DNA from: Christensenellales bacterium
Lineage (GTDB): Bacteria; Bacillota; Clostridia; Christensenellales; CALWSW01
Assembly: GCA_040768925.1 (NCBI GenBank)
Contig: JAXGLZ010000001.1
Coordinates: 607,016-671,015 of the forward strand
DNA: 64,000 bases
Direction of reading: 5' to 3'
The notes beneath the pieces were generated by a model, which saw nothing but the letters and a program-made list of their open reading frames with translations, was not told the origin of the DNA and ran no database searches. Both the position numbers and the translations under genes were made by a program. How positions within the stretch are numbered: position 1 is the first letter of the stretch; every line of letters starts with the position of its first letter. Positions 1 through 64,000 of this stretch are shown here, one piece after another.

Positions 1-1
1 C

Positions 2-472
2 CAAAAACTGTGCTTCCGCATCCACAGTTTCAGCGTCGCGCAGGAAGTCGACCCGGCCATTACGGCGCTGGAGGCATGGGAAAACAACCTTCGCAAGGTG
101 AAACAGCAGTTTCTTGCGAGGGGGCTGCCGCTTACGCTTTTCCGCAATATCGGCTGCATCGTCTCAAAGCAGGACCTGCTGGAGCGCAGGGTGTGTTTTG
201 GGGAGGCGTTTGTTTTTCTGGACGACAATATGGGTGTTGAGCCGGACGCCGCGCTGCCCGCGGGCAGGTTCGTCTGCATGTACTGCGACGGCATGACCGC
301 GCCGGACGGCAGCTATGTCGAGGAGGCCGCCATTTTGGAAATGCTCGATTATATCGAGGAACACAATCTCACCGTCAACGGCGATTACCATGGCGAGGTT
401 TTGGCGGAAACGCCCGCTTTTCATTATACGGACAGAGAAATGTTCGTGAAGCTGCAGATCCCCGTGGTGTGA
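2..472 (+). CDS. MerR-family regulator, C-terminal part (linker plus GyrI-like effector-binding domain); 5' end lies outside the window
   Basis: The frame is open from the window edge, with no stop before the track start at 98 (a GTG). The tail ...FVCMYCDG...NGDYHGEVLAETPAFHYTDREMFVKLQIPVV resembles BmrR/TipA-type ligand domains. Stop is TGA. Confidence 0.45.
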   Translation, partial: QKLCFRIHSFSVAQEVDPAITALEAWENNLRKVKQQFLARGLPLTLFRNIGCIVSKQDLLERRVCFGEAFVFLDDNMGVEPDAALPAGRFVCMYCDGMTAPDGSYVEEAAILEMLDYIEEHNLTVNGDYHGEVLAETPAFHYTDREMFVKLQIPVV

Positions 473-490
473 ATCGCGCGGCATGGCTGG

Positions 491-2785
491 TCATGACGGC
501 TTTGCGTGGAATAGCTGGAACAGGTATTCCTGCTCGATCCACGCGCAGGTTTCCGAATAAATGCGATAACTGTTCTTAATAAAGACATTGGCGGGGGAAG
601 CCGCGCCCTTTTCCGCCAGCGGGCGGTTTTTTTTGAGTTCTTCCAGGGCGTATAAATGGTTGCGCCAGCCGCGGTCGATGCAGTGCAGCAGAAGCATGCT
701 CCGGGCCTGTTCCCATTCGCCGCCGAACAGTTTTGCGCGTTCCTCATACGCAAAAAGCGCCAAATCCCCGTATATCCCGCCAAGCTCCTTTGCCGTATCA
801 AACCGCGGCCCGGCCGCGTACCGCACCCCGAACAGCCCGGCGCATTCCCGCTCCAATTCCCGGATTTCCTGTTCGCTCGGCGCGGCGCCGGGCAGATATT
901 CTTTTTGCAGCCGGAGGATCTGCCTTTTGATCAGGTCCTTTGCAAGGCCGTCAAGATCCTGCCGCGTCAGCGCGCGTTCCCGGAATTCCAGAATCTGTTT
1001 GCGCTGCCGCTGGATGACCGTATCCTCCTCCAGCGCGCGCTTGCGCTGGGCCGCCGCGCTCGCTTCCGCGGAATCTTGGGCGCGGCGGAAGGCGCGGGGC
1101 GAAAATTTCGCGGCGCCGCCCCCGTGCAGCCGGTAAACCTCGTCGTCCGGCGCGATGAAAAAGATGCTTTCCCCCGGGTCGCCCTGGCGGCCCGCCCTGC
1201 CCGAAAGCTGTTCGTCCACCCTTCCGGAATGGTGCCGTTCCGCACCCAGCACAAGCAGCCCGCCAAGGGCGCGTATCCGCCCGCTTTCCCCCGCGCCGCC
1301 CGCGCCGAGGAGGATGTCCGTGCCGCGCCCCGCCATGTTCGTCGCGACGGTTACCGCGCCGCTTTTGCCGGCCTGTTTGATGATCGCCGCTTCCTCGGCG
1401 TGCAGTTTCGCGTTCAGAACGGAGTGGGGAACGCGTTCCCGGTGAAGCAGCGCGCTGACTTCCTCGCTCATTTCCACACTGGGCGTGCCGATCAGAACGG
1501 GCCTGCCGCTCTTGTATTCGTTTTGGGCCTTTTTTGTCAGTTTTTCCAGCTTGTCCTGCCGGCAGGAACACAAAACATCTTCCCGGTCTATGCGGATGCA
1601 GGGCCTGTTCGGCGGAATGCGGCGCACGGCCGCGCCAAAGGTGCCCTCCAATTCGCGCCTGGCGGTCCAGGCGGTGCCGGTCATGCCGGAAACGCCGCGA
1701 TACCCCTTGAAAAAACCCTGGTAGGTTATCGTGGCCAGGGCGTCGCTTTCGGGGTGGATTTCTGCGCGCTCCTTCGCCTCGATCGCCTGGTGCAGCCCTT
1801 CCGAGAACCTGCGCCCTTCCATGACCCGGCCCGTGTGCCTGTCGACGATGCGCACCCGCCCGTCCAAAACGATATAGTCGATGTCTTGCCGCATCAGGCC
1901 GTACGCCCGCATGGCCTGGATGACCCGGTGATAGGTTTCGGCGTTTTCCGGCGAAAACAGGTTAAAAATGCGGTAATAAGCCTGGGCTTTGCGCACGCCT
2001 TCCGGGCAGATGAAAACCGCTTTCTTTTTTTCGTCCACAATATAATCGGCGGTTTCGCCGTCTATTTCGGCGTCCTCGTCAAACGAAGCGTAATGCCGGG
2101 GCTTGAGGTAGCGGACCAGCGTGTCCGCCTGGGCGCAGTTCAATACGCCCGTTTCGCCGGAGGAGGATAAAATCATCGGGGTCGTGGCTTCGTCCAGAAG
2201 GATGCTGTCCGCCTCGTCCACGATCGCCCGGTACAGCCCCCGCTGCACCCGCTGGGAAATATCCGTCACGATGCCGTCCCGAAGATAGTCGAAACCCAGT
2301 TCCGTGGCGGTCGCATAAAGCACGTCGCACCGATAGGCCCGCTGCTTTTTTTCGCATTCATGGCCGGCCAGCGTCAGGCCCGCCGTAACGCCCAGCGCCT
2401 CATAGGCCGGCAGCATCCAGTTGTAATCGCGCTCCGCCAGGTATTCGTTCGCCGTGGCGATATGCACAAAATCCCCTTTGACCGCGTGAAAATAAGCGGG
2501 CATGACGGCTGTCAGCGTCTTGCCTTCGCCTGTGTTCATTTCGATGATATTCCCGTTGCACAAAGCGGCCGCCGCCAGCAGCTGCACGTTAAAGACGCGG
2601 TAGCCCAGGGTGAGCTCCGCGGCCGCCGCGGCCGCGCCGCACGCCTTTTGCGCAAGATCCCCGGCTTTGGGGTTTGATTTCAGTTCCCTGGTGACGGCGC
2701 CGAGGCGATGTATTCCGATATTGAGATAGGCGTCGCGCCAATAAGCGGCCTCGCGGGCCGTTTTTCTCAATTGCCGCAATGTCAT
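491..2785 (-). CDS. secA: SecA-family preprotein translocase ATPase, short paralogue (764 aa)
   Basis: SecA motor motifs are present: EMNTGEGKTL (Walker A), VDEADSILLDEATTPMI (DEAD box) and TNMAGRGTDI. PPXD and scaffold regions are also present. There is no C-terminal Zn-finger tail. Confidence 0.9.
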   Translation of the reverse strand: MTLRQLRKTAREAAYWRDAYLNIGIHRLGAVTRELKSNPKAGDLAQKACGAAAAAAELTLGYRVFNVQLLAAAALCNGNIIEMNTGEGKTLTAVMPAYFHAVKGDFVHIATANEYLAERDYNWMLPAYEALGVTAGLTLAGHECEKKQRAYRCDVLYATATELGFDYLRDGIVTDISQRVQRGLYRAIVDEADSILLDEATTPMILSSSGETGVLNCAQADTLVRYLKPRHYASFDEDAEIDGETADYIVDEKKKAVFICPEGVRKAQAYYRIFNLFSPENAETYHRVIQAMRAYGLMRQDIDYIVLDGRVRIVDRHTGRVMEGRRFSEGLHQAIEAKERAEIHPESDALATITYQGFFKGYRGVSGMTGTAWTARRELEGTFGAAVRRIPPNRPCIRIDREDVLCSCRQDKLEKLTKKAQNEYKSGRPVLIGTPSVEMSEEVSALLHRERVPHSVLNAKLHAEEAAIIKQAGKSGAVTVATNMAGRGTDILLGAGGAGESGRIRALGGLLVLGAERHHSGRVDEQLSGRAGRQGDPGESIFFIAPDDEVYRLHGGGAAKFSPRAFRRAQDSAEASAAAQRKRALEEDTVIQRQRKQILEFRERALTRQDLDGLAKDLIKRQILRLQKEYLPGAAPSEQEIRELERECAGLFGVRYAAGPRFDTAKELGGIYGDLALFAYEERAKLFGGEWEQARSMLLLHCIDRGWRNHLYALEELKKNRPLAEKGAASPANVFIKNSYRIYSETCAWIEQEYLFQLFHAKPS

Positions 2786-3092
2786 GGTGCGTTTTGTCTT
2801 TCTTGGCTTTCACTTTTGCCGCAGGCATGCCGGCGGCAGCGCCCGAATTTCCGGCCGGGCCGGTTTGCGGCGCCTCGCAAAATAGAATTTGGGGGGTATC
2901 CGCCCGGCGCTTTGACCGGTCCTGTCCGCTTAAACCGCAACGGGCCGCCGGCCCGGCGTTCGGGGAATTGCCCCCGAATGCCGGGCGTGGCAGCCCATTG
3001 TCGCCTATGCCGGATGCCGCAGCGCGGCACCCGTTTGCCCGGCGGCGTTTTTGAACCGCGTTGCCTGACGCGGCGCCGCCCGGTTCCGGCTT

Positions 3093-4148
3093 TTACTCCA
3101 CCGTGAACACCACGCTGGAAGCCATCGGGGAAACCTTGTCGTCCGCGGTGCGCGCGCGGACGTCCAGCTTAAACGTGCCGGGCATTTCGGTCACATAGCT
3201 GAAATACCAGTAAACCCATTTGTCTGTTTCGGCGTTTTCCACCTCGCAGCTCGTCCAGGTATCGCCGCCGTCCATAGAAAACTCGATCGCGGCGACGGAA
3301 ACGTCGTAGTCGTCGGCATATCCTTCGAACACGATCTGGTCACCCACGGCAAACACCCTGTCCTCAAAACGGTTGACCACGCTCACCTTCGCGCGCTGGT
3401 CGTCGATGGCCCTCAGCACCTCGGGCACGTTTTCTTCGACCGTGAACTCCACCTCCGTGACGTTGCGCGTAAAGTACCTCGCCACGGATTTCGGCACCCA
3501 GACCTGCAAGCCGGAAGGAACGTCCGCGTCGCCGATCTTGTAGACGAATATCGCGTCCTTTTCGAGGGCGTAGGTGAGGGGCATCGCGATGCCGTAGCCG
3601 TCGTCGCTCTTAAAGGTGATCGTGTTGGCGGCTTCTTCCGCGTCGACGATCTGCATGATGTTTTTGAGCGGCACACCCACAACCTGGGCGTTTGCGATGG
3701 CCGCACCGGTCGCGCAGGAGCATTTCAGCGTGCGCTCCTCGGTTCCCTGGTCCTGAAGCGCCGTCAAAGAAACGGTCTGCGTCTTTTTGATCGCGCCGCT
3801 GAAGTTCAGATAGTATTCCTCTACCTTCACATTGTCAAACGCAAAGCCGGGCTTGGCGCACATGGCCGTCGCCGCGGTGCCGAAGAGGCTGAACACCTCG
3901 TCCGGCGGGGTGATCACGTTCTGGTCGAACGCGAACGCGCCTTTGACGTTGGCGACGCTTTCGTATTCCGTTTCCTCCCGCGCGGATACGGTGATCCCGT
4001 TTGCCTTCGCCACGCTGTTTTCCGGCGCGACGCGTTCTTCCGCGACCGCGGGCGCTGTGGCGGCTTGCGTATACGTGGCCGCGGCGCCCACAACCAGCGT
4101 GGCCGCTCCCACAACAGAGCCGACGCCCTTTATGATTTTTTTATTCAT
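3093..4148 (-). CDS. Secreted sulfite-oxidase-fold (Oxidored_molyb-like) domain protein with C-terminal Ig-like domain
   Basis: N-terminal signal peptide MNKKIIKGVGSVVGAATLVVGAAATYTQA. The core LKCSCATGAAIANAQVVGVPLKNIM...DDGYGIAMPL...VWVPKSVARYFTRNVTEVEF is paralogous to the Mo-domain of the upstream gene. AGGGGG RBS. Confidence 0.65.
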   Translation of the reverse strand: MNKKIIKGVGSVVGAATLVVGAAATYTQAATAPAVAEERVAPENSVAKANGITVSAREETEYESVANVKGAFAFDQNVITPPDEVFSLFGTAATAMCAKPGFAFDNVKVEEYYLNFSGAIKKTQTVSLTALQDQGTEERTLKCSCATGAAIANAQVVGVPLKNIMQIVDAEEAANTITFKSDDGYGIAMPLTYALEKDAIFVYKIGDADVPSGLQVWVPKSVARYFTRNVTEVEFTVEENVPEVLRAIDDQRAKVSVVNRFEDRVFAVGDQIVFEGYADDYDVSVAAIEFSMDGGDTWTSCEVENAETDKWVYWYFSYVTEMPGTFKLDVRARTADDKVSPMASSVVFTVE

Positions 4149-4163
4149 CGATTTTACCCCCTG

Positions 4164-5963
4164 CTATTCCACGTTAATGAGGAAGTCCGTATTGATGTTG
4201 GCGACGCGTTCCTGGCCGTCGAGCGTCATGCTGGTCGCGCGCATACGCAGCAGATACGAACCGGCTTCTTCCGGCTTGAACTTCAGCGTCCAGTAGGTCC
4301 AGCGGCCGCTGTCGTTATTCGGGGTTTCCACCCTGATCCAGGTGTTGCCGTGGTCGAAGGAGAATTCCATCAAAAGGATGGCTTCGTCCCACGCGTCCGC
4401 ATAGCCTTCGAGCACGATTTCTTCGCCCAGCTTGAAGATCTGGCCGTTGGCGGCGGTCAGAACGCCCATGTTGGGCTTCGAGAACACCTCGCCGGTGGAA
4501 GGATCGATGAAATCGCCGACCAGCGCCCAGTGCGCGGGGTTTTCCTGCTTGGTGACCACCAGCTCGGTCACCTGCTTGACGTTGTTGCCGGAAGACGCGT
4601 TGTAAACCCAGGTCGCGCAGGGGTAGCCCTGGCTGGCGGGCAGCGGCTGGCCGTTGACCTCGATGACGAGCAGCGCCTTGTTCTTGATCACGAAATCGTA
4701 GTTCATCGGATAGGAGTTTTTCCCGCTGCCATAGGTGTCGAAGGCGATGGCGTCGAAAGAGGTGACGTCGTCGTGCACCTGGGCGTATTCGAAGATGCGC
4801 TCGAGCGGCACGCCCGTCACTTCCGACTGGAAGATCATCGAATCGCCCACGCCGTTGATGCAGCACTGCGAGCTCATGACCTGGGTGACGGTGCCGAATT
4901 TTTCAACAAGATCCGTGAGCTTCATGGTGAAGGGGTTGTCCATATCGCCGCGGACGGTGATTTCCCACTGCTCCATGATCTCGGGAACGATCTGGCTGTC
5001 GTCCGTCAGCCAATCGGCGGGCTCGTTCTTCAGCCACTTGTAATACATGTTTTCAACGGGGGTAATCACATCCTGGGAATACGTGATTGTTGCGTTGGCA
5101 TTCTCCGCCGCAAGGTCTTTTATGCCCCTAAGGTGGTCGTATTTCACATAATCCCAGCGCAGATAGTTGCCGTCCCCGTCGATGTAGTGGCAGGACTGGC
5201 AGCTGCCGTTCATTGCCTGGAAGTTCGCGCTGCCCATATGCGTCGCGTGGATGGTGTCCCTGAGGGGCGTTTTATAGAACGAGTGGCAGGCCACGCAGGT
5301 GCCGAGGGTCAGCTTGGTGGCGTACTTCATATACATAACGCCGTGGAAGGTTTCCATCTGGGTGATGACATCCTCAAGCTCGTGGCAGGCGTTGCAGCCG
5401 CGGTTGTCCGCGTCCATATAAACGTTGTTCCAGCCGATTTCGTCGGACGGGACCGCCTGCACGCGCACGCCGTTTTCAAGGGTTTTTACGCGCGGGGCGT
5501 TCTCGACCCCGGAGGCGGCGTTTCGCTCCGTTTTCGAGTATTCGAAGGGAAGAGCGGCCTCCTTGGACGGGTATTCGCTTTCGCCCGTTTCGCCGGCGCT
5601 GCCGGACAGGGCGGCCTTAACCGCGGCCATAATGCCTTCGGAAGTGGCGGTCGCCCCGGAAACGGCGTCCACCTCCGCGCTGTTCTTCGCCACGATCTCC
5701 TTCGGCACCTGCTCGATGGCGGGATCGCTGATTCCGGCGGTTTCGCTGTGGGACACCACCTTTACGTCCGTAATCGCGCCGTCCGTCAGTGTGACCTCAA
5801 CGCTGATTTCGCCGTTGTGTCCCGCGGCGCTGCCTAAAAGCGTTTCCACAGACGGCTGGGGCGGCGTCGCTTCCCCGCCCGGTTCCGGGGTTGCCTGCGG
5901 GGCGCAGGCCGCCAGCAAAAGGCAGCCCGTCAGGCCTGCAAGCACTCGGATGATTCGTTTCAT
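4164..5963 (-). CDS. Lipoprotein fusing an FMN_bind (flavinylation-type) domain, three CxxCH haem-c motifs, an Oxidored_molyb-like domain and a C-terminal Ig-like domain
   Basis: Lipobox LLLAAC. The FMN_bind signature HNGEISVEVTLTDGAITDVKVVSHSETAGIS...EVDAVSGATATSEGI includes the SGAT flavinylation motif. Haem motifs are CNACH, CVACH and CQSCH (about nt 5187-5396). The Mo-domain block is WEITVRGDMDNPFTMKLTDL...SSQCCINGVG...TGVPLERIF...NGQPLPASQGYP. AAGGAGGG RBS. Confidence 0.75.
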   Translation of the reverse strand: MKRIIRVLAGLTGCLLLAACAPQATPEPGGEATPPQPSVETLLGSAAGHNGEISVEVTLTDGAITDVKVVSHSETAGISDPAIEQVPKEIVAKNSAEVDAVSGATATSEGIMAAVKAALSGSAGETGESEYPSKEAALPFEYSKTERNAASGVENAPRVKTLENGVRVQAVPSDEIGWNNVYMDADNRGCNACHELEDVITQMETFHGVMYMKYATKLTLGTCVACHSFYKTPLRDTIHATHMGSANFQAMNGSCQSCHYIDGDGNYLRWDYVKYDHLRGIKDLAAENANATITYSQDVITPVENMYYKWLKNEPADWLTDDSQIVPEIMEQWEITVRGDMDNPFTMKLTDLVEKFGTVTQVMSSQCCINGVGDSMIFQSEVTGVPLERIFEYAQVHDDVTSFDAIAFDTYGSGKNSYPMNYDFVIKNKALLVIEVNGQPLPASQGYPCATWVYNASSGNNVKQVTELVVTKQENPAHWALVGDFIDPSTGEVFSKPNMGVLTAANGQIFKLGEEIVLEGYADAWDEAILLMEFSFDHGNTWIRVETPNNDSGRWTYWTLKFKPEEAGSYLLRMRATSMTLDGQERVANINTDFLINVE

Positions 5964-6333
5964 GTCTCAAATCCCTCCTTAATTATTGCTGCTGAGCGCA
6001 AGCGCCCGCATACAAGGCTGATCCAAAGAATTGCGCTTGCCGGCCGCCCGCCGGGCGAACGCAATGGGGCGCGGGGCCGCATCGCGGCGCGCTTGCCTGA
6101 ACCGGGCGTCCGCTGCGCCCGGGCTGCGGAATCTTTCGTCTGGATAAGGCATGTCTATGTATTAACAGTGTAAAGTCTGCCCCTGGGGCAAGGTCAAGAG
6201 CTCATCCTGCGAAAAGACCGCGCGGAACAAATTTTTAGCCCGAATGACGCGCTTTGCGGGAACACGGATGATGAAGGGCGAAGCGAGAGACTTTTTTCCA
6301 CAAAACCCGCGACAAAACCCGCGCGGAAAATCG

Positions 6334-6361
6334 TTGTATTCGCGGAGTTTTTTGATATAAT
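6334..6361 (+). promoter_or_regulatory. Candidate sigma-A promoter (TTGTAT, 16 nt spacer, TGaTATAAT extended -10)
   Basis: Read directly: TTGTAT at 6334-6339 and TATAAT at 6356-6361, preceded by TGa. The nearest same-strand CDS starts about 350 nt downstream at 6718. Confidence 0.35.
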
Positions 6362-6717
6362 GTTCCACGGCATAAAAAGGAGGTCGGGTCGGCTGCCGGC
6401 GCGGACTGCGCAACTCATGTAGGAGCCCAAAGGCGGGCTCGGAATTTTATAGCGCAGGGGTTTCCCCTGTGGGTCAGTGGGGGAAAAGCCCCATCCGTAC
6501 TTGTATAAAACAACATGAGCGTATTAAAAGTAGACCGTTCCTGCGCAAGCGGACAGATTACTATATAAAACGCAGGTAAACGACCGGAAATTGGGATAAA
6601 TAAAATGCGGGGGCTTCCCCAATCTAATAAATAAGACAATCAAGGCGGGTTTGTTATCGCGGCGCGCGTCGCCGCCTTATACAGGTACAATTCAATTTTT
6701 TTGGGAAGGAAAGCACC

Positions 6718-7515
6718 ATGAAAAAATTAATTGTATTGTTTTTGACTCTTTGCCTTGCCCTGTCCGGCTGCGCGGCGGCCGCGACACAGGCGCCCGACGC
6801 CGCGGACGGCGGGCGTTCCCGCGGCAATTATTCGGACGAGATGAAGATCCCCTACGCCGCGGATCTGGACGAAGAATACGGCGCGGACAGCGTGGAGCGC
6901 GAAGGCGACCACGAGGACAGCCCGTATTTCAGTACGCTGGATTGTTACAACATGGAATCCACGGATACGCTCACCATCCTCACCCACTTCAAAACCCAGC
7001 AGCAGACCAGCGAGTGGAGCTGCGGGGTGTCCGGCGTTCTGATGGTCCTCAACTGGTACGGCGCCCTGGGCGAGCACAACGAGGAAACCCTCGCCGCGTT
7101 CCGCAGCAACGGCGCCGAGCCGGGGGCGACCAGCCTGAGGCAGGCCGTGGAAATCTTCGAGGGCGTCGGCGGGTTCGAGCTTTACACCACCTTCGATTGC
7201 GCCGATAGCGTCCAGGATGTGTTTACCCTGGAGTACATCCAAAAGACGCTGAAAGAAGGCCATCCCATCATGGTCGGCTGGAACGACTGGGGCGGCCACT
7301 GGCAGGTCATCATCGGCTACGACACCATGGGCACAGAGACGGCTCAGGACGATGTTCTGATCGTGGCCGATCCCTATGACACCACGGACCACAACCAGGA
7401 CGGCTACGGCGTATACGGCGCCGAGCGCTTCATTTATAACTTCACGTTCTACAACTTCTTCGATGAGGCCGAATTGAACGATATGTGCTTCATCGTCGCA
7501 GTGCCGAAGCAGTAA
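6718..7515 (+). CDS. Peptidase C39-like (BtrH_N/C39_2) family lipoprotein
   Basis: Lipobox LALSGC. Catalytic-type Cys context QTSEWSCGVSGVLMVLNWYG and His context GGHWQVIIGYD...LIVADPYD. GGAAGG RBS. Confidence 0.65.
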   Translation: MKKLIVLFLTLCLALSGCAAAATQAPDAADGGRSRGNYSDEMKIPYAADLDEEYGADSVEREGDHEDSPYFSTLDCYNMESTDTLTILTHFKTQQQTSEWSCGVSGVLMVLNWYGALGEHNEETLAAFRSNGAEPGATSLRQAVEIFEGVGGFELYTTFDCADSVQDVFTLEYIQKTLKEGHPIMVGWNDWGGHWQVIIGYDTMGTETAQDDVLIVADPYDTTDHNQDGYGVYGAERFIYNFTFYNFFDEAELNDMCFIVAVPKQ

Positions 7516-7555
7516 TACGGCCCTCCGACCCGGCCGCATTTGCCGCGCGAAAGGG

Positions 7556-7582
7556 ACGGGCCCCCGCCGGGGGCCCGTTTTT
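7556..7582 (+). terminator. Rho-independent terminator after the C39-like gene
   Basis: ACGGGCCCCC-gcc-GGGGGCCCGT followed by TTTTT. Confidence 0.75.
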
Positions 7583-7900
7583 AAAATTCCCGCAGGCCTT
7601 CCGCCGCCTTAGGCGGTTTCGGCGCCCGGCGGCAGGAGCCGCAAAAAGGGTTTGCAAAAACCCCGGACAGGGCTGTGAACGTCTGCCTCGCATAAAAGCC
7701 GCCGGCGCTCATCCCCAAAAAGCCCCGCTGCCCCGGGGGGCTTTTTTTGTTCCCGTTTTGTTTTTGTTGTTTGCTTCGGGCCGCTGTGATATGTTTTATG
7801 CGGAATACGCTGCCGCAAAGGGCAAAGAAAAGCATGCCGCCCTGTGCAGCCGGGAGCAAAAACTTTCCGGTTGGTCCCCGTCAAACCCCGCGGTGGAACG

Positions 7901-8566
7901 ATGAAACGCTTTGAAAAGTCATCCGGCAAAAATCCGCCCGCGCTTTTCATTCCGAAAAGCAGCAGGCTGCTGAACTGCGCCCTTTGCGGTTCCCCCGGGA
8001 TGGGCGGGCGCGGCCTTTGCCCGGATTGCGAACAAAAAATGCCCCAAAAGCCCGAAACAAGAAGGATTCCCGGAATCGGCCGGGCGGAGGCGGCGTTTGT
8101 TTACGAAGAGCCCGCCGCCGCCCTGGTTCACCGGTTCAAGTATCAAAACGGCCGCTATCTTGCGGAGCTTTTCGCCCTTTTTATGGCGGGGCTGGACGAT
8201 TTTCCCAAGGAAGCGGTGCTCGTTCCCGTTCCGCTGCACCCAAAGCGGCAAAAACTCCGCGGCTTTTCCCAAACCGTGGAGCTTTGCAAAGAGCTTTCCA
8301 AACTGACGGACCGGCGGGCGGAATGCGCCCTGCTGACAAGGAACCGGGATACGCCCCCCCAGACCGGCCTGCCTTTTGCGCAGCGCCGGACGAACCTTGC
8401 CGGGGCGTTCACGTCCGGCGGCGCAACGGGTCTTTCCGTGATTCTGGTGGACGACGTGATCACCAGCGGCGCAACGCTTCAGGAATGCGCAAAAACCCTG
8501 AAAAGCGCGGGGGCCGCGGCGGTTTTTGCCCTTTGCGCCTGCTCCGCCGAAAAGGGCGCGCAGTAA
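7901..8566 (+). CDS. comFC: ComF family protein (ComFC-type phosphoribosyltransferase-like)
   Basis: N-terminal CxxC...CxxC cluster (CALCGS...CPDCEQ). LVPVPLHPKRQKLRGFSQ and the PRTase motif ILVDDVITSGATL are present. I trimmed the track ORF 7844 to the ATG at 7901. Confidence 0.8.
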   Translation: MKRFEKSSGKNPPALFIPKSSRLLNCALCGSPGMGGRGLCPDCEQKMPQKPETRRIPGIGRAEAAFVYEEPAAALVHRFKYQNGRYLAELFALFMAGLDDFPKEAVLVPVPLHPKRQKLRGFSQTVELCKELSKLTDRRAECALLTRNRDTPPQTGLPFAQRRTNLAGAFTSGGATGLSVILVDDVITSGATLQECAKTLKSAGAAAVFALCACSAEKGAQ

Positions 8567-8582
8567 CGCCTGAAATCAAACG

Positions 8583-8887
8583 CCCGGGCGGCCGATGCGT
8601 CATGCCCGGGCGTTAGGCCGGCTGGTTTTTCGCTTCGCGCAGGGTCGTCGTCGGCGAAGCCGACATCATTCCTTGATGAAATACCGTAATCTGCGATTTC
8701 GGTTCAGCCGGCAGGAATCCTTGTAAAAGTGCCGGAATCTGCGATTTCAGCGAAAGAAATTTCGGCCACAAGTGACCGAAATAATGCGTCAAAAGTTGAT
8801 TGAAGCTTAGGGGCTGGGGTCCCTGAATCGTGGGATAGGGTTTTTTTACAGTCTGGCCCGGGCGGCCGATGCGGCATGCCCGGGCGT
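8583..8887 (+). repeat. Type-1 modular hairpin repeat, copy A (element about 8614-8856), bracketed by two copies of the comFC/GT2 terminator core
   Basis: The 31-bp CCCGGGCGGCCGATGCG(T/G)CATGCCCGGGCGT occurs at 8583-8613 and 8857-8887 (30/31 identical). The interior shares modules with copies at 14.6, 37.4 and 46.3 kb, including TTCGCTTCGCGCAGG, the palindrome TTTCGG(C/T)CACAAGTGACCGAAA, and GTTGATTGAAGCTTAGGGGCTGGGGTCCCTGAA. Confidence 0.8.
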
Positions 8888-8893
8888 TTGATT

Positions 8894-17392: not shown

Positions 17393-18526
17393 ATGAACAT
17401 CAGTCAATTCATCGTATACCTGATGGTCGTATTCATGGCCATCGCAGCCCTGGACAGGATCTTCGGCAACAAGTTCGGGCTGGGCCAGCAGTTTGAAGAA
17501 GGCTTCAACGCCATGGGCCCCCTGGCCCTGGGCATGATCGGAATCAACTGCCTGGCGCCGCTGTTGGGGGATATTCTGACCCCGTCCATCGGCCCGTTCT
17601 TTAAGCTCTTTGGCGCTGATCCCGCCATGGCCGGCACCATCATTCTCTCGATCGACACCGGTGGCTACGCCCTCGCCCACAGCATGACCAGCAACGCGGA
17701 CATTGCCAACCTTTCGGCGATCATCCTGGGTTCCATGATGGGGCCTACGCTGGCCTTCGGCATCCCCGTTCCCCTGGGCATCATTCCCAAAGACGACACG
17801 AGGTTCCTCGCCCTGGGCACGTTGGCTGGCATTATCATGATTCCCTTCGCCTGCTTCCTCGGCGGAATACTGGCGGGGTTCGACGTGCTGATGGTGTTCA
17901 AGAACCTCATTCCCATCTTCATCGTCGCGATGCTCATCGCGCTGGGTCTGGCGCTCATACCCAAGGGGATGATTAAGGGCTTCTCGATCTTTGCGAAGAT
18001 CATGATCGCCATCATCACCTTCTCCCTGGCCCACGCGATCATCTCCGAGCTGACTGGACTCACCCTCATCCAGGGCATGGCGCCCCTTTCCGAGTCCTAC
18101 GTTATCATCGGCGCCATCGCGATCATGCTGGCGGGCGCTTATCCCCTGGTCGCGGTGATCACCCGGGTGTTCAAGAAGCCGCTGATGAAGGTCGGCAAGC
18201 TGATGGGCATCAACGACGTTTCCGTCGCCGGCCTGATCGCCACCACGGCCAACAGCATCCCGATGTACAATATGGTCAAGGATATGGACAACAAGGGCAA
18301 GGTCATCAACTTTGCGTTTGTCTGCTGCGCGGCCTTTGCGCTGGGCGACCATTTGGGCTTCTGCGCCGGCGTCGCGCCGCACATGGTCATGCCGATGGTC
18401 GTGTCCAAACTAGTGGGCGGCGTCGCGTCGATCTTCGTCGCGCTGTTTGTCTGGAAGCTCAAGGCAAAGACGATTGTGGACACGTCTGCCCCGATCGCCC
18501 CGACAGAGGCGGAAGTGCCCGCCTGA
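17393..18526 (+). CDS. eutH: Ethanolamine utilisation protein EutH (ethanolamine permease)
   Basis: The polytopic membrane protein begins MNISQFIVYLMVVFMAIAALDRIFGNKFGLGQQFEEGFNAMGPLALGMIGI, typical of the EutH family. AGGAGG RBS. Confidence 0.85.
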   Translation: MNISQFIVYLMVVFMAIAALDRIFGNKFGLGQQFEEGFNAMGPLALGMIGINCLAPLLGDILTPSIGPFFKLFGADPAMAGTIILSIDTGGYALAHSMTSNADIANLSAIILGSMMGPTLAFGIPVPLGIIPKDDTRFLALGTLAGIIMIPFACFLGGILAGFDVLMVFKNLIPIFIVAMLIALGLALIPKGMIKGFSIFAKIMIAIITFSLAHAIISELTGLTLIQGMAPLSESYVIIGAIAIMLAGAYPLVAVITRVFKKPLMKVGKLMGINDVSVAGLIATTANSIPMYNMVKDMDNKGKVINFAFVCCAAFALGDHLGFCAGVAPHMVMPMVVSKLVGGVASIFVALFVWKLKAKTIVDTSAPIAPTEAEVPA

Positions 18527-18638
18527 TCCCCGTTTGAACGTCTCCTGCCGTGCCGAAGCGATTCCGCCTCGGCACGGCTTCTCTGACTGCCCCTCGCCCG
18601 GCCGCAATGAGATCCGGGCGAACTGGAAGGAATCATCC

Positions 18639-19649
18639 ATGAACTGGAAAGCCAACAAAAAATCGATCGTCATCCTGCTTGTGGTATTCGTGCTTGCTTT
18701 TGCGGCCGCCGCTTTCGACAAGGGGAGTTTTTTCGGCCTGTTCAACAGAACGGGCAGGGAGCTGGCGCCAAAAGACAGCGAGGAAACCCTTTTTTACACC
18801 AAGCTCAACGCCTGCACCTCTGAAAACGTGATCGAGCGAAGCGGGTTTGCGTTTAAAAACCAAAACGGGAACATCTCCGCCGTGGAGCTGGCATCCGGCG
18901 TGCGGGTTGACATCATCTCCCCCGAAGGGGAAAACAGTGAATATACGAAATTCAGCGAATACGTCAGCTATATTTATCTTTACGATGGGGAAGACCTCTA
19001 CCGCTGCGGGATCAACGGCGATCACAAGGTCAAGCTTGCCGAAGGCGTGCTGGATTATGAGCTGATGGGGGATTATATCTATTTCCTTCAGGAGGACAAC
19101 GGCGAAAACCGCCTGTTTCGCAGCATTCTGACAGGGTCGAACAAGAAGGCGCTTTTTGATTTTCCCGTAGAGGCCTTCCTCGCCTATGACGGCTGGCTGC
19201 TGATGAAAAAAGGCGAGGAGGGATCTTCCCAAGTCTGGCGGGAGTACAATGTGCTAACCCAGAAGAGCTTTGACCACAGATTTGACAAAGGCGCCCATTC
19301 CTTCGCGCTGGACGGCGGAGCGATCTATTACCTGACTGATGAAGCGGGCGGCGGAAGCGCCCTGTGGCGCAGGGATTTTACCACGGCCGAAGATGTGAAA
19401 GTGGCGGAGGGAAACATCGTCAAATACCGCGTCGGTTCCTCTGGGATCGCCCTTTTGGTGGGCAGCGGGGAGGGCGCGGCCGTCAAATACATCGACAAGG
19501 CAACGATGCGGGGTAAAAAGCTGGAAAAGCGAAGCTTCTCCGCCGAGGACGGGCTGGACCTTTCCGCCGAAAACATCTATGTTTCGGACGCCGGGGGCAC
19601 AACCCATTATTCCTCCGTGGAAACGGAAGAATGGAAAACGCTTCCCTGA
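18639..19649 (+). CDS. Membrane-anchored DUF5050-like beta-propeller protein
   Basis: N-terminal TM segment (SIVILLVVFVLAFAAAAF). Repeated blades of the type GDYIYFLQ / GGAIYYLTD / AENIYVSDAGG. I trimmed the track ORF to the ATG at 18639 with a GGAAGG RBS. Confidence 0.5.
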   Translation: MNWKANKKSIVILLVVFVLAFAAAAFDKGSFFGLFNRTGRELAPKDSEETLFYTKLNACTSENVIERSGFAFKNQNGNISAVELASGVRVDIISPEGENSEYTKFSEYVSYIYLYDGEDLYRCGINGDHKVKLAEGVLDYELMGDYIYFLQEDNGENRLFRSILTGSNKKALFDFPVEAFLAYDGWLLMKKGEEGSSQVWREYNVLTQKSFDHRFDKGAHSFALDGGAIYYLTDEAGGGSALWRRDFTTAEDVKVAEGNIVKYRVGSSGIALLVGSGEGAAVKYIDKATMRGKKLEKRSFSAEDGLDLSAENIYVSDAGGTTHYSSVETEEWKTLP

Positions 19650-19656
19650 AAGCGGG

Positions 19657-19689
19657 AAAAACCGGAGCCAAGCAAGGCTCCGGTTTTTT
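19657..19689. terminator. Bidirectional rho-independent terminator between convergent genes
   Basis: AAAAACCGGAGCC-aagcaa-GGCTCCGGTTTTTT. Confidence 0.8.
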
Positions 19690-19751
19690 GATGCCTTGAA
19701 GCATGGGAAAATCCGCCGGGCAAAGACCGCAGAGCTTTTTTGCGGCCTGGA

Positions 19752-20549
19752 TTATTGCGCCCGTTTTCCGATCCCGTGCCCGGCCATCATAACTTTGATT
19801 CCGCGCTGGCGCAGGCGTTCGATAAAGGCCGGGTCGGTCGCGTAGTCGGTTATGAGGCAGTCGATTTCGCTCAGGCGCAGGAAGGGTGAAATGGCGGTCT
19901 TGTTCATCTTGGAATAATCGCAGAGCACGATCACCTGAGAGGAGCACTGGGCCATGCTGCGCTCGACGTTGCCCACAAGGATGTTCGCGCTGCAAACCCC
20001 CCGCTCAATATCCACGGCGTCCGTCCCCAAAAAGGCCTTGTCGACCCGTATGCCGTCAAAAAAAGAGCCTGCGCTCGGCCCGACGATGCACCCGGTTCTG
20101 CCCCGCACGATGCCGCTGCAGACCCGCACTTCGATATTTTTGTTGTTCATCAGGGTGTTTGCGGCCACGACGGAGTTGGTCAGAACGATCGAATCCCTGA
20201 GGTCTTTGAGAAGGTGGCAAAGTTCCGCTACGGTGGAACCGCTGGCCAGGGCGATCGTATCCCCGTTTTTGATCAGGGTTCGGGCGTATTCCGAAATCTC
20301 CTTTTTTTGTGTGATGTTCAGCACGGTTTTTCGCGCGATGGGTTCGTCCCGATTGGCGTCCAGGCTGGCCGCGCCGCCGTGGGTGCGGAGCAGCAGGCCC
20401 TTTTTCTCCATATCCGTCAGGTTTTTCCGGATGGTAGAAGGCGCCATATGGAAGATTGCACAAAGCTCCGCAATGGAAACCCGCTCCCGGGTCTCCAGAA
20501 GATGAATGATGTAATCCTCCTTTTCCTTCAGAAAAGAATCGTTCTCCAT
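19752..20549 (-). CDS. DeoR/GlpR-family transcriptional regulator
   Basis: HTH ERVSIAELCAIFHMAPSTIRKNLTDMEKKGLLLRTHGGA plus a DeoR C-terminal sugar-phosphate sensor domain. I trimmed the track ORF to the ATG at 20549. Confidence 0.85.
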   Translation of the reverse strand: MENDSFLKEKEDYIIHLLETRERVSIAELCAIFHMAPSTIRKNLTDMEKKGLLLRTHGGAASLDANRDEPIARKTVLNITQKKEISEYARTLIKNGDTIALASGSTVAELCHLLKDLRDSIVLTNSVVAANTLMNNKNIEVRVCSGIVRGRTGCIVGPSAGSFFDGIRVDKAFLGTDAVDIERGVCSANILVGNVERSMAQCSSQVIVLCDYSKMNKTAISPFLRLSEIDCLITDYATDPAFIERLRQRGIKVMMAGHGIGKRAQ

Positions 20550-21071
20550 ACAATCTCTCCAATCAGTGTTGGCGCTGCGCCGCGGCAGGCAGCAATTTTC
20601 TGGAATCGCATTCAGGTGCTTGACGTCTATAAAATATATTATACAGGATTTGATACGATTCACAATGGATTGTGAAAACCATATCTAAGTATGGGAGATC
20701 CCTGTTCAAAACTGTGGGTAAATTTGCAAAAAAGTTGATCAAAACGCCAAAAATTAGCCTTAGATTAGCGAAAAGGGATTAATATCGGACAATTAAATCG
20801 TTAATTATGAACGGATTATTTGACGCGTGCAAAAGCGGGATTATATAATTTGTATGCGAAACCATTCGCACGGGTGGGGATCCGCCTGAATCGAACCAGA
20901 AGGCCCTCCGGGCAGGCCGGAACATGAGGAGCACACGGGCCGGCCCCAAAGGATCCCAAGGAGAACTGTGACCGCCTCACAGGATTCGGACAGCCGCATT
21001 GTTTGGAACAGAAACCGTGTGGAAGACGAATTTTGGCTGGTGGCAAATGCCGCCATGCAAGGAGGACGCTC

Positions 21072-21752
21072 ATGAAAAAAAGACCCGAACTGGTAGTTAT
21101 GCTTACTTATAACGACGTGACCGTCAAAGACGCCTACGATGTTTTCGAATCCTGCAAGGACCTGCCGGTCCAGCATTGGGGGTTCAAGAACGTCGGGCTG
21201 CCCAAAGACGAGATGAAGCGCGTTGTTCAGGCGATGAAAGACGTCGGAAAAACCACCTATCTGGAAGTTGTCACCTATGACGAGGATTCCTGCCTCGACG
21301 CTGCTAAAACCGCCGTTGACTGCGGATTTGACTGCATCATGGGTACGGTCTATTTCGATTCCATACACGAATTCCTAAAGCAGAACAATATTAAGTACAG
21401 CCCGTTTGTCGGCAAGGTTTCCGGCAGCCCCAGCATCCTGGAAGGCACAAACGAGGAAATCATCCAAAACGCCAGGGATCTGATGGCAAAGGGTATCGAC
21501 GCCTTCGACATCCTCGCCTACAGGCACATCATAGACGGTCAGAAGCTCGCCTATGCGTTCTGCGCCGCGATCGATGCGAAGGTTTGCATCGCGGGAAGCA
21601 TTTCGAACTTTGCACGCGTAGACATCATGTTCGACATCGGGCCCTGGGGCTTCACGATGGGCAGCGCGCTGTTCGACGGCAAATTTGTTCCGGATGGCGG
21701 CTTCAGGGCAAACCTGAAGGCGGTTTCCGACTATATGATCAACCACGACTAA
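21072..21752 (+). CDS. Uncharacterised protein, probably an aldolase/epimerase-like TIM barrel
   Basis: Alternating beta/alpha pattern (LVVMLTYND..., TYLEVVTYD, FDCIMGTVY, AFDILAYRH, VCIAGSI). No catalytic motif that I can name. GGAGGA RBS. First gene of a kinase/HAD cluster. Confidence 0.35.
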   Translation: MKKRPELVVMLTYNDVTVKDAYDVFESCKDLPVQHWGFKNVGLPKDEMKRVVQAMKDVGKTTYLEVVTYDEDSCLDAAKTAVDCGFDCIMGTVYFDSIHEFLKQNNIKYSPFVGKVSGSPSILEGTNEEIIQNARDLMAKGIDAFDILAYRHIIDGQKLAYAFCAAIDAKVCIAGSISNFARVDIMFDIGPWGFTMGSALFDGKFVPDGGFRANLKAVSDYMINHD

Positions 21753-21778
21753 ACTGTCGGAAACGAGGGGAAGGACAA

Positions 21779-23308
21779 ATGAGCAAACAGTTGTTAGTTG
21801 GCATCGATATGGGCACCAGCGCCCTGAAGGTCGCGGTATTCGACACCGCCGGAAAGCTTCAGGCGAGCGCCACCCGGGAATACTCCCTGCTTACCCCCGC
21901 GAACAACATCGTTGAAACCCCTCCGCACATCTATATGGACGCGATCAAGGCCTGCTTCCGGGCAGTCGCGGAAAAAGGCGTGGACACCATGGCCATCGCC
22001 GCCATCGGCTTTTCCGCCCAGAGCGAAACGCTGTTCTTTGTGGACGCGGAAGGCAGGGCCCTTAGGAACGCCATCAGCTGGATGGACAATCGGGCGGTCA
22101 CCCAGGCCAAGCGCATGACCGAGAAATTCACCGACGAGTATTGCTACAAAAAGACCGGCCAGGTCGGCTTCGCCCCGAACTGGCCCGCGACGAAGGTGCT
22201 CTGGGTCAAGGAAAACGAGCCGGAAGTCTTCGCAAAAACCGCGAAGATCCTGCTGATCGAGGATTTCATCATCTTCCACCTGACCGGAAAGTACGTCGCC
22301 AGCGGCGCGATGCTGACCAGCACCGAATACTGGGACATTACGACGAAGCAGTATTGGGGCGAAATGCTCGATTACCTTGGGATCACGGAGGATATGCTGC
22401 CCCAAATCAGGGAATCCGGCGAGGCCGTGGGCACCATCCTGCCGGAAATGGCAAACGAACTGGGCGTGGGCGAAAGTGTGATGATCTGCACCGGCGCGAT
22501 GGACAACGCCATGGGCGCGGTGGGGGTTGGCGCCGTGGACCCCGGGGTGTTCTCCGAAAGCATTGGCTCGTGCCTGGCGGTCTGCGTTCCGACCAACGGC
22601 ATTCATTACGACCCCAACATGCTCATGCCCGTGCACTATTACCCCATCAAGGATACGTACATGATGCACACCTTCACCACCGGGGGCATGTGCCTGCGCT
22701 GGTTCAGGGATCATTTTTGCCAGATGGAGCGCGCCGTGGCCGAAATACAGGGCACGGACAGCTACGACATGCTGACGATGGAGGCCGCCACGGTTCCTCC
22801 TGGCTGTGACGGCCTCTCCTTCCTGCCGCATATGACCGGCGCCCTTGCGCCGGACCTGAACCCCAACGCGACCGGCGTGTTCTTCGGGCTGAACCTAAAC
22901 CACAAAAAGGCCCACTTTATCCGGGCGATCATGGAATCTTTGGGCTTCCTCGTCAAGCGCAATCTGGATGCACTTTCGGACATGGGGATCGAGGTGGAGG
23001 AGGTGCGCGCCTTCGGCGGCGGTTCCAAGAGCAGGGAATGGTGCCAGATCAAGGCGGATATTCTGCAGAAGCCCATCTGCACCACCAACGTGCAGGAAGA
23101 GGCCGCCTGCCTTGGCGCGGCGATCCTTGCGGGCTATGCGGTGGGGATTTTTGACGACGTCAAGGCAGCCTGTGACAGCATGATCAAAATCGTCGGCCGC
23201 TATGAACCCAATCCCGAACATGCCGCCATTTACCAAAAGGGGTATGAGAAATACAAAAAGCTTCAGGACGACCTGAAGGAAATGTTCGAGCTCAACGCCG
23301 GGAACTAA
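21779..23308 (+). CDS. FGGY-family carbohydrate kinase (xylulokinase-like)
   Basis: N-terminus LLVGIDMGTSALKVAVFD. C-terminal VRAFGGGSKSREWCQIKADIL. Typical two-domain FGGY length (509 aa). Confidence 0.85.
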   Translation: MSKQLLVGIDMGTSALKVAVFDTAGKLQASATREYSLLTPANNIVETPPHIYMDAIKACFRAVAEKGVDTMAIAAIGFSAQSETLFFVDAEGRALRNAISWMDNRAVTQAKRMTEKFTDEYCYKKTGQVGFAPNWPATKVLWVKENEPEVFAKTAKILLIEDFIIFHLTGKYVASGAMLTSTEYWDITTKQYWGEMLDYLGITEDMLPQIRESGEAVGTILPEMANELGVGESVMICTGAMDNAMGAVGVGAVDPGVFSESIGSCLAVCVPTNGIHYDPNMLMPVHYYPIKDTYMMHTFTTGGMCLRWFRDHFCQMERAVAEIQGTDSYDMLTMEAATVPPGCDGLSFLPHMTGALAPDLNPNATGVFFGLNLNHKKAHFIRAIMESLGFLVKRNLDALSDMGIEVEEVRAFGGGSKSREWCQIKADILQKPICTTNVQEEAACLGAAILAGYAVGIFDDVKAACDSMIKIVGRYEPNPEHAAIYQKGYEKYKKLQDDLKEMFELNAGN

Positions 23309-23316
23309 ACGGCAAA

Positions 23317-23357
23317 GCGCCTGCGCGCCAAAACAAAACGGCGCGCAGGCGTGTTTT
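23317..23357 (+). terminator. Rho-independent terminator after the FGGY kinase
   Basis: GCGCCTGCGCGCC-aaaacaaaac-GGCGCGCAGGCG followed by TGTTTT. Confidence 0.7.
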
Positions 23358-23510
23358 CACAGGCGGCGGATCCTCCGACGGCAGGTCAACGGCGCAAAAA
23401 ACAATAGCGGCCCGGTCGCGGGCTCCTCTTTTTACGTTTTGGGGTTTCCCTGCGCCGAGGGATATACTATGATTAATATGGAAGAAAGATTTCAAAAAAG
23501 GAGACGCGAG

Positions 23511-24341
23511 ATGAAAACCCTGTATGTCTCGGATCTGGACGGCACTTTGCTGAACGCCAAAAAGAACATCACGCCTTATACCGCCCGGGTGCTGAACGCC
23601 TGCATCGAAAAGGGCATGCTTTTTACGGTGGCGACGGCGCGCATGGCCTATGCCTGCGATTACCGGCTGGAGGGGATCAGGCTGAGCACTCCCGGGATCC
23701 TGACCAACGGGGTGTTCCTTTATGATTTTGGCAAGCGGGAATACGTTTCGGTGGAGGAAATGGACCCCCCGCTCGTGCCGGCGGTGACCGACGCCTTTCG
23801 AAAAAACGGCTGCCCGTGCTTTTTGTATACCCTGAAGGACGGTAGGATCAGCATCTATTACAATGATGTGCGCCTGCGGGAGCAGACCCAGTATTACAGT
23901 GAAAAAGCCCTGAAAAGCTGCGAAGAGGTGGCGCTGGTTTCGGATCCTATGGAAAAAATAAAAGACGCCCGGGTGGTTTACTCCGCGCTGACGGGAACAG
24001 CGGAACAACTCGCGCCCGTTCGGCGGGATCTTGAAAAAATCCCCGGCGTTTCCTGCGCGTATTACCTGAATATTTACAATGGGATGTACTGCATCGAGGC
24101 GTTCAGCGGCTCCGCCAGCAAGAAAAGCGCCCTGAAAAAGCTTCAAAAGCTGGTGGGGTGCGACGAGCTTGTGGTTTTTGGGGATAATCTGAACGATCTT
24201 TCGATGATCGAAATCGCAGACAGGAGCTATGCCCCGGCAAACGCTCTGCCCGAGGTCAAAGAGCGGGTGACCGCCGTGCTGGAGGACTGCGACAGCGACG
24301 GCGTCGCCAAATTCCTGGCCGCGGAATGGGGGATCGGCTGA
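23511..24341 (+). CDS. Cof-type HAD-IIB family phosphatase
   Basis: Motif I VSDLDGTLL and motif IV VVFGDNLNDLSM. AGGAG RBS. I trimmed the track ORF to the ATG at 23511. Confidence 0.85.
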   Translation: MKTLYVSDLDGTLLNAKKNITPYTARVLNACIEKGMLFTVATARMAYACDYRLEGIRLSTPGILTNGVFLYDFGKREYVSVEEMDPPLVPAVTDAFRKNGCPCFLYTLKDGRISIYYNDVRLREQTQYYSEKALKSCEEVALVSDPMEKIKDARVVYSALTGTAEQLAPVRRDLEKIPGVSCAYYLNIYNGMYCIEAFSGSASKKSALKKLQKLVGCDELVVFGDNLNDLSMIEIADRSYAPANALPEVKERVTAVLEDCDSDGVAKFLAAEWGIG

Positions 24342-24411
24342 GGCAGACAAAACGGCAGAACAGGCCGCCGGTTTGCCCGGCGCCTTCCGGAATAAAAGGA
24401 GGTTTCAATAT

Positions 24412-24876
24412 ATGCAGGGAAAAGAACTTCTTGCCGCCATGGATACCCTGACCCACGGGGTTTACGTCATCGGCGCGCACACGGAAAAAGGGGATAATCT
24501 GATGACAGCGGCCTGGCTTTGCCAGGTTTCCGCACGGCCGCCGACGGTGATGGTCGCCGTGTCAAAAGGGCATTACACCGCAGAGCTGCTGCAAGGGGGC
24601 GGGCGGTTTTCCGTCAGCGTGCTCACGCCGGAACAGAAGGACGTCGCCCTTTTTTGCGGAAGGGTCAGCGGAAGGGAGAAAAACAAGCTCGAAGGCGTGA
24701 AGGTGGAATTCCTGGAAGGCGGCCTGCCTTTTGTAAAAAACGCCGCCGCGTACCTGGCTTGCGAGCTGCGGGATTCCTTTGAGGTTACGGATCACGTGCT
24801 TTTTGTGGGCGAGGTCGTTTTTGGCCGGGCTTTTTCCCAAGAAACGCTGCGCTATGGCAGGAAAGCGTTTTCCTGA
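24412..24876 (+). CDS. Flavin reductase family protein (FMN-binding split barrel)
   Basis: GVYVIGAHTEKGDNLMTAAWLCQVSARPPTVMVAVSK...HVLFVGEVV. AGGAGG RBS. Confidence 0.8.
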   Translation: MQGKELLAAMDTLTHGVYVIGAHTEKGDNLMTAAWLCQVSARPPTVMVAVSKGHYTAELLQGGGRFSVSVLTPEQKDVALFCGRVSGREKNKLEGVKVEFLEGGLPFVKNAAAYLACELRDSFEVTDHVLFVGEVVFGRAFSQETLRYGRKAFS

Positions 24877-24959
24877 GTTCAAACGAAGGCCCTTGCTCCC
24901 CGAAAAACAGGGTGAACCGCCGGGCGCTTCGCGCCGCAAAAGCAGATGATCAAGCAGTC

Positions 24960-25005
24960 AAAAGCCGCGCCTTTTTGAAATCCGGAGCAAAGGCGCGGCT
25001 TTTTG
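24960..25005. terminator. Bidirectional-looking terminator hairpin
   Basis: AAAAGCCGCGCCTTT-(14 nt)-AAAGGCGCGGCTTTTT. Confidence 0.65.
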
Positions 25006-25222
25006 GTTTGCGTGCGGCAGGACTCCGCCATTTAGAAAAAGCCCGCCCGGCCGTCACAAACGACGCGCATAAAAGGATTGCCTTTTTTGCATCCGTATGC
25101 GTTAATGATTGCACCGAAAGAAAATGGGGCCAAAAGGCAGTGGCCCGGGGCAAAACAATGCTCTATAATGGTGCTAGCCTGCGCTTCGCCGCATGCAAGA
25201 AACGCGAACCGAGGTCAAATGA

Positions 25223-25957
25223 ATGGAAAACCCGCTGAAGACTGCAATTTGCGAAGACCGGCCGGAAGACGCCGCGCTGCTGGTGGACTATATTTCCCGA
25301 AGCGGTATCGCCGCGGCGTGCGAGGTCTTTCCGTCCGGAGAGGAGCTGCTGAACGGCTTCTTTGCGGGGCGGTACGATCTGATCTTTCTGGATATTTACA
25401 TGCAGGGCATGCGGGGGATCGACGCCGCGGAAAAAATCCGGGAAAAGGACGAAAGCGTCGTCCTCGCGTTTACCACCACGAGCAGGGACCACGCCCTGGA
25501 AAGCTATCGCCTGGGGGCGCTCAAATACCTAGAAAAGCCGGTGAAGGCGGCCGAAGTCAAGCAGGCCCTTTCTCTTGCGCGGGCGAACCGCTCGTCCGCG
25601 GCCTATATTTCCGTCATGGCCGGGGGAAAAAAGACGGACATTCCCATCAACAGCATCCTCTACTGCGAGCAGCAGAACCACGCCGTGACCCTCAACACCG
25701 AAGGCGGGCCGCTGCGCGCCAGCCAGTCCGTCAAGCTGTCCGCCATCGAGCCGCTGCTGCCCAGCCCGCCGTTTTTGCGCTGCCACCAGAGCTATGTGGT
25801 GAATTTGCGCTACGTCGAAAAACTGGACCGGGAAATGCGCACCTTTACCATGAAAAACGGGGGAACGGTGTACATCCGGCGGCAGGACATCAAAAAAACC
25901 GCAGAAGCCTACGAGGATTACCTCTTTTGCACGGCAAGGAACGCGCGGGATGATTAG
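25223..25957 (+). CDS. LytTR-family (LytR/AlgR) response regulator
   Basis: Receiver domain (ICEDRPEDAALL...LIFLDIYMQGMRGID) plus a LytTR DNA-binding domain (ILYCEQQNHAVTLNT...FLRCHQSYVVNLRYV). The stop is TAG and overlaps the kinase start. Confidence 0.88.
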   Translation: MENPLKTAICEDRPEDAALLVDYISRSGIAAACEVFPSGEELLNGFFAGRYDLIFLDIYMQGMRGIDAAEKIREKDESVVLAFTTTSRDHALESYRLGALKYLEKPVKAAEVKQALSLARANRSSAAYISVMAGGKKTDIPINSILYCEQQNHAVTLNTEGGPLRASQSVKLSAIEPLLPSPPFLRCHQSYVVNLRYVEKLDREMRTFTMKNGGTVYIRRQDIKKTAEAYEDYLFCTARNARDD

Positions 25958-27836
25958 CCGGATCGCCCGGGGCGCGGCGGCGCTGGGCTGCGCGTTTTTA
26001 GCCGCCGCGCTGGTTTACCTGATTTTGACGCCGATGCAGTACAAATTAAGCGCGCTGGCCGCGCCCCGGCCCGCACGCGGCATCGCCGACGTGTTTTACG
26101 AAACCGGGACCGGCGAAGGGGGCGCGCTACGCCTCCCCGCAAAGCTGAACGGGCTTGCGCCGCGCACCGCGGTCACATAGTTTGCCGAAGTCGCGGCGGA
26201 ACCGGGCGAAAGCCTGCTCATCAAATCGGTGTTCGCGCCGATGCGGGTGTTTTTGGACGATGCGCTCGTTTATTCCTGCGGGCAGGAAGGGAGCTATCCC
26301 GCCTATATGAACGACCCGCCCACCATCCTTTCGGAAATTCCGCTGCCGCAGGAAGGCGGCGTTTTTCGCCTGCGGGTGGAATACCGCTCCCCCACCCAGC
26401 GGAGCGAGCTTTCCGTTCCCGTGATCCTGGCGGGCAGCAAGGACGCCCTGCTGACCAGGCAGTTCCAAAACGAGGGGTTCCCCTTTCTTTTTTCCCTTTT
26501 TCTGATCTTTCTGGGCGTCATGATGGCCCTGATTTCCTTCGGCCTGATCTGGCGCGCCCAGGCGGGGACGGTCTTTTTGTGGCTGGGGCTTTTTTCCCTG
26601 GCTTCGGGCGTCTGGGGGCTGGGGGAATGCGATTTTTCCGCGCTTTTGATGCCCTGGCCCTCGCTGCTTTACGCGATGTCCTATTTGGGCCTGTTCACCG
26701 TCATCATTCCCTTTCTGCGCTTCGGGCTGATCGTGCTCAACCCGAAAAACAGGCTGCCCATGCAGGTCATGCTCTGGGTGAACGGCTTGTCCGTGGGCGC
26801 CGCCGTGCTGCTTCAGCTCACCGGGCTGGTGGATTTCACAAGGAGCCTGTTTTGGTTCCACATCGTCGCGCCTTTTGGCTTTTTCGTGTTTGCCGTCTGC
26901 TTGGTCTATGAGGGCGTCCGAAGGAAAAACGCCGCGGCAAAGCGGTTTGCCCCGTCCATCCTCATGCTGGTCGCCTCCGTCCTCTTGGAGCTGCTGAATT
27001 ACCGGCTGCGCCTGGTGGGGCAGTTCACGCTGTTTTTCCAGCTGGGGGTGCTGGCTTTTGTGCTGTCCCTCGGGGTGGCCAGCGGGTATTATGTTCGGAG
27101 TTCCCTGCAAACCGCGGCCGAGCGGGACCGCCTGGAATTCGAAATGGCCGCCATGGGCCGCCAGCTGACGCTGCAAAGGCTGCAATACCGCAAGCTGGCG
27201 GAAAACGACGCCGCCGTCAAGGCCCAGCGCCACGATCTGCGGCACCAGCTGGCGGTGCTGCGCAAGCTGAACGAAAGCGGGGAGCGGGACAAGCTGGGCG
27301 GCTATATCGACACGCTGATCGGCAAAATCCCCGGCGAACAGGGGGCCGTCCTGTGCGAGAATTACGCGGTGAACGCCGTTGCCGCCCATTATTGCGCGAT
27401 GGCCGAAAAAACCGGCGCGGAGGTTTCCGTCCGCCTGGTTGTGCCCAAAGAGATCGGCCGCGTTTTGGAAAGCGACCTGTGCGTCATCGCGGGCAACCTT
27501 CTGGAAAACGCCGTGGAAGCCTGCCGCCGGATGGAGGGGGGCAGGCGGTTCATCCGCATGGAAAGCCGCCTGCAATACGGCACGCTGACGATCGTGATGG
27601 ACAACAGCGATCCCGGCGGCACAGAGCGGCAAAACGGCGTATTCCTTTCCAGCAAGCGGGAGGGGGCGGGCGCCGGCCTTTCTTCCGTGGCGGCCGTCGC
27701 CCGGCGGTACGGCGGCGCGGCCAGGTTCGAATCAAAGGACGGGGTCTTTCTTTCTTCGGTGTATATCCGGCTGGACGAAGGGGACGAAGCGCGGAGCGAA
27801 ACGGGCGAGGAGCAGCATGCCGGCCCAAACAGATGA
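25950..27836 (+). pseudogene. 7TM-receptor sensor histidine kinase (AgrC/LytS-like GHKL core), interrupted by an in-frame TAG at 26178-26180
   Basis: Track ORFs 25950..26180 and 26229..27836 are in the same frame. The N-terminal TM helix and periplasmic domain continue straight across the TAG. Seven TM helices follow, then the H-box QRHDLRHQLAVL and the GHKL ATPase (NLLENAVEA...GAGLSSV). A GTG restart is possible at 26229. Confidence 0.7.
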
Positions 27837-28042
27837 AAGGGAACGCGTCCCCAAACCCGGCGGTCAGGCTGTTCAGATTGCGCCCCGGTGAAGGCCGCGC
27901 ATGGATTCCGTTCCTGCGGGGCGCGTCATTCCCGGTCAAGGAATTCATCGAAGGCGGCTTCTTCGCGAAAAACGGGATCGAATCCCTTGTCTGATCCTTC
28001 ATCGCGCGGGCAAACGTTCTTCCCGACGCAAAAACGCAAACA

Positions 28043-28076
28043 AACGCCCCTGGTTGCAGAGCATCAGGGGCGTTTT
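28043..28076. terminator. Terminator between the convergent kinase and gldA genes
   Basis: AACGCCCCTG-(12 nt)-CAGGGGCGTTTT. Confidence 0.7.
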
Positions 28077-28111
28077 GCATTTGGCGGGCCGGGCGAACAG
28101 AAACGCCGCCG

Positions 28112-29221
28112 TCAAGGGGCGGCTGCGCGCCGCGCCATGTAACCGCGGCCGAGCGCGTCGGCGGCGATGATCGCGTCCACGAGCATTTGGGGCGTTACGG
28201 CGAAGGGCATGCGGCGCATGGATACCAGATTGCAGGCGGTTTCGGCAACTTTCATGATTTCCTCCCGGCTGATCCGCGCGATGCCCAACCCGGCCAGGGT
28301 GACCGGCAGCCCGACGTCCAGGCAGAAGTTCATCACCTCGTCCAGCTCGGCCCCGGGGGCGTTTTCCAGCACGAGCTGGGCCAGCGTGCCGAAGGCGACC
28401 TTTTCGCCGTGATAAAACCCGTGGGTTTCGGGTATCTGCGTGAAGCCGTTGTGGATGGCGTGGGCCGCGGCCGTGCCGCAGTTTTCGGCGCCCACGCCGG
28501 AAAGATAGGTGTTGGCTTCCACGATATGCTCCACCGCCTTGGTGCAGACTTTGGCGTTCACGGCGGCCAGCGCCTGAACGCCTTCCGCGATCAGCGTGTC
28601 ATAGCAGGTTTTTGCCAGCGCCGTCGCGGCGAGGGTGCACTTCCCGCCGAAGGTATGGGCGCTGTCCGACCGCCGGCAGGCGCGGGCTTCGAAATAGGTC
28701 GCCAGCGCGTCCCCCATGCCGGCGACCAGCAGGCGCGCCGGGGCCTTGCTGATGACTTCGGTGTCGACCAATACCATGTTGGGGTTGTGGGGAAAGTAAA
28801 TATGGGATTCGAACACGCCTTCGTCGCTATAGACGAGGGACCCTGAAGTGCAGGGCGCGTCTGTGCTGGCGGCGGTGGGAACGACGGCCACGGGCGCGTT
28901 TGCGTAAAACGCCGCGGCCTTCGCGGTGTCCTGCGCTTTGCCGCCGCCGATGCCCACGACCACGTCGCAGCCGGAGTCCCGATACGCCGCCAGCACGCGG
29001 TCGATCTCGCTGCGCGAGCATTCCCCGCGGAAGATTTCGTAGACCGGCGCCGTTCCAAATTCCCGCGCGCTTTCCGCGATTTTGCCTTCCACCCGGGCCT
29101 TGCCGGAAGCGCTGACCAGAATAAACGGGGCTGTTCCCATGCTTTGAAGGTGTTTGCACAGCTCGCCGAGCACGCCGTAGCCCTGAATATAGCGTTCCGG
29201 GCAGCCAATGATAGTCGCCAT
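28112..29221 (-). CDS. gldA: Glycerol dehydrogenase (iron-containing alcohol dehydrogenase family)
   Basis: ERYIQGYGVLGELCKH..., GIGGGKAQDTAKA, and metal-ligand His residues in AAAHAIHNGFT...HGEKVAFG. AGGAGG RBS. Confidence 0.88.
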   Translation of the reverse strand: MATIIGCPERYIQGYGVLGELCKHLQSMGTAPFILVSASGKARVEGKIAESAREFGTAPVYEIFRGECSRSEIDRVLAAYRDSGCDVVVGIGGGKAQDTAKAAAFYANAPVAVVPTAASTDAPCTSGSLVYSDEGVFESHIYFPHNPNMVLVDTEVISKAPARLLVAGMGDALATYFEARACRRSDSAHTFGGKCTLAATALAKTCYDTLIAEGVQALAAVNAKVCTKAVEHIVEANTYLSGVGAENCGTAAAHAIHNGFTQIPETHGFYHGEKVAFGTLAQLVLENAPGAELDEVMNFCLDVGLPVTLAGLGIARISREEIMKVAETACNLVSMRRMPFAVTPQMLVDAIIAADALGRGYMARRAAAP

Positions 29222-29585
29222 GGTCTTTCCTCCTGATGCGCATCGTTTTCGGAGCGGCCGATCCTGATGGCTGCGGTTTTTTTGCCGCGCGCCGCCGGGG
29301 AAAGCACGTCCCCCTTTTCTATTGTACCGGACACGCGGAAAAATTTCACGCGTTTCTCATGAAAAGCGCCGTATGAACCGCGATAAAAGCGCGCAGGCTC
29401 CCGTTTTGGCGCCCAAAACCGCGCTTGCGCGGGGCCGGTGCGTGCGCGGATGTTTTTCGCGCGGGGAAACCGGAGCAAACGATTTTGCTTTGACGCGCCG
29501 GTTCAAAAGACGCCGCTTTGGCCAAACGCAAATCATACGCCCCGCAAGGCGGGTTCGGATCATACCGTTTTGGCTGAGGCGGGCA

Positions 29586-29620
29586 AGAAAATACCGCGAA
29601 CCACGGTTGGCGGTTCGCGG
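29586..29620 (-). terminator. Rho-independent terminator after the surface-protein gene
   Basis: Minus strand: CCGCGAACC-gccaaccgt-GGTTCGCGG followed by TATTTTC. Confidence 0.6.
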
Positions 29621-29659
29621 CAGCTTGCCCGGCGTCACGCCGGCATGATCGTTCGGTTT

Positions 29660-32518
29660 TTATACCACGATGCGGCATTCGCGGATCTTGGTGTTGCCCT
29701 TGGTGTTGACGTAAACCCGATAGGCGCCGACCGTATAGGTATCCGCGGCGTTGTTTTGGATCGTAAAAGTATCCGTGTATACCTTTGCCGTGCCGTCGGA
29801 ATACAGCTCGGTTACAGCAATGGTCAGTTCGTTTGTGCTGCCGGGAATTTTGTTGACCGAAGCGGATGCCTGCGCGCCCGTTTTCACGGCGGCGGGGATC
29901 GGCGGTTCGGCCCAGATGACGACGGCGGGGTCCTCGCCCACATTCTGGGTGGTCTCAAAGACCTTTTTCTGGTAGGTCGCCTCAAAGGGATAGCCGGTGG
30001 GCAGCATTTCCATCGTGCTGCCGGTTTTGCCGCTGCCAAAGGTTTTCCAGCCGCCGGCATAGAACTTTGCCGCGGCCTCAAGGGGCGTTCCGTGGCCGTC
30101 CAGCAGGTTGAAGGATACCAAAACGGTTTCAAATCGCACTGCTCCGTCTGCGGCAACGTCCTGGGTTTTTTGCACCCGCGCGCCGAGGTAGTTCACCTCA
30201 AAGGGGTAGGAACCGGGCAGCAGTTCCGCCGGGGTTCCGGTTTTGCCGAGGCTCCTCCAGCCGCCCGCATAGTATGCGGCGTTGGCGGTGAGCGGTTCAT
30301 TCGTCGAGCTTGTGAGCGTTACCGTCACGGGAACGGTTTGGAACACGACGACGGGGTCAAGGGAGATATCCTGGGATTTTTGGATCGAGGCGCCCTTGTA
30401 ACCGACGCCGAAGGAATAGGTGCCGGGCATCAGCTCCAGCGCGGCGGGGGTTCTGCCGGGAATGGTTTTCCAGCCGCCGGCGTAATACTGGGCCGCGCCA
30501 TCAAGCGGCTCGCCCGTGGAGCTCAGCAGCTGCACCACTACGCCCACGCTGTTGAAGGTGATGAAGGAACTCTCGGAAAGATCCTGGGTCTGTTTTGCGG
30601 TCGTACCGCCCAAGGTCATGCTGAAGGACAGGGATTTCGCCTTGTTGCCTGCAAGCATGCCGAAGCAGGTGCCGTCCGCCCCCGTCATGCCAAGGTCGCG
30701 CCACGCGCCGTCGTAATATTGGGCTTTGCCGCCTTCAACCGGCTGGCCGCCGCTGCCCAAAAGCCTGGCGTAGGCGATGGTGTATTCCAGGGATTGCCCG
30801 GCAACAGGGGTGATGGGCTGGGTCTTTTTGGGGAAGCCGCCGCCTTCGAAATAAAACTTGATTTCAACGGGCAAAAGCTCCACGGGTTCGGTATAGGTGA
30901 ACCATTTTGTGGTGTAGAAGGTGAGTTTTCCGCTTGCGAAGCGGATCGTGACGCGGCCGGTTTGGAACAGCACCTCGGAAGCGTCCGCCACGTTGATTTT
31001 GCGCTGCTGGCGCGCGCCGTTGTGGATGACTTCGAAGGTGTGTTCCACGGGCAGAAGCTCCATGGCGGCGTTGGTTTCGCCCTCGCCGTTATCGCCGAAG
31101 GGCTGCCATTTGCCGGCGTAGAAGTTGGCCGTGCCGCTTAAGGGCGCGCCTGCGGAATCGAGCAGCTTGAAGGTGAAGGCCCTTGTGGTGAAGGTGACTT
31201 CCGTTGCGCCGGACACCGTGACCTTTTGGTTCTGGAGGGCGCCCTTGTAATTCATCTGGAAGGTATACGCCTGTTCGAGCATTTCCATAGAGGTGTTTGC
31301 CGCGCCTTCGCCGTTATCGCCGAAGCGCAGCCAGCCGCCCGTGGCCGTGCCGTAGTGGCTGACGGCGCCCGAAAGGGCATTGCCCGTGGAGCTGATGAGC
31401 TTCACGCTGACGGGCACGGTTGTAAAGCTGAAAACCGGATTTTCGGACATGCGCTGATTGAGCTGCACCCGGCCGCCTTTATAGTCGAGGGCCACGGCGG
31501 TGGCGCTTTTGCCCCCGGGCAGCGCCAGCACAGCCGTGCCGGTTTCGTCGGTGACGGCGGCGCTGCTCACCCATCCGCCGGCGTAATAGGAAACAACGCC
31601 CCCCGCAAGGCCTTTGCCTGTGCTGCTCTTCAGCGTTACGAGGGCGAAATTGAGGCTGATCGGGTCTTGACCGATTGTGAGGATGCGGGTGAACTGCGGC
31701 TTCACCGAGCCGCCGAAGAAGAATTTGTATTCGCCCGGGAACATTTCGCCCGGCTGCTTGCCGTCTGAAAGCCTGTAGTAGCTATGGTCGCTCCCGAGGT
31801 AATCGATGACTCCGGAGTGATTGAACTGCACCCGCGTTGTTTTAAAGACGTGGTCGATGCCATCCCGCGTGATCTCCACGGGGATATAGCCCGAGCGCGT
31901 TCCCTTGTAACCGGCCTGTATGCCGTAGGTTCCGGCAAACAGCTCCCGGGCGGCGATGCCGTTTTCGTCGGTTTTGCCGAAGGTGGGGTAGGAGGAAGAC
32001 GCGTGGTAGGAAAGGCTGACGTTTGCAAGGGGTTCGCCAAAAGAGTTTTGCACTTTGACGCGCGCCTCAGTGGTGGCGAAGTCCACCTGAAGGCCTTCCG
32101 CGCCAAGCACAATTCCCGTTTGGACCGCCTTTGTATGCTGGTAACCGGCGGTCACGTTGTATGTGCCGGGTGTTAGGCTGAGCGCCAGCGTGCCGCCGCT
32201 GTCGCTCGTTCCCACGGATATCACGCTGCCGCCATACTAGCCGCCGCTCATGGAAAAGCTGACTCCCGCGAGCGGGTTGCCCTTGCTGTCTTTGACGGTA
32301 ATCGTCATCGGCGCGGTATCGGCGGTTGATGCAAGGGCGGAGGGGTCAGCCGGCTGTTCCCCCGCGTCCGGCAGTGCGATGTCCCCAGCCGGCGCGGGCT
32401 CGCTTTGCTCTGGTTCGGGCGCCGCCGTGTTCTCCTCCGCCAGCGCGTAAGAAGGCAGCAAGAGGAGCATGACGCACAGTGTGAGTACGAGTGAATACAG
32501 CCATGATCGTTTTTTCAT
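29660..32518 (-). pseudogene. Large secreted repeat protein (~10 CarboxypepD_reg/Ig-like repeats carrying a YYAGGW motif), interrupted by an in-frame TAG at 32237-32239
   Basis: Signal peptide MKKRSWLYSLVLTLCVMLLLLPSYALA with a GGGAGGA RBS at 32518. Track ORFs 32237..32683 and 29660..32224 are in the same frame (...SFSMSGG*YGGSVISVG...). There is no LPxTG or other C-terminal anchor. Confidence 0.7.
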
Positions 32519-33177
32519 GAATACGTCCTCCCGATTGATCATTTGGTTATTCCTATGAGTTCCTGCCGAATGGTTGGCCGCATGCAGCATGCCGCGCGCC
32601 AACCATGCTCCAATAAAAAAACCCGGGCCAAAAAGGCCAAGGCCGGTTGCACAATAAGCTCCGCATTTCCCATAAGTGCCCAACGAAGGGAAATATCTCG
32701 TTGCTTCCTTGTAATATATATAAGTTTATATCCTTTTAAGAAAAAGTCAACCGAAACGCCAGCATTCGGCAAATAAACCGTTCGACAAAAAAACGCAAAA
32801 AGATTTATATGGGCAAATGCGGCAATACCGCGGTTGGCGGCCGAAGGGAATGAGCATGCGGGAAAACGCGCTTGCGCAAGTTGTTTCAGGGTCCAGAAGT
32901 CTAATTTAAGGATTTCTCCACGCGCGCAATCAAGGGTTTTTGATTTGGTTCAGGGCTGCCCTGGTTTTGCCAAACGCTCAAAAACCGTTGGGGCCGGCCT
33001 TTCCGATAATCCGTAAGGCAGGCATGCAGGGCGGTCCGATTTCCCTCGTTCCCGGCGGGATTTCCCTTAGGGCCGGGGCAGTCCGTTTCATTTGCCGCCG
33101 GCGGCGCGGCCTGCCCTTCGAATCCCCTGAGCGCAGGCCAAAACAAAAGACCCCCGCCGCGCGGAGGCTTTCTGTTT

Positions 33178-33254
33178 TGGCGTTCCCGGCGGGATTCGAA
33201 CCCACGGCCTTCCGCTTAGGAGGCGGACGCTCTATCCTGCTGAGCTACGGAAAC
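33178..33254 (-). tRNA. tRNA-Arg (anticodon CCU), CCA encoded
   Basis: Minus strand: GTTTCCGTAGCTCAGCAGGATAGAGCGTCCGCCTCCTAAGCGGAAGGCCGTGGGTTCGAATCCCGCCGGGAACGCCA. It has a 7-bp acceptor stem, a D-loop AGCTCAGCAGGATAGAGC, the anticodon loop CT-CCT-AA, and a T-arm GTGGGTTCGAATCCCGC. Confidence 0.93.
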
Positions 33255-33513
33255 ATCTTTCTTTTTGCGGCGTTTTTCAAGCGCCAAGACAGCATGTGCA
33301 TTGTACATCAATTCGCGCCCATCGTCAAGAAAAGAAAGGCCGGAAAAGCCGCCGCGCGGTTATCGCAAACGCCTGCCGCGCACAATAAAATACAGCGTCG
33401 CTTTTTGGCGATTAAACGGATTTTGCAAAAAATGATCCGCTTTTTAGCCGCGCAAAACGGCGGTTAACCCCGAAGCGGACGGAACATAATAGTGGGGGAA
33501 AGGAGGTACGAGC

Positions 33514-34281
33514 ATGAAAAAAATCAGAATAGCCGCCGTGTGCATAGCGGCGGTTCTTGTTTGCCTCGCCGCGTGCAAAAGCGGCGAAACGCCGGAAAAA
33601 GGAAGCCCGAAAAGCCCCGGGCCCACCGTAGAATCCGCCCAAAGCGCGCCGCAAAAAACCGAAACCGTGCCCGAGCCGGAAAAAACTCCGGAAACTGCGC
33701 CCGCTCCTTTGCAGGAGCAGGAACAGCCGCCCCAAACGCCCGAACCCGCCGTCAATCCGGCCACTTCTTTCACCCGCATGAGCTACAAAGAGCTGGTGGC
33801 GGACGACGGCAGCAGGGAGGAGTTAAAAGAGCTTCCAAAGGACGACGGCTATACGGTCGAGGTCGATTTGACGAACTGCATCGTCACGGTTTTTGCAAAA
33901 GACGGCAGCACGGCCCTTCAGGCGCTCTGCACCGTGGGGAAGAAAGAAACCCCCACGCCCGCGGGGGAATTCAAAATGGGCAGTCAAAGGGAAAGGTTCG
34001 GCTATTTTAAAAAATACGACTGCTACGCCCAGTACTGGTCCCAGATCGACGGAGAGATCTTTTTTCATTCGGTGCTGTATCACGAGCCGGACGAAGACAC
34101 GCTGATCAAGACGACGTACCGAAATCTCGGGAGGGCGACCTCCCACGGCTGCGTCAGGCTGACCGTTCCGGACGCGAAATGGATTTATGAGAACGTCGGC
34201 GTGGGCAGCAAGGTCATCATTCGCGAAAAAGAAAAAGACAAAGCCCTGAAGGACAGCCTGAAGCTTCCCAAAGCGGGATGA
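33514..34281 (+). CDS. L,D-transpeptidase (YkuD-domain) lipoprotein
   Basis: Lipobox VCLAAC, a P/E-rich linker, and the YkuD catalytic motif SHGCVRL. AGGAGG RBS. Confidence 0.88.
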   Translation: MKKIRIAAVCIAAVLVCLAACKSGETPEKGSPKSPGPTVESAQSAPQKTETVPEPEKTPETAPAPLQEQEQPPQTPEPAVNPATSFTRMSYKELVADDGSREELKELPKDDGYTVEVDLTNCIVTVFAKDGSTALQALCTVGKKETPTPAGEFKMGSQRERFGYFKKYDCYAQYWSQIDGEIFFHSVLYHEPDEDTLIKTTYRNLGRATSHGCVRLTVPDAKWIYENVGVGSKVIIREKEKDKALKDSLKLPKAG

Positions 34282-34354
34282 TCGGGCCGGCCGCGCGCCG
34301 GCGTCAAAAACGCAGGCTCTCCGGCCGGGCAAAGGCAGCCGAAAAAGCCCTGAC

Positions 34355-36583
34355 TCAAGGCTCGCAGCCGCCCACCACCCGGGCGGCGATCACGGTCATA
34401 TCATCCTTGCATTCCCGCTTTGCGGCGGCTTCCGCAAGGCAGATCGCGGCGCCCGTGGGATCGCCGCAGGCGCAGGTGGAGGCCAGAGCCGGCAGCTCTG
34501 CGCCCAGCGCTTCGTAGATCCCGTCGCTCACGAAGATCAGCCAGTCGCCCTCCTTTAGGGTGAAGGAGTGGCGTTGTGGCGGGGCTTCGTCCAATATGCC
34601 CAGGGGAAGGGAATCCCCCGAAAGCAGGGTGACCCCGCCGGAGCTGATCCAGACCGTGGGCGCGGCGGATTGTTTGGCGCATTCGCATCTTCCGGTAACA
34701 AGGTCCACCAGGCAGCAGTCCAGGGTGGTGAACATATCCCCCTCGGACCGAAGGGCCAAAAGCCGGTTGACCGCGGAAAGCGTGGACAGAAGATCCACCC
34801 CGGCGCGCAGCAGCTTTTCCAGCAGGGCGATGGCGTCTTCGCTTTCCCGGGCCGCCTTTTTGCCGGTGCCCATCCCGTCCGAAAGGGCGGCGAGATACCT
34901 TCCGTCCGGAAGACCCGTTGCGATGGCCGTATCGCCGGAGACTTCCCCGGCGGATTTTTTTGCGATCCCCGCGTGGATCTCCAGCGTGCGGGCCTCCTCG
35001 TAAACCGCCACGCAGCCGTCTTTGCACCGCCTGCCGGAAATCCGCATCTTCTGGCCGCAGGCCTCGGAAACCGCCCGCTGCATGCGGCTGTCGCACTGGT
35101 TTGTGCAGCGGGTGCAGGAAACGGTCACCGTCAGCCTGCCCCCCGCGCGCTGGGCGACCACGTCCTCCGCGGGGGTGAGCGCGGCGGAAAGCCGGGCGAG
35201 CACGCCGCTTTCCAGCCTGTCGTCAAAGCGCACCTCGGAAACGATCCGCTTTGCCAGCGTGTCCACAACAGAACCGACGCCCACAAGCTGCTTGCCGGAA
35301 AGCAGGGCGCTGCGCTCCGCCCGTTCCTCCGCCGACTGCTCCCGCTTTTTGGATTCGTCCAGCGCGCGCAGGGCGGAACACAGCCCCTCCAGCCTGGGGC
35401 AGCGGCTCAGCCGGAAGGGGGGGTCGCCGTTCATGGCGGAATAAAGCTCTAAATAGAGCCGGGCCTCGTCGCCCCAGCAGCGCCGCTGCGCCGCGCAGTC
35501 CCGGCAGATGGGCTGCAGGGGCCGTATGTCCGCCGCGCTCGCCTCGGGCTTCTTTTTTTGCAGGGGTTTGGCAAAAAGCTCGCCCATTTCCGCAAAGGCG
35601 GAAGAAAACTCCGTCAGCCTGGTTTTCAAAAGCTCCCGAAGGCGGAACAGGTATTCCTGCCTGCTGCGCTCCCGGCGCAGGGAGGCGTTGACGAACCGCC
35701 CCACCTCGGAAATCACCCGGTTCGGCATCGCGAGAAAAAGCGCGGCGGAAAGCACCGAAGCGGCAAAGGCGGCGGCGTCCGCCCGGGAATAGACCGTGAT
35801 GGCCGCGCCGGAAAGCAGGCAGCCCGCCGCGGTGCCCGGCCTGCCCAGTTTTTTCATGCCGCCGGCGATCACGCCCATCGTCCCGAGGGAAACGAGCACG
35901 TCGCTCGTGCCGCCCAGGGCGAGCATAACGCCCAGGGCGATCCCGCAGGCCGCGCCGGCGCCGGCCCCGCCGGTATAGGCCAAAAGCAGCGTCACGCAGC
36001 CCCCGAGCACGGCGGAAAGAGAGATCCCCAGGGGCGCGACGTCCGCAAGGCCCAAAAGGGCGGTGCCGCAGAGGATGCAAAGGGAGACGACTTCCTCTTC
36101 GGAAAGGATTTTTCGTATTTTGAGGGTAAGAACCGTGCGCATTGCGGAAAGATAGACCGAAAAGAGCAAAACCGCGGCCAGGGCGGAAAGCCCGCCCATC
36201 ATCGCCGAATAGGGCGAGGAGATCCGCATGGTAACAAGGGCGGCCAGCTCCCCCAGGCCGATGGCGAGGGTCACCTGCCGCTTGACGGTCCTGCCCGAAT
36301 ACCGCTTCAGAGCCCAGGCCGCGGCCAGGGTGATTGAAAGGGAAATTGCGCCGTCTGCCGAGACGACGGTGGCAAGGCCGGCAAAACAGCCCAAAAGGGC
36401 GGAAACCGGCAGCCCCGCGCACCAGGCGGCCGCGGCGGCCGCCGTGGCGAAGGGCGCAAGGGAATCGGGCAGCTTTGCCCTCGCGATCAGCAAAAACGCG
36501 GCGAAAAGCCCCGCGTTTAAGGCAACCTCCCGCACTGCAGGCATTTTCAGCCCGCGCAGCAGACGCTCGACAGCTTTTTGCAT
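34355..36583 (-). CDS. spoIIE: Stage II sporulation protein E (SpoIIE, PP2C phosphatase)
   Basis: A ~300-aa polytopic N-terminal region is followed by a central regulatory region and a C-terminal PP2C domain (ALSDGMGTGKKAARES...LIFVSDGIYE). Confidence 0.85.
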   Translation of the reverse strand: MQKAVERLLRGLKMPAVREVALNAGLFAAFLLIARAKLPDSLAPFATAAAAAAWCAGLPVSALLGCFAGLATVVSADGAISLSITLAAAWALKRYSGRTVKRQVTLAIGLGELAALVTMRISSPYSAMMGGLSALAAVLLFSVYLSAMRTVLTLKIRKILSEEEVVSLCILCGTALLGLADVAPLGISLSAVLGGCVTLLLAYTGGAGAGAACGIALGVMLALGGTSDVLVSLGTMGVIAGGMKKLGRPGTAAGCLLSGAAITVYSRADAAAFAASVLSAALFLAMPNRVISEVGRFVNASLRRERSRQEYLFRLRELLKTRLTEFSSAFAEMGELFAKPLQKKKPEASAADIRPLQPICRDCAAQRRCWGDEARLYLELYSAMNGDPPFRLSRCPRLEGLCSALRALDESKKREQSAEERAERSALLSGKQLVGVGSVVDTLAKRIVSEVRFDDRLESGVLARLSAALTPAEDVVAQRAGGRLTVTVSCTRCTNQCDSRMQRAVSEACGQKMRISGRRCKDGCVAVYEEARTLEIHAGIAKKSAGEVSGDTAIATGLPDGRYLAALSDGMGTGKKAARESEDAIALLEKLLRAGVDLLSTLSAVNRLLALRSEGDMFTTLDCCLVDLVTGRCECAKQSAAPTVWISSGGVTLLSGDSLPLGILDEAPPQRHSFTLKEGDWLIFVSDGIYEALGAELPALASTCACGDPTGAAICLAEAAAKRECKDDMTVIAARVVGGCEP

Positions 36584-36907
36584 TTGTTCACGCCCTTTTT
36601 TGCCCGGATGGACAGGTATTCACCTGCCATTGTATAGCGGTTGTGACGCGAATACCGTCGAGACAGCGGGGGTAATTCGTGTTATAATGTGATGAATCAT
36701 GAATCGAGAAAAGAAAGGAGCCCTCGGCCCGGTTCGCGGAATGCGCGCGAAACACGGGCGGTTTTTGCCGTGTTTTTTGCGTTTTGGACGGCGCCGGCCG
36801 CGATGCGGGCGGACTGGCGGTCCGATTGCGGTTTTTTCGGGTAGCGCGGCAAAACGGATCGGACGCGCGGCCCGTGCCGCGTATCCTGCCGCCGGGATGA
36901 TGAACGA

Positions 36908-37381
36908 ATGTACATCAAGCGTATGGTACAGGGGGCGCTGATCGCGGCGATCTACGCGGCGCTCACCCTTTTGCTGGCGCCCATCGGCTACGGCCTAATG
37001 CAGATCAGGGTTTCCGAAGCGCTGTGCGTGCTGCCGCTTTTTACCCCCGCGGCGGTGCCGGGGCTGTTTGTCGGGTGTTTGCTGGCGAATTTGATCGCCG
37101 GGCTGGGGATTTACGACGTGGTCATCGGCAGCCTTGCCACCCTTGCGGCGGCCGTGATCACCCTGCTTTTGAAAAAACGCTCCCCCTGGATCGCGCCGCT
37201 GCCCGCGGTGATCGTCAACGCCCTGGCCGTGGGGGCGATGCTGGCCTACCTCGTCGGCGTGGGGGAGAGCTTTGCCGTTTGTGCGGCGTATGTCGGCGCG
37301 GGGGAGCTGATCGCCTGCTACGCGCTGGGGATGCCCCTTTATTTCGCGCTGAAACGGGTGAATCCCGAGGTGTTCGAATAA
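36908..37381 (+). CDS. queT: QueT-family queuosine-precursor transporter (ECF S-component-like)
   Basis: MVQGALIAAIYAALTLLLAPIGYGLMQIRVSEALCVLPLFTPAAVPGLFVGCLLANL is typical of QueT. About 5 TM helices, 157 aa. Confidence 0.8.
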   Translation: MYIKRMVQGALIAAIYAALTLLLAPIGYGLMQIRVSEALCVLPLFTPAAVPGLFVGCLLANLIAGLGIYDVVIGSLATLAAAVITLLLKKRSPWIAPLPAVIVNALAVGAMLAYLVGVGESFAVCAAYVGAGELIACYALGMPLYFALKRVNPEVFE

Positions 37382-37383
37382 AC

Positions 37384-37708
37384 AAAAAACCGGCCCGTGC
37401 TTAAGGCCGTTCAGGGCGTCAAAAAAGGCCCGCGGGCCTTTTTCGTCGGAAGGTTTTCCGCTTCGCGCAAGGTCGTCGGCAAAGCCGACATCATTCCTTG
37501 ATGAAGTGCCGGAATCTATGATTCCGGCCAGGGAAATTTTGGTCACAAGTGACCGAAATGGCGCCGCAAAACTGACGCCCCAGTTGTTGGCGCAGCCAAC
37601 AACTGGGGCGTCAGTTTTGATTGAAGCTCAGGGGCTGCGGCCCCTGAAACCCCTGGATAGGGGTTTTTCGACAGTCTGAAAACCGGCCCGTGGTAAAGGC
37701 CGGTTTTT
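37384..37708 (+). repeat. Type-1 modular hairpin repeat, copy C (element about 37412-37677), between two copies of the queT/neuD terminator hairpin
   Basis: AAAAAACCGGCCCGTGCTTAAGGCCGTT (37384-37411) and GAAAACCGGCCCGTGGTAAAGGCCGGTTTTT (37678-37708) flank the element. This is the longest copy and carries every module, plus an extra 20-bp-stem hairpin (AAACTGACGCCCCAGTTGTTGG / CCAACAACTGGGGCGTCAGTTT). Confidence 0.8.
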
Positions 37709-38333
37709 AACGCAGGCTCTTTGCGGGCGCGCCGGCGACGGTGGCGCCCTTTTCGATGTTCCTGGTCACCACCGAGCCCGCGCCCACCGTTGCGCCGTCC
37801 CCCACGCGGATACCGGGCAGAACGGCGGAATTCGCCCCGATGGTGGAAAAATCCCCGGCGGCGGCCCGGCCAAGAAGAACCGCGCCCGGGCAAATGTGGG
37901 AAAAAACGCCCGCGCGGCAGTGATGCTCCACGATCGATGCGGTGTTGACGATGCAGCCCCTGCCGATTCCCGCCAGGGGGCCGACGTATGCCCCTGCGAG
38001 AACAAAGCACCCGCTGCCCAAAGCGGCAAAAGGGGAAACCACTGCGGCGGGGTGGATCACGGGCAGGGCAAAAAGGCCCAGACCGAGGGCTTGTTCCAGC
38101 AGCGCCCTGCGGAAGGCCCCGTCCCCGCTGGCGGCGCAGACAAAGGAAAATTCGCCCGCAAGCTGCGGCAGCAGCGAAAGGGGTCCGAGGACGGGGAAGC
38201 CCAAGACGCGGCTGTTTGTTGGGGCCGTATCGTCCAAAAAAGCGGCGGATCTGCCCGAGGCGGCGATCGCCCCCGCCGCGGCTGCCCCCATCCCGCCCGC
38301 GCAAAGGATCAGGACGGGGGAGCCCGCCCTCAA
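37707..38333 (-). CDS. NeuD/PglB-family sugar O/N-acetyltransferase (hexapeptide-repeat)
   Basis: N-terminal Rossmann-like VLILCAGGMGAAAAGAI followed by left-handed beta-helix repeats (IGRGCIVNTASIVEHHCRAGVFSHICPGAVLLG...). The TTG start overlaps the rfbB stop (TTGA). Confidence 0.75.
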   Translation of the reverse strand: MRAGSPVLILCAGGMGAAAAGAIAASGRSAAFLDDTAPTNSRVLGFPVLGPLSLLPQLAGEFSFVCAASGDGAFRRALLEQALGLGLFALPVIHPAAVVSPFAALGSGCFVLAGAYVGPLAGIGRGCIVNTASIVEHHCRAGVFSHICPGAVLLGRAAAGDFSTIGANSAVLPGIRVGDGATVGAGSVVTRNIEKGATVAGAPAKSLR

Positions 38334-39253
38334 AGCAGCTCCTTCAGGCCATCCTCGAAGCCGATTCCCGGCTCAAAGCCCAGTTCGTTCCGGATGCGGG
38401 AGCAATCGAGGGCATATCGTTGGTCGTGGCCTTTCCGGTCCGCCACGAAACGCACCGGGTCCCCGGAAAATTGGGTCATTTCGGCGAGCTTTCGCACCAG
38501 CGCGAGGTTCGAAAGCTCCACCCCGCTGCCGATGTTATAAACCCTGCCGGCTTTGCCCCGCTCCGCGACCAGCATCAGCGCCTTGCAGTGATCGTCCGTG
38601 TGGATCCATTCCCGGGTGTTTGTGCCGTCGCCGTAAACGGGAACGGGTTCGTTCGCCTTCAGGCAGCGGAGGATGGTGGGCAGCAGCTTTTCGCCGTGCT
38701 GGCTGGGGCCGTAGTTGTTGCAGCAGCGGGTGATTGAAACGTTCAGGCCGTGGGTTTTACAAAAGGCCAGGGCAAAGTGGTCCCCCGCTGCCTTGCTGGC
38801 GGAATAGGGGCTGTTCGGCATCAGGGGCCGGTCTTCGTCCCAGGACGGGTCGGTTTTGCCAAGGGAGCCGTAGACCTCGTCCGTCGAAACCTGCACAAAG
38901 CGCGAGACGCGCTCGTTGACCGCGGTTTGAAGAAGAACCGCGGTGCCCAGCACGTTCGACCGGGCAAAGGCGCAGCCGTTTTCGATGGAACGGTCCACGT
39001 GGCTTTCCGCCGCAAGATGGAAGACCAGATCGAACCCGTATTCCCGGAATAAAGAGGAAACCAGCGGCCCGTCGCAGATGTCCCCCTCGATGAACTCGTG
39101 GCGGGGGTGGTTCTGGAATCCGCCCAGGCGCGAAAGATCCGCGGCATAGGTCAGCGCATCCAGATTGACGACGAAATCCCCCGCATCGATCAGCATGCGC
39201 GCCAGCCGCGCGCCGATGAACCCCGCCCCGCCGGTTACCAGCACGGTTTTCAT
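38330..39253 (-). CDS. rfbB: dTDP-glucose 4,6-dehydratase
   Basis: VLVTGGAGFIGARL, STDEVYG and YSASKAAGD (YxxxK). GAGGTG RBS before the second ATG. The track ORF extended to 39427 runs into repeat DNA. Confidence 0.9.
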   Translation of the reverse strand: MKTVLVTGGAGFIGARLARMLIDAGDFVVNLDALTYAADLSRLGGFQNHPRHEFIEGDICDGPLVSSLFREYGFDLVFHLAAESHVDRSIENGCAFARSNVLGTAVLLQTAVNERVSRFVQVSTDEVYGSLGKTDPSWDEDRPLMPNSPYSASKAAGDHFALAFCKTHGLNVSITRCCNNYGPSQHGEKLLPTILRCLKANEPVPVYGDGTNTREWIHTDDHCKALMLVAERGKAGRVYNIGSGVELSNLALVRKLAEMTQFSGDPVRFVADRKGHDQRYALDCSRIRNELGFEPGIGFEDGLKELL

Positions 39254-39293
39254 AGTCATCACCTCAAAAAAACATATGCCCTTTGGACAGGCA

Positions 39294-39322
39294 AAAAGAC
39301 CGGGCGAAGGATGCGCCCGGTC
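39294..39322 (-). terminator. Canonical intrinsic terminator only ~40 nt upstream of the rfbB start codon (leader terminator)
   Basis: Minus strand: GACCGGGCG-catcctt-CGCCCGGTC followed by TTTTTGCC. Confidence 0.75.
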
Positions 39323-39329
39323 ACGGTTT

Positions 39330-39955
39330 GAGTTGGTTTGGATTGGGGGCGATGCGCCCGGAGGGTCGTTTGATCCCCTTGCATGAACCCTCATAAGGGC
39401 TGTGCGCCGGCAGTCGGATGGGGACACCCCGAATCGTTCCTATCCTCACTCTGGCGTGTTTCCAGACGGACTGGGGTCCCGGAGCGCAACGGCTTGCCTG
39501 CTGGACAGGAGGCCCGAAAGGCTCCTTAGAGTTCCATTATTAAGAAGTTCGCCGCATCCTAAAAGGACACCCATTTCCCGAATAAAACCCCTTTGATTCC
39601 TCTGCACAAAAGCCCCATAAGGGCTGTTCGCAGGCAGACGGATGGGGACACCCCGAAAATACTCTTTGCCTGCTCCGGTGTGTTTCCGGACGGTCTGGGG
39701 TCCCGGAGCCGGGCGGCAGGGGGCCCGAAAGGCTCCTTAGAGTCCCATTATTAAGAAGTTCGCCGCATCCTAAAAGAAAACCCATTTCCCGAAATAAAAT
39801 CCCTTTGATCCTCCCGCACAAAACCCCCATAAGGGCCGTTCGCAGGCAACCGGATGGAGACACCCCGAAAACACCCTTTGCCTGCTCCGGTGTGTTTCCA
39901 GACGGTCTGGGGTCCCGGAGCGCCAATGGCTTGCCGGGAAAACGGGGGTCCGGGG
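39330..39955 (-). repeat. Left arm of the nest: three minus-orientation core copies (anchor CATAAGGGC at 39391, 39616, 39829; spacings 225 and 213 bp)
   Basis: Direct reading. The copy nearest rfbB (39340-39540) is the most diverged. The other two are roughly 95% identical to plus-strand units. Confidence 0.8.
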
Positions 39956-40141
39956 GTGTCCCTCGGCGTTTTTTGCTTCTTTTTTTCGCAAAAAAAGAAG
40001 GTTCGCATTCCCGCAGGAATGACGCTTCCTTTCAGGAAGGAAATTCTTTTTTTTGCCCCAAAATGCCGCTTCCGGGGGGAGATCACCTACTTTTTTGGCA
40101 AAAAAAGAAGGTGCACATTTCCGCAGGAATGACGCTTCCTT

Positions 40142-41095
40142 TTAGGAAGGAAATTCTTTTTTTTGCCCCAAAATGGCATTTTCGGAGGAAAGAGAACCTA
40201 CTTTTTTTGTACGAAAAAAGTAGCAAAAAAGTGCCGGGGAGCCCCCCGGACCCCCTGCCCGGCAAGCCATTGGCGCTTCAGGAACCCAGACCGTCTGGAA
40301 ACACACCGGAGCAGGCAAAGGGTGTTTTCGGGGTGTCCCCATCCGGCTGCCTGCGCACAGCCCTTATGAGGGTTTTGTGCAGAGGGATCAACGGGGTTTT
40401 ATTTCGGGAAATGGGTGTCCTTTTTGAAGACGTGACGAGCTTTTGCAAATGACTGGGCGGAAGGAAATTTTCTTTTTTTGCCTCAAAATGGCACTTCGGA
40501 GGAAAGAGAATCTACTTTTTTTGCACAAAAAAAGTAGCAAAAAAGTGCCGGGGAGCCCCCCGGGCCCCCTGCCCGGCAAGCCATTGGCGCTTCGGGACCC
40601 CAGACCGTCCGGAAACACACCGGAGCAGGCAAAGGGTGTTTTCGGGGTGTCCCCCTCCGGCTGCCTGCGAACGGCCCTTATGAGGGTTTTGTGCGGGAGG
40701 ATCAAAGGGATTTTATTTCGGGAAATGGGTTTTCTTTTTTAAAGACGTGACGAGCTTTTGCAAATGACTGGGCGGAAGGAGATTCTCTTTTTTTGCCTCA
40801 AAATGGCACTTCGGAGGAAAGAGAACCTACTTTTTTGCACGAAAAAAGTAGCAAAAAAGTGCCGGGGAGCCCCCCGGACCCCCTGCCCGGCAAGCCATTG
40901 GCGCTTCGGGAACCCAGACCGTCTGGAAACACACCGGAGCAGGCAAAGGGTGTTTTCGGGGTGTCCCCCTCCGGCTGCCTGCGAACGGCCCTTATGGGGC
41001 CTTTGTGCAGAGGGATCAACGGGGTTTTGTTTTGGGAAATGGGCGTTCTTTTTTGAAGGCGACGAACTTTTGCAAATTGCCCGGCGGTGGGGCTT
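40142..41095 (+). repeat. Right arm of the nest: three head-to-tail units (starts about 40142, 40458, 40773; period 316/315 bp)
   Basis: Each unit contains a CTAC-T6/7-loop-A6/7-GTAG hairpin, a CGGGGAGCCCCCCG hairpin and the 160-bp core. Confidence 0.85.
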
Positions 41096-41114
41096 CAAAG
41101 GAAAAAGCGGGAAA

Positions 41115-41147
41115 CAAAAAAAACGCCGGGGGAAAATCCCCGGCGTT
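41115..41147 (-). terminator. Rho-independent terminator of tkt
   Basis: Minus strand: AACGCCGGGG-atttt-CCCCCGGCGTT followed by TTTTTTTT. Confidence 0.8.
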
Positions 41148-41162
41148 CCTCTTTAGCTGCGC

Positions 41163-43136
41163 TTATTTGCCCAGCACCTTAAGGCCGGTTTCCACCGCGT
41201 TTTCAACGGTGAAGCCGAATTCCTTGAACAGCGTGGCGGCCGGGGCGGAAGCGCCGAAGTGGTCCAGACCAATGACGGCGCCGTCCAGTCCAACGTATTT
41301 GTACCAGGGCATGGTCGCGCCGGCTTCGATGGCGACGCGGGCGCGCACGGCGGCGGGCAGGACGCTTTCCTTGTAGTCCGCGGACTGGGCGTCGAAGACC
41401 TCCGCGCAGGGCATGCTGACCACACGGACCTTGATTCCCCGCTCGGTCAGGGCTTCGCAGGCGCCGACGGCCTGCTCAACCTCGGAGCCGGAGGCGATAT
41501 AGATCAGATCGGGGGTGCCTTCGCAGTCCTTCAGAACGTATCCGCCCTTTAAGGCCGCCTTGCCGTCCTGGTCATAGGTGGGCAGGTTCTGGCGGGTGCA
41601 GACGATGCAGGTCGGGCCGTTAAAGGTCAGCGCGCTCAGATACGCGGCGGCGGTTTCCTTGCCGTCCGCCGGGCGGAAGACGTTCACGCCCGGGGTGGCC
41701 CGCAGGGCGGCCAGATGCTCCACAGGCTCGTGGGTGGGTCCGTCCTCGCCGACGCCGATGGAATCGTGGGTCAGGATGTAGATCACCCGGGTCTTCATCA
41801 GCGCGGAAAGCCGCAGAGCGCCCTTCAGGTAATCGGAGAACACAAAGAAGGTGGCGCAATAGGGGCGCAGCCCGCCGTGCAGCGCGATGCCGTTCGCCGC
41901 ACAGGCCATGGCGAATTCGCGCACGCCGAAGTGGATGTTCCCGCCGTCCCGGTCCGTTGGGCCGAACCAGCCGGTATTGGCCATGTCGGACTTGTTGGAG
42001 GGCGCGAGGTCCGCGGAGCCGCCGAACAGGGTGGGAACTTGCTTCGCGATGTAATTTAGGCACTTTCCGCTGGTGGCGCGGGTCGCGGCCTTGCCTGAGA
42101 AGTTCCAAAATTCCGGATCGTTCTCGAAATCGGGCAGATTGCCGGCAAAATAAGCGTCCAGCGCCTTCGCCTTTTCGGGATTGGCGTTCTGGTACGCGGC
42201 ATAAAGCGCTTCCCATTCGGCGCGCGCTTTGCCCAGGCGCTCCTTGTGGGCGGCGTAGGCGGCGGTTACTTCTTCCGGCACTTCAAAAGCGCCTTCACAG
42301 GGCCAGCCGAGGCTCTTTTTCATCTCGGCGATGTTCGCGTCGCCCAGGGGTTCGCCGTGGGCCTTGTGGGAACCGGCCAAGGGGGAGCCTTCGGCGATGC
42401 GGGTCTTGACGATCACCAGGGAGGGGGCCTCCTTGTTCGCCTTGGCTTCGTTGAGGGCCCTGGTGATGGCGGCCATGTCCGTTCCGTCCTCAACCTTGAT
42501 GACCTGCCAGCCGTAAGCCGCATAGCGGGCGCCCACGTCCTCGGTGAAGGCGACGTCCGTATTGCCCTCGATGGAAATATCGTTGTCGTCATAGATCACG
42601 ATGAGCTTGGAAAGCTTCAGCGTGCCCGCCAAAGAGGCGGATTCGCCGGAAACGCCTTCCATCAGGCAGCCGTCGCCGCTGAGGGCGTAAGTGTAGTGGT
42701 CGATCACCGGGAATTCAGGGGTGTTGAAGCGCGCGGCAAGATGCTCCTCGGCCATCGCCATGCCGACGGCCATCGCAACGCCCTGGCCCAGGGGCCCGCT
42801 GGTGGCGTCCACGCCGGCGGTATGGCCGAATTCGGGGTGGCCGGGGGTTTTGCTGCCCCACTGGCGGAAGGCTTTCAGATCGTCAATGGTAAGGCCGTAG
42901 CCGAAAAGGTGAAGAAGCGAATAAAGCAGCATGGAGCCGTGGCCCGCGGAAAGCACGAAGCGGTCGCGGTTGATCCATTCGGGGCAGGCGGGATCGTGGC
43001 GCATCACGTTTGCCCAAAGGGCGTAAGCCGCCGGCGCGGCGCCAAGGGGAAGGCCCGGATGACCGGAATTCGCCTTCTGAATGGCTTCTGCCGAAAGCAC
43101 GCGCAGAGCGTTCATGGCGAGGGTATCTTTGCTCAT
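41163..43136 (-). CDS. tkt: Transketolase
   Basis: [26 protein letters not shown] (TPP motif) and [31 protein letters not shown] trimmed the track ORF to the ATG at 43136. Confidence 0.93.
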
Positions 43137-43635
43137 TTTTTTCCTCCTGAATGTTGTGCGGCAATAAAATGTCAGCATGATTATACAGGTTAAGCTCAGT
43201 TTTCGCAATAGGGCAAACGCCGGAAGCGCTCCCCAAAGCCCAAACCCACAGGCTTTTGCGGCGCAAAAGAAAGCGGTGCGTCCCCGGAAAAAGCTGCGCC
43301 AAAAAGCGCCGCAAAAAAGGAAAAGACCGGTGGCGCATTCCGTTTTCGTCCTTTGCCTTAAGCATGCGTTTGAAAAATCCCGGGCGTTTTACAGCGCGGA
43401 CGGAAATCTTTCGCGCTTCCGATTCAATAAGGCTGATCCCGGGCATTCGTATTCAAAAACAGGCTGCGAAGCCATTTGGCATTCGCGCGCATCGCGCAGC
43501 CGGTTTGATGAAAAGCAGAAATCACCTCTAAGGCCCGCGATGTTGCAAATTCCTGTGTTGCGTGTAATGAACCGACAAGAACGCGAAAACTAAAACAAGA
43601 AAGGAACATGGATACAAAAATAGCGATATCAATAC

Positions 43636-43663
43636 TTGACAATCCTGGTCTTACATATATAAT
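43636..43663 (+). promoter_or_regulatory. Candidate sigma-A promoter of the FGGY/SDR/DeoC-like operon (TTGACA, 16 nt spacer, TATAAT)
   Basis: TTGACA at 43636-43641 and TATAAT at 43658-43663. Confidence 0.55.
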
Positions 43664-43676
43664 CGAGTTATACCAT

Positions 43677-43692
43677 CAAGTGGTAAGACTTG
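43677..43692. promoter_or_regulatory. Candidate GntR/HutC-type operator (CAAGTGGTAAGACTTG), with a partner half-site GGTCTTAC at 43645-43652
   Basis: Resembles the GT-n-TA-n-AC cores of HutC-subfamily operators (for example the dre-like TGGTCTAGACCA). It overlaps or follows the promoter. A GntR/UTRA regulator is encoded at 47319-48086. Confidence 0.4.
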
Positions 43693-43852
43693 TATAAACA
43701 AGCTGTACCTTCGTTTACCTCTTCATTCAGGGCATTCCAAGCCATAAAACCCCCGAAAGCTCCCTTCGAACATTTTTTCTGTGCAGGCTGGCCAGCATCA
43801 CAGATTGATCCGTCACCGAAAATGAAACGATGAACCAACAGGAGGACTTGTA

Positions 43853-45403
43853 ATGGGCAGATACCTTATCGGCATTGACGAAGGCACCACCGGCTGCAAA
43901 ACCTGTATATTTGAATTCGACGGCACCCTTGTGGGCAGCGATTACCGCGAATACGGCTGCTATTACCCGAAGCCCGGCTGGGTGGAACAATACGGAGACG
44001 AAATCACCTCCGGTTTGTTCGCGTCCTGCAGCGCTGCCATTGCCAAATCCAAAGTCGACCCCAAAGAAATCGAAGCCGTGGCAATCTCCACCCAGGGCTC
44101 GGTCTGGGGCCCGCTGGATCAAGACGGCACGCTGATCCGCCCCTTCATGGGCTGGCAGGACACCCGGGGTGCTTCCTATGTCGACCGCATGATGCAGGGC
44201 GAATACATCGACCCCGCGGAGCTTTATCAGATCGCGGGATACGGCCCGGCAACGGTCCCCGCCCTCACCAAATACCTGTGGTTCAAGGACAATGAGCCAG
44301 AACTCTTTGCACAGACCGCGTATTTTTCCTCCCACCAGGAGTATTTCCTCAAGCGTTTCGGCGCAAAGGACTGGTTCGTGACCGATACTGCGACCGCGAG
44401 CCGCACCGGCGTTTTTGATATCGACAATAATTGCTGGAGCAAAAAAATCATTGTGGACGCCCTGGGCCTGGACATCAGCAGGTTCCCGAGAATCGTTAAG
44501 GCCGGAACGGTGGTCGGCACCATCAACAAGTTCGTGGCCGAACAGACCGGCCTGGCCGAAGGCACCAAGCTTTGCGTGGGCGCGATGGACCAGAACTGCT
44601 CCACCATGGGCGGCGGCCTGGTCAAGGGCGGCTCGGCCGTGGCGGTCATCGGGACCTACGGCTCCACCTATGTCGCCATGGACGAATCCGTCCGCGACCC
44701 GAACCGCACCCTGATCTTCAAGCACAACTCCGGCCCGGAAAACTACACTTTTGAAGCCGCCTCCATCGCCTCCGCCAGCAGCTACCGCTGGTACCGCGAC
44801 GTGTTCTGCGATCTCGAGGTCGCCGCGGGCAGAGTGGTGGGCGAGGACCCCTACGAGCTGATCAACCGCCAGATCGAATCCGTCGGCCCGGGCGCGAACG
44901 GCATCACCTTCCTTCCGTATCTCCAGGGCGCGGGCAGCGGCCCCAGGGCGGACAACTACGCCCGCGGCTGCATCCTGAACGCCAGCCTTGGCACCACAAA
45001 GGCGGAAATCGCCCGGGCCGTCATGGAAGGCATCACCTATGAAATGCGGGACAACATCGATTCCATCCGGCGCATCGGCATCGAGCTGAAGGATCTGCGC
45101 ATCACCGGCGGCGGAACGAAGGCGCCCCTTTGGTGCCAGATGCAGGCCGACATCTACAAGCAGCCGGTTTCCGTGCTGCAGACCAGCGAAACGGGCTGCC
45201 TGGGCGCGGCGATCTATGCCGGCGTGGGCGCGGGCGTGTTCGCAAGCTATGAGGAAGCGGCGGAAAAGGCCGTTCACATCAAGGAAGTTTACACCCCGAA
45301 CCCGGACAATTTCGCAGCCTACGACAAGGGCTACAAGCGGTTCACAACGGCTTACGAAGCCCTGGCAAACGGCGGATTCTTCGCCATGAACAAGGAAGAC
45401 TGA
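43853..45403 (+). CDS. FGGY-family carbohydrate kinase
   Basis: YLIGIDEGTTGCKTCIF, ...ITGGGTKAPLWCQMQADI. AGGAGG RBS. 516 aa. Confidence 0.88.
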   Translation: MGRYLIGIDEGTTGCKTCIFEFDGTLVGSDYREYGCYYPKPGWVEQYGDEITSGLFASCSAAIAKSKVDPKEIEAVAISTQGSVWGPLDQDGTLIRPFMGWQDTRGASYVDRMMQGEYIDPAELYQIAGYGPATVPALTKYLWFKDNEPELFAQTAYFSSHQEYFLKRFGAKDWFVTDTATASRTGVFDIDNNCWSKKIIVDALGLDISRFPRIVKAGTVVGTINKFVAEQTGLAEGTKLCVGAMDQNCSTMGGGLVKGGSAVAVIGTYGSTYVAMDESVRDPNRTLIFKHNSGPENYTFEAASIASASSYRWYRDVFCDLEVAAGRVVGEDPYELINRQIESVGPGANGITFLPYLQGAGSGPRADNYARGCILNASLGTTKAEIARAVMEGITYEMRDNIDSIRRIGIELKDLRITGGGTKAPLWCQMQADIYKQPVSVLQTSETGCLGAAIYAGVGAGVFASYEEAAEKAVHIKEVYTPNPDNFAAYDKGYKRFTTAYEALANGGFFAMNKED

Positions 45404-45482
45404 GGAAGAATCAATCATTGAAGCCGGCCCCCGGGGAAGCGGCGCTTTGCCGGGGGCTGGAAATACTATTGGAGGCAGAACA

Positions 45483-46220
45483 ATGCAGCTGAAGGACAGG
45501 GTATGCGTCGTGACCGGCGCGGCAAGCGGAATAGGCCGCCAGATCGCGGTTGCCTACGCCAAAGAAGGCGCAAAGGTGGCGGTTGTGGACATTCAGCAGG
45601 AAAAAGCGGAAGAAACGGCAAAGGAAACCAACGGCAGGGCGTATGTTTGCAATCTGCGCGCCGTTTCCGAGATCGAATCCACCATGGCCGCGATCAAAAA
45701 GGATTTCGGTCGGGTGGACGTTCTGGTAAACGTGGCGGGCCTTGCGAACCGCACCCCGATTGAAGATATCACCGAAGCGGAATGGGATCTTTTGAACGAC
45801 GTCAACCTCAAGGCCACCTTCTTCATGGCCAAGGAAGCGTATAAAATCATGGTGAAGCAGGGCGGCGGAAAGATCATCAACCTCGCTTCCCACCGGGCCC
45901 GCACGTCGGACGGCCGCCACACGATCTACGACGCGACCAAGGCCGGCGTCGAGGCCATCACCAGGAGCTTCGCCGTCGCCGGCGGGCCCAACGGCGTCGT
46001 CACCAACACCATCGTGCCCGCCTACGTCATCACCCCCATGACCGCCCACAACTTGGAAAACCAGGGGTGGCTGGACCACATGAAGGAGCGCATCCCCCTG
46101 GGCCGCCTTTTTGAGATGCAGGAGGTGGCGAACATCGCGCTGTTCCTCGCTTCGGATAATTCCTCAGGCATCAACGGCCAGCCCATCGTGCTGGACGGCG
46201 GCTGGACGATCCACGAATGA
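45483..46220 (+). CDS. SDR-family oxidoreductase
   Basis: VVTGAASGIGRQIA, NVAGL and YDATKAG (YxxxK). GGAGG RBS. I trimmed the track ORF to the ATG at 45483. Confidence 0.88.
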   Translation: MQLKDRVCVVTGAASGIGRQIAVAYAKEGAKVAVVDIQQEKAEETAKETNGRAYVCNLRAVSEIESTMAAIKKDFGRVDVLVNVAGLANRTPIEDITEAEWDLLNDVNLKATFFMAKEAYKIMVKQGGGKIINLASHRARTSDGRHTIYDATKAGVEAITRSFAVAGGPNGVVTNTIVPAYVITPMTAHNLENQGWLDHMKERIPLGRLFEMQEVANIALFLASDNSSGINGQPIVLDGGWTIHE

Positions 46221-46272
46221 TCCAAGGCGGCGGAAAAGGCCCGCGCATCCTTGCCGCCGGTGGTCAACGCTG

Positions 46273-46410
46273 CCGCGCAAGGTAATCTCGGGCATTCGCG
46301 CCCGAAACAGCACGGCAAAACTGACGGCGTGAGCGTCGGTTTTGATTGCGCCTTGATTGTACCTCAAGGGCTGCGGGCCCTGAAACCCCATTGTTGGGGC
46401 TTGTCGATAC
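46273..46410 (+). repeat. Type-1 modular repeat, partial copy D (3' modules only)
   Basis: GGCAAAACTGACG...CGTCGGTTTTGATTG...CTCAAGGGCTGCGGGCCCTGAAACCCCATTGTTGGGGCTTGTCGA aligns to the 3' half of copy C. No duplicated flank is seen. Confidence 0.6.
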
Positions 46411-46462
46411 CATCAATCTTCGTCGGGCGAAGATAAAATAATGATTGTGCTGGAGGCTAAAG

Positions 46463-47182
46463 ATGATTGATTTTACAAAGCTGACAAAATGGGATGCGGG
46501 CAAATGCTTTGACTACGCCATATTGCCAAAAGACACCACCGAAGCCGTGATCCGGAAAGAATGCAAGATCGCCATCAAGTACAACTGCAAGGCGTTCTGC
46601 TTCTCGTCCTCCTATTGGACGCCTGTGGTCAAGGAAGAGCTGGCGGGCACCGACCTTCAGATCGGCGCGGCCATCGCCTTCCCCTTCGGCCAGCAGTCCA
46701 ACGCCGTCAAGTGCTTCGAGACCGAGGAAGCGGTGCGCATGGGCGCCACGGTGCTGGACAACTGCATGAACGTCGGGGATTTGAAGGACAAAAAGTACGA
46801 TAAAGTGCTGCAGGATTTCAAGGATTACGTCACCGCTGCTCAGGGCGTCGAGACCAAGATGATCCTGGACACCGCCTTTCTGACCGACGAGGAGATCGCC
46901 ACCTCCTGCAAGCTGATCGCCGAAGCGGGCATCGACTGGGCGAAATCCGCCTCCGGCCAGTATGAAGGCCCGTCTTTGGAGCAGGTGCTGATCATGGTGG
47001 ATTCCGTGAAGGGTACCAAGTGCCGCGTCAAGGTTTCCGGCGTAAAATTCCCCCGGCCCCAGAACGCCTATGTGTTCCTGCTGGCGGGCGCCGAGCTGAT
47101 CGGCAGCCGTTCCGCGCCTGAGATCATCGATTCCCTGGATACCATGCGCAAGATCGGCATGGTTCCGGAATACAAGGGCTGA
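46463..47182 (+). CDS. DeoC/LacD-family class I aldolase-like protein
   Basis: FDYAILPKDTT...CKAFCFSS, AIAFPFGQ, and a Schiff-base-type Lys context IDWAKSASGQ and RVKVSGVKF. GGAGG RBS. Confidence 0.7.
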   Translation: MIDFTKLTKWDAGKCFDYAILPKDTTEAVIRKECKIAIKYNCKAFCFSSSYWTPVVKEELAGTDLQIGAAIAFPFGQQSNAVKCFETEEAVRMGATVLDNCMNVGDLKDKKYDKVLQDFKDYVTAAQGVETKMILDTAFLTDEEIATSCKLIAEAGIDWAKSASGQYEGPSLEQVLIMVDSVKGTKCRVKVSGVKFPRPQNAYVFLLAGAELIGSRSAPEIIDSLDTMRKIGMVPEYKG

Positions 47183-47201
47183 GTTCCCGGCTAAAACAAT
47201 C

Positions 47202-47238
47202 AAACCGTCCGGCGATTTTTCTTCGCCGGGCGGTTTTT
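47202..47238 (+). terminator. Terminator after the DeoC-like gene
   Basis: AAACCGTCCGGCGA-tttttct-TCGCCGGGCGGTTTTT. Confidence 0.65.
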
Positions 47239-47254
47239 CATACATTTTCAGCAT

Positions 47255-47288
47255 GAAAAAAGCCGGGCGTTTTCATGGCCTGCCCGGC
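47255..47288 (-). terminator. Terminator after the GntR gene
   Basis: Minus strand: GCCGGGC-(13 nt)-GCCCGGC followed by TTTTTT. Confidence 0.55.
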
Positions 47289-47318
47289 GGAATGAACGAT
47301 GATTATGGCGATTGGGCG

Positions 47319-48086
47319 CTAACCGTTTGAGCCGAAGGAGAGCCGAAGCTGGTTTGCCGGGAATACAAACCGGTTAAAAAGGTACGGCTGGTCGTCCGGG
47401 CCGAAGGAAAGCTCGTCCGTTATCAGCACCGGGGAGCAGGGCGGAAGCAGCAGGGCCTGGGACTCCACCGAATTCGCGCCTCCGGCTTCCAGCCATTCCT
47501 CCAGACGGGAAGGGGAAAGGCCGTGTTTTTCAAGCAGCTGATAGGTCAGCCTTCCGGTGGCCAGATCGTCGAGATCGATGCTCTGGCCGTATTCCGCGGG
47601 CATATAGTTGTATTGATAGATGCTGGGCACGGTCGAGGAGCGCTTCCGAAACCGCAGGCGCTCAAGGGTAAACAGAACGGTTCCGGGCTTTACCCCGAAA
47701 AGGGAGGAAATAAACTCCGGCGCCCGCTCGAATTTCGCTTTTGTGACCACCGCGTACATCGTGGGCAGGATGAGGTCCAGCTTGTCGCGGATGCCCAGGG
47801 TATGGAAGGCCATGGCGGTGCGCGGCGGCGAAACAAAAGTGCCCTTGCCCTGAACCCTGTAAAGCAACCCTTCGCCGATCAGCTGAAGGATCACCGAGCG
47901 GATCGTGCTCCGGCTGACGTTGAACATCGCGCAGCAATCGCGCTCCGAGGGAATGCGCTGGTTTTCCTTCCATTCGCCGCTCAGGATCTTCTTTCTGAAG
48001 ATATCGTCGATCTGGCTGTGCAGCGTGATGCCGTCGGAGGAGTAAACAGAATACGGATTGTCGCCCGATTGCCTGCCGTTCATCAT
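47319..48086 (-). CDS. GntR-family (HutC subfamily, UTRA domain) transcriptional regulator
   Basis: Winged HTH IPSERDCCAMFNVSRSTIRSVILQLIGEGLLYRVQGKGTFV plus a UTRA-like C-terminal half. Stop is TAG. Confidence 0.85.
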   Translation of the reverse strand: MMNGRQSGDNPYSVYSSDGITLHSQIDDIFRKKILSGEWKENQRIPSERDCCAMFNVSRSTIRSVILQLIGEGLLYRVQGKGTFVSPPRTAMAFHTLGIRDKLDLILPTMYAVVTKAKFERAPEFISSLFGVKPGTVLFTLERLRFRKRSSTVPSIYQYNYMPAEYGQSIDLDDLATGRLTYQLLEKHGLSPSRLEEWLEAGGANSVESQALLLPPCSPVLITDELSFGPDDQPYLFNRFVFPANQLRLSFGSNG

Positions 48087-48499
48087 AATGAGCCCTGTCC
48101 TTTAACCGCTGTGATGTGAAACGCGCCCGTTCCAAGTACAGTAAAATAATAACATGCCCAACTGCAAAATGATACCGATTTTTGCTTCGACCGCCTTAAA
48201 GACAGAGAATGGGGCGGTTTCCCTTTGCCAGAAGCCCGGTGGAAGCATAAAAGATTCGGAAAACTGGATCCATAATAGGAAAAATACTAACTTAAAATAA
48301 TTAAATAAGGACGTTATCGTCCAAATACAGATGACATTCCGCGAACAAGCCAATTTAAACCCAAATTAAAAGCTGAACGCGCGGCCAAACTGCCAACAGT
48401 GCGATATTTATAACGCGAATTGCGTTATTATTCCAAAATAAGGTAAACAGAGGGCAAATTCCAACTTATAAGGAATGCGGCAGCACTACCGCCCCGGGC

Positions 48500-49261
48500 T
48501 CAGCCAAACCGGAACGCCAGAGCGGTGTCGTCAAAGCGCTCGGGCGTGCCGTTCCTGTTCAGTATGATCAGCGCGCCGTCGTCGTCCACCCCCATCACCC
48601 GGGCGGTGCGCTCTTCGCCAGCAACGATATAGGTAATTTCCTTCTCGAGCGCGGTAGACCGGTCGCGGTAAAATTCCATGTACGCCCTGTTGCCGGGGTC
48701 GTTCACAAGGCCAAGCAGTTCCCGGGCGATTTCCCCCGCGAGCCTTCCGGGGGAAAGGTACGGCGCCTCCAGGGAGCCGAACGCGCAAAAAGGCTCGTTT
48801 TGCGGTTCGCCGCCGCAGATGTTGACCGTGATGCCCACGATGATCCCGCAATGCCCCTGCGCAACGGCGGTATTGACCAGGATGGCCGCGATCTGCTTTC
48901 CCCCAATACAGATTTCTCCCGGCCAATTGATCACCGGCCGTTGGGGTGTAAGCCTTTCAATCGCCATAACGCAGGCAGCCGCGGCCATTGACGTTATGGA
49001 GAGGGGACTCACGCGCTCGCCCCCGGGCCCAAGAAGCAGGGAAAAATGCGCCGAAATCCCCTCATGGGAAGAAAAAGAATCCCCCGCCGCCCGATCGCCG
49101 GTCTGCTCCAGGGCGGAGAAGATCACAGGGCCCGTTTCGCCCGCCGAAAGCGCCCGCAGGGCTTGCGCGTCCGTCGAATCGGCAGCGGAGAAGGCCCGCA
49201 CCGGAATTCCGGGGCAGGCGGCTTCGATATCGCTCTGCAGTTTTTGTTCGGCATTCACCAT
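48500..49261 (-). CDS. Biotin-protein-ligase-fold (BPL_LplA_LipB) protein with degenerate catalytic motifs
   Basis: Group-I BirA-like length (253 aa). Where GRGRxGRxW is expected it reads QTGDRAAGDSFSS. Where KWPND is expected it reads INWPGE. GKQIAAILVNT is retained. Confidence 0.55.
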   Translation of the reverse strand: MVNAEQKLQSDIEAACPGIPVRAFSAADSTDAQALRALSAGETGPVIFSALEQTGDRAAGDSFSSHEGISAHFSLLLGPGGERVSPLSITSMAAAACVMAIERLTPQRPVINWPGEICIGGKQIAAILVNTAVAQGHCGIIVGITVNICGGEPQNEPFCAFGSLEAPYLSPGRLAGEIARELLGLVNDPGNRAYMEFYRDRSTALEKEITYIVAGEERTARVMGVDDDGALIILNRNGTPERFDDTALAFRFG

Positions 49262-50034
49262 CTTTTCTTTTTTCCAAAGGCGGTTTTCAGGTGATCGTCC
49301 AGCTTGCCGGAATCGACAAAGGGCAAAAGCGGCATGATGGCCGCAATGCCTTTTTCGCGCATGATCTCCATCGCGATGCGGCTGACGGCCTCCCCGCGCA
49401 GGAAGGGTGCGATGGCGGCGAGGTCCGAGGCGTCTCGGCCTTCTTCAATCAGGCCCTCGGCGATCTTCCCGAGGACATCTCTGTCCAAAAAAGGCGCGAT
49501 TGCCGCGAGGTCCGAGGCGTCTCCGCCTTCCTCGATCAGGCCCACGGCGATCTTCCCGAGAACGTCTTCGCCCAGAAAAGGCGCGATGGCGGCAAGCTCG
49601 CCAATGCCGCACCCTGAACCGATCAGGGAAAGGGCGATTTCCTCCAGCGCTTCCTGGCTGACGAAGGGCGCCAGCGCCGCAAGCTCGCCGATGGAAAGCC
49701 GGGCGTTTTTTGCGGCTTTGTCCGCCTGATCCGGGCGGAGCAGGGGTGCCACTTCTTTGATCTCGTCTCCGGTCAGTTTCGGGGCTTCTTCGCTTTTTTC
49801 CAGCTTTTCCAGCAGGTTCGCCGTCTGCCTGTCGCCCAGGATTTCGTCCACGGTTACCCCCAGGGCTTCAGAGAGTTCGGGCAGCCTTGAAATATCCGGC
49901 ATCGTCTGGCCGCGCTCCCAGTTGGAGACTGCCTGGAAGCTGACCCCCATACGGTCCGCAAGTTCCATTTGAGTAAGGTTCGCAGCCTTTCTCATGCGCG
50001 AGATATTCCCGCCAATTTTCTTCATGTCGAACAT
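49255..50034 (-). CDS. XRE-family HTH protein with C-terminal 29-aa tandem repeats
   Basis: HTH LTQMELADRMGVSFQAVSNWERGQTMP. The C-terminal half has about 4 repeats of the type LAAIAPFL(G/D)xDVLGKIAxGLIEEGxDASD. It overlaps the BirA-like start by 7 nt. Confidence 0.8.
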   Translation of the reverse strand: MFDMKKIGGNISRMRKAANLTQMELADRMGVSFQAVSNWERGQTMPDISRLPELSEALGVTVDEILGDRQTANLLEKLEKSEEAPKLTGDEIKEVAPLLRPDQADKAAKNARLSIGELAALAPFVSQEALEEIALSLIGSGCGIGELAAIAPFLGEDVLGKIAVGLIEEGGDASDLAAIAPFLDRDVLGKIAEGLIEEGRDASDLAAIAPFLRGEAVSRIAMEIMREKGIAAIMPLLPFVDSGKLDDHLKTAFGKKKRW

Positions 50035-50527
50035 GATACACGCGTCCTTTCTTTTTGTTGCGGCGAAAGAATGAAAACATCGTTTTTGAAACCTCCTGGT
50101 TCCTCGATGCAAACACTCTATCCCGCAGCGGCGAAAAAGCACAGCAAACGGTGCTTGAAAGGCCGGCTGTTCACGACTCAAGCCCTGCTTGAGCCGTTTT
50201 GTTTTTCATTATACCACAATGGATGCGGCCTGATCGAAGAATTGCGGGGCACAAAGGCTCCAAATCCGGACGGCACGGAGCCGCAAGCAAAAACCTTTTG
50301 ACACGTTTTGCAGTTCACAGCGCTTAAAATCCTGGCCGCAGGCAAAAGAATTTTGGAAAAAATGGCTTGCAAAATTGAAATTTAAAAAAATTGCGGCCGT
50401 AATGCCGAATCCGGCCGGGGAGAAATGATCATATGTCAGGATATTTATGAAAATAAAAAACAAACGCATGTCAACGCAGCCCAAAAATGGTTGATCGCAA
50501 GAACATAAGCCCAAAAACTGGGTTCGT

Positions 50528-50549
50528 ACTGTGACCAAACTGTGACCAT
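50528..50549 (+). promoter_or_regulatory. Tandem 11-bp direct repeat ACTGTGACCAA/ACTGTGACCAT upstream of the fibre operon
   Basis: Read directly. It is followed by the palindrome ATGGCT-taatag-AGCCAT (50553-50570). The same CTGTGACCAT word recurs inverted at 56788-56797. Confidence 0.4.
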
Positions 50550-50619
50550 TCAATGGCTTAATAGAGCCATCAATAAGGATACACTGCGCGATAAAGCCAC
50601 GAACCGGGAGGATACACCA

Positions 50620-53600
50620 GTGAAACTAAGGAGAATATTCAGCCTGTTAATCGCAGCGGCATTCATAGTCTCGATGCTGCCGCTTGGAGCGATCGCCACG
50701 GATCATGAGGAGCTGATCTCCGAAGCGGTGGCCGCTCCCTTGGGCGAAGGCGGGGAAAATTCGGCGGGCGCGCCCCAGCCGGACCAAGTGATTGAGATTC
50801 CAGAAGGCGAACCTGACGACGGGGATGGCCTTCCTTCTGATGTGATCGGCGATCCCGGGGACAAGCAGGGCGAGACCCCTGAGGACCCCGGCACGGGCGA
50901 GACCCCCGAGGACCCCGGCGAGGGTGACCCGACCGAAGGCAAAGACCCTGAGCAGCCCAAAGAGGATGAGGACCCCGAAGCCGGTGAAGAAGGCGAAGAA
51001 GACGAAGAAGGCGAAGAACCCGCGGAAGAGCCGGTGGATGTGACCACCCTGTTCGGCAAGGAGCTTGCGCGTTATATTGAAGAGCTTGAAGCGAAAGAGG
51101 ATATCGATGGCTTTTGGGCTCTGTTGAGCGTGCTGACGGAAGAGCAGTTCCAAAGCCTGTTCGGCGTGGAAACCACAAGCATAGCAATTGCAGAACTATT
51201 GAGAAGCCGCAGCAATAACGTTGATGAAGAAGAAATCATCGAATACTATCCCGCCTCCATGGTCCCGGCCGGCCCCATCCTTCAGGGGGCAGGCTCCCTG
51301 TTGCGGGGCGTGGGGATGCAGGCCGCGGGCGGAATGATTGCCGGCGCAGCGGGCTTTGGCGCGGGGCTGCTTTCGGAGCCCGCTTCGGTCAGTTCCGTAC
51401 CTGTTCCGCCCGGAATGACGGTGGACAAGAGCGCGAACGTTAAAGGACAATATGGACCTGGCGAAAATGACCGCCAGTATTTCCAGCTTGACCTCACCGT
51501 TCATGTGGAAAGTGATATCCAGCAGACCAAAAAACCGGCGGATATCGTGCTGGTGCTGGACGTTTCCGGAAGCATGAGCAGCAACATGACCAAGCGCACC
51601 TATACCGCAACAAATAATCCCAAAAAAGGGGATCCATATTACATTGATCTTGACCCCTCCCCCGATAAAACGAACTGGCAGCTGGTAGAGTATCATAGTG
51701 GCACTCTAAACGGAAACCATTGGTGCTATGGCACTCACTTTTGGGTGTTAGGCTGGCTGTGCACCCAGGTAAACCCTTCCCCCGGCGGTACCGGCACAAA
51801 CGGCAACTACCAGTTTTATATCAGAACAGATACGACGATCTCGAAGATCCAGGCCCTGAAGGACGCGGTGAACAGCTTCCTTGCGGAAGTAAAAGACAAT
51901 TCGCCGGAGAGCACGGTCGCCATCGTCACATACGCGGCTAACGCAAACGTGCTGACCGGAACCAAGGATAACACCGCGGGCGCGATGATTCCGATCAAGG
52001 TCGGCAGCGATGTCAACCCCGAGCTGACCACGGCTGTCAACGGCCTTGGCACGGGCGGCGGCACGTATTCGGACAAAGGATTCGAAAGAGCCACCAAGAT
52101 TATGCAGAGCAAGGTCGGCCAGAGCGGATACGACGATGAAGGCAGAAACCGCGTCGTGATCCATTTTACGGACGGCGAGCCGGGAAGCGGCAGCTCGGTC
52201 GATCATGAGGTCGCGGCGGACGTCATCCGCTGGGCCAAGGTGCTGAAAAACGGCGTCGGCCAGACGACCACCGTGACCGGCGTCAGATTCCCCGCGTCCG
52301 GGAACCCCTTCAGCAACGGAAATGACACCATTAATCCGGCGACGGGCTGCGGGGCGACGGTGTATACGATCGGCGTTTTCACCTCCACTATGAGCGATCA
52401 GAACAAAACCAACGAGTATATGTGGCGCTCCTCCAGCAACACGGATGATGGGTCCTCCCATACCGACTATTCTCCGAATACTGTCGGACCGGGGAAAAAG
52501 GGAGCCTATTACCTGACGGCGGACAGCGCGGACAGCCTTACCAATATCTTCGAACAAATCGGTCAGGAGATGAACGACCCCGTCGAAGGGAGCGTGCGCG
52601 ACTACATCAGCCCGGAATTTGAGCTCTGCGACGCAAACGGCGTCGCGATCGACATAACCTCCCTGCCCAAAACCGTTGATCCGGGCCCAGGATTGCCGTC
52701 GTACACCATTAAAAAAGACGCGCAAGACAGAATCTACGTCGAGTGGGCCAACCTGACCATCGAACCGGGCGAGTCCTTCGCGGGAACGGTTTATATCAAG
52801 CCGAAGGAGACCTTCGTCGGCGGGAACAACCTTTTGACAAACATCGGGGGTATCTCCGCTGTTTACAGCGGGAATAACATCCTCGCCTCCTTCCCGGAGC
52901 CCAAGGTCAACGTGCCCTTCAAGCTGGGAACCGGCGCATATGCGGACGATATCTATCTTGGGAGCATCATAGATGCCGGAATGGTCACGGCAGCCCGAAA
53001 TGACATGCTGAATGACATCTTCAAGGGCTATAACTATTCGGCCCTTGGCACCGTGACCCCAAGCTGGACAACCAATCCCACTAACTTGCGACCCACGAAC
53101 GCCGTCAATACTTATAACTTTTCCGTGACGGTGAACCCCACCGCCGCCGCGGCTGGAACCAAAGGCAGGCCGGCAAAGCAGGCCACCGCAACCGGAGTCT
53201 ATACGGTGAACGTTCACGGGGCGACGCTTACGGCCCAGGGATGGACCATCCTGAAGGGGCAGACCGCCGTTGTTCTGAGCGGCGTGCAAAAGACGCTCAC
53301 CTGGGATGTGATATCGGGCAAACCAGTGCCGACGGATGTGAGTTACGAAATCCTCTTCGGCGGGGCCGCTGTTACCAGCAATCCCCAGCTGACGGAAAGC
53401 CGCACCTTCACCATGGTCGCCAAACGAAACGGAGTGGAGGTGGCGGAGCGGGCCAACTTCACCGTAACAGTCGTAGCGCCCACCTTCACCGACAAGAACT
53501 ACAACATCCTTCTTGGCGAAAGCGTGGGCAGCAGGTATACCGTGGGCGGCAACCTCGGCGTCGGCATTGACTATTCCGGCACCGGCGGGTTGACATACAA

Positions 53601-54864
53601 CCCGGGCGAACTGACCTATGTGCCGAATTACAGCGGATACGATTCCCCGTTTGCCACCCATGTTCCTTCCGTTATTGGAACCTATACCGTTCCCGTAACC
53701 GTCAAGTATGGGAGCACAACAGGTGTTGTGATCGGCAGTGCGAACGTGACCGTCAACGTTTCGGTTCCCACCTTCACCGGCAAGACCTTCGAGCTGCTGA
53801 ACGGCGAACAGGCGAAGGCGGACGGGTACAACGCCCATAGCGACGGGGTAAACACCCCCGATTACGCCGCCGGCGGTGTGCCTGACGGGCTGACCTATCC
53901 CAGCTCCAGCCTTACGTACACCCTGGCCGACGGAAGCACATATCCGGACACCCGTCTGAGCGCGGACGCGGTCAACAAGATCAACGTTTTCTATAATGGA
54001 AAGCAGATCGCCCAGAACGTTGCGGTCACCTTCAATGTGCATACCCCGACCTTCGCGGGAAACATCTTCGACCTCTTCTACGGCGAAAAGGTAACGGATG
54101 CCTATTCCGGCATCACCGCCTTGGCGGACGCGATAACGATCAACAAACCCGAAGGCTGGCCGACAGACACTGCCAGAACCGCCCGCTGGACCGATTACGA
54201 GGCAATGATCCAAGGCACAGCTAAGACGGGATTCGAACAGGCTTTGGACACGGTCTACCCCCCCGGCAATCCGAATCCGATTGCCCAGTTCCCGGTGACC
54301 ATGAAATATGTGTATGGAACGGGGCCGAGCGAGTTCGTCACGCTGGCCGCCGGTGATAACGCGCCGACGATCACCATCAACGTCACCGCGGGCAGCATCA
54401 CGATCACCAAGAGCGTGAGCGCGAATGGGAAGGGTACCGTCGATCCCGATCAGACCTTCCTGTTCAAGATCACAAGGACGGATGGCGATACCACCGAAGT
54501 ATTTTACGAATACATCAACACCACCAACAGCGCAACCAAGACCATCACCGGCCTCAAAAAGGGCGTCTATGAGGTAACGGAGGTTAAGGATTGGTCCTGG
54601 CGGTATAACTGCACAAGCGCTGTTACGCAGAGCGTAACCCTTGGCCGCACCGGAACGGGCGACAACCCCTTCACGGCGTCGGGCAGCACCAGCTTCACGA
54701 ATAATAAGCGGCACGACTCCTGGCTGAGCGACGAAGCGACCCCGAAGGCGAATAACTGCGGAACGGTTCCCATCCCCGGCACGCAATCCGCCAAAACAGA
54801 GGCTGCGATTCTTCCCGGCAAGCAGAACGGCCTGCCCGAGGATGGATCGGTTGAGCAAGCCTGA
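50620..54864 (+). CDS. Giant secreted vWA-domain adhesin-like protein (1,414 aa) with acidic linker, three PTFxGK repeats and a C-terminal Cna-B/SpaA-like domain
   Basis: GGGAGGA RBS followed 7 nt later by the GTG at 50620 (an alternative ATG lies at 50542). Signal peptide KLRRIFSLLIAAAFIVSMLPLGAIA. MIDAS DIVLVLDVSGSMS...GGGTYSD...VIHFTDGEPG. C-terminal ITITKSV...GVYEVTEVKDWSWRY. No LPxTG and no C-terminal TM. Confidence 0.85.
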   Translation: MKLRRIFSLLIAAAFIVSMLPLGAIATDHEELISEAVAAPLGEGGENSAGAPQPDQVIEIPEGEPDDGDGLPSDVIGDPGDKQGETPEDPGTGETPEDPGEGDPTEGKDPEQPKEDEDPEAGEEGEEDEEGEEPAEEPVDVTTLFGKELARYIEELEAKEDIDGFWALLSVLTEEQFQSLFGVETTSIAIAELLRSRSNNVDEEEIIEYYPASMVPAGPILQGAGSLLRGVGMQAAGGMIAGAAGFGAGLLSEPASVSSVPVPPGMTVDKSANVKGQYGPGENDRQYFQLDLTVHVESDIQQTKKPADIVLVLDVSGSMSSNMTKRTYTATNNPKKGDPYYIDLDPSPDKTNWQLVEYHSGTLNGNHWCYGTHFWVLGWLCTQVNPSPGGTGTNGNYQFYIRTDTTISKIQALKDAVNSFLAEVKDNSPESTVAIVTYAANANVLTGTKDNTAGAMIPIKVGSDVNPELTTAVNGLGTGGGTYSDKGFERATKIMQSKVGQSGYDDEGRNRVVIHFTDGEPGSGSSVDHEVAADVIRWAKVLKNGVGQTTTVTGVRFPASGNPFSNGNDTINPATGCGATVYTIGVFTSTMSDQNKTNEYMWRSSSNTDDGSSHTDYSPNTVGPGKKGAYYLTADSADSLTNIFEQIGQEMNDPVEGSVRDYISPEFELCDANGVAIDITSLPKTVDPGPGLPSYTIKKDAQDRIYVEWANLTIEPGESFAGTVYIKPKETFVGGNNLLTNIGGISAVYSGNNILASFPEPKVNVPFKLGTGAYADDIYLGSIIDAGMVTAARNDMLNDIFKGYNYSALGTVTPSWTTNPTNLRPTNAVNTYNFSVTVNPTAAAAGTKGRPAKQATATGVYTVNVHGATLTAQGWTILKGQTAVVLSGVQKTLTWDVISGKPVPTDVSYEILFGGAAVTSNPQLTESRTFTMVAKRNGVEVAERANFTVTVVAPTFTDKNYNILLGESVGSRYTVGGNLGVGIDYSGTGGLTYNPGELTYVPNYSGYDSPFATHVPSVIGTYTVPVTVKYGSTTGVVIGSANVTVNVSVPTFTGKTFELLNGEQAKADGYNAHSDGVNTPDYAAGGVPDGLTYPSSSLTYTLADGSTYPDTRLSADAVNKINVFYNGKQIAQNVAVTFNVHTPTFAGNIFDLFYGEKVTDAYSGITALADAITINKPEGWPTDTARTARWTDYEAMIQGTAKTGFEQALDTVYPPGNPNPIAQFPVTMKYVYGTGPSEFVTLAAGDNAPTITINVTAGSITITKSVSANGKGTVDPDQTFLFKITRTDGDTTEVFYEYINTTNSATKTITGLKKGVYEVTEVKDWSWRYNCTSAVTQSVTLGRTGTGDNPFTASGSTSFTNNKRHDSWLSDEATPKANNCGTVPIPGTQSAKTEAAILPGKQNGLPEDGSVEQA

Positions 54865-54876
54865 GGTTTTGACTGA

Positions 54877-55500
54877 ATGAACAAAAAGGCAAAACGGATC
54901 TGGAACATCGTCTCTGGAATCCTGGTTGGGATTGTGGTGTTGCTGGCGGTTGTGATCGCCGGGCCGAGGCTGATCGGCTACCAGCCCTACGCGGTGCTTT
55001 CCGGCAGCATGGAACCGGCCTATCACGTGGGCTCCCTGATCTACGTCAAGCCCTGCGGGGCTTCGGAAGTGGCGGTCGGCGACCCGATCACCTTCGTCTT
55101 CAACGAGGATCTGGTCGTCGCCACCCACCGGGTGGTCAGGATCGACGAGGCCAACCAGCAATTTTACACCAAGGGAGACGCAAACAACGCCGAGGACGGC
55201 TCGCCCGTCCACTTCAATAACCTGATCGGCAAACCCGCTTTCTCCCTGGCGAATTTGGGATATGTCTCCACCTTTCTGGAGACGACCAAGGGCAAGATCA
55301 TCGCAATAACGGTCGTCGTCGCGCTGCTGCTGCTCGCGTTTTTGCCGGACATCATGTCCATCGGCAAAAAGAAGGACGAGGGCGCAAACGGCGGCAAGCC
55401 GAAGGAGCGCAAGTATAACAGAATCGACAAATACGGAAGAGCCGGAAGGAATACCGATCCGGACGTCCAATACCCCGCAAACGAGGAGGCGCAGAAATGA
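54877..55500 (+). CDS. sipW: Signal peptidase I, ER/archaeal type (SipW-like, S26B)
   Basis: N-terminal TM segment, nucleophile motif VLSGSMEP, His motif VATHRVV, and FYTKGDANN. Its stop overlaps the next start (ATGA). Confidence 0.85.
   Translation: MNKKAKRIWNIVSGILVGIVVLLAVVIAGPRLIGYQPYAVLSGSMEPAYHVGSLIYVKPCGASEVAVGDPITFVFNEDLVVATHRVVRIDEANQQFYTKGDANNAEDGSPVHFNNLIGKPAFSLANLGYVSTFLETTKGKIIAITVVVALLLLAFLPDIMSIGKKKDEGANGGKPKERKYNRIDKYGRAGRNTDPDVQYPANEEAQK

Positions 55501-64000: not shown

Follow-up and report, generated by a model that had tools for sequence, protein, structure and literature searches.

A premature amber codon in an adhesin-like gene of uncultured Clostridia is probably a strain-specific nonsense mutation behind a putative c-di-GMP riboswitch

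Introduction

Premature stop codons are known in the inlA gene of Listeria monocytogenes food isolates, and the decoding of UAG through pyrrolysine or an amber suppressor is another setting in which a UAG codon is met inside a reading frame. In Clostridioides difficile, class II c-di-GMP riboswitches are ON switches located before adhesin and pilus genes, and the adhesins CD2831 and CD3246 as well as pilA1 are under the control of such riboswitches (PMC6366702, PMC6447587). The locus described here touches each of these systems, as it comprises a secreted, adhesin-like repeat-protein gene with a class II c-di-GMP aptamer in its leader and an in-frame TAG close to its start. It lies in a window of 64 kb, which is the whole stretch of DNA analysed, from a lineage of uncultured Clostridia of gut or digester type. 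The TAG is very probably a recent, lineage-specific nonsense mutation (Q94*) and thus an ordinary strain-specific inactivation of a secreted repeat-protein gene.

The interrupted gene and its product

On the minus strand, a single frame of 952 codons plus a terminal stop runs from the ATG at 32518 to the TAA at 29660, and the TAG at 32237-32239 is its sole interruption. The parts of the gene are as follows.

Positions 32240 to 32518, minus strand: 5' part of the gene, 93 codons, with a Sec-type signal peptide, a linker and the start of domain 1.
Positions 32237 to 32239, minus strand: premature amber codon, Gln94 to stop (CAG to TAG), the variable base being 32239.
Positions 29660 to 32236, minus strand: 3' remainder of the gene, 858 codons plus TAA, delimited by translation and repeat alignment.

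The minus-strand sequence at the site, ...ATG AGC GGC GGC TAG TAT GGC GGC AGC GTG..., in which the TAG occupies 32239-32237, and the translation of the frame agree with the preliminary description of this DNA, according to which an in-frame TAG splits the signal-peptide part from the remainder. The translated 5' part begins with the Sec-type signal peptide MKKRSWLYSLVLTLCVMLLLLPSYALA, followed by a linker rich in Pro and Glu and by the first ~24 residues of Ig-like domain 1. The 3' remainder contains the rest of domain 1, two further N-terminal beta-sandwich domains, eight Trp-containing repeats of the YYAGGW type, and a C-terminal region, and no signal peptide was found 3' of the TAG in its 858 codons. 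The 93-aa fragment has weak Big_1/BIg21 matches that stop at the TAG and cover Big_1 positions 10-43. The TAG interrupts an Ig-like/prealbumin-like domain across which homologues align without a break, so that translation, domain matches, and homologue alignment all place it within a conserved domain of an otherwise continuous frame. In annotation, the two open reading frames should be flagged as one disrupted gene, Q94*.

AlphaFold2 predicts an all-beta structure for the 858-aa part, with a mean pLDDT of 85.4 and low confidence only in the last ~80 residues. A Foldseek search against the PDB returned chains of Ig-like/prealbumin-like domains from bacterial adhesins, pilins, S-layer proteins, and MG domains, including the grappling-hook protein GhpA, the TIE protein of B. 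anthracis, the pilins SpaC and BcpA, SdrD, and macroglobulin MG domains, with global TM-scores that are low, as expected for beads-on-a-string chains. No Pfam or NCBIfam family scored above threshold for the YYAGGW repeats, and the C-terminus of the translation shows no LPXTG sortase motif. The model and its structural matches suggest a secreted, adhesin-like protein composed of beta-sandwich domains in tandem. With the intact allele, a 952-aa protein made of an uncharacterised YYAGGW beta-sandwich repeat is defined behind a c-di-GMP-II riboswitch, which is of modest added value.

Recurrence of the stop codon in separate read sets

The 854-aa ORF product (P0001) is recorded in an NCBI genome and in Logan assemblies. 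An 8169-bp Logan contig of run SRR27558880 (L001) is 100% identical to window positions 24956-33124, and a 3707-bp contig of run SRR27558881 (L012) is 100% identical to positions 29531-33237; both have 0 mismatches and both contain the TAG. Logan assemblies are k-mer-based, and the test of the TAG rests on assemblies of these two separate runs instead of read pileups. Its presence in two identical assemblies rules out an assembler artefact and makes a base-calling error very unlikely; as the evidence consists of assembled contigs, a mixed population at the site is possible. The runs SRR27558879 to SRR27558881 have consecutive accession numbers and possibly belong to one sample or project; the recurrence speaks for a reproducible call and not for a widespread allele. 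Among JGI metagenome contigs, an exact pattern spanning the site and having N at the variable base had 0 matches, and the contigs bearing the neighbouring SpoIIE gene, considered as a source of further strains, all stop short of the TAG. A full-text literature search with the run and assembly accessions found no paper.

The ancestral codon

An intact protein of 952 aa (P0032) belongs to the 90%-identity cluster of P0001; it reads ...VSFSMSGGQYGGSVISVG... and has Gln at the site. It is encoded in the NCBI metagenome-assembled genome (MAG) GCA_964425015.1 (L010) and in a Logan contig of SRR8925725 (L011), both with CAG as the site codon, and at 99.3-99.5% DNA identity to the window these two loci are conspecific with it. 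The next-closest homologue, P0010 from a JGI metagenome (L009), shares 58% identity overall and 71% in the site region; this outgroup reads ...FSMWGGQFGGS... and likewise has CAG. Because CAG is present in both the conspecifics and the outgroup, the TAG was derived from CAG by a C-to-T transition. Window position 32239 is A on the plus strand where L010 has G, which corresponds to C-to-T at the first codon position of the coding strand, and the relatives in L010, L011, and L009 thus hold a sense codon one base away from a derived stop. In more distant homologues, the stop column contains P, K or a gap, and Trp in none of them. The source species was not among the GTDB species representatives scanned for orthologues, where the top match, from Ca. 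Pullichristensenella, has 44% identity.

The preliminary description had placed the stop on the invariant Trp of the YYAGGW repeats and had proposed TGG as the ancestral codon, changed by G-to-A at 32238. Neither proposal agrees with the homologues, which have Q, P, K or a gap at the site, nor with the CAG of L010, L011, and L009, from which the TAG differs at 32239. Moreover, domain 1 is not a repeat of this kind: the three N-terminal beta-sandwich domains lack the Trp, the eight YYAGGW-type repeats come after them, and domain 2, like domain 1 of the N-terminal type, has no Trp at the corresponding position. Domain 1 has two GG pairs (SGG*YGGS), the second of which (GGS) is paired by MAFFT with the GGW of the repeats, and in this internal repeat alignment the stop falls inside a 4-residue insertion and not on the Trp column. 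The positional match of the stop to the Trp is one of two possible alignments, and the one that the orthologues contradict. The Trp reading was rejected on the orthologue codons and on the MAFFT alignment; the comparison with orthologues, which had been suggested as a check, returned a non-Trp residue, namely Gln.

Apart from the stop, the window and the intact allele differ by 7 synonymous and 5 missense changes, which gives a dN/dS of ~0.23 on about 702 synonymous and 2154 non-synonymous sites, and the 858 codons that follow the TAG show neither another stop nor a frameshift in this comparison. So few differences and the lack of a further lesion fit a recent event. Judged from these counts, the gene was under purifying selection before the stop arose, and the knock-out is recent.

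The leader of the gene

Three elements precede the coding sequence.

Positions 32723 to 32750, minus strand: sigma-70-like promoter, TTGACT and TAAACT with a 16-nt spacer.
Positions 32632 to 32717, minus strand: c-di-GMP-II riboswitch aptamer (RF01786) within the 5' leader, scoring 54.4 bits where the gathering score is 53.5.
Positions 32614 to 32644, minus strand: terminator-like hairpin with a U7 run, fold energy -13.7 kcal/mol, a putative expression platform.

The hairpin and its U7 run overlap the 3' strand of the aptamer. The match to RF01786 exceeds the gathering score in the window and also in L010 and L011, where it reaches 59.3 bits. This score, 5 bits higher than in the window, is due to a G/A SNP at 32696, by which a G-C pair of an aptamer stem becomes A.C in the TAG lineage. 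That lineage has TAAACT as its -10 box, and L010 and L011 have TAAAAT, which is nearer to consensus. SNP clusters as dense as these are seen in other intergenic regions when the window is compared with L010; the differences in the 5' region are not exceptional and are given little weight. By analogy with the riboswitch-controlled genes of C. difficile, the product may be a c-di-GMP-induced adhesin-like protein.

Two further genes with internal TAG codons

Two additional internal TAGs had been reported in the window.

Positions 26178 to 26180, plus strand: second premature TAG, Leu77 to stop (TTG to TAG at 26179), in the kinase gene 25950-27836.
Positions 14990 to 15827, plus strand: decayed lipoprotein gene with two FMN_bind domains and frame changes near 15110, 15320, and 15450-15490.

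The first of them stands, as it is in frame within the kinase gene, whereas the TAG at 15439 lies in a fragment with at least three frame changes. The kinase gene comes after a LytTR response regulator gene on the plus strand. Its product, a sensor histidine kinase, combines a membrane anchor at the N-terminus with an extracellular domain, several transmembrane segments, and a GHKL domain. In the conspecific L010 the site codon is TTG (Leu), from which the TAG arose by a T-to-A transversion at 26179. This conspecific MAG has an intact copy of the gene, although the copy contains a run of N and a duplicated stretch of 153 nt resembling a scaffolding artefact. As with the repeat-protein gene, the annotation should give one disrupted gene, L77*.

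In the decayed lipoprotein gene, the signal peptide is in frame 2, the two halves of FMN_bind domain 1 are in frames 0 and 1, and domain 2 is in frame 0, while the homologues are single polypeptides with at least two FMN_bind domains. The TAG at 15439-15441 sits in the linker between the domains, where homologues have Q (4/5) or A, and a TGA is also present at 15477. The shift near 15320 lies outside homopolymers, and the region is identical in a Logan contig (L013) of SRR27558879, a third run. The suggestion that all three TAGs are one step from TGG finds no counterpart in their ancestry, as none traces to TGG: the codon at 32237 goes back to CAG and that at 26178 to TTG, and at 15439 the homologues mostly have Gln.

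A segment of 9.4 kb around this pseudogene, window positions 14650-24097, is missing from L010, where the HAD hydrolase is reduced to a fragment of 81 aa. The segment holds the FMN_bind pseudogene, genes for DUF1667, a Pyr_redox_2 oxidoreductase, EutH, DUF5050, a DeoR regulator, and an FGGY kinase, and part of the HAD hydrolase gene. Its absence from L010 reflects either a real deletion or a misjoin in the MAG.

Other features of the window

The G+C content of the window is ~60%, and its chromosomal genes, among them those for SecA, MreB, SpoIIE, and transketolase, are those of a spore-forming Firmicute. The named relatives of the transketolase, at 62-68% identity, come from Clostridiaceae and Oscillospiraceae MAGs and from Ca. 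Onthenecus. Between the epimerase and transketolase genes lies an apparently non-coding stretch of 1.6 kb (39506-41077) with long-period tandem repeats of 212 bp (x2), 110 bp (x2.1), and 314 bp (x3) at 88-91% identity; its open reading frames have no Pfam match, and an Rfam search of 39.4-41.2 kb gave nothing credible. A plus-strand cluster at 50542-57709 encodes a 1440-aa VWA-domain protein, a SipW-like S26 signal peptidase, and camelysin/TasA-like (Peptidase_M73) proteins, which suggests a TasA-type fibre or pilus-like surface structure. At 49255-50181 on the minus strand, an HTH_3 (Xre-type) protein ends in 29-residue repeats (DLAAIAPFL..GKIA.GLIEEG), which appear at the DNA level as an 87-bp tandem repeat at 49409-49627.

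TAG as a terminator in the window

The earlier argument that four TAG-ended genes speak against global reassignment holds: these genes have family-fitting lengths, and their extensions are non-coding or contain a new gene start. The TAGs at 25955, 47319, and 58196 close the genes of the LytTR regulator, a GntR/UTRA regulator, and a thymidylate-kinase-like protein, each with a length in keeping with its family, and the sequence after each has a non-coding appearance; the LytTR response regulator has 244 aa in both lineages. After the TAG at 4164, a Met and a new signal peptide follow five codons on and belong to the next gene, which shares the frame by chance. The two genes in question, at 3093-5966 on the minus strand, are adjacent, encode secreted proteins with molybdopterin-oxidoreductase domains, and are in the same frame with TAG and five codons between them. 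The product of the first also has FMN_bind and MtrC-like domains, and the second has its own Met and signal peptide. This pair is a true gene boundary and not a candidate for read-through.

TAG thus ends at least four genes, and just two otherwise intact genes have it in frame, which does not fit global reassignment. No in-frame TGA or TAA lesion was found in other genes, as a composition-based scan across the window flagged antisense frames or true boundaries only. The tally of premature stops comprises two clean cases and one in a pseudogene, all TAG, a pattern that suppression would equally produce. In a chance model based on the codon usage of 41 genes (16,318 codons), nonsense mutations are expected to give about 50% TAG, 30% TAA, and 18% TGA, and over a range of transition and GC-to-AT biases the expected share of TAG among single-base nonsense mutations is 49-54%, with CAG to TAG as the likeliest single path (~15%). 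An all-TAG outcome among two to three premature stops then has a probability of about 0.25 to 0.125. With an expected share of ~0.5, two or three TAGs are unremarkable and provide no evidence for recoding.

Explanations of the stop codon

A sequencing or consensus error, in which the true codon would be CAG, is extremely improbable. Systematic errors can be single-base substitutions, and the codon of the intact allele is only one base away from TAG, but the TAG is reproduced without mismatch over both Logan contigs, and the frameshifted FMN_bind region, whose shift near 15320 is outside any homopolymer, is matched exactly in the third run. Amber suppression or programmed read-through, by means of a suppressor tRNA, pyrrolysine or a leaky context, would leave the adhesin-like gene and the kinase still partly expressed; it accounts for the TAG identity of both clean premature stops and of the pseudogene stop, and it agrees with the 858 codons that follow the stop without a further lesion. 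Against it, the TAG is not conserved, the replaced residues differ between the sites (Gln versus Leu), TAG terminates four other genes whose extensions look non-coding or carry a signal peptide of their own, and chance would in any case yield TAG about half of the time. In addition, the stop is followed by U, a base that promotes efficient termination in E. coli. The interrupted genes match Ig-like and GHKL kinase domains only and no methylamine methyltransferase, and a search of the 64-kb window for a tRNA with a CUA anticodon, pylT or pylSBCD found none, the sole tRNA being Arg-CCT. Suppression has no positive support and is very improbable. A lineage with a CUA-anticodon suppressor tRNA outside the window, or with tolerance of UAG read-through, in which TAG-interrupted accessory genes remain partly expressed, is hardly to be expected, even though it would explain, if true, why each premature stop seen is TAG. 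Among the options listed in the preliminary description, recent nonsense mutations are the one that the evidence supports. What that description foresaw for ordinary decay, namely a non-Trp residue in orthologues and other lesions nearby, corresponds to the observations.

In this recent nonsense mutation, the C-to-T change on the coding strand turned the CAG of Gln94 into TAG and would inactivate the gene of a large secreted tandem beta-sandwich protein, since translation would stop after 93 residues and re-initiation downstream, for example at the GTG at 32224, would give a product devoid of a signal peptide. The strain would then effectively be a natural null mutant, and together with the independent kinase TAG and the FMN-binding lipoprotein pseudogene this points to ordinary loss of accessory genes. 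As a variant of this explanation, the loss may have been selected instead of arising by neutral decay, in that inactivating a c-di-GMP-controlled surface protein and a nearby two-component sensor was advantageous, for instance through escape from phage or host immunity or through a shift from an adherent lifestyle. Two independent nonsense mutations within 6 kb in one lineage would suit such selection, as would the weaker -10 box and the weakened aptamer stem pair in the same lineage and the purifying selection before the stop. On the other hand, intergenic SNP clusters of similar density occur elsewhere, the direction of the 5'-region changes is not polarised by an outgroup, the comparison covers two lineages only, and any functional link between the kinase and the surface protein is hypothetical. 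Selected loss is accordingly rather unlikely, though worth bearing in mind. As it stands, the nonsense mutation is a routine finding: one lineage has a natural knock-out of the gene for a secreted accessory protein. Null and intact strains together offer a natural comparison for probing the role of the 952-aa protein.

Comparison with described systems

In the pyrrolysine and amber-suppressor systems, as here, an in-frame UAG stands in an otherwise open frame. In contrast to those systems, the UAG of this gene is not conserved, orthologues having CAG and distant homologues P, K or a gap; the gene is not MtmB, MtbB or MttB but has Ig-like and prealbumin-like domain matches only; UAG is a normal terminator nearby, and a CUA tRNA was not found within the window. 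The genes under class II riboswitch control in C. difficile resemble the present one in that a c-di-GMP-II aptamer, followed by a terminator-like hairpin, is located in the leader of a secreted adhesin-like beta-sandwich gene. The present gene differs from them in that no LPXTG motif is visible, its repeats have no Pfam family, and its control by c-di-GMP is putative. The inlA alleles of L. monocytogenes share with this locus a strain-specific single-base nonsense mutation in a secreted or surface multi-domain protein that is intact in other strains; unlike in inlA, the stop falls here at codon 94 of 952, so that almost no protein would be made, and the host is an uncultured member of the class Clostridia.

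Follow-up and report, generated by a model that had tools for sequence, protein, structure and literature searches.

Opposed arrays of a terminator-bearing non-coding repeat in the tkt-rfbB spacer of a Christensenellales bacterium

Background

REP/BIME elements are imperfect palindromes of 20-40 nt with a conserved GTAG, occurring in hundreds of copies and associated with a RAYT transposase, and known invertons combine short repeats (tens of bp) with a dedicated recombinase. The BOX, RUP and SPRITE families are mostly shorter than 200 bp, carry terminal inverted repeats (TIRs) and target-site duplications (TSDs) and are present in more than 100 copies across the genome; they cluster and nest, and SPRITE resembles a Rho-independent terminator (PMC3049150). 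Multicopy small RNAs form another kind of array, such as the five copies of LhrC with their G-poor UCCC motifs (PMC4132741) and the 12 tandem copies of nsiR1, each with its own promoter (PMC4030482).

Here we describe a gene-free nest of repeats, 1.8 kb long, in the spacer between the housekeeping genes tkt and rfbB of an uncultured gut-type Christensenellales bacterium (Clostridia), analysed within a 64-kb stretch of DNA (the window). Like the pneumococcal BOX/RUP/SPRITE clusters and enterobacterial BIMEs, the nest is non-coding, modular and hairpin-rich, lies between genes beside terminators and has elements in both orientations. However, its unit is 200-310 bp long, the known copies are at one locus, neither TIR, TSD nor transposase was found, and the units are not similar in sequence to anything searched. 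As in Listeria LhrC1-5 and the Anabaena/Nostoc nsiR1 array, paralogous units lie side by side, can have a terminator each and include stretches, poor in G and rich in C, with the potential to bind Shine-Dalgarno sequences. The LhrC and nsiR1 RNAs are 60-114 nt long, with a demonstrated promoter and a conserved pairing motif in every copy, whereas the nest has no detectable promoter, conservation is lowest in its C-rich tail, half of its copies are reversed and two lack a T-run. A third comparison is inversion and gene conversion by RecA-type homologous recombination between inverted repeats: the nest has a segment bounded by inverted repeats of ~170-200 bp that is found in both orientations, and patches move between its copies. 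This is a process rather than an element family and, unlike site-specific invertons, the nest has no evident recombinase or functional read-out.

Results

Layout of the nest

The nest occupies positions 39345-41090 of the window. Its ~200-nt unit is present six times, in two arrays facing one another, and the centre between them consists of A/T palindromes and a pair of 110-bp modules. By repeat search and TRF, the left array (39350-39921) has three copies at spacings of 224 and 212, and the right array (40145-41056) has three in the opposite orientation at 314 and 314; the two direct repeats of the centre (39981-40188) are 98-110 bp long and 90% identical. The first-pass annotation had described six copies in opposed arrays around two ~110-bp direct repeats, and this layout stands. 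An nhmmer search over the whole window returned exactly six unit copies, all inside the nest and none in the other 62 kb, and a 24-base unit pattern gave 6 matches against 0.00 expected. The parts of the nest and its two flanking hairpins are as follows.

39298 to 39322, minus strand: hairpin and T5 in the rfbB leader (flank); native, conserved in relatives L007, L011 and L092
39345 to 39545, plus strand: unit L1, adjoining rfbB; first ~45 nt missing; most diverged copy (nhmmer E 4e-49)
39560 to 39760, plus strand: unit L2, subtype A (CCTCTGCAC); without T-run terminator
39772 to 39975, plus strand: unit L3, subtype B (CCTCCCGCAC); intrinsic terminator 39950-39966, then T6
39976 to 40000, no strand: A/T palindrome C1, CTTC-T7-CGC-A7-GAAG; same variant in L092 at 638-662
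40001 to 40086, plus strand: centre module copy 1; direct repeat of 98 nt, 90%, period 110
40087 to 40110, no strand: A/T palindrome C2, CTAC-T6-GGC-A7-GAAG; hybrid of two variants with one mismatch
40111 to 40197, plus strand: centre module copy 2, direct-repeat partner of copy 1; terminator-like site 40135-40149
40198 to 40223, no strand: A/T palindrome of R1, CTAC-T7-GTACG-A6-GTAG
40225 to 40425, minus strand: unit R1, subtype A; intrinsic terminator 40234-40249, then T6
40426 to 40511, minus strand: spacer upstream of R1; Y-like module and TTGCAA box, no sigma-70-like site
40512 to 40537, no strand: A/T palindrome of R2, CTAC-T7-GCAC-A7-GTAG
40539 to 40739, minus strand: unit R2, subtype B; intrinsic terminator 40548-40563, then T6
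40740 to 40826, minus strand: spacer upstream of R2; TTGCAA 40758-40763, 16 nt, TAAAAA 40736-40741
40827 to 40851, no strand: A/T palindrome of R3, CTAC-T6-GCACG-A6-GTAG
40853 to 41053, minus strand: unit R3, subtype A, first unit after tkt; intrinsic terminator 40862-40877, then T6
41054 to 41090, minus strand: upstream remnant of R3 and right nest boundary; homology to the R1 and R2 spacers stops near 41087
41129 to 41141, minus strand: tkt's own terminator (flank); native, also in relatives without the nest

The units had been divided into two interleaved subtypes. This holds for L2, R1 and R3, which carry the subtype-A sequence GTGCAGAGG, and for L3 and R2, which carry the subtype-B sequence GTGCGGGAGG, but L1 has neither. 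L1 is also only 67% identical to L2 over 136 nt, and it has a GAAA-loop hairpin, GGAGGCCCGAAAGGCTCC, in place of the T-run. The L2-L3 junction derives by deletion from the terminator, palindrome and centre module; the junction repeat is 97 nt long (39506-39602 and 39717-39813, 88% identical). In the right array, the R1 and R2 spacers show 3 differences in 88 nt. Centre module copy 1 contains the hairpins ATTCC-CGCA-GGAAT and CTTCC-TTTCA-GGAAG, followed by T8 and a GCCCCAAAATGCC block, with a terminator-like site at 40025-40039. Two details of the first-pass annotation are corrected here: GGGGTGTCCCC reads GGGGTGTCTCC in L3, and the inverted pair of about 95% identity is not formed by the arms nearest the centre. 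The nearest arms, L3 and R1, are 91% identical, and it is L3 and R2 that form an inverted repeat of 167 nt at 96%, with 633 nt between the arms.

Terminators and promoters

Four of the six units (R1, R2, R3 and L3) end in a GC-rich hairpin directly before T6 on the transcribed strand, as in canonical intrinsic terminators, and L1 and L2 have none. All four point to the centre, on the strand opposite to the one annotated earlier as "plus". On the minus strand they lie at 40877-40862, 40563-40548 and 40249-40234, each with a 6-bp all-GC stem and a 4-nt loop, and on the plus strand at 39950-39966, with a 7-bp stem. Overall, the terminator scan gave 10 terminator-like sites against 5.5 +/- 2.7 expected. 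Ordinary intrinsic terminators differ from these, which are serially stacked and set in a repeated ~160-nt body plus tail, and whose T-run is followed by a second, perfect A/T palindrome. The native tkt terminator is strong (9-bp stem, T8).

A promoter scan limited to sigma-70-like sites found none in 39100-41300. One weak promoter-like pair, TTGCAA-16-TAAAAA upstream of R2, was not among the sites reported by the scan. Its -7 T is missing, R1 and R3 have other spacings, and the pair is absent as such from L092, where it has not been conserved.

Coding and identity searches

The earlier judgement that no credible coding sequence lies in the nest was borne out: open reading frames reach at most 215 aa, their frames differ between copies, and none has a Pfam match. 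A six-frame translation of the unit found no homologue among 5.8 billion proteins. A coding or type I toxin function was considered and rejected, with no conserved small ORF having a ribosome-binding site, no Pfam matches, and the ATG in GGATGGGG lost in R2 and R3. No tRNA or tmRNA lies in the nest. Searching the whole window against Rfam 15 at gathering thresholds gave two matches outside the nest, a tRNA and a c-di-GMP-II riboswitch, and no others, in agreement with the view that the core matches no RNA family; at E<=5, region 39200-41250 gave only sub-threshold chance matches, mostly on the tkt terminator. A replication terminus or origin was also rejected, there being no GC-skew switch at the nest.

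Against phages and plasmids, blastn gave a single 35-nt A/T-palindrome match to Flumine microvirus 27, which we judge to be coincidence, the motif being absent from IMG/VR. Exact core patterns had no match in the GTDB species representatives or in JGI metagenome contigs (two patterns), and in IMG/VR they had either none or two identical chance matches. These are weak negatives, because 21-24 exact bases are needed and the JGI contig L095, which contains the pattern, was missed.

The build of the nest had been likened to BOX/RUP elements. This likeness found no support within the 64-kb window, which has neither dispersed copies nor a transposase, and no TIR or TSD was convincing. Specifically, the unit ends have no TIR beyond a low-complexity AAAAAAG/CTTTTTT, no clear TSD is seen at the nest borders when they are compared with the empty sites of L007 and L011, and the 38 window ORFs scanned against Pfam include no transposase, recombinase or reverse transcriptase, so that no link to IS or other transposase-related ends appears. 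The A/T palindromes also differ from REP/BIME elements in that the tetranucleotide varies (CTAC/GTAG in R1-R3, CTTC/GAAG in C1, CTGC/GCAG in L092), and the window has no Y1 transposase. A second intergenic repeat family, truly dispersed, is present in the same genome, with four copies in the window; its site is empty in L092.

RNA structure

Several structural features had been proposed from the sequence. The arms of the A/T hairpin were said to change together, and the stem is indeed kept through CTAC/GTAG, CTTC/GAAG and CTGC/GCAG, but 40087-40110 is a mismatched CTAC...GAAG hybrid. The pseudoknot-capable layout fared worse. Across 17 copies, GCAGGCA:TGCCTGC is only 74% paired and GAAAACAC:GTGTTT only 76%; in both helices every departure produces unpaired cells with no compensation, and slid controls have as many double changes. 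Covariation across the copies, suggested earlier as a check, does not exceed these controls: double changes occur in only 2 of 32 pairs, both in short hairpins, against 3 in slid controls. Shuffled sequences fold with energies just as good (single-sequence z +0.9 and +0.4). The column-shuffle z is -2.5 in sense and -2.1 in antisense, and the covariation term falls from +0.56 with 6 sequences to -0.4 with 14. With neither compensatory helices nor energy below shuffles, the nest shows no sign, at the level of sequence, of encoding a conserved structured RNA.

The strand of selection, judged by G.U versus A.C changes, is mixed. CCGGACGG and the GUCGGA:UCUGGC of L1 favour the terminator strand, and GGAGACACCCC and the CCAGACGGCCTGG of L092 favour the opposite one. 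The 53-nt tail of the unit is 8-13% G, compared with 30% in the window, and 36-40% C, and predicted ensembles show less pairing in it than in the body (0.31-0.48 vs 0.58-0.64).

Empty and occupied sites in relatives

In two congeners, L007 and L011 (tkt 91% and 90% identical at the amino acid level), the tkt-rfbB gaps are only 174 bp and 139 bp and hold no nest, only the same two native hairpins. The nest is carried by at least three sublineages closer than these, in more than 10 public samples: W (the window, L090, L094 and L095), X (L092, L097 and L098) and Y (L099-L101). The complete L092 spacer (1049 nt, assembled from short reads) has three copies, and the window and L094 have six. No unit copy was found away from the orthologous spot in the flanks of ~100 related loci.

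Both outer junctions of the nest were recovered at 100% identity in the independent short-read contigs L001 and L005, and the R3-tkt junction was confirmed in L001, L002 and L095. The full six-copy layout is present in assembly L094, which is 97.4% colinear, and most of it in L090. Short-read contigs of the clade break inside the nest. Contig L003, considered as a variant joining L1 to subtype B, was dropped because an assembly-graph walk through shared 32-mers and 55-mers accounts for it.

Recombination and rate of change

The earlier suggestion that the region could invert is supported by at least one inversion. The non-palindromic centre of L092 aligns to that of the window only when inverted relative to the flanking genes (score 88 vs 20.5, from one contig at 4.5x coverage), and the two units next to the centre have exchanged terminator types; these units keep their terminators, at 88-91% identity. 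The W-lineage assemblies L090 and L094 all have one centre orientation.

Exchange between strains was seen on a finer scale. In L090, the flanking coding DNA is 98.8-99.6% and unit L1 98.6% identical to the window, but L2, L3, the centre, R1 and R2 are only 92-94% identical, with A/B subtype patches exchanged piecemeal. This patch exchange is ~5x faster than divergence in the flanks. Comparing the window with L092 gives identities of 82.8% at four-fold degenerate sites (437 sites), 73-78% in unit bodies and 60-76% in unit tails. Copies within a genome are 88-96% alike, compared with the 73-78% of orthologous copies between lineages. In the right array, body and terminator differ by 0-5% and the tail by 12-21% (R2 vs R3: 3/143 vs 12/58). 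The block CTCCGGTGTGTT(T/C)CCAGACGG(T/C)CTGGGTT(C/G)CCGAAG is ~92% identical between lineages, beside a 16-nt stretch at ~40%. Overall, the nest drifts at about the neutral rate or faster, and compensation does not keep its helices.

Discussion

The reading we favour, with about as much doubt as confidence, is that the nest is a clade-restricted array of terminator-bearing non-coding repeat DNA, acting at most as a two-way terminator stack. One unit of ~200-310 bp, comprising a 5' part poor in G and rich in C and A, a body rich in GC, an intrinsic-terminator hairpin followed by its T-run and an A/T palindrome, would have entered or arisen in a formerly ~150-bp tkt-rfbB spacer. Local amplification would then have produced two arrays aimed at a common centre. 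Comparison of the lineages shows that unequal crossing-over alters the copy number (3 to 6), that ectopic gene conversion carries short patches between copies, and that homologous recombination between oppositely oriented units flipped the centre. Termination is apparently the one activity that is both recognisable in the sequence and retained in the two lineages. With three serial terminators on the tkt/rfbB strand and between one and three on its complement, transcription entering from either side would be stopped, such that the nest may behave as an insulator between tkt and rfbB rather than as a structured RNA gene. There are also points against this reading. Given the deletion bias of bacterial genomes, one would not expect 1 kb or more of DNA with no apparent function to persist through ~17% synonymous divergence, and a stack is not obviously needed when the relatives get by on two simple terminators. 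The block that stays ~92% identical between lineages also counts against it, and the unevenness of the right array could be explained by selection on the body or by tail diversification as well as by patchy conversion.

It is possible, although doubtful, that the nest is instead a multicopy small-RNA locus, in which the intact units (R1-R3, perhaps L3) are genes with a promoter and a terminator producing a ~190-nt RNA, and the left-arm copies are decaying pseudogenes. The single-stranded 5' tail, rich in C and poor in G, would act like the UCCC motifs of LhrC and RsaE and base-pair with G-rich ribosome-binding sites. The terminators closing four of the six units weakly suggest such a locus, as do the G-poor, C-rich and less paired tail, the GAUCCUCCC of subtype B tails, which resembles an anti-Shine-Dalgarno sequence, the far greater uniformity of body and terminator than of tails within the right array, and the precedents of the five LhrC (PMC4132741) and 12 tandem nsiR1 copies (PMC4030482). 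However, no unit has a sigma-70-like promoter of its own, and the best candidate pair is neither constant in spacing nor conserved in L092. That conservation between lineages is lowest in the tail, where the seed would lie, speaks against a fixed seed. The strong tkt terminator ahead of R3 makes supply by read-through unlikely, there is neither covariation nor excess folding energy, and the units are missing from the same spacer in congeners. Less probable still is an extension of this idea, that the units are a new family of terminator-ended regulatory RNAs whose C-rich 5' tails are deliberately diversified by patchy conversion and inversion. If true, the nest would be a recombination-driven cassette system for small-RNA seeds upstream of surface-sugar genes.

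Mobility and inversion offer other explanations for the same structure. Miniature mobile elements of the MITE, BOX/RUP or BIME-like kind, repeatedly nested and mobilised in trans by a transposase encoded elsewhere, could account for the empty site in two congeners and for the modular mosaic build with deletion derivatives. The A/T palindromes can be read as two abutting ends (...CTAC-T7 / A7-GTAG...), which the hybrid C2 (CTAC/GAAG) fits; the same genome does have a truly dispersed intergenic family with an empty site in L092; and BOX, RUP and SPRITE likewise cluster and insert into one another (PMC3049150). We nevertheless consider this unlikely, as the six copies share a single locus and the remaining 62 kb has none, whereas four copies of the second family are dispersed over the window. 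The only terminal repeat is of low complexity, there is neither a TSD at the nest borders nor a transposase in the window, and units of 200-310 bp in regular A-B alternation at fixed spacings of 314 or 212 bp look like tandem duplication and not like insertions that happened independently. Flipping of the centre or of larger blocks could also toggle the downstream surface-sugar genes as a phase-variable switch. The centre is flanked by 167-nt inverted repeats (91-96%), both of its orientations are found among lineages, and the nest lies directly upstream of the two-gene sugar-modification operon rfbB-pglD. But the centre has no promoter-like site on either strand, its architecture is identical in both orientations with terminators facing inward, so that a flip would have no predictable effect, one orientation is common to all W-lineage assemblies (L090, L094), and no invertase or recombinase is encoded in the 64-kb window. 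Repeats of 167 nt are also unlike those of site-specific invertons, and we give a switch very little credence. An assembly artefact, either a fold-back chimera or a mis-expanded repeat, was brought up earlier as something that would undo the whole description, and might be suspected because the window was drawn from a long contig (1,007,676 bp) and short-read contigs break within the nest. It now seems extremely improbable: the copies differ by 4-33%, which fits neither collapse nor perfect fold-back, and the outer junctions, the L094 and L090 layouts and the three-copy form assembled from short reads in L092 largely rule it out.

Conclusions

With terminator-bearing repeat DNA as the favoured reading, a single spacer shows together an empty site, a three-copy form, a six-copy form, an inverted centre and strain-to-strain exchange of patches. 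The nest cleanly illustrates, in a natural setting, the behaviour of repeat DNA in a compact bacterial genome. Its spurious ORFs (at most 215 aa) should stay unannotated. If the units prove to be expressed small RNAs, the shuffling of their tails would be a new way of diversifying regulators.

Organization of the repeat nest

The 1,912 bp that separate rfbB from tkt contain no credible gene. Within this spacer, repeat finders delineated the six ~200-nt units of the nest, three in a left array (L1-L3) and three in a right array (R1-R3):

38333-39253, minus strand: rfbB, one flank of the nest
39345-39545, plus strand: unit L1, a truncated outlier (67% identical)
39560-39760, plus strand: unit L2, subtype A
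39772-39975, plus strand: unit L3, subtype B
39976-40224: nest centre, perfect A/T palindromes and two 110-bp modules
40225-40425, minus strand: unit R1, subtype A
40539-40739, minus strand: unit R2, subtype B
40853-41053, minus strand: unit R3, subtype A
41166-43136, minus strand: tkt, the other flank

The plus-strand copies are spaced by 224 and 212 bp, and the minus-strand copies have a period of 314 bp. This upholds the architecture proposed in the first-pass annotation, namely opposed arrays of three units per strand around an A/T-palindrome centre, with two interleaved subtypes, A (L2, R1, R3) alternating with B (L3, R2); L1 stands outside both. The annotation had also described the innermost inverted arms as about 95% identical. 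A 96% pair does exist, but it is L3/R2, and the innermost pair, L3/R1, is only 91% identical. A profile built from the six copies gave exactly six matches, all in the nest, and none in the other 62 kb of the window. ORFs of up to 215 aa run across the repeats; their reading frames are inconsistent from copy to copy and they have neither a Pfam match nor relatives in the databases searched, in agreement with the earlier judgement that the region is non-coding.

Units R1, R2, R3 and L3 each close with a 6-7-bp GC stem, then T6, then an A/T palindrome. These terminators sit on the strand opposite to the one first labelled "plus", and the unit orientation that they define had been overlooked. Read along the terminator strand, a unit consists of a 53-nt tail that is G-poor (8-13% G) and C/A-rich, a GC-rich body of ~115 nt and the terminator, and both arrays aim at the nest centre. 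Terminator-like sites number 10, versus 5.5 +/- 2.7 in shuffles. In L1 and L2, a hairpin with a GAAA loop lacks a T-run, and the junctions of both units derive by deletion from the terminator, palindrome and centre module. No sigma-70-like promoter was found anywhere in the nest region, and GC skew does not switch at the nest.

Searches for a known identity

The first-pass annotation could assign the core to no RNA family, and Rfam 15 likewise gave no match for the nest, at gathering thresholds or at E<=5; no tRNA or tmRNA was found in the nest. In blastn against phages and plasmids, the sole match (35 nt at 97%) joined window 40512-40547, an A/T palindrome plus CAAAAAAGTG, to an unannotated stretch (positions 100-134) of the river-water Flumine microvirus 27 (OM953921.1). 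The motif is absent from IMG/VR, and the match is therefore probably a coincidence. Scanning GTDB representatives, JGI contigs and IMG/VR for exact patterns produced either nothing or chance matches only. These negatives say little, since the scans required 21-24 exact bases and the metagenome scan was empty although a JGI contig (3300009117) holds the exact pattern; the GTDB-representative scan was blind to GCA_964425015.1 and GCA_040769605.1.

Tests for a structured RNA

The proposal of a structured, pseudoknot-capable RNA gained no support from the tests. Neither strand of a single sequence folds better than its dinucleotide shuffles (z +0.9 and +0.4), and a column-shuffle test of the six copies gave a weak signal that is not strand-specific (z -2.5 sense, -2.1 antisense). 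The consensus energy of 14 sequences falls to -27.8 kcal/mol, and the covariation term is -0.4. Over 17 copies, the helices GCAGGCA:TGCCTGC and GAAAACAC:GTGTTT are 74% and 76% paired, and all departures are broken pairs. Double changes occur in just two pairs (GGGG/CCCC to GGA/TCC, and one terminator pair), and slid-partner controls yield as many. A conserved complex fold or pseudoknot has no support.

As for the A/T hairpins, whose arms had been said to change together, the stem is preserved across three variants (CTAC/GTAG, CTTC/GAAG and CTGC/GCAG), but the hybrid palindrome at 40087-40110 joins a CTAC arm to a GAAG arm. This preservation would apply equally to DNA and to RNA from either strand, and intrastrand templated repair of a perfect palindrome could be another cause of it. 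Evidence from G.U versus A.C on the transcribed strand is mixed.

Distribution among relatives

The tkt sequence assigns the organism to Christensenellales. In the two closest species representatives, tkt is also followed by rfbB, but the gap measures no more than 174 bp in L007 and 139 bp in L011 and contains the same tkt terminator and rfbB-leader hairpin as the window. These gaps represent the empty site, and the nest arose after the split from these congeners. Following the 90%-identity clusters of RfbB and Tkt to their members gave nest-bearing contigs:

Sublineages carrying the nest
W: L090 (GCA_964425015.1), L094 (GCA_040769605.1, six copies), L095 (JGI 3300009117); about 97% colinear with the window
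X: L092 (ENA ERZ21878706), L097, L098; rfbB 92% identical (nt) to the window
Y: L099-L101; rfbB 94% identical (nt) to the window

Occurring in all of these sublineages, and found in >10 sequencing runs, the nest is therefore stably carried by a single species-group. In L094 (10001-11973), tkt is broken into two ORFs, one of 543 aa and the other of 86 aa, and the rfbB call is short at 272 aa. Such breaks point to indel errors in this assembly, for which reason minor differences between it and the window are not trustworthy. A short-read contig (L003, Logan SRR27558879, 1-61) runs from L1 into a subtype-B tail with an R2-specific base. It is either a copy-number variant without L2 or a walk through 32-mers and 55-mers shared in the assembly graph; two other contigs (L004, L006) end exactly at this branch point.

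Copy number, inversion and conversion

Copy number is 3+3 in the window and L094, and three in L092, whose complete spacer (1,049 nt) has one unit that points the way tkt does, a centre, and two units that face it. The first-pass suggestion that the region could invert by recombination is borne out there. Read from tkt to rfbB, the non-palindromic centre of L092 aligns to the window plus strand, which runs from rfbB to tkt (score 88, 72% identity); there is no alignment to the minus strand (score 20.5, 58%). The centre is thus inverted relative to the window, as judged from a single contig at 4.5x coverage. In agreement with this, terminator types are exchanged: the tkt-side unit bears an L3-type terminator (91%) and the opposed unit an R-type (88%). 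Exact inverted repeats within the L092 nest reach 46 nt at most, and this speaks against an ambiguous assembly at k=55.

Identity of L090 to the window
Flanking coding DNA: 98.8-99.6%
rfbB leader: 98.9%
L1: 98.6%
L2, L3, centre, R1, R2: 92-94%

The differences in the nest are subtype-defining patches swapped between copies; L1 has diverged too far to take part in conversion and therefore serves as an internal control. Copies in the same genome are 88-96% identical versus 73-78% for orthologous copies, so the copies undergo concerted evolution. Between the window and L092, identity at the 437 four-fold degenerate sites of rfbB, pglD, tkt and queT is 82.8%, versus 60-76% for unit tails, 73-78% for bodies and 70-91% for terminators. 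No part of the unit clearly exceeds synonymous-site conservation.

Other features of the window

The 38 window ORFs scanned against Pfam proved to be housekeeping or metabolic genes (SecA, QueT, SpoIIE, FGGY kinases, thymidine kinase and others), with no transposase, recombinase or reverse transcriptase. Further features are:

8565-8877, 14640-14827, 37393-37699, 46206-46438, plus strand: second repeat family (~190-310 nt each)
32632-32717, minus strand: c-di-GMP-II riboswitch, just above threshold (54.4 bits versus a 53.5-bit gathering threshold)
33181-33254: tRNA

The second family is dispersed, intergenic and unrelated to the nest, and every copy lies directly 3' of a plus-strand gene stop. 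It comprises a terminator-like hairpin, the hairpin AAATTTCGGTCACAAGTGACCGAAAT, and TTGATTGAAGCTCAGGGGCTGCGGCCCCTGAAACCCC..GGGGTTTTT. Copies differ in their stems by changes of which some look compensatory, and Rfam gives no match. L092 lacks the copy at 37393-37699, its pglD-QueT spacer measuring 35 nt; in the window, a ~25-nt terminator arm is duplicated on either side of this copy (37384-37409 and 37679-37704). Together these observations suggest a mobile element targeting terminators. The orthologous spot in L007 keeps a partial match.

The gene downstream of the riboswitch (29660-32224, minus strand) encodes an 854-aa protein that contains internal repeats. The rfbB leader (39277-39322, minus strand) has two successive hairpin-plus-T-run elements just 5' of the ribosome-binding site, kept in L007, L011 and L092; these could be an attenuator or a sign that rfbB is fed by tkt read-through. 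An HTH (XRE-type) protein gene (49255-50181, minus strand) contains 87-bp tandem repeats in its coding sequence, at 49373-49627, and L007 has a similar 89-bp repeat at 11019-11202.

Interpretation of the nest

We give an even chance to the nest being terminator-bearing repeat DNA, restricted to one clade and amplified locally, whose evolution proceeds through unequal crossing-over, gene conversion and inversion. The empty site, copy-number variation, inversion, patch exchange, near-neutral rate and absence of covariation are observed. Judging from its sequence, the terminator stack between tkt and rfbB may stop transcription coming from both sides, which appears to be the nest's only consistent activity. 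Sitting uneasily with pure junk are its persistence through about 17% synonymous divergence, the right array, in which tails vary far more than bodies and terminators do (R2 versus R3: 12/58 in the tail, 3/143 elsewhere), and one 40-nt block conserved at about 92%. The same three features would suit a multicopy sRNA locus, for which LhrC (five copies with G-poor UCCC motifs; PMC4132741) and nsiR1 (a 12-copy array with a promoter for each copy; PMC4030482) are precedents. However, promoters are neither detectable nor conserved in the nest, and of all parts of the unit the one that would act as seed is conserved least; such a locus is less likely than the repeat-DNA reading.

A nest of MITEs is unlikely, as the copies found in the window all lie at a single locus and neither TIR nor TSD, nor a transposase in the window, was detected, in contrast to the pneumococcal BOX, RUP and SPRITE elements, which are <200 bp and have >100 dispersed copies with TIRs and TSDs (PMC3049150). 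Still less probable is a regulatory inversion switch, for which there is no promoter, no invertase in the window and no predictable output. An assembly artefact is essentially excluded.

Returning to locally amplified repeat DNA, the sequence family of the units is new and its kind is already familiar, that of recombining intergenic repeat arrays with hairpins and terminators.
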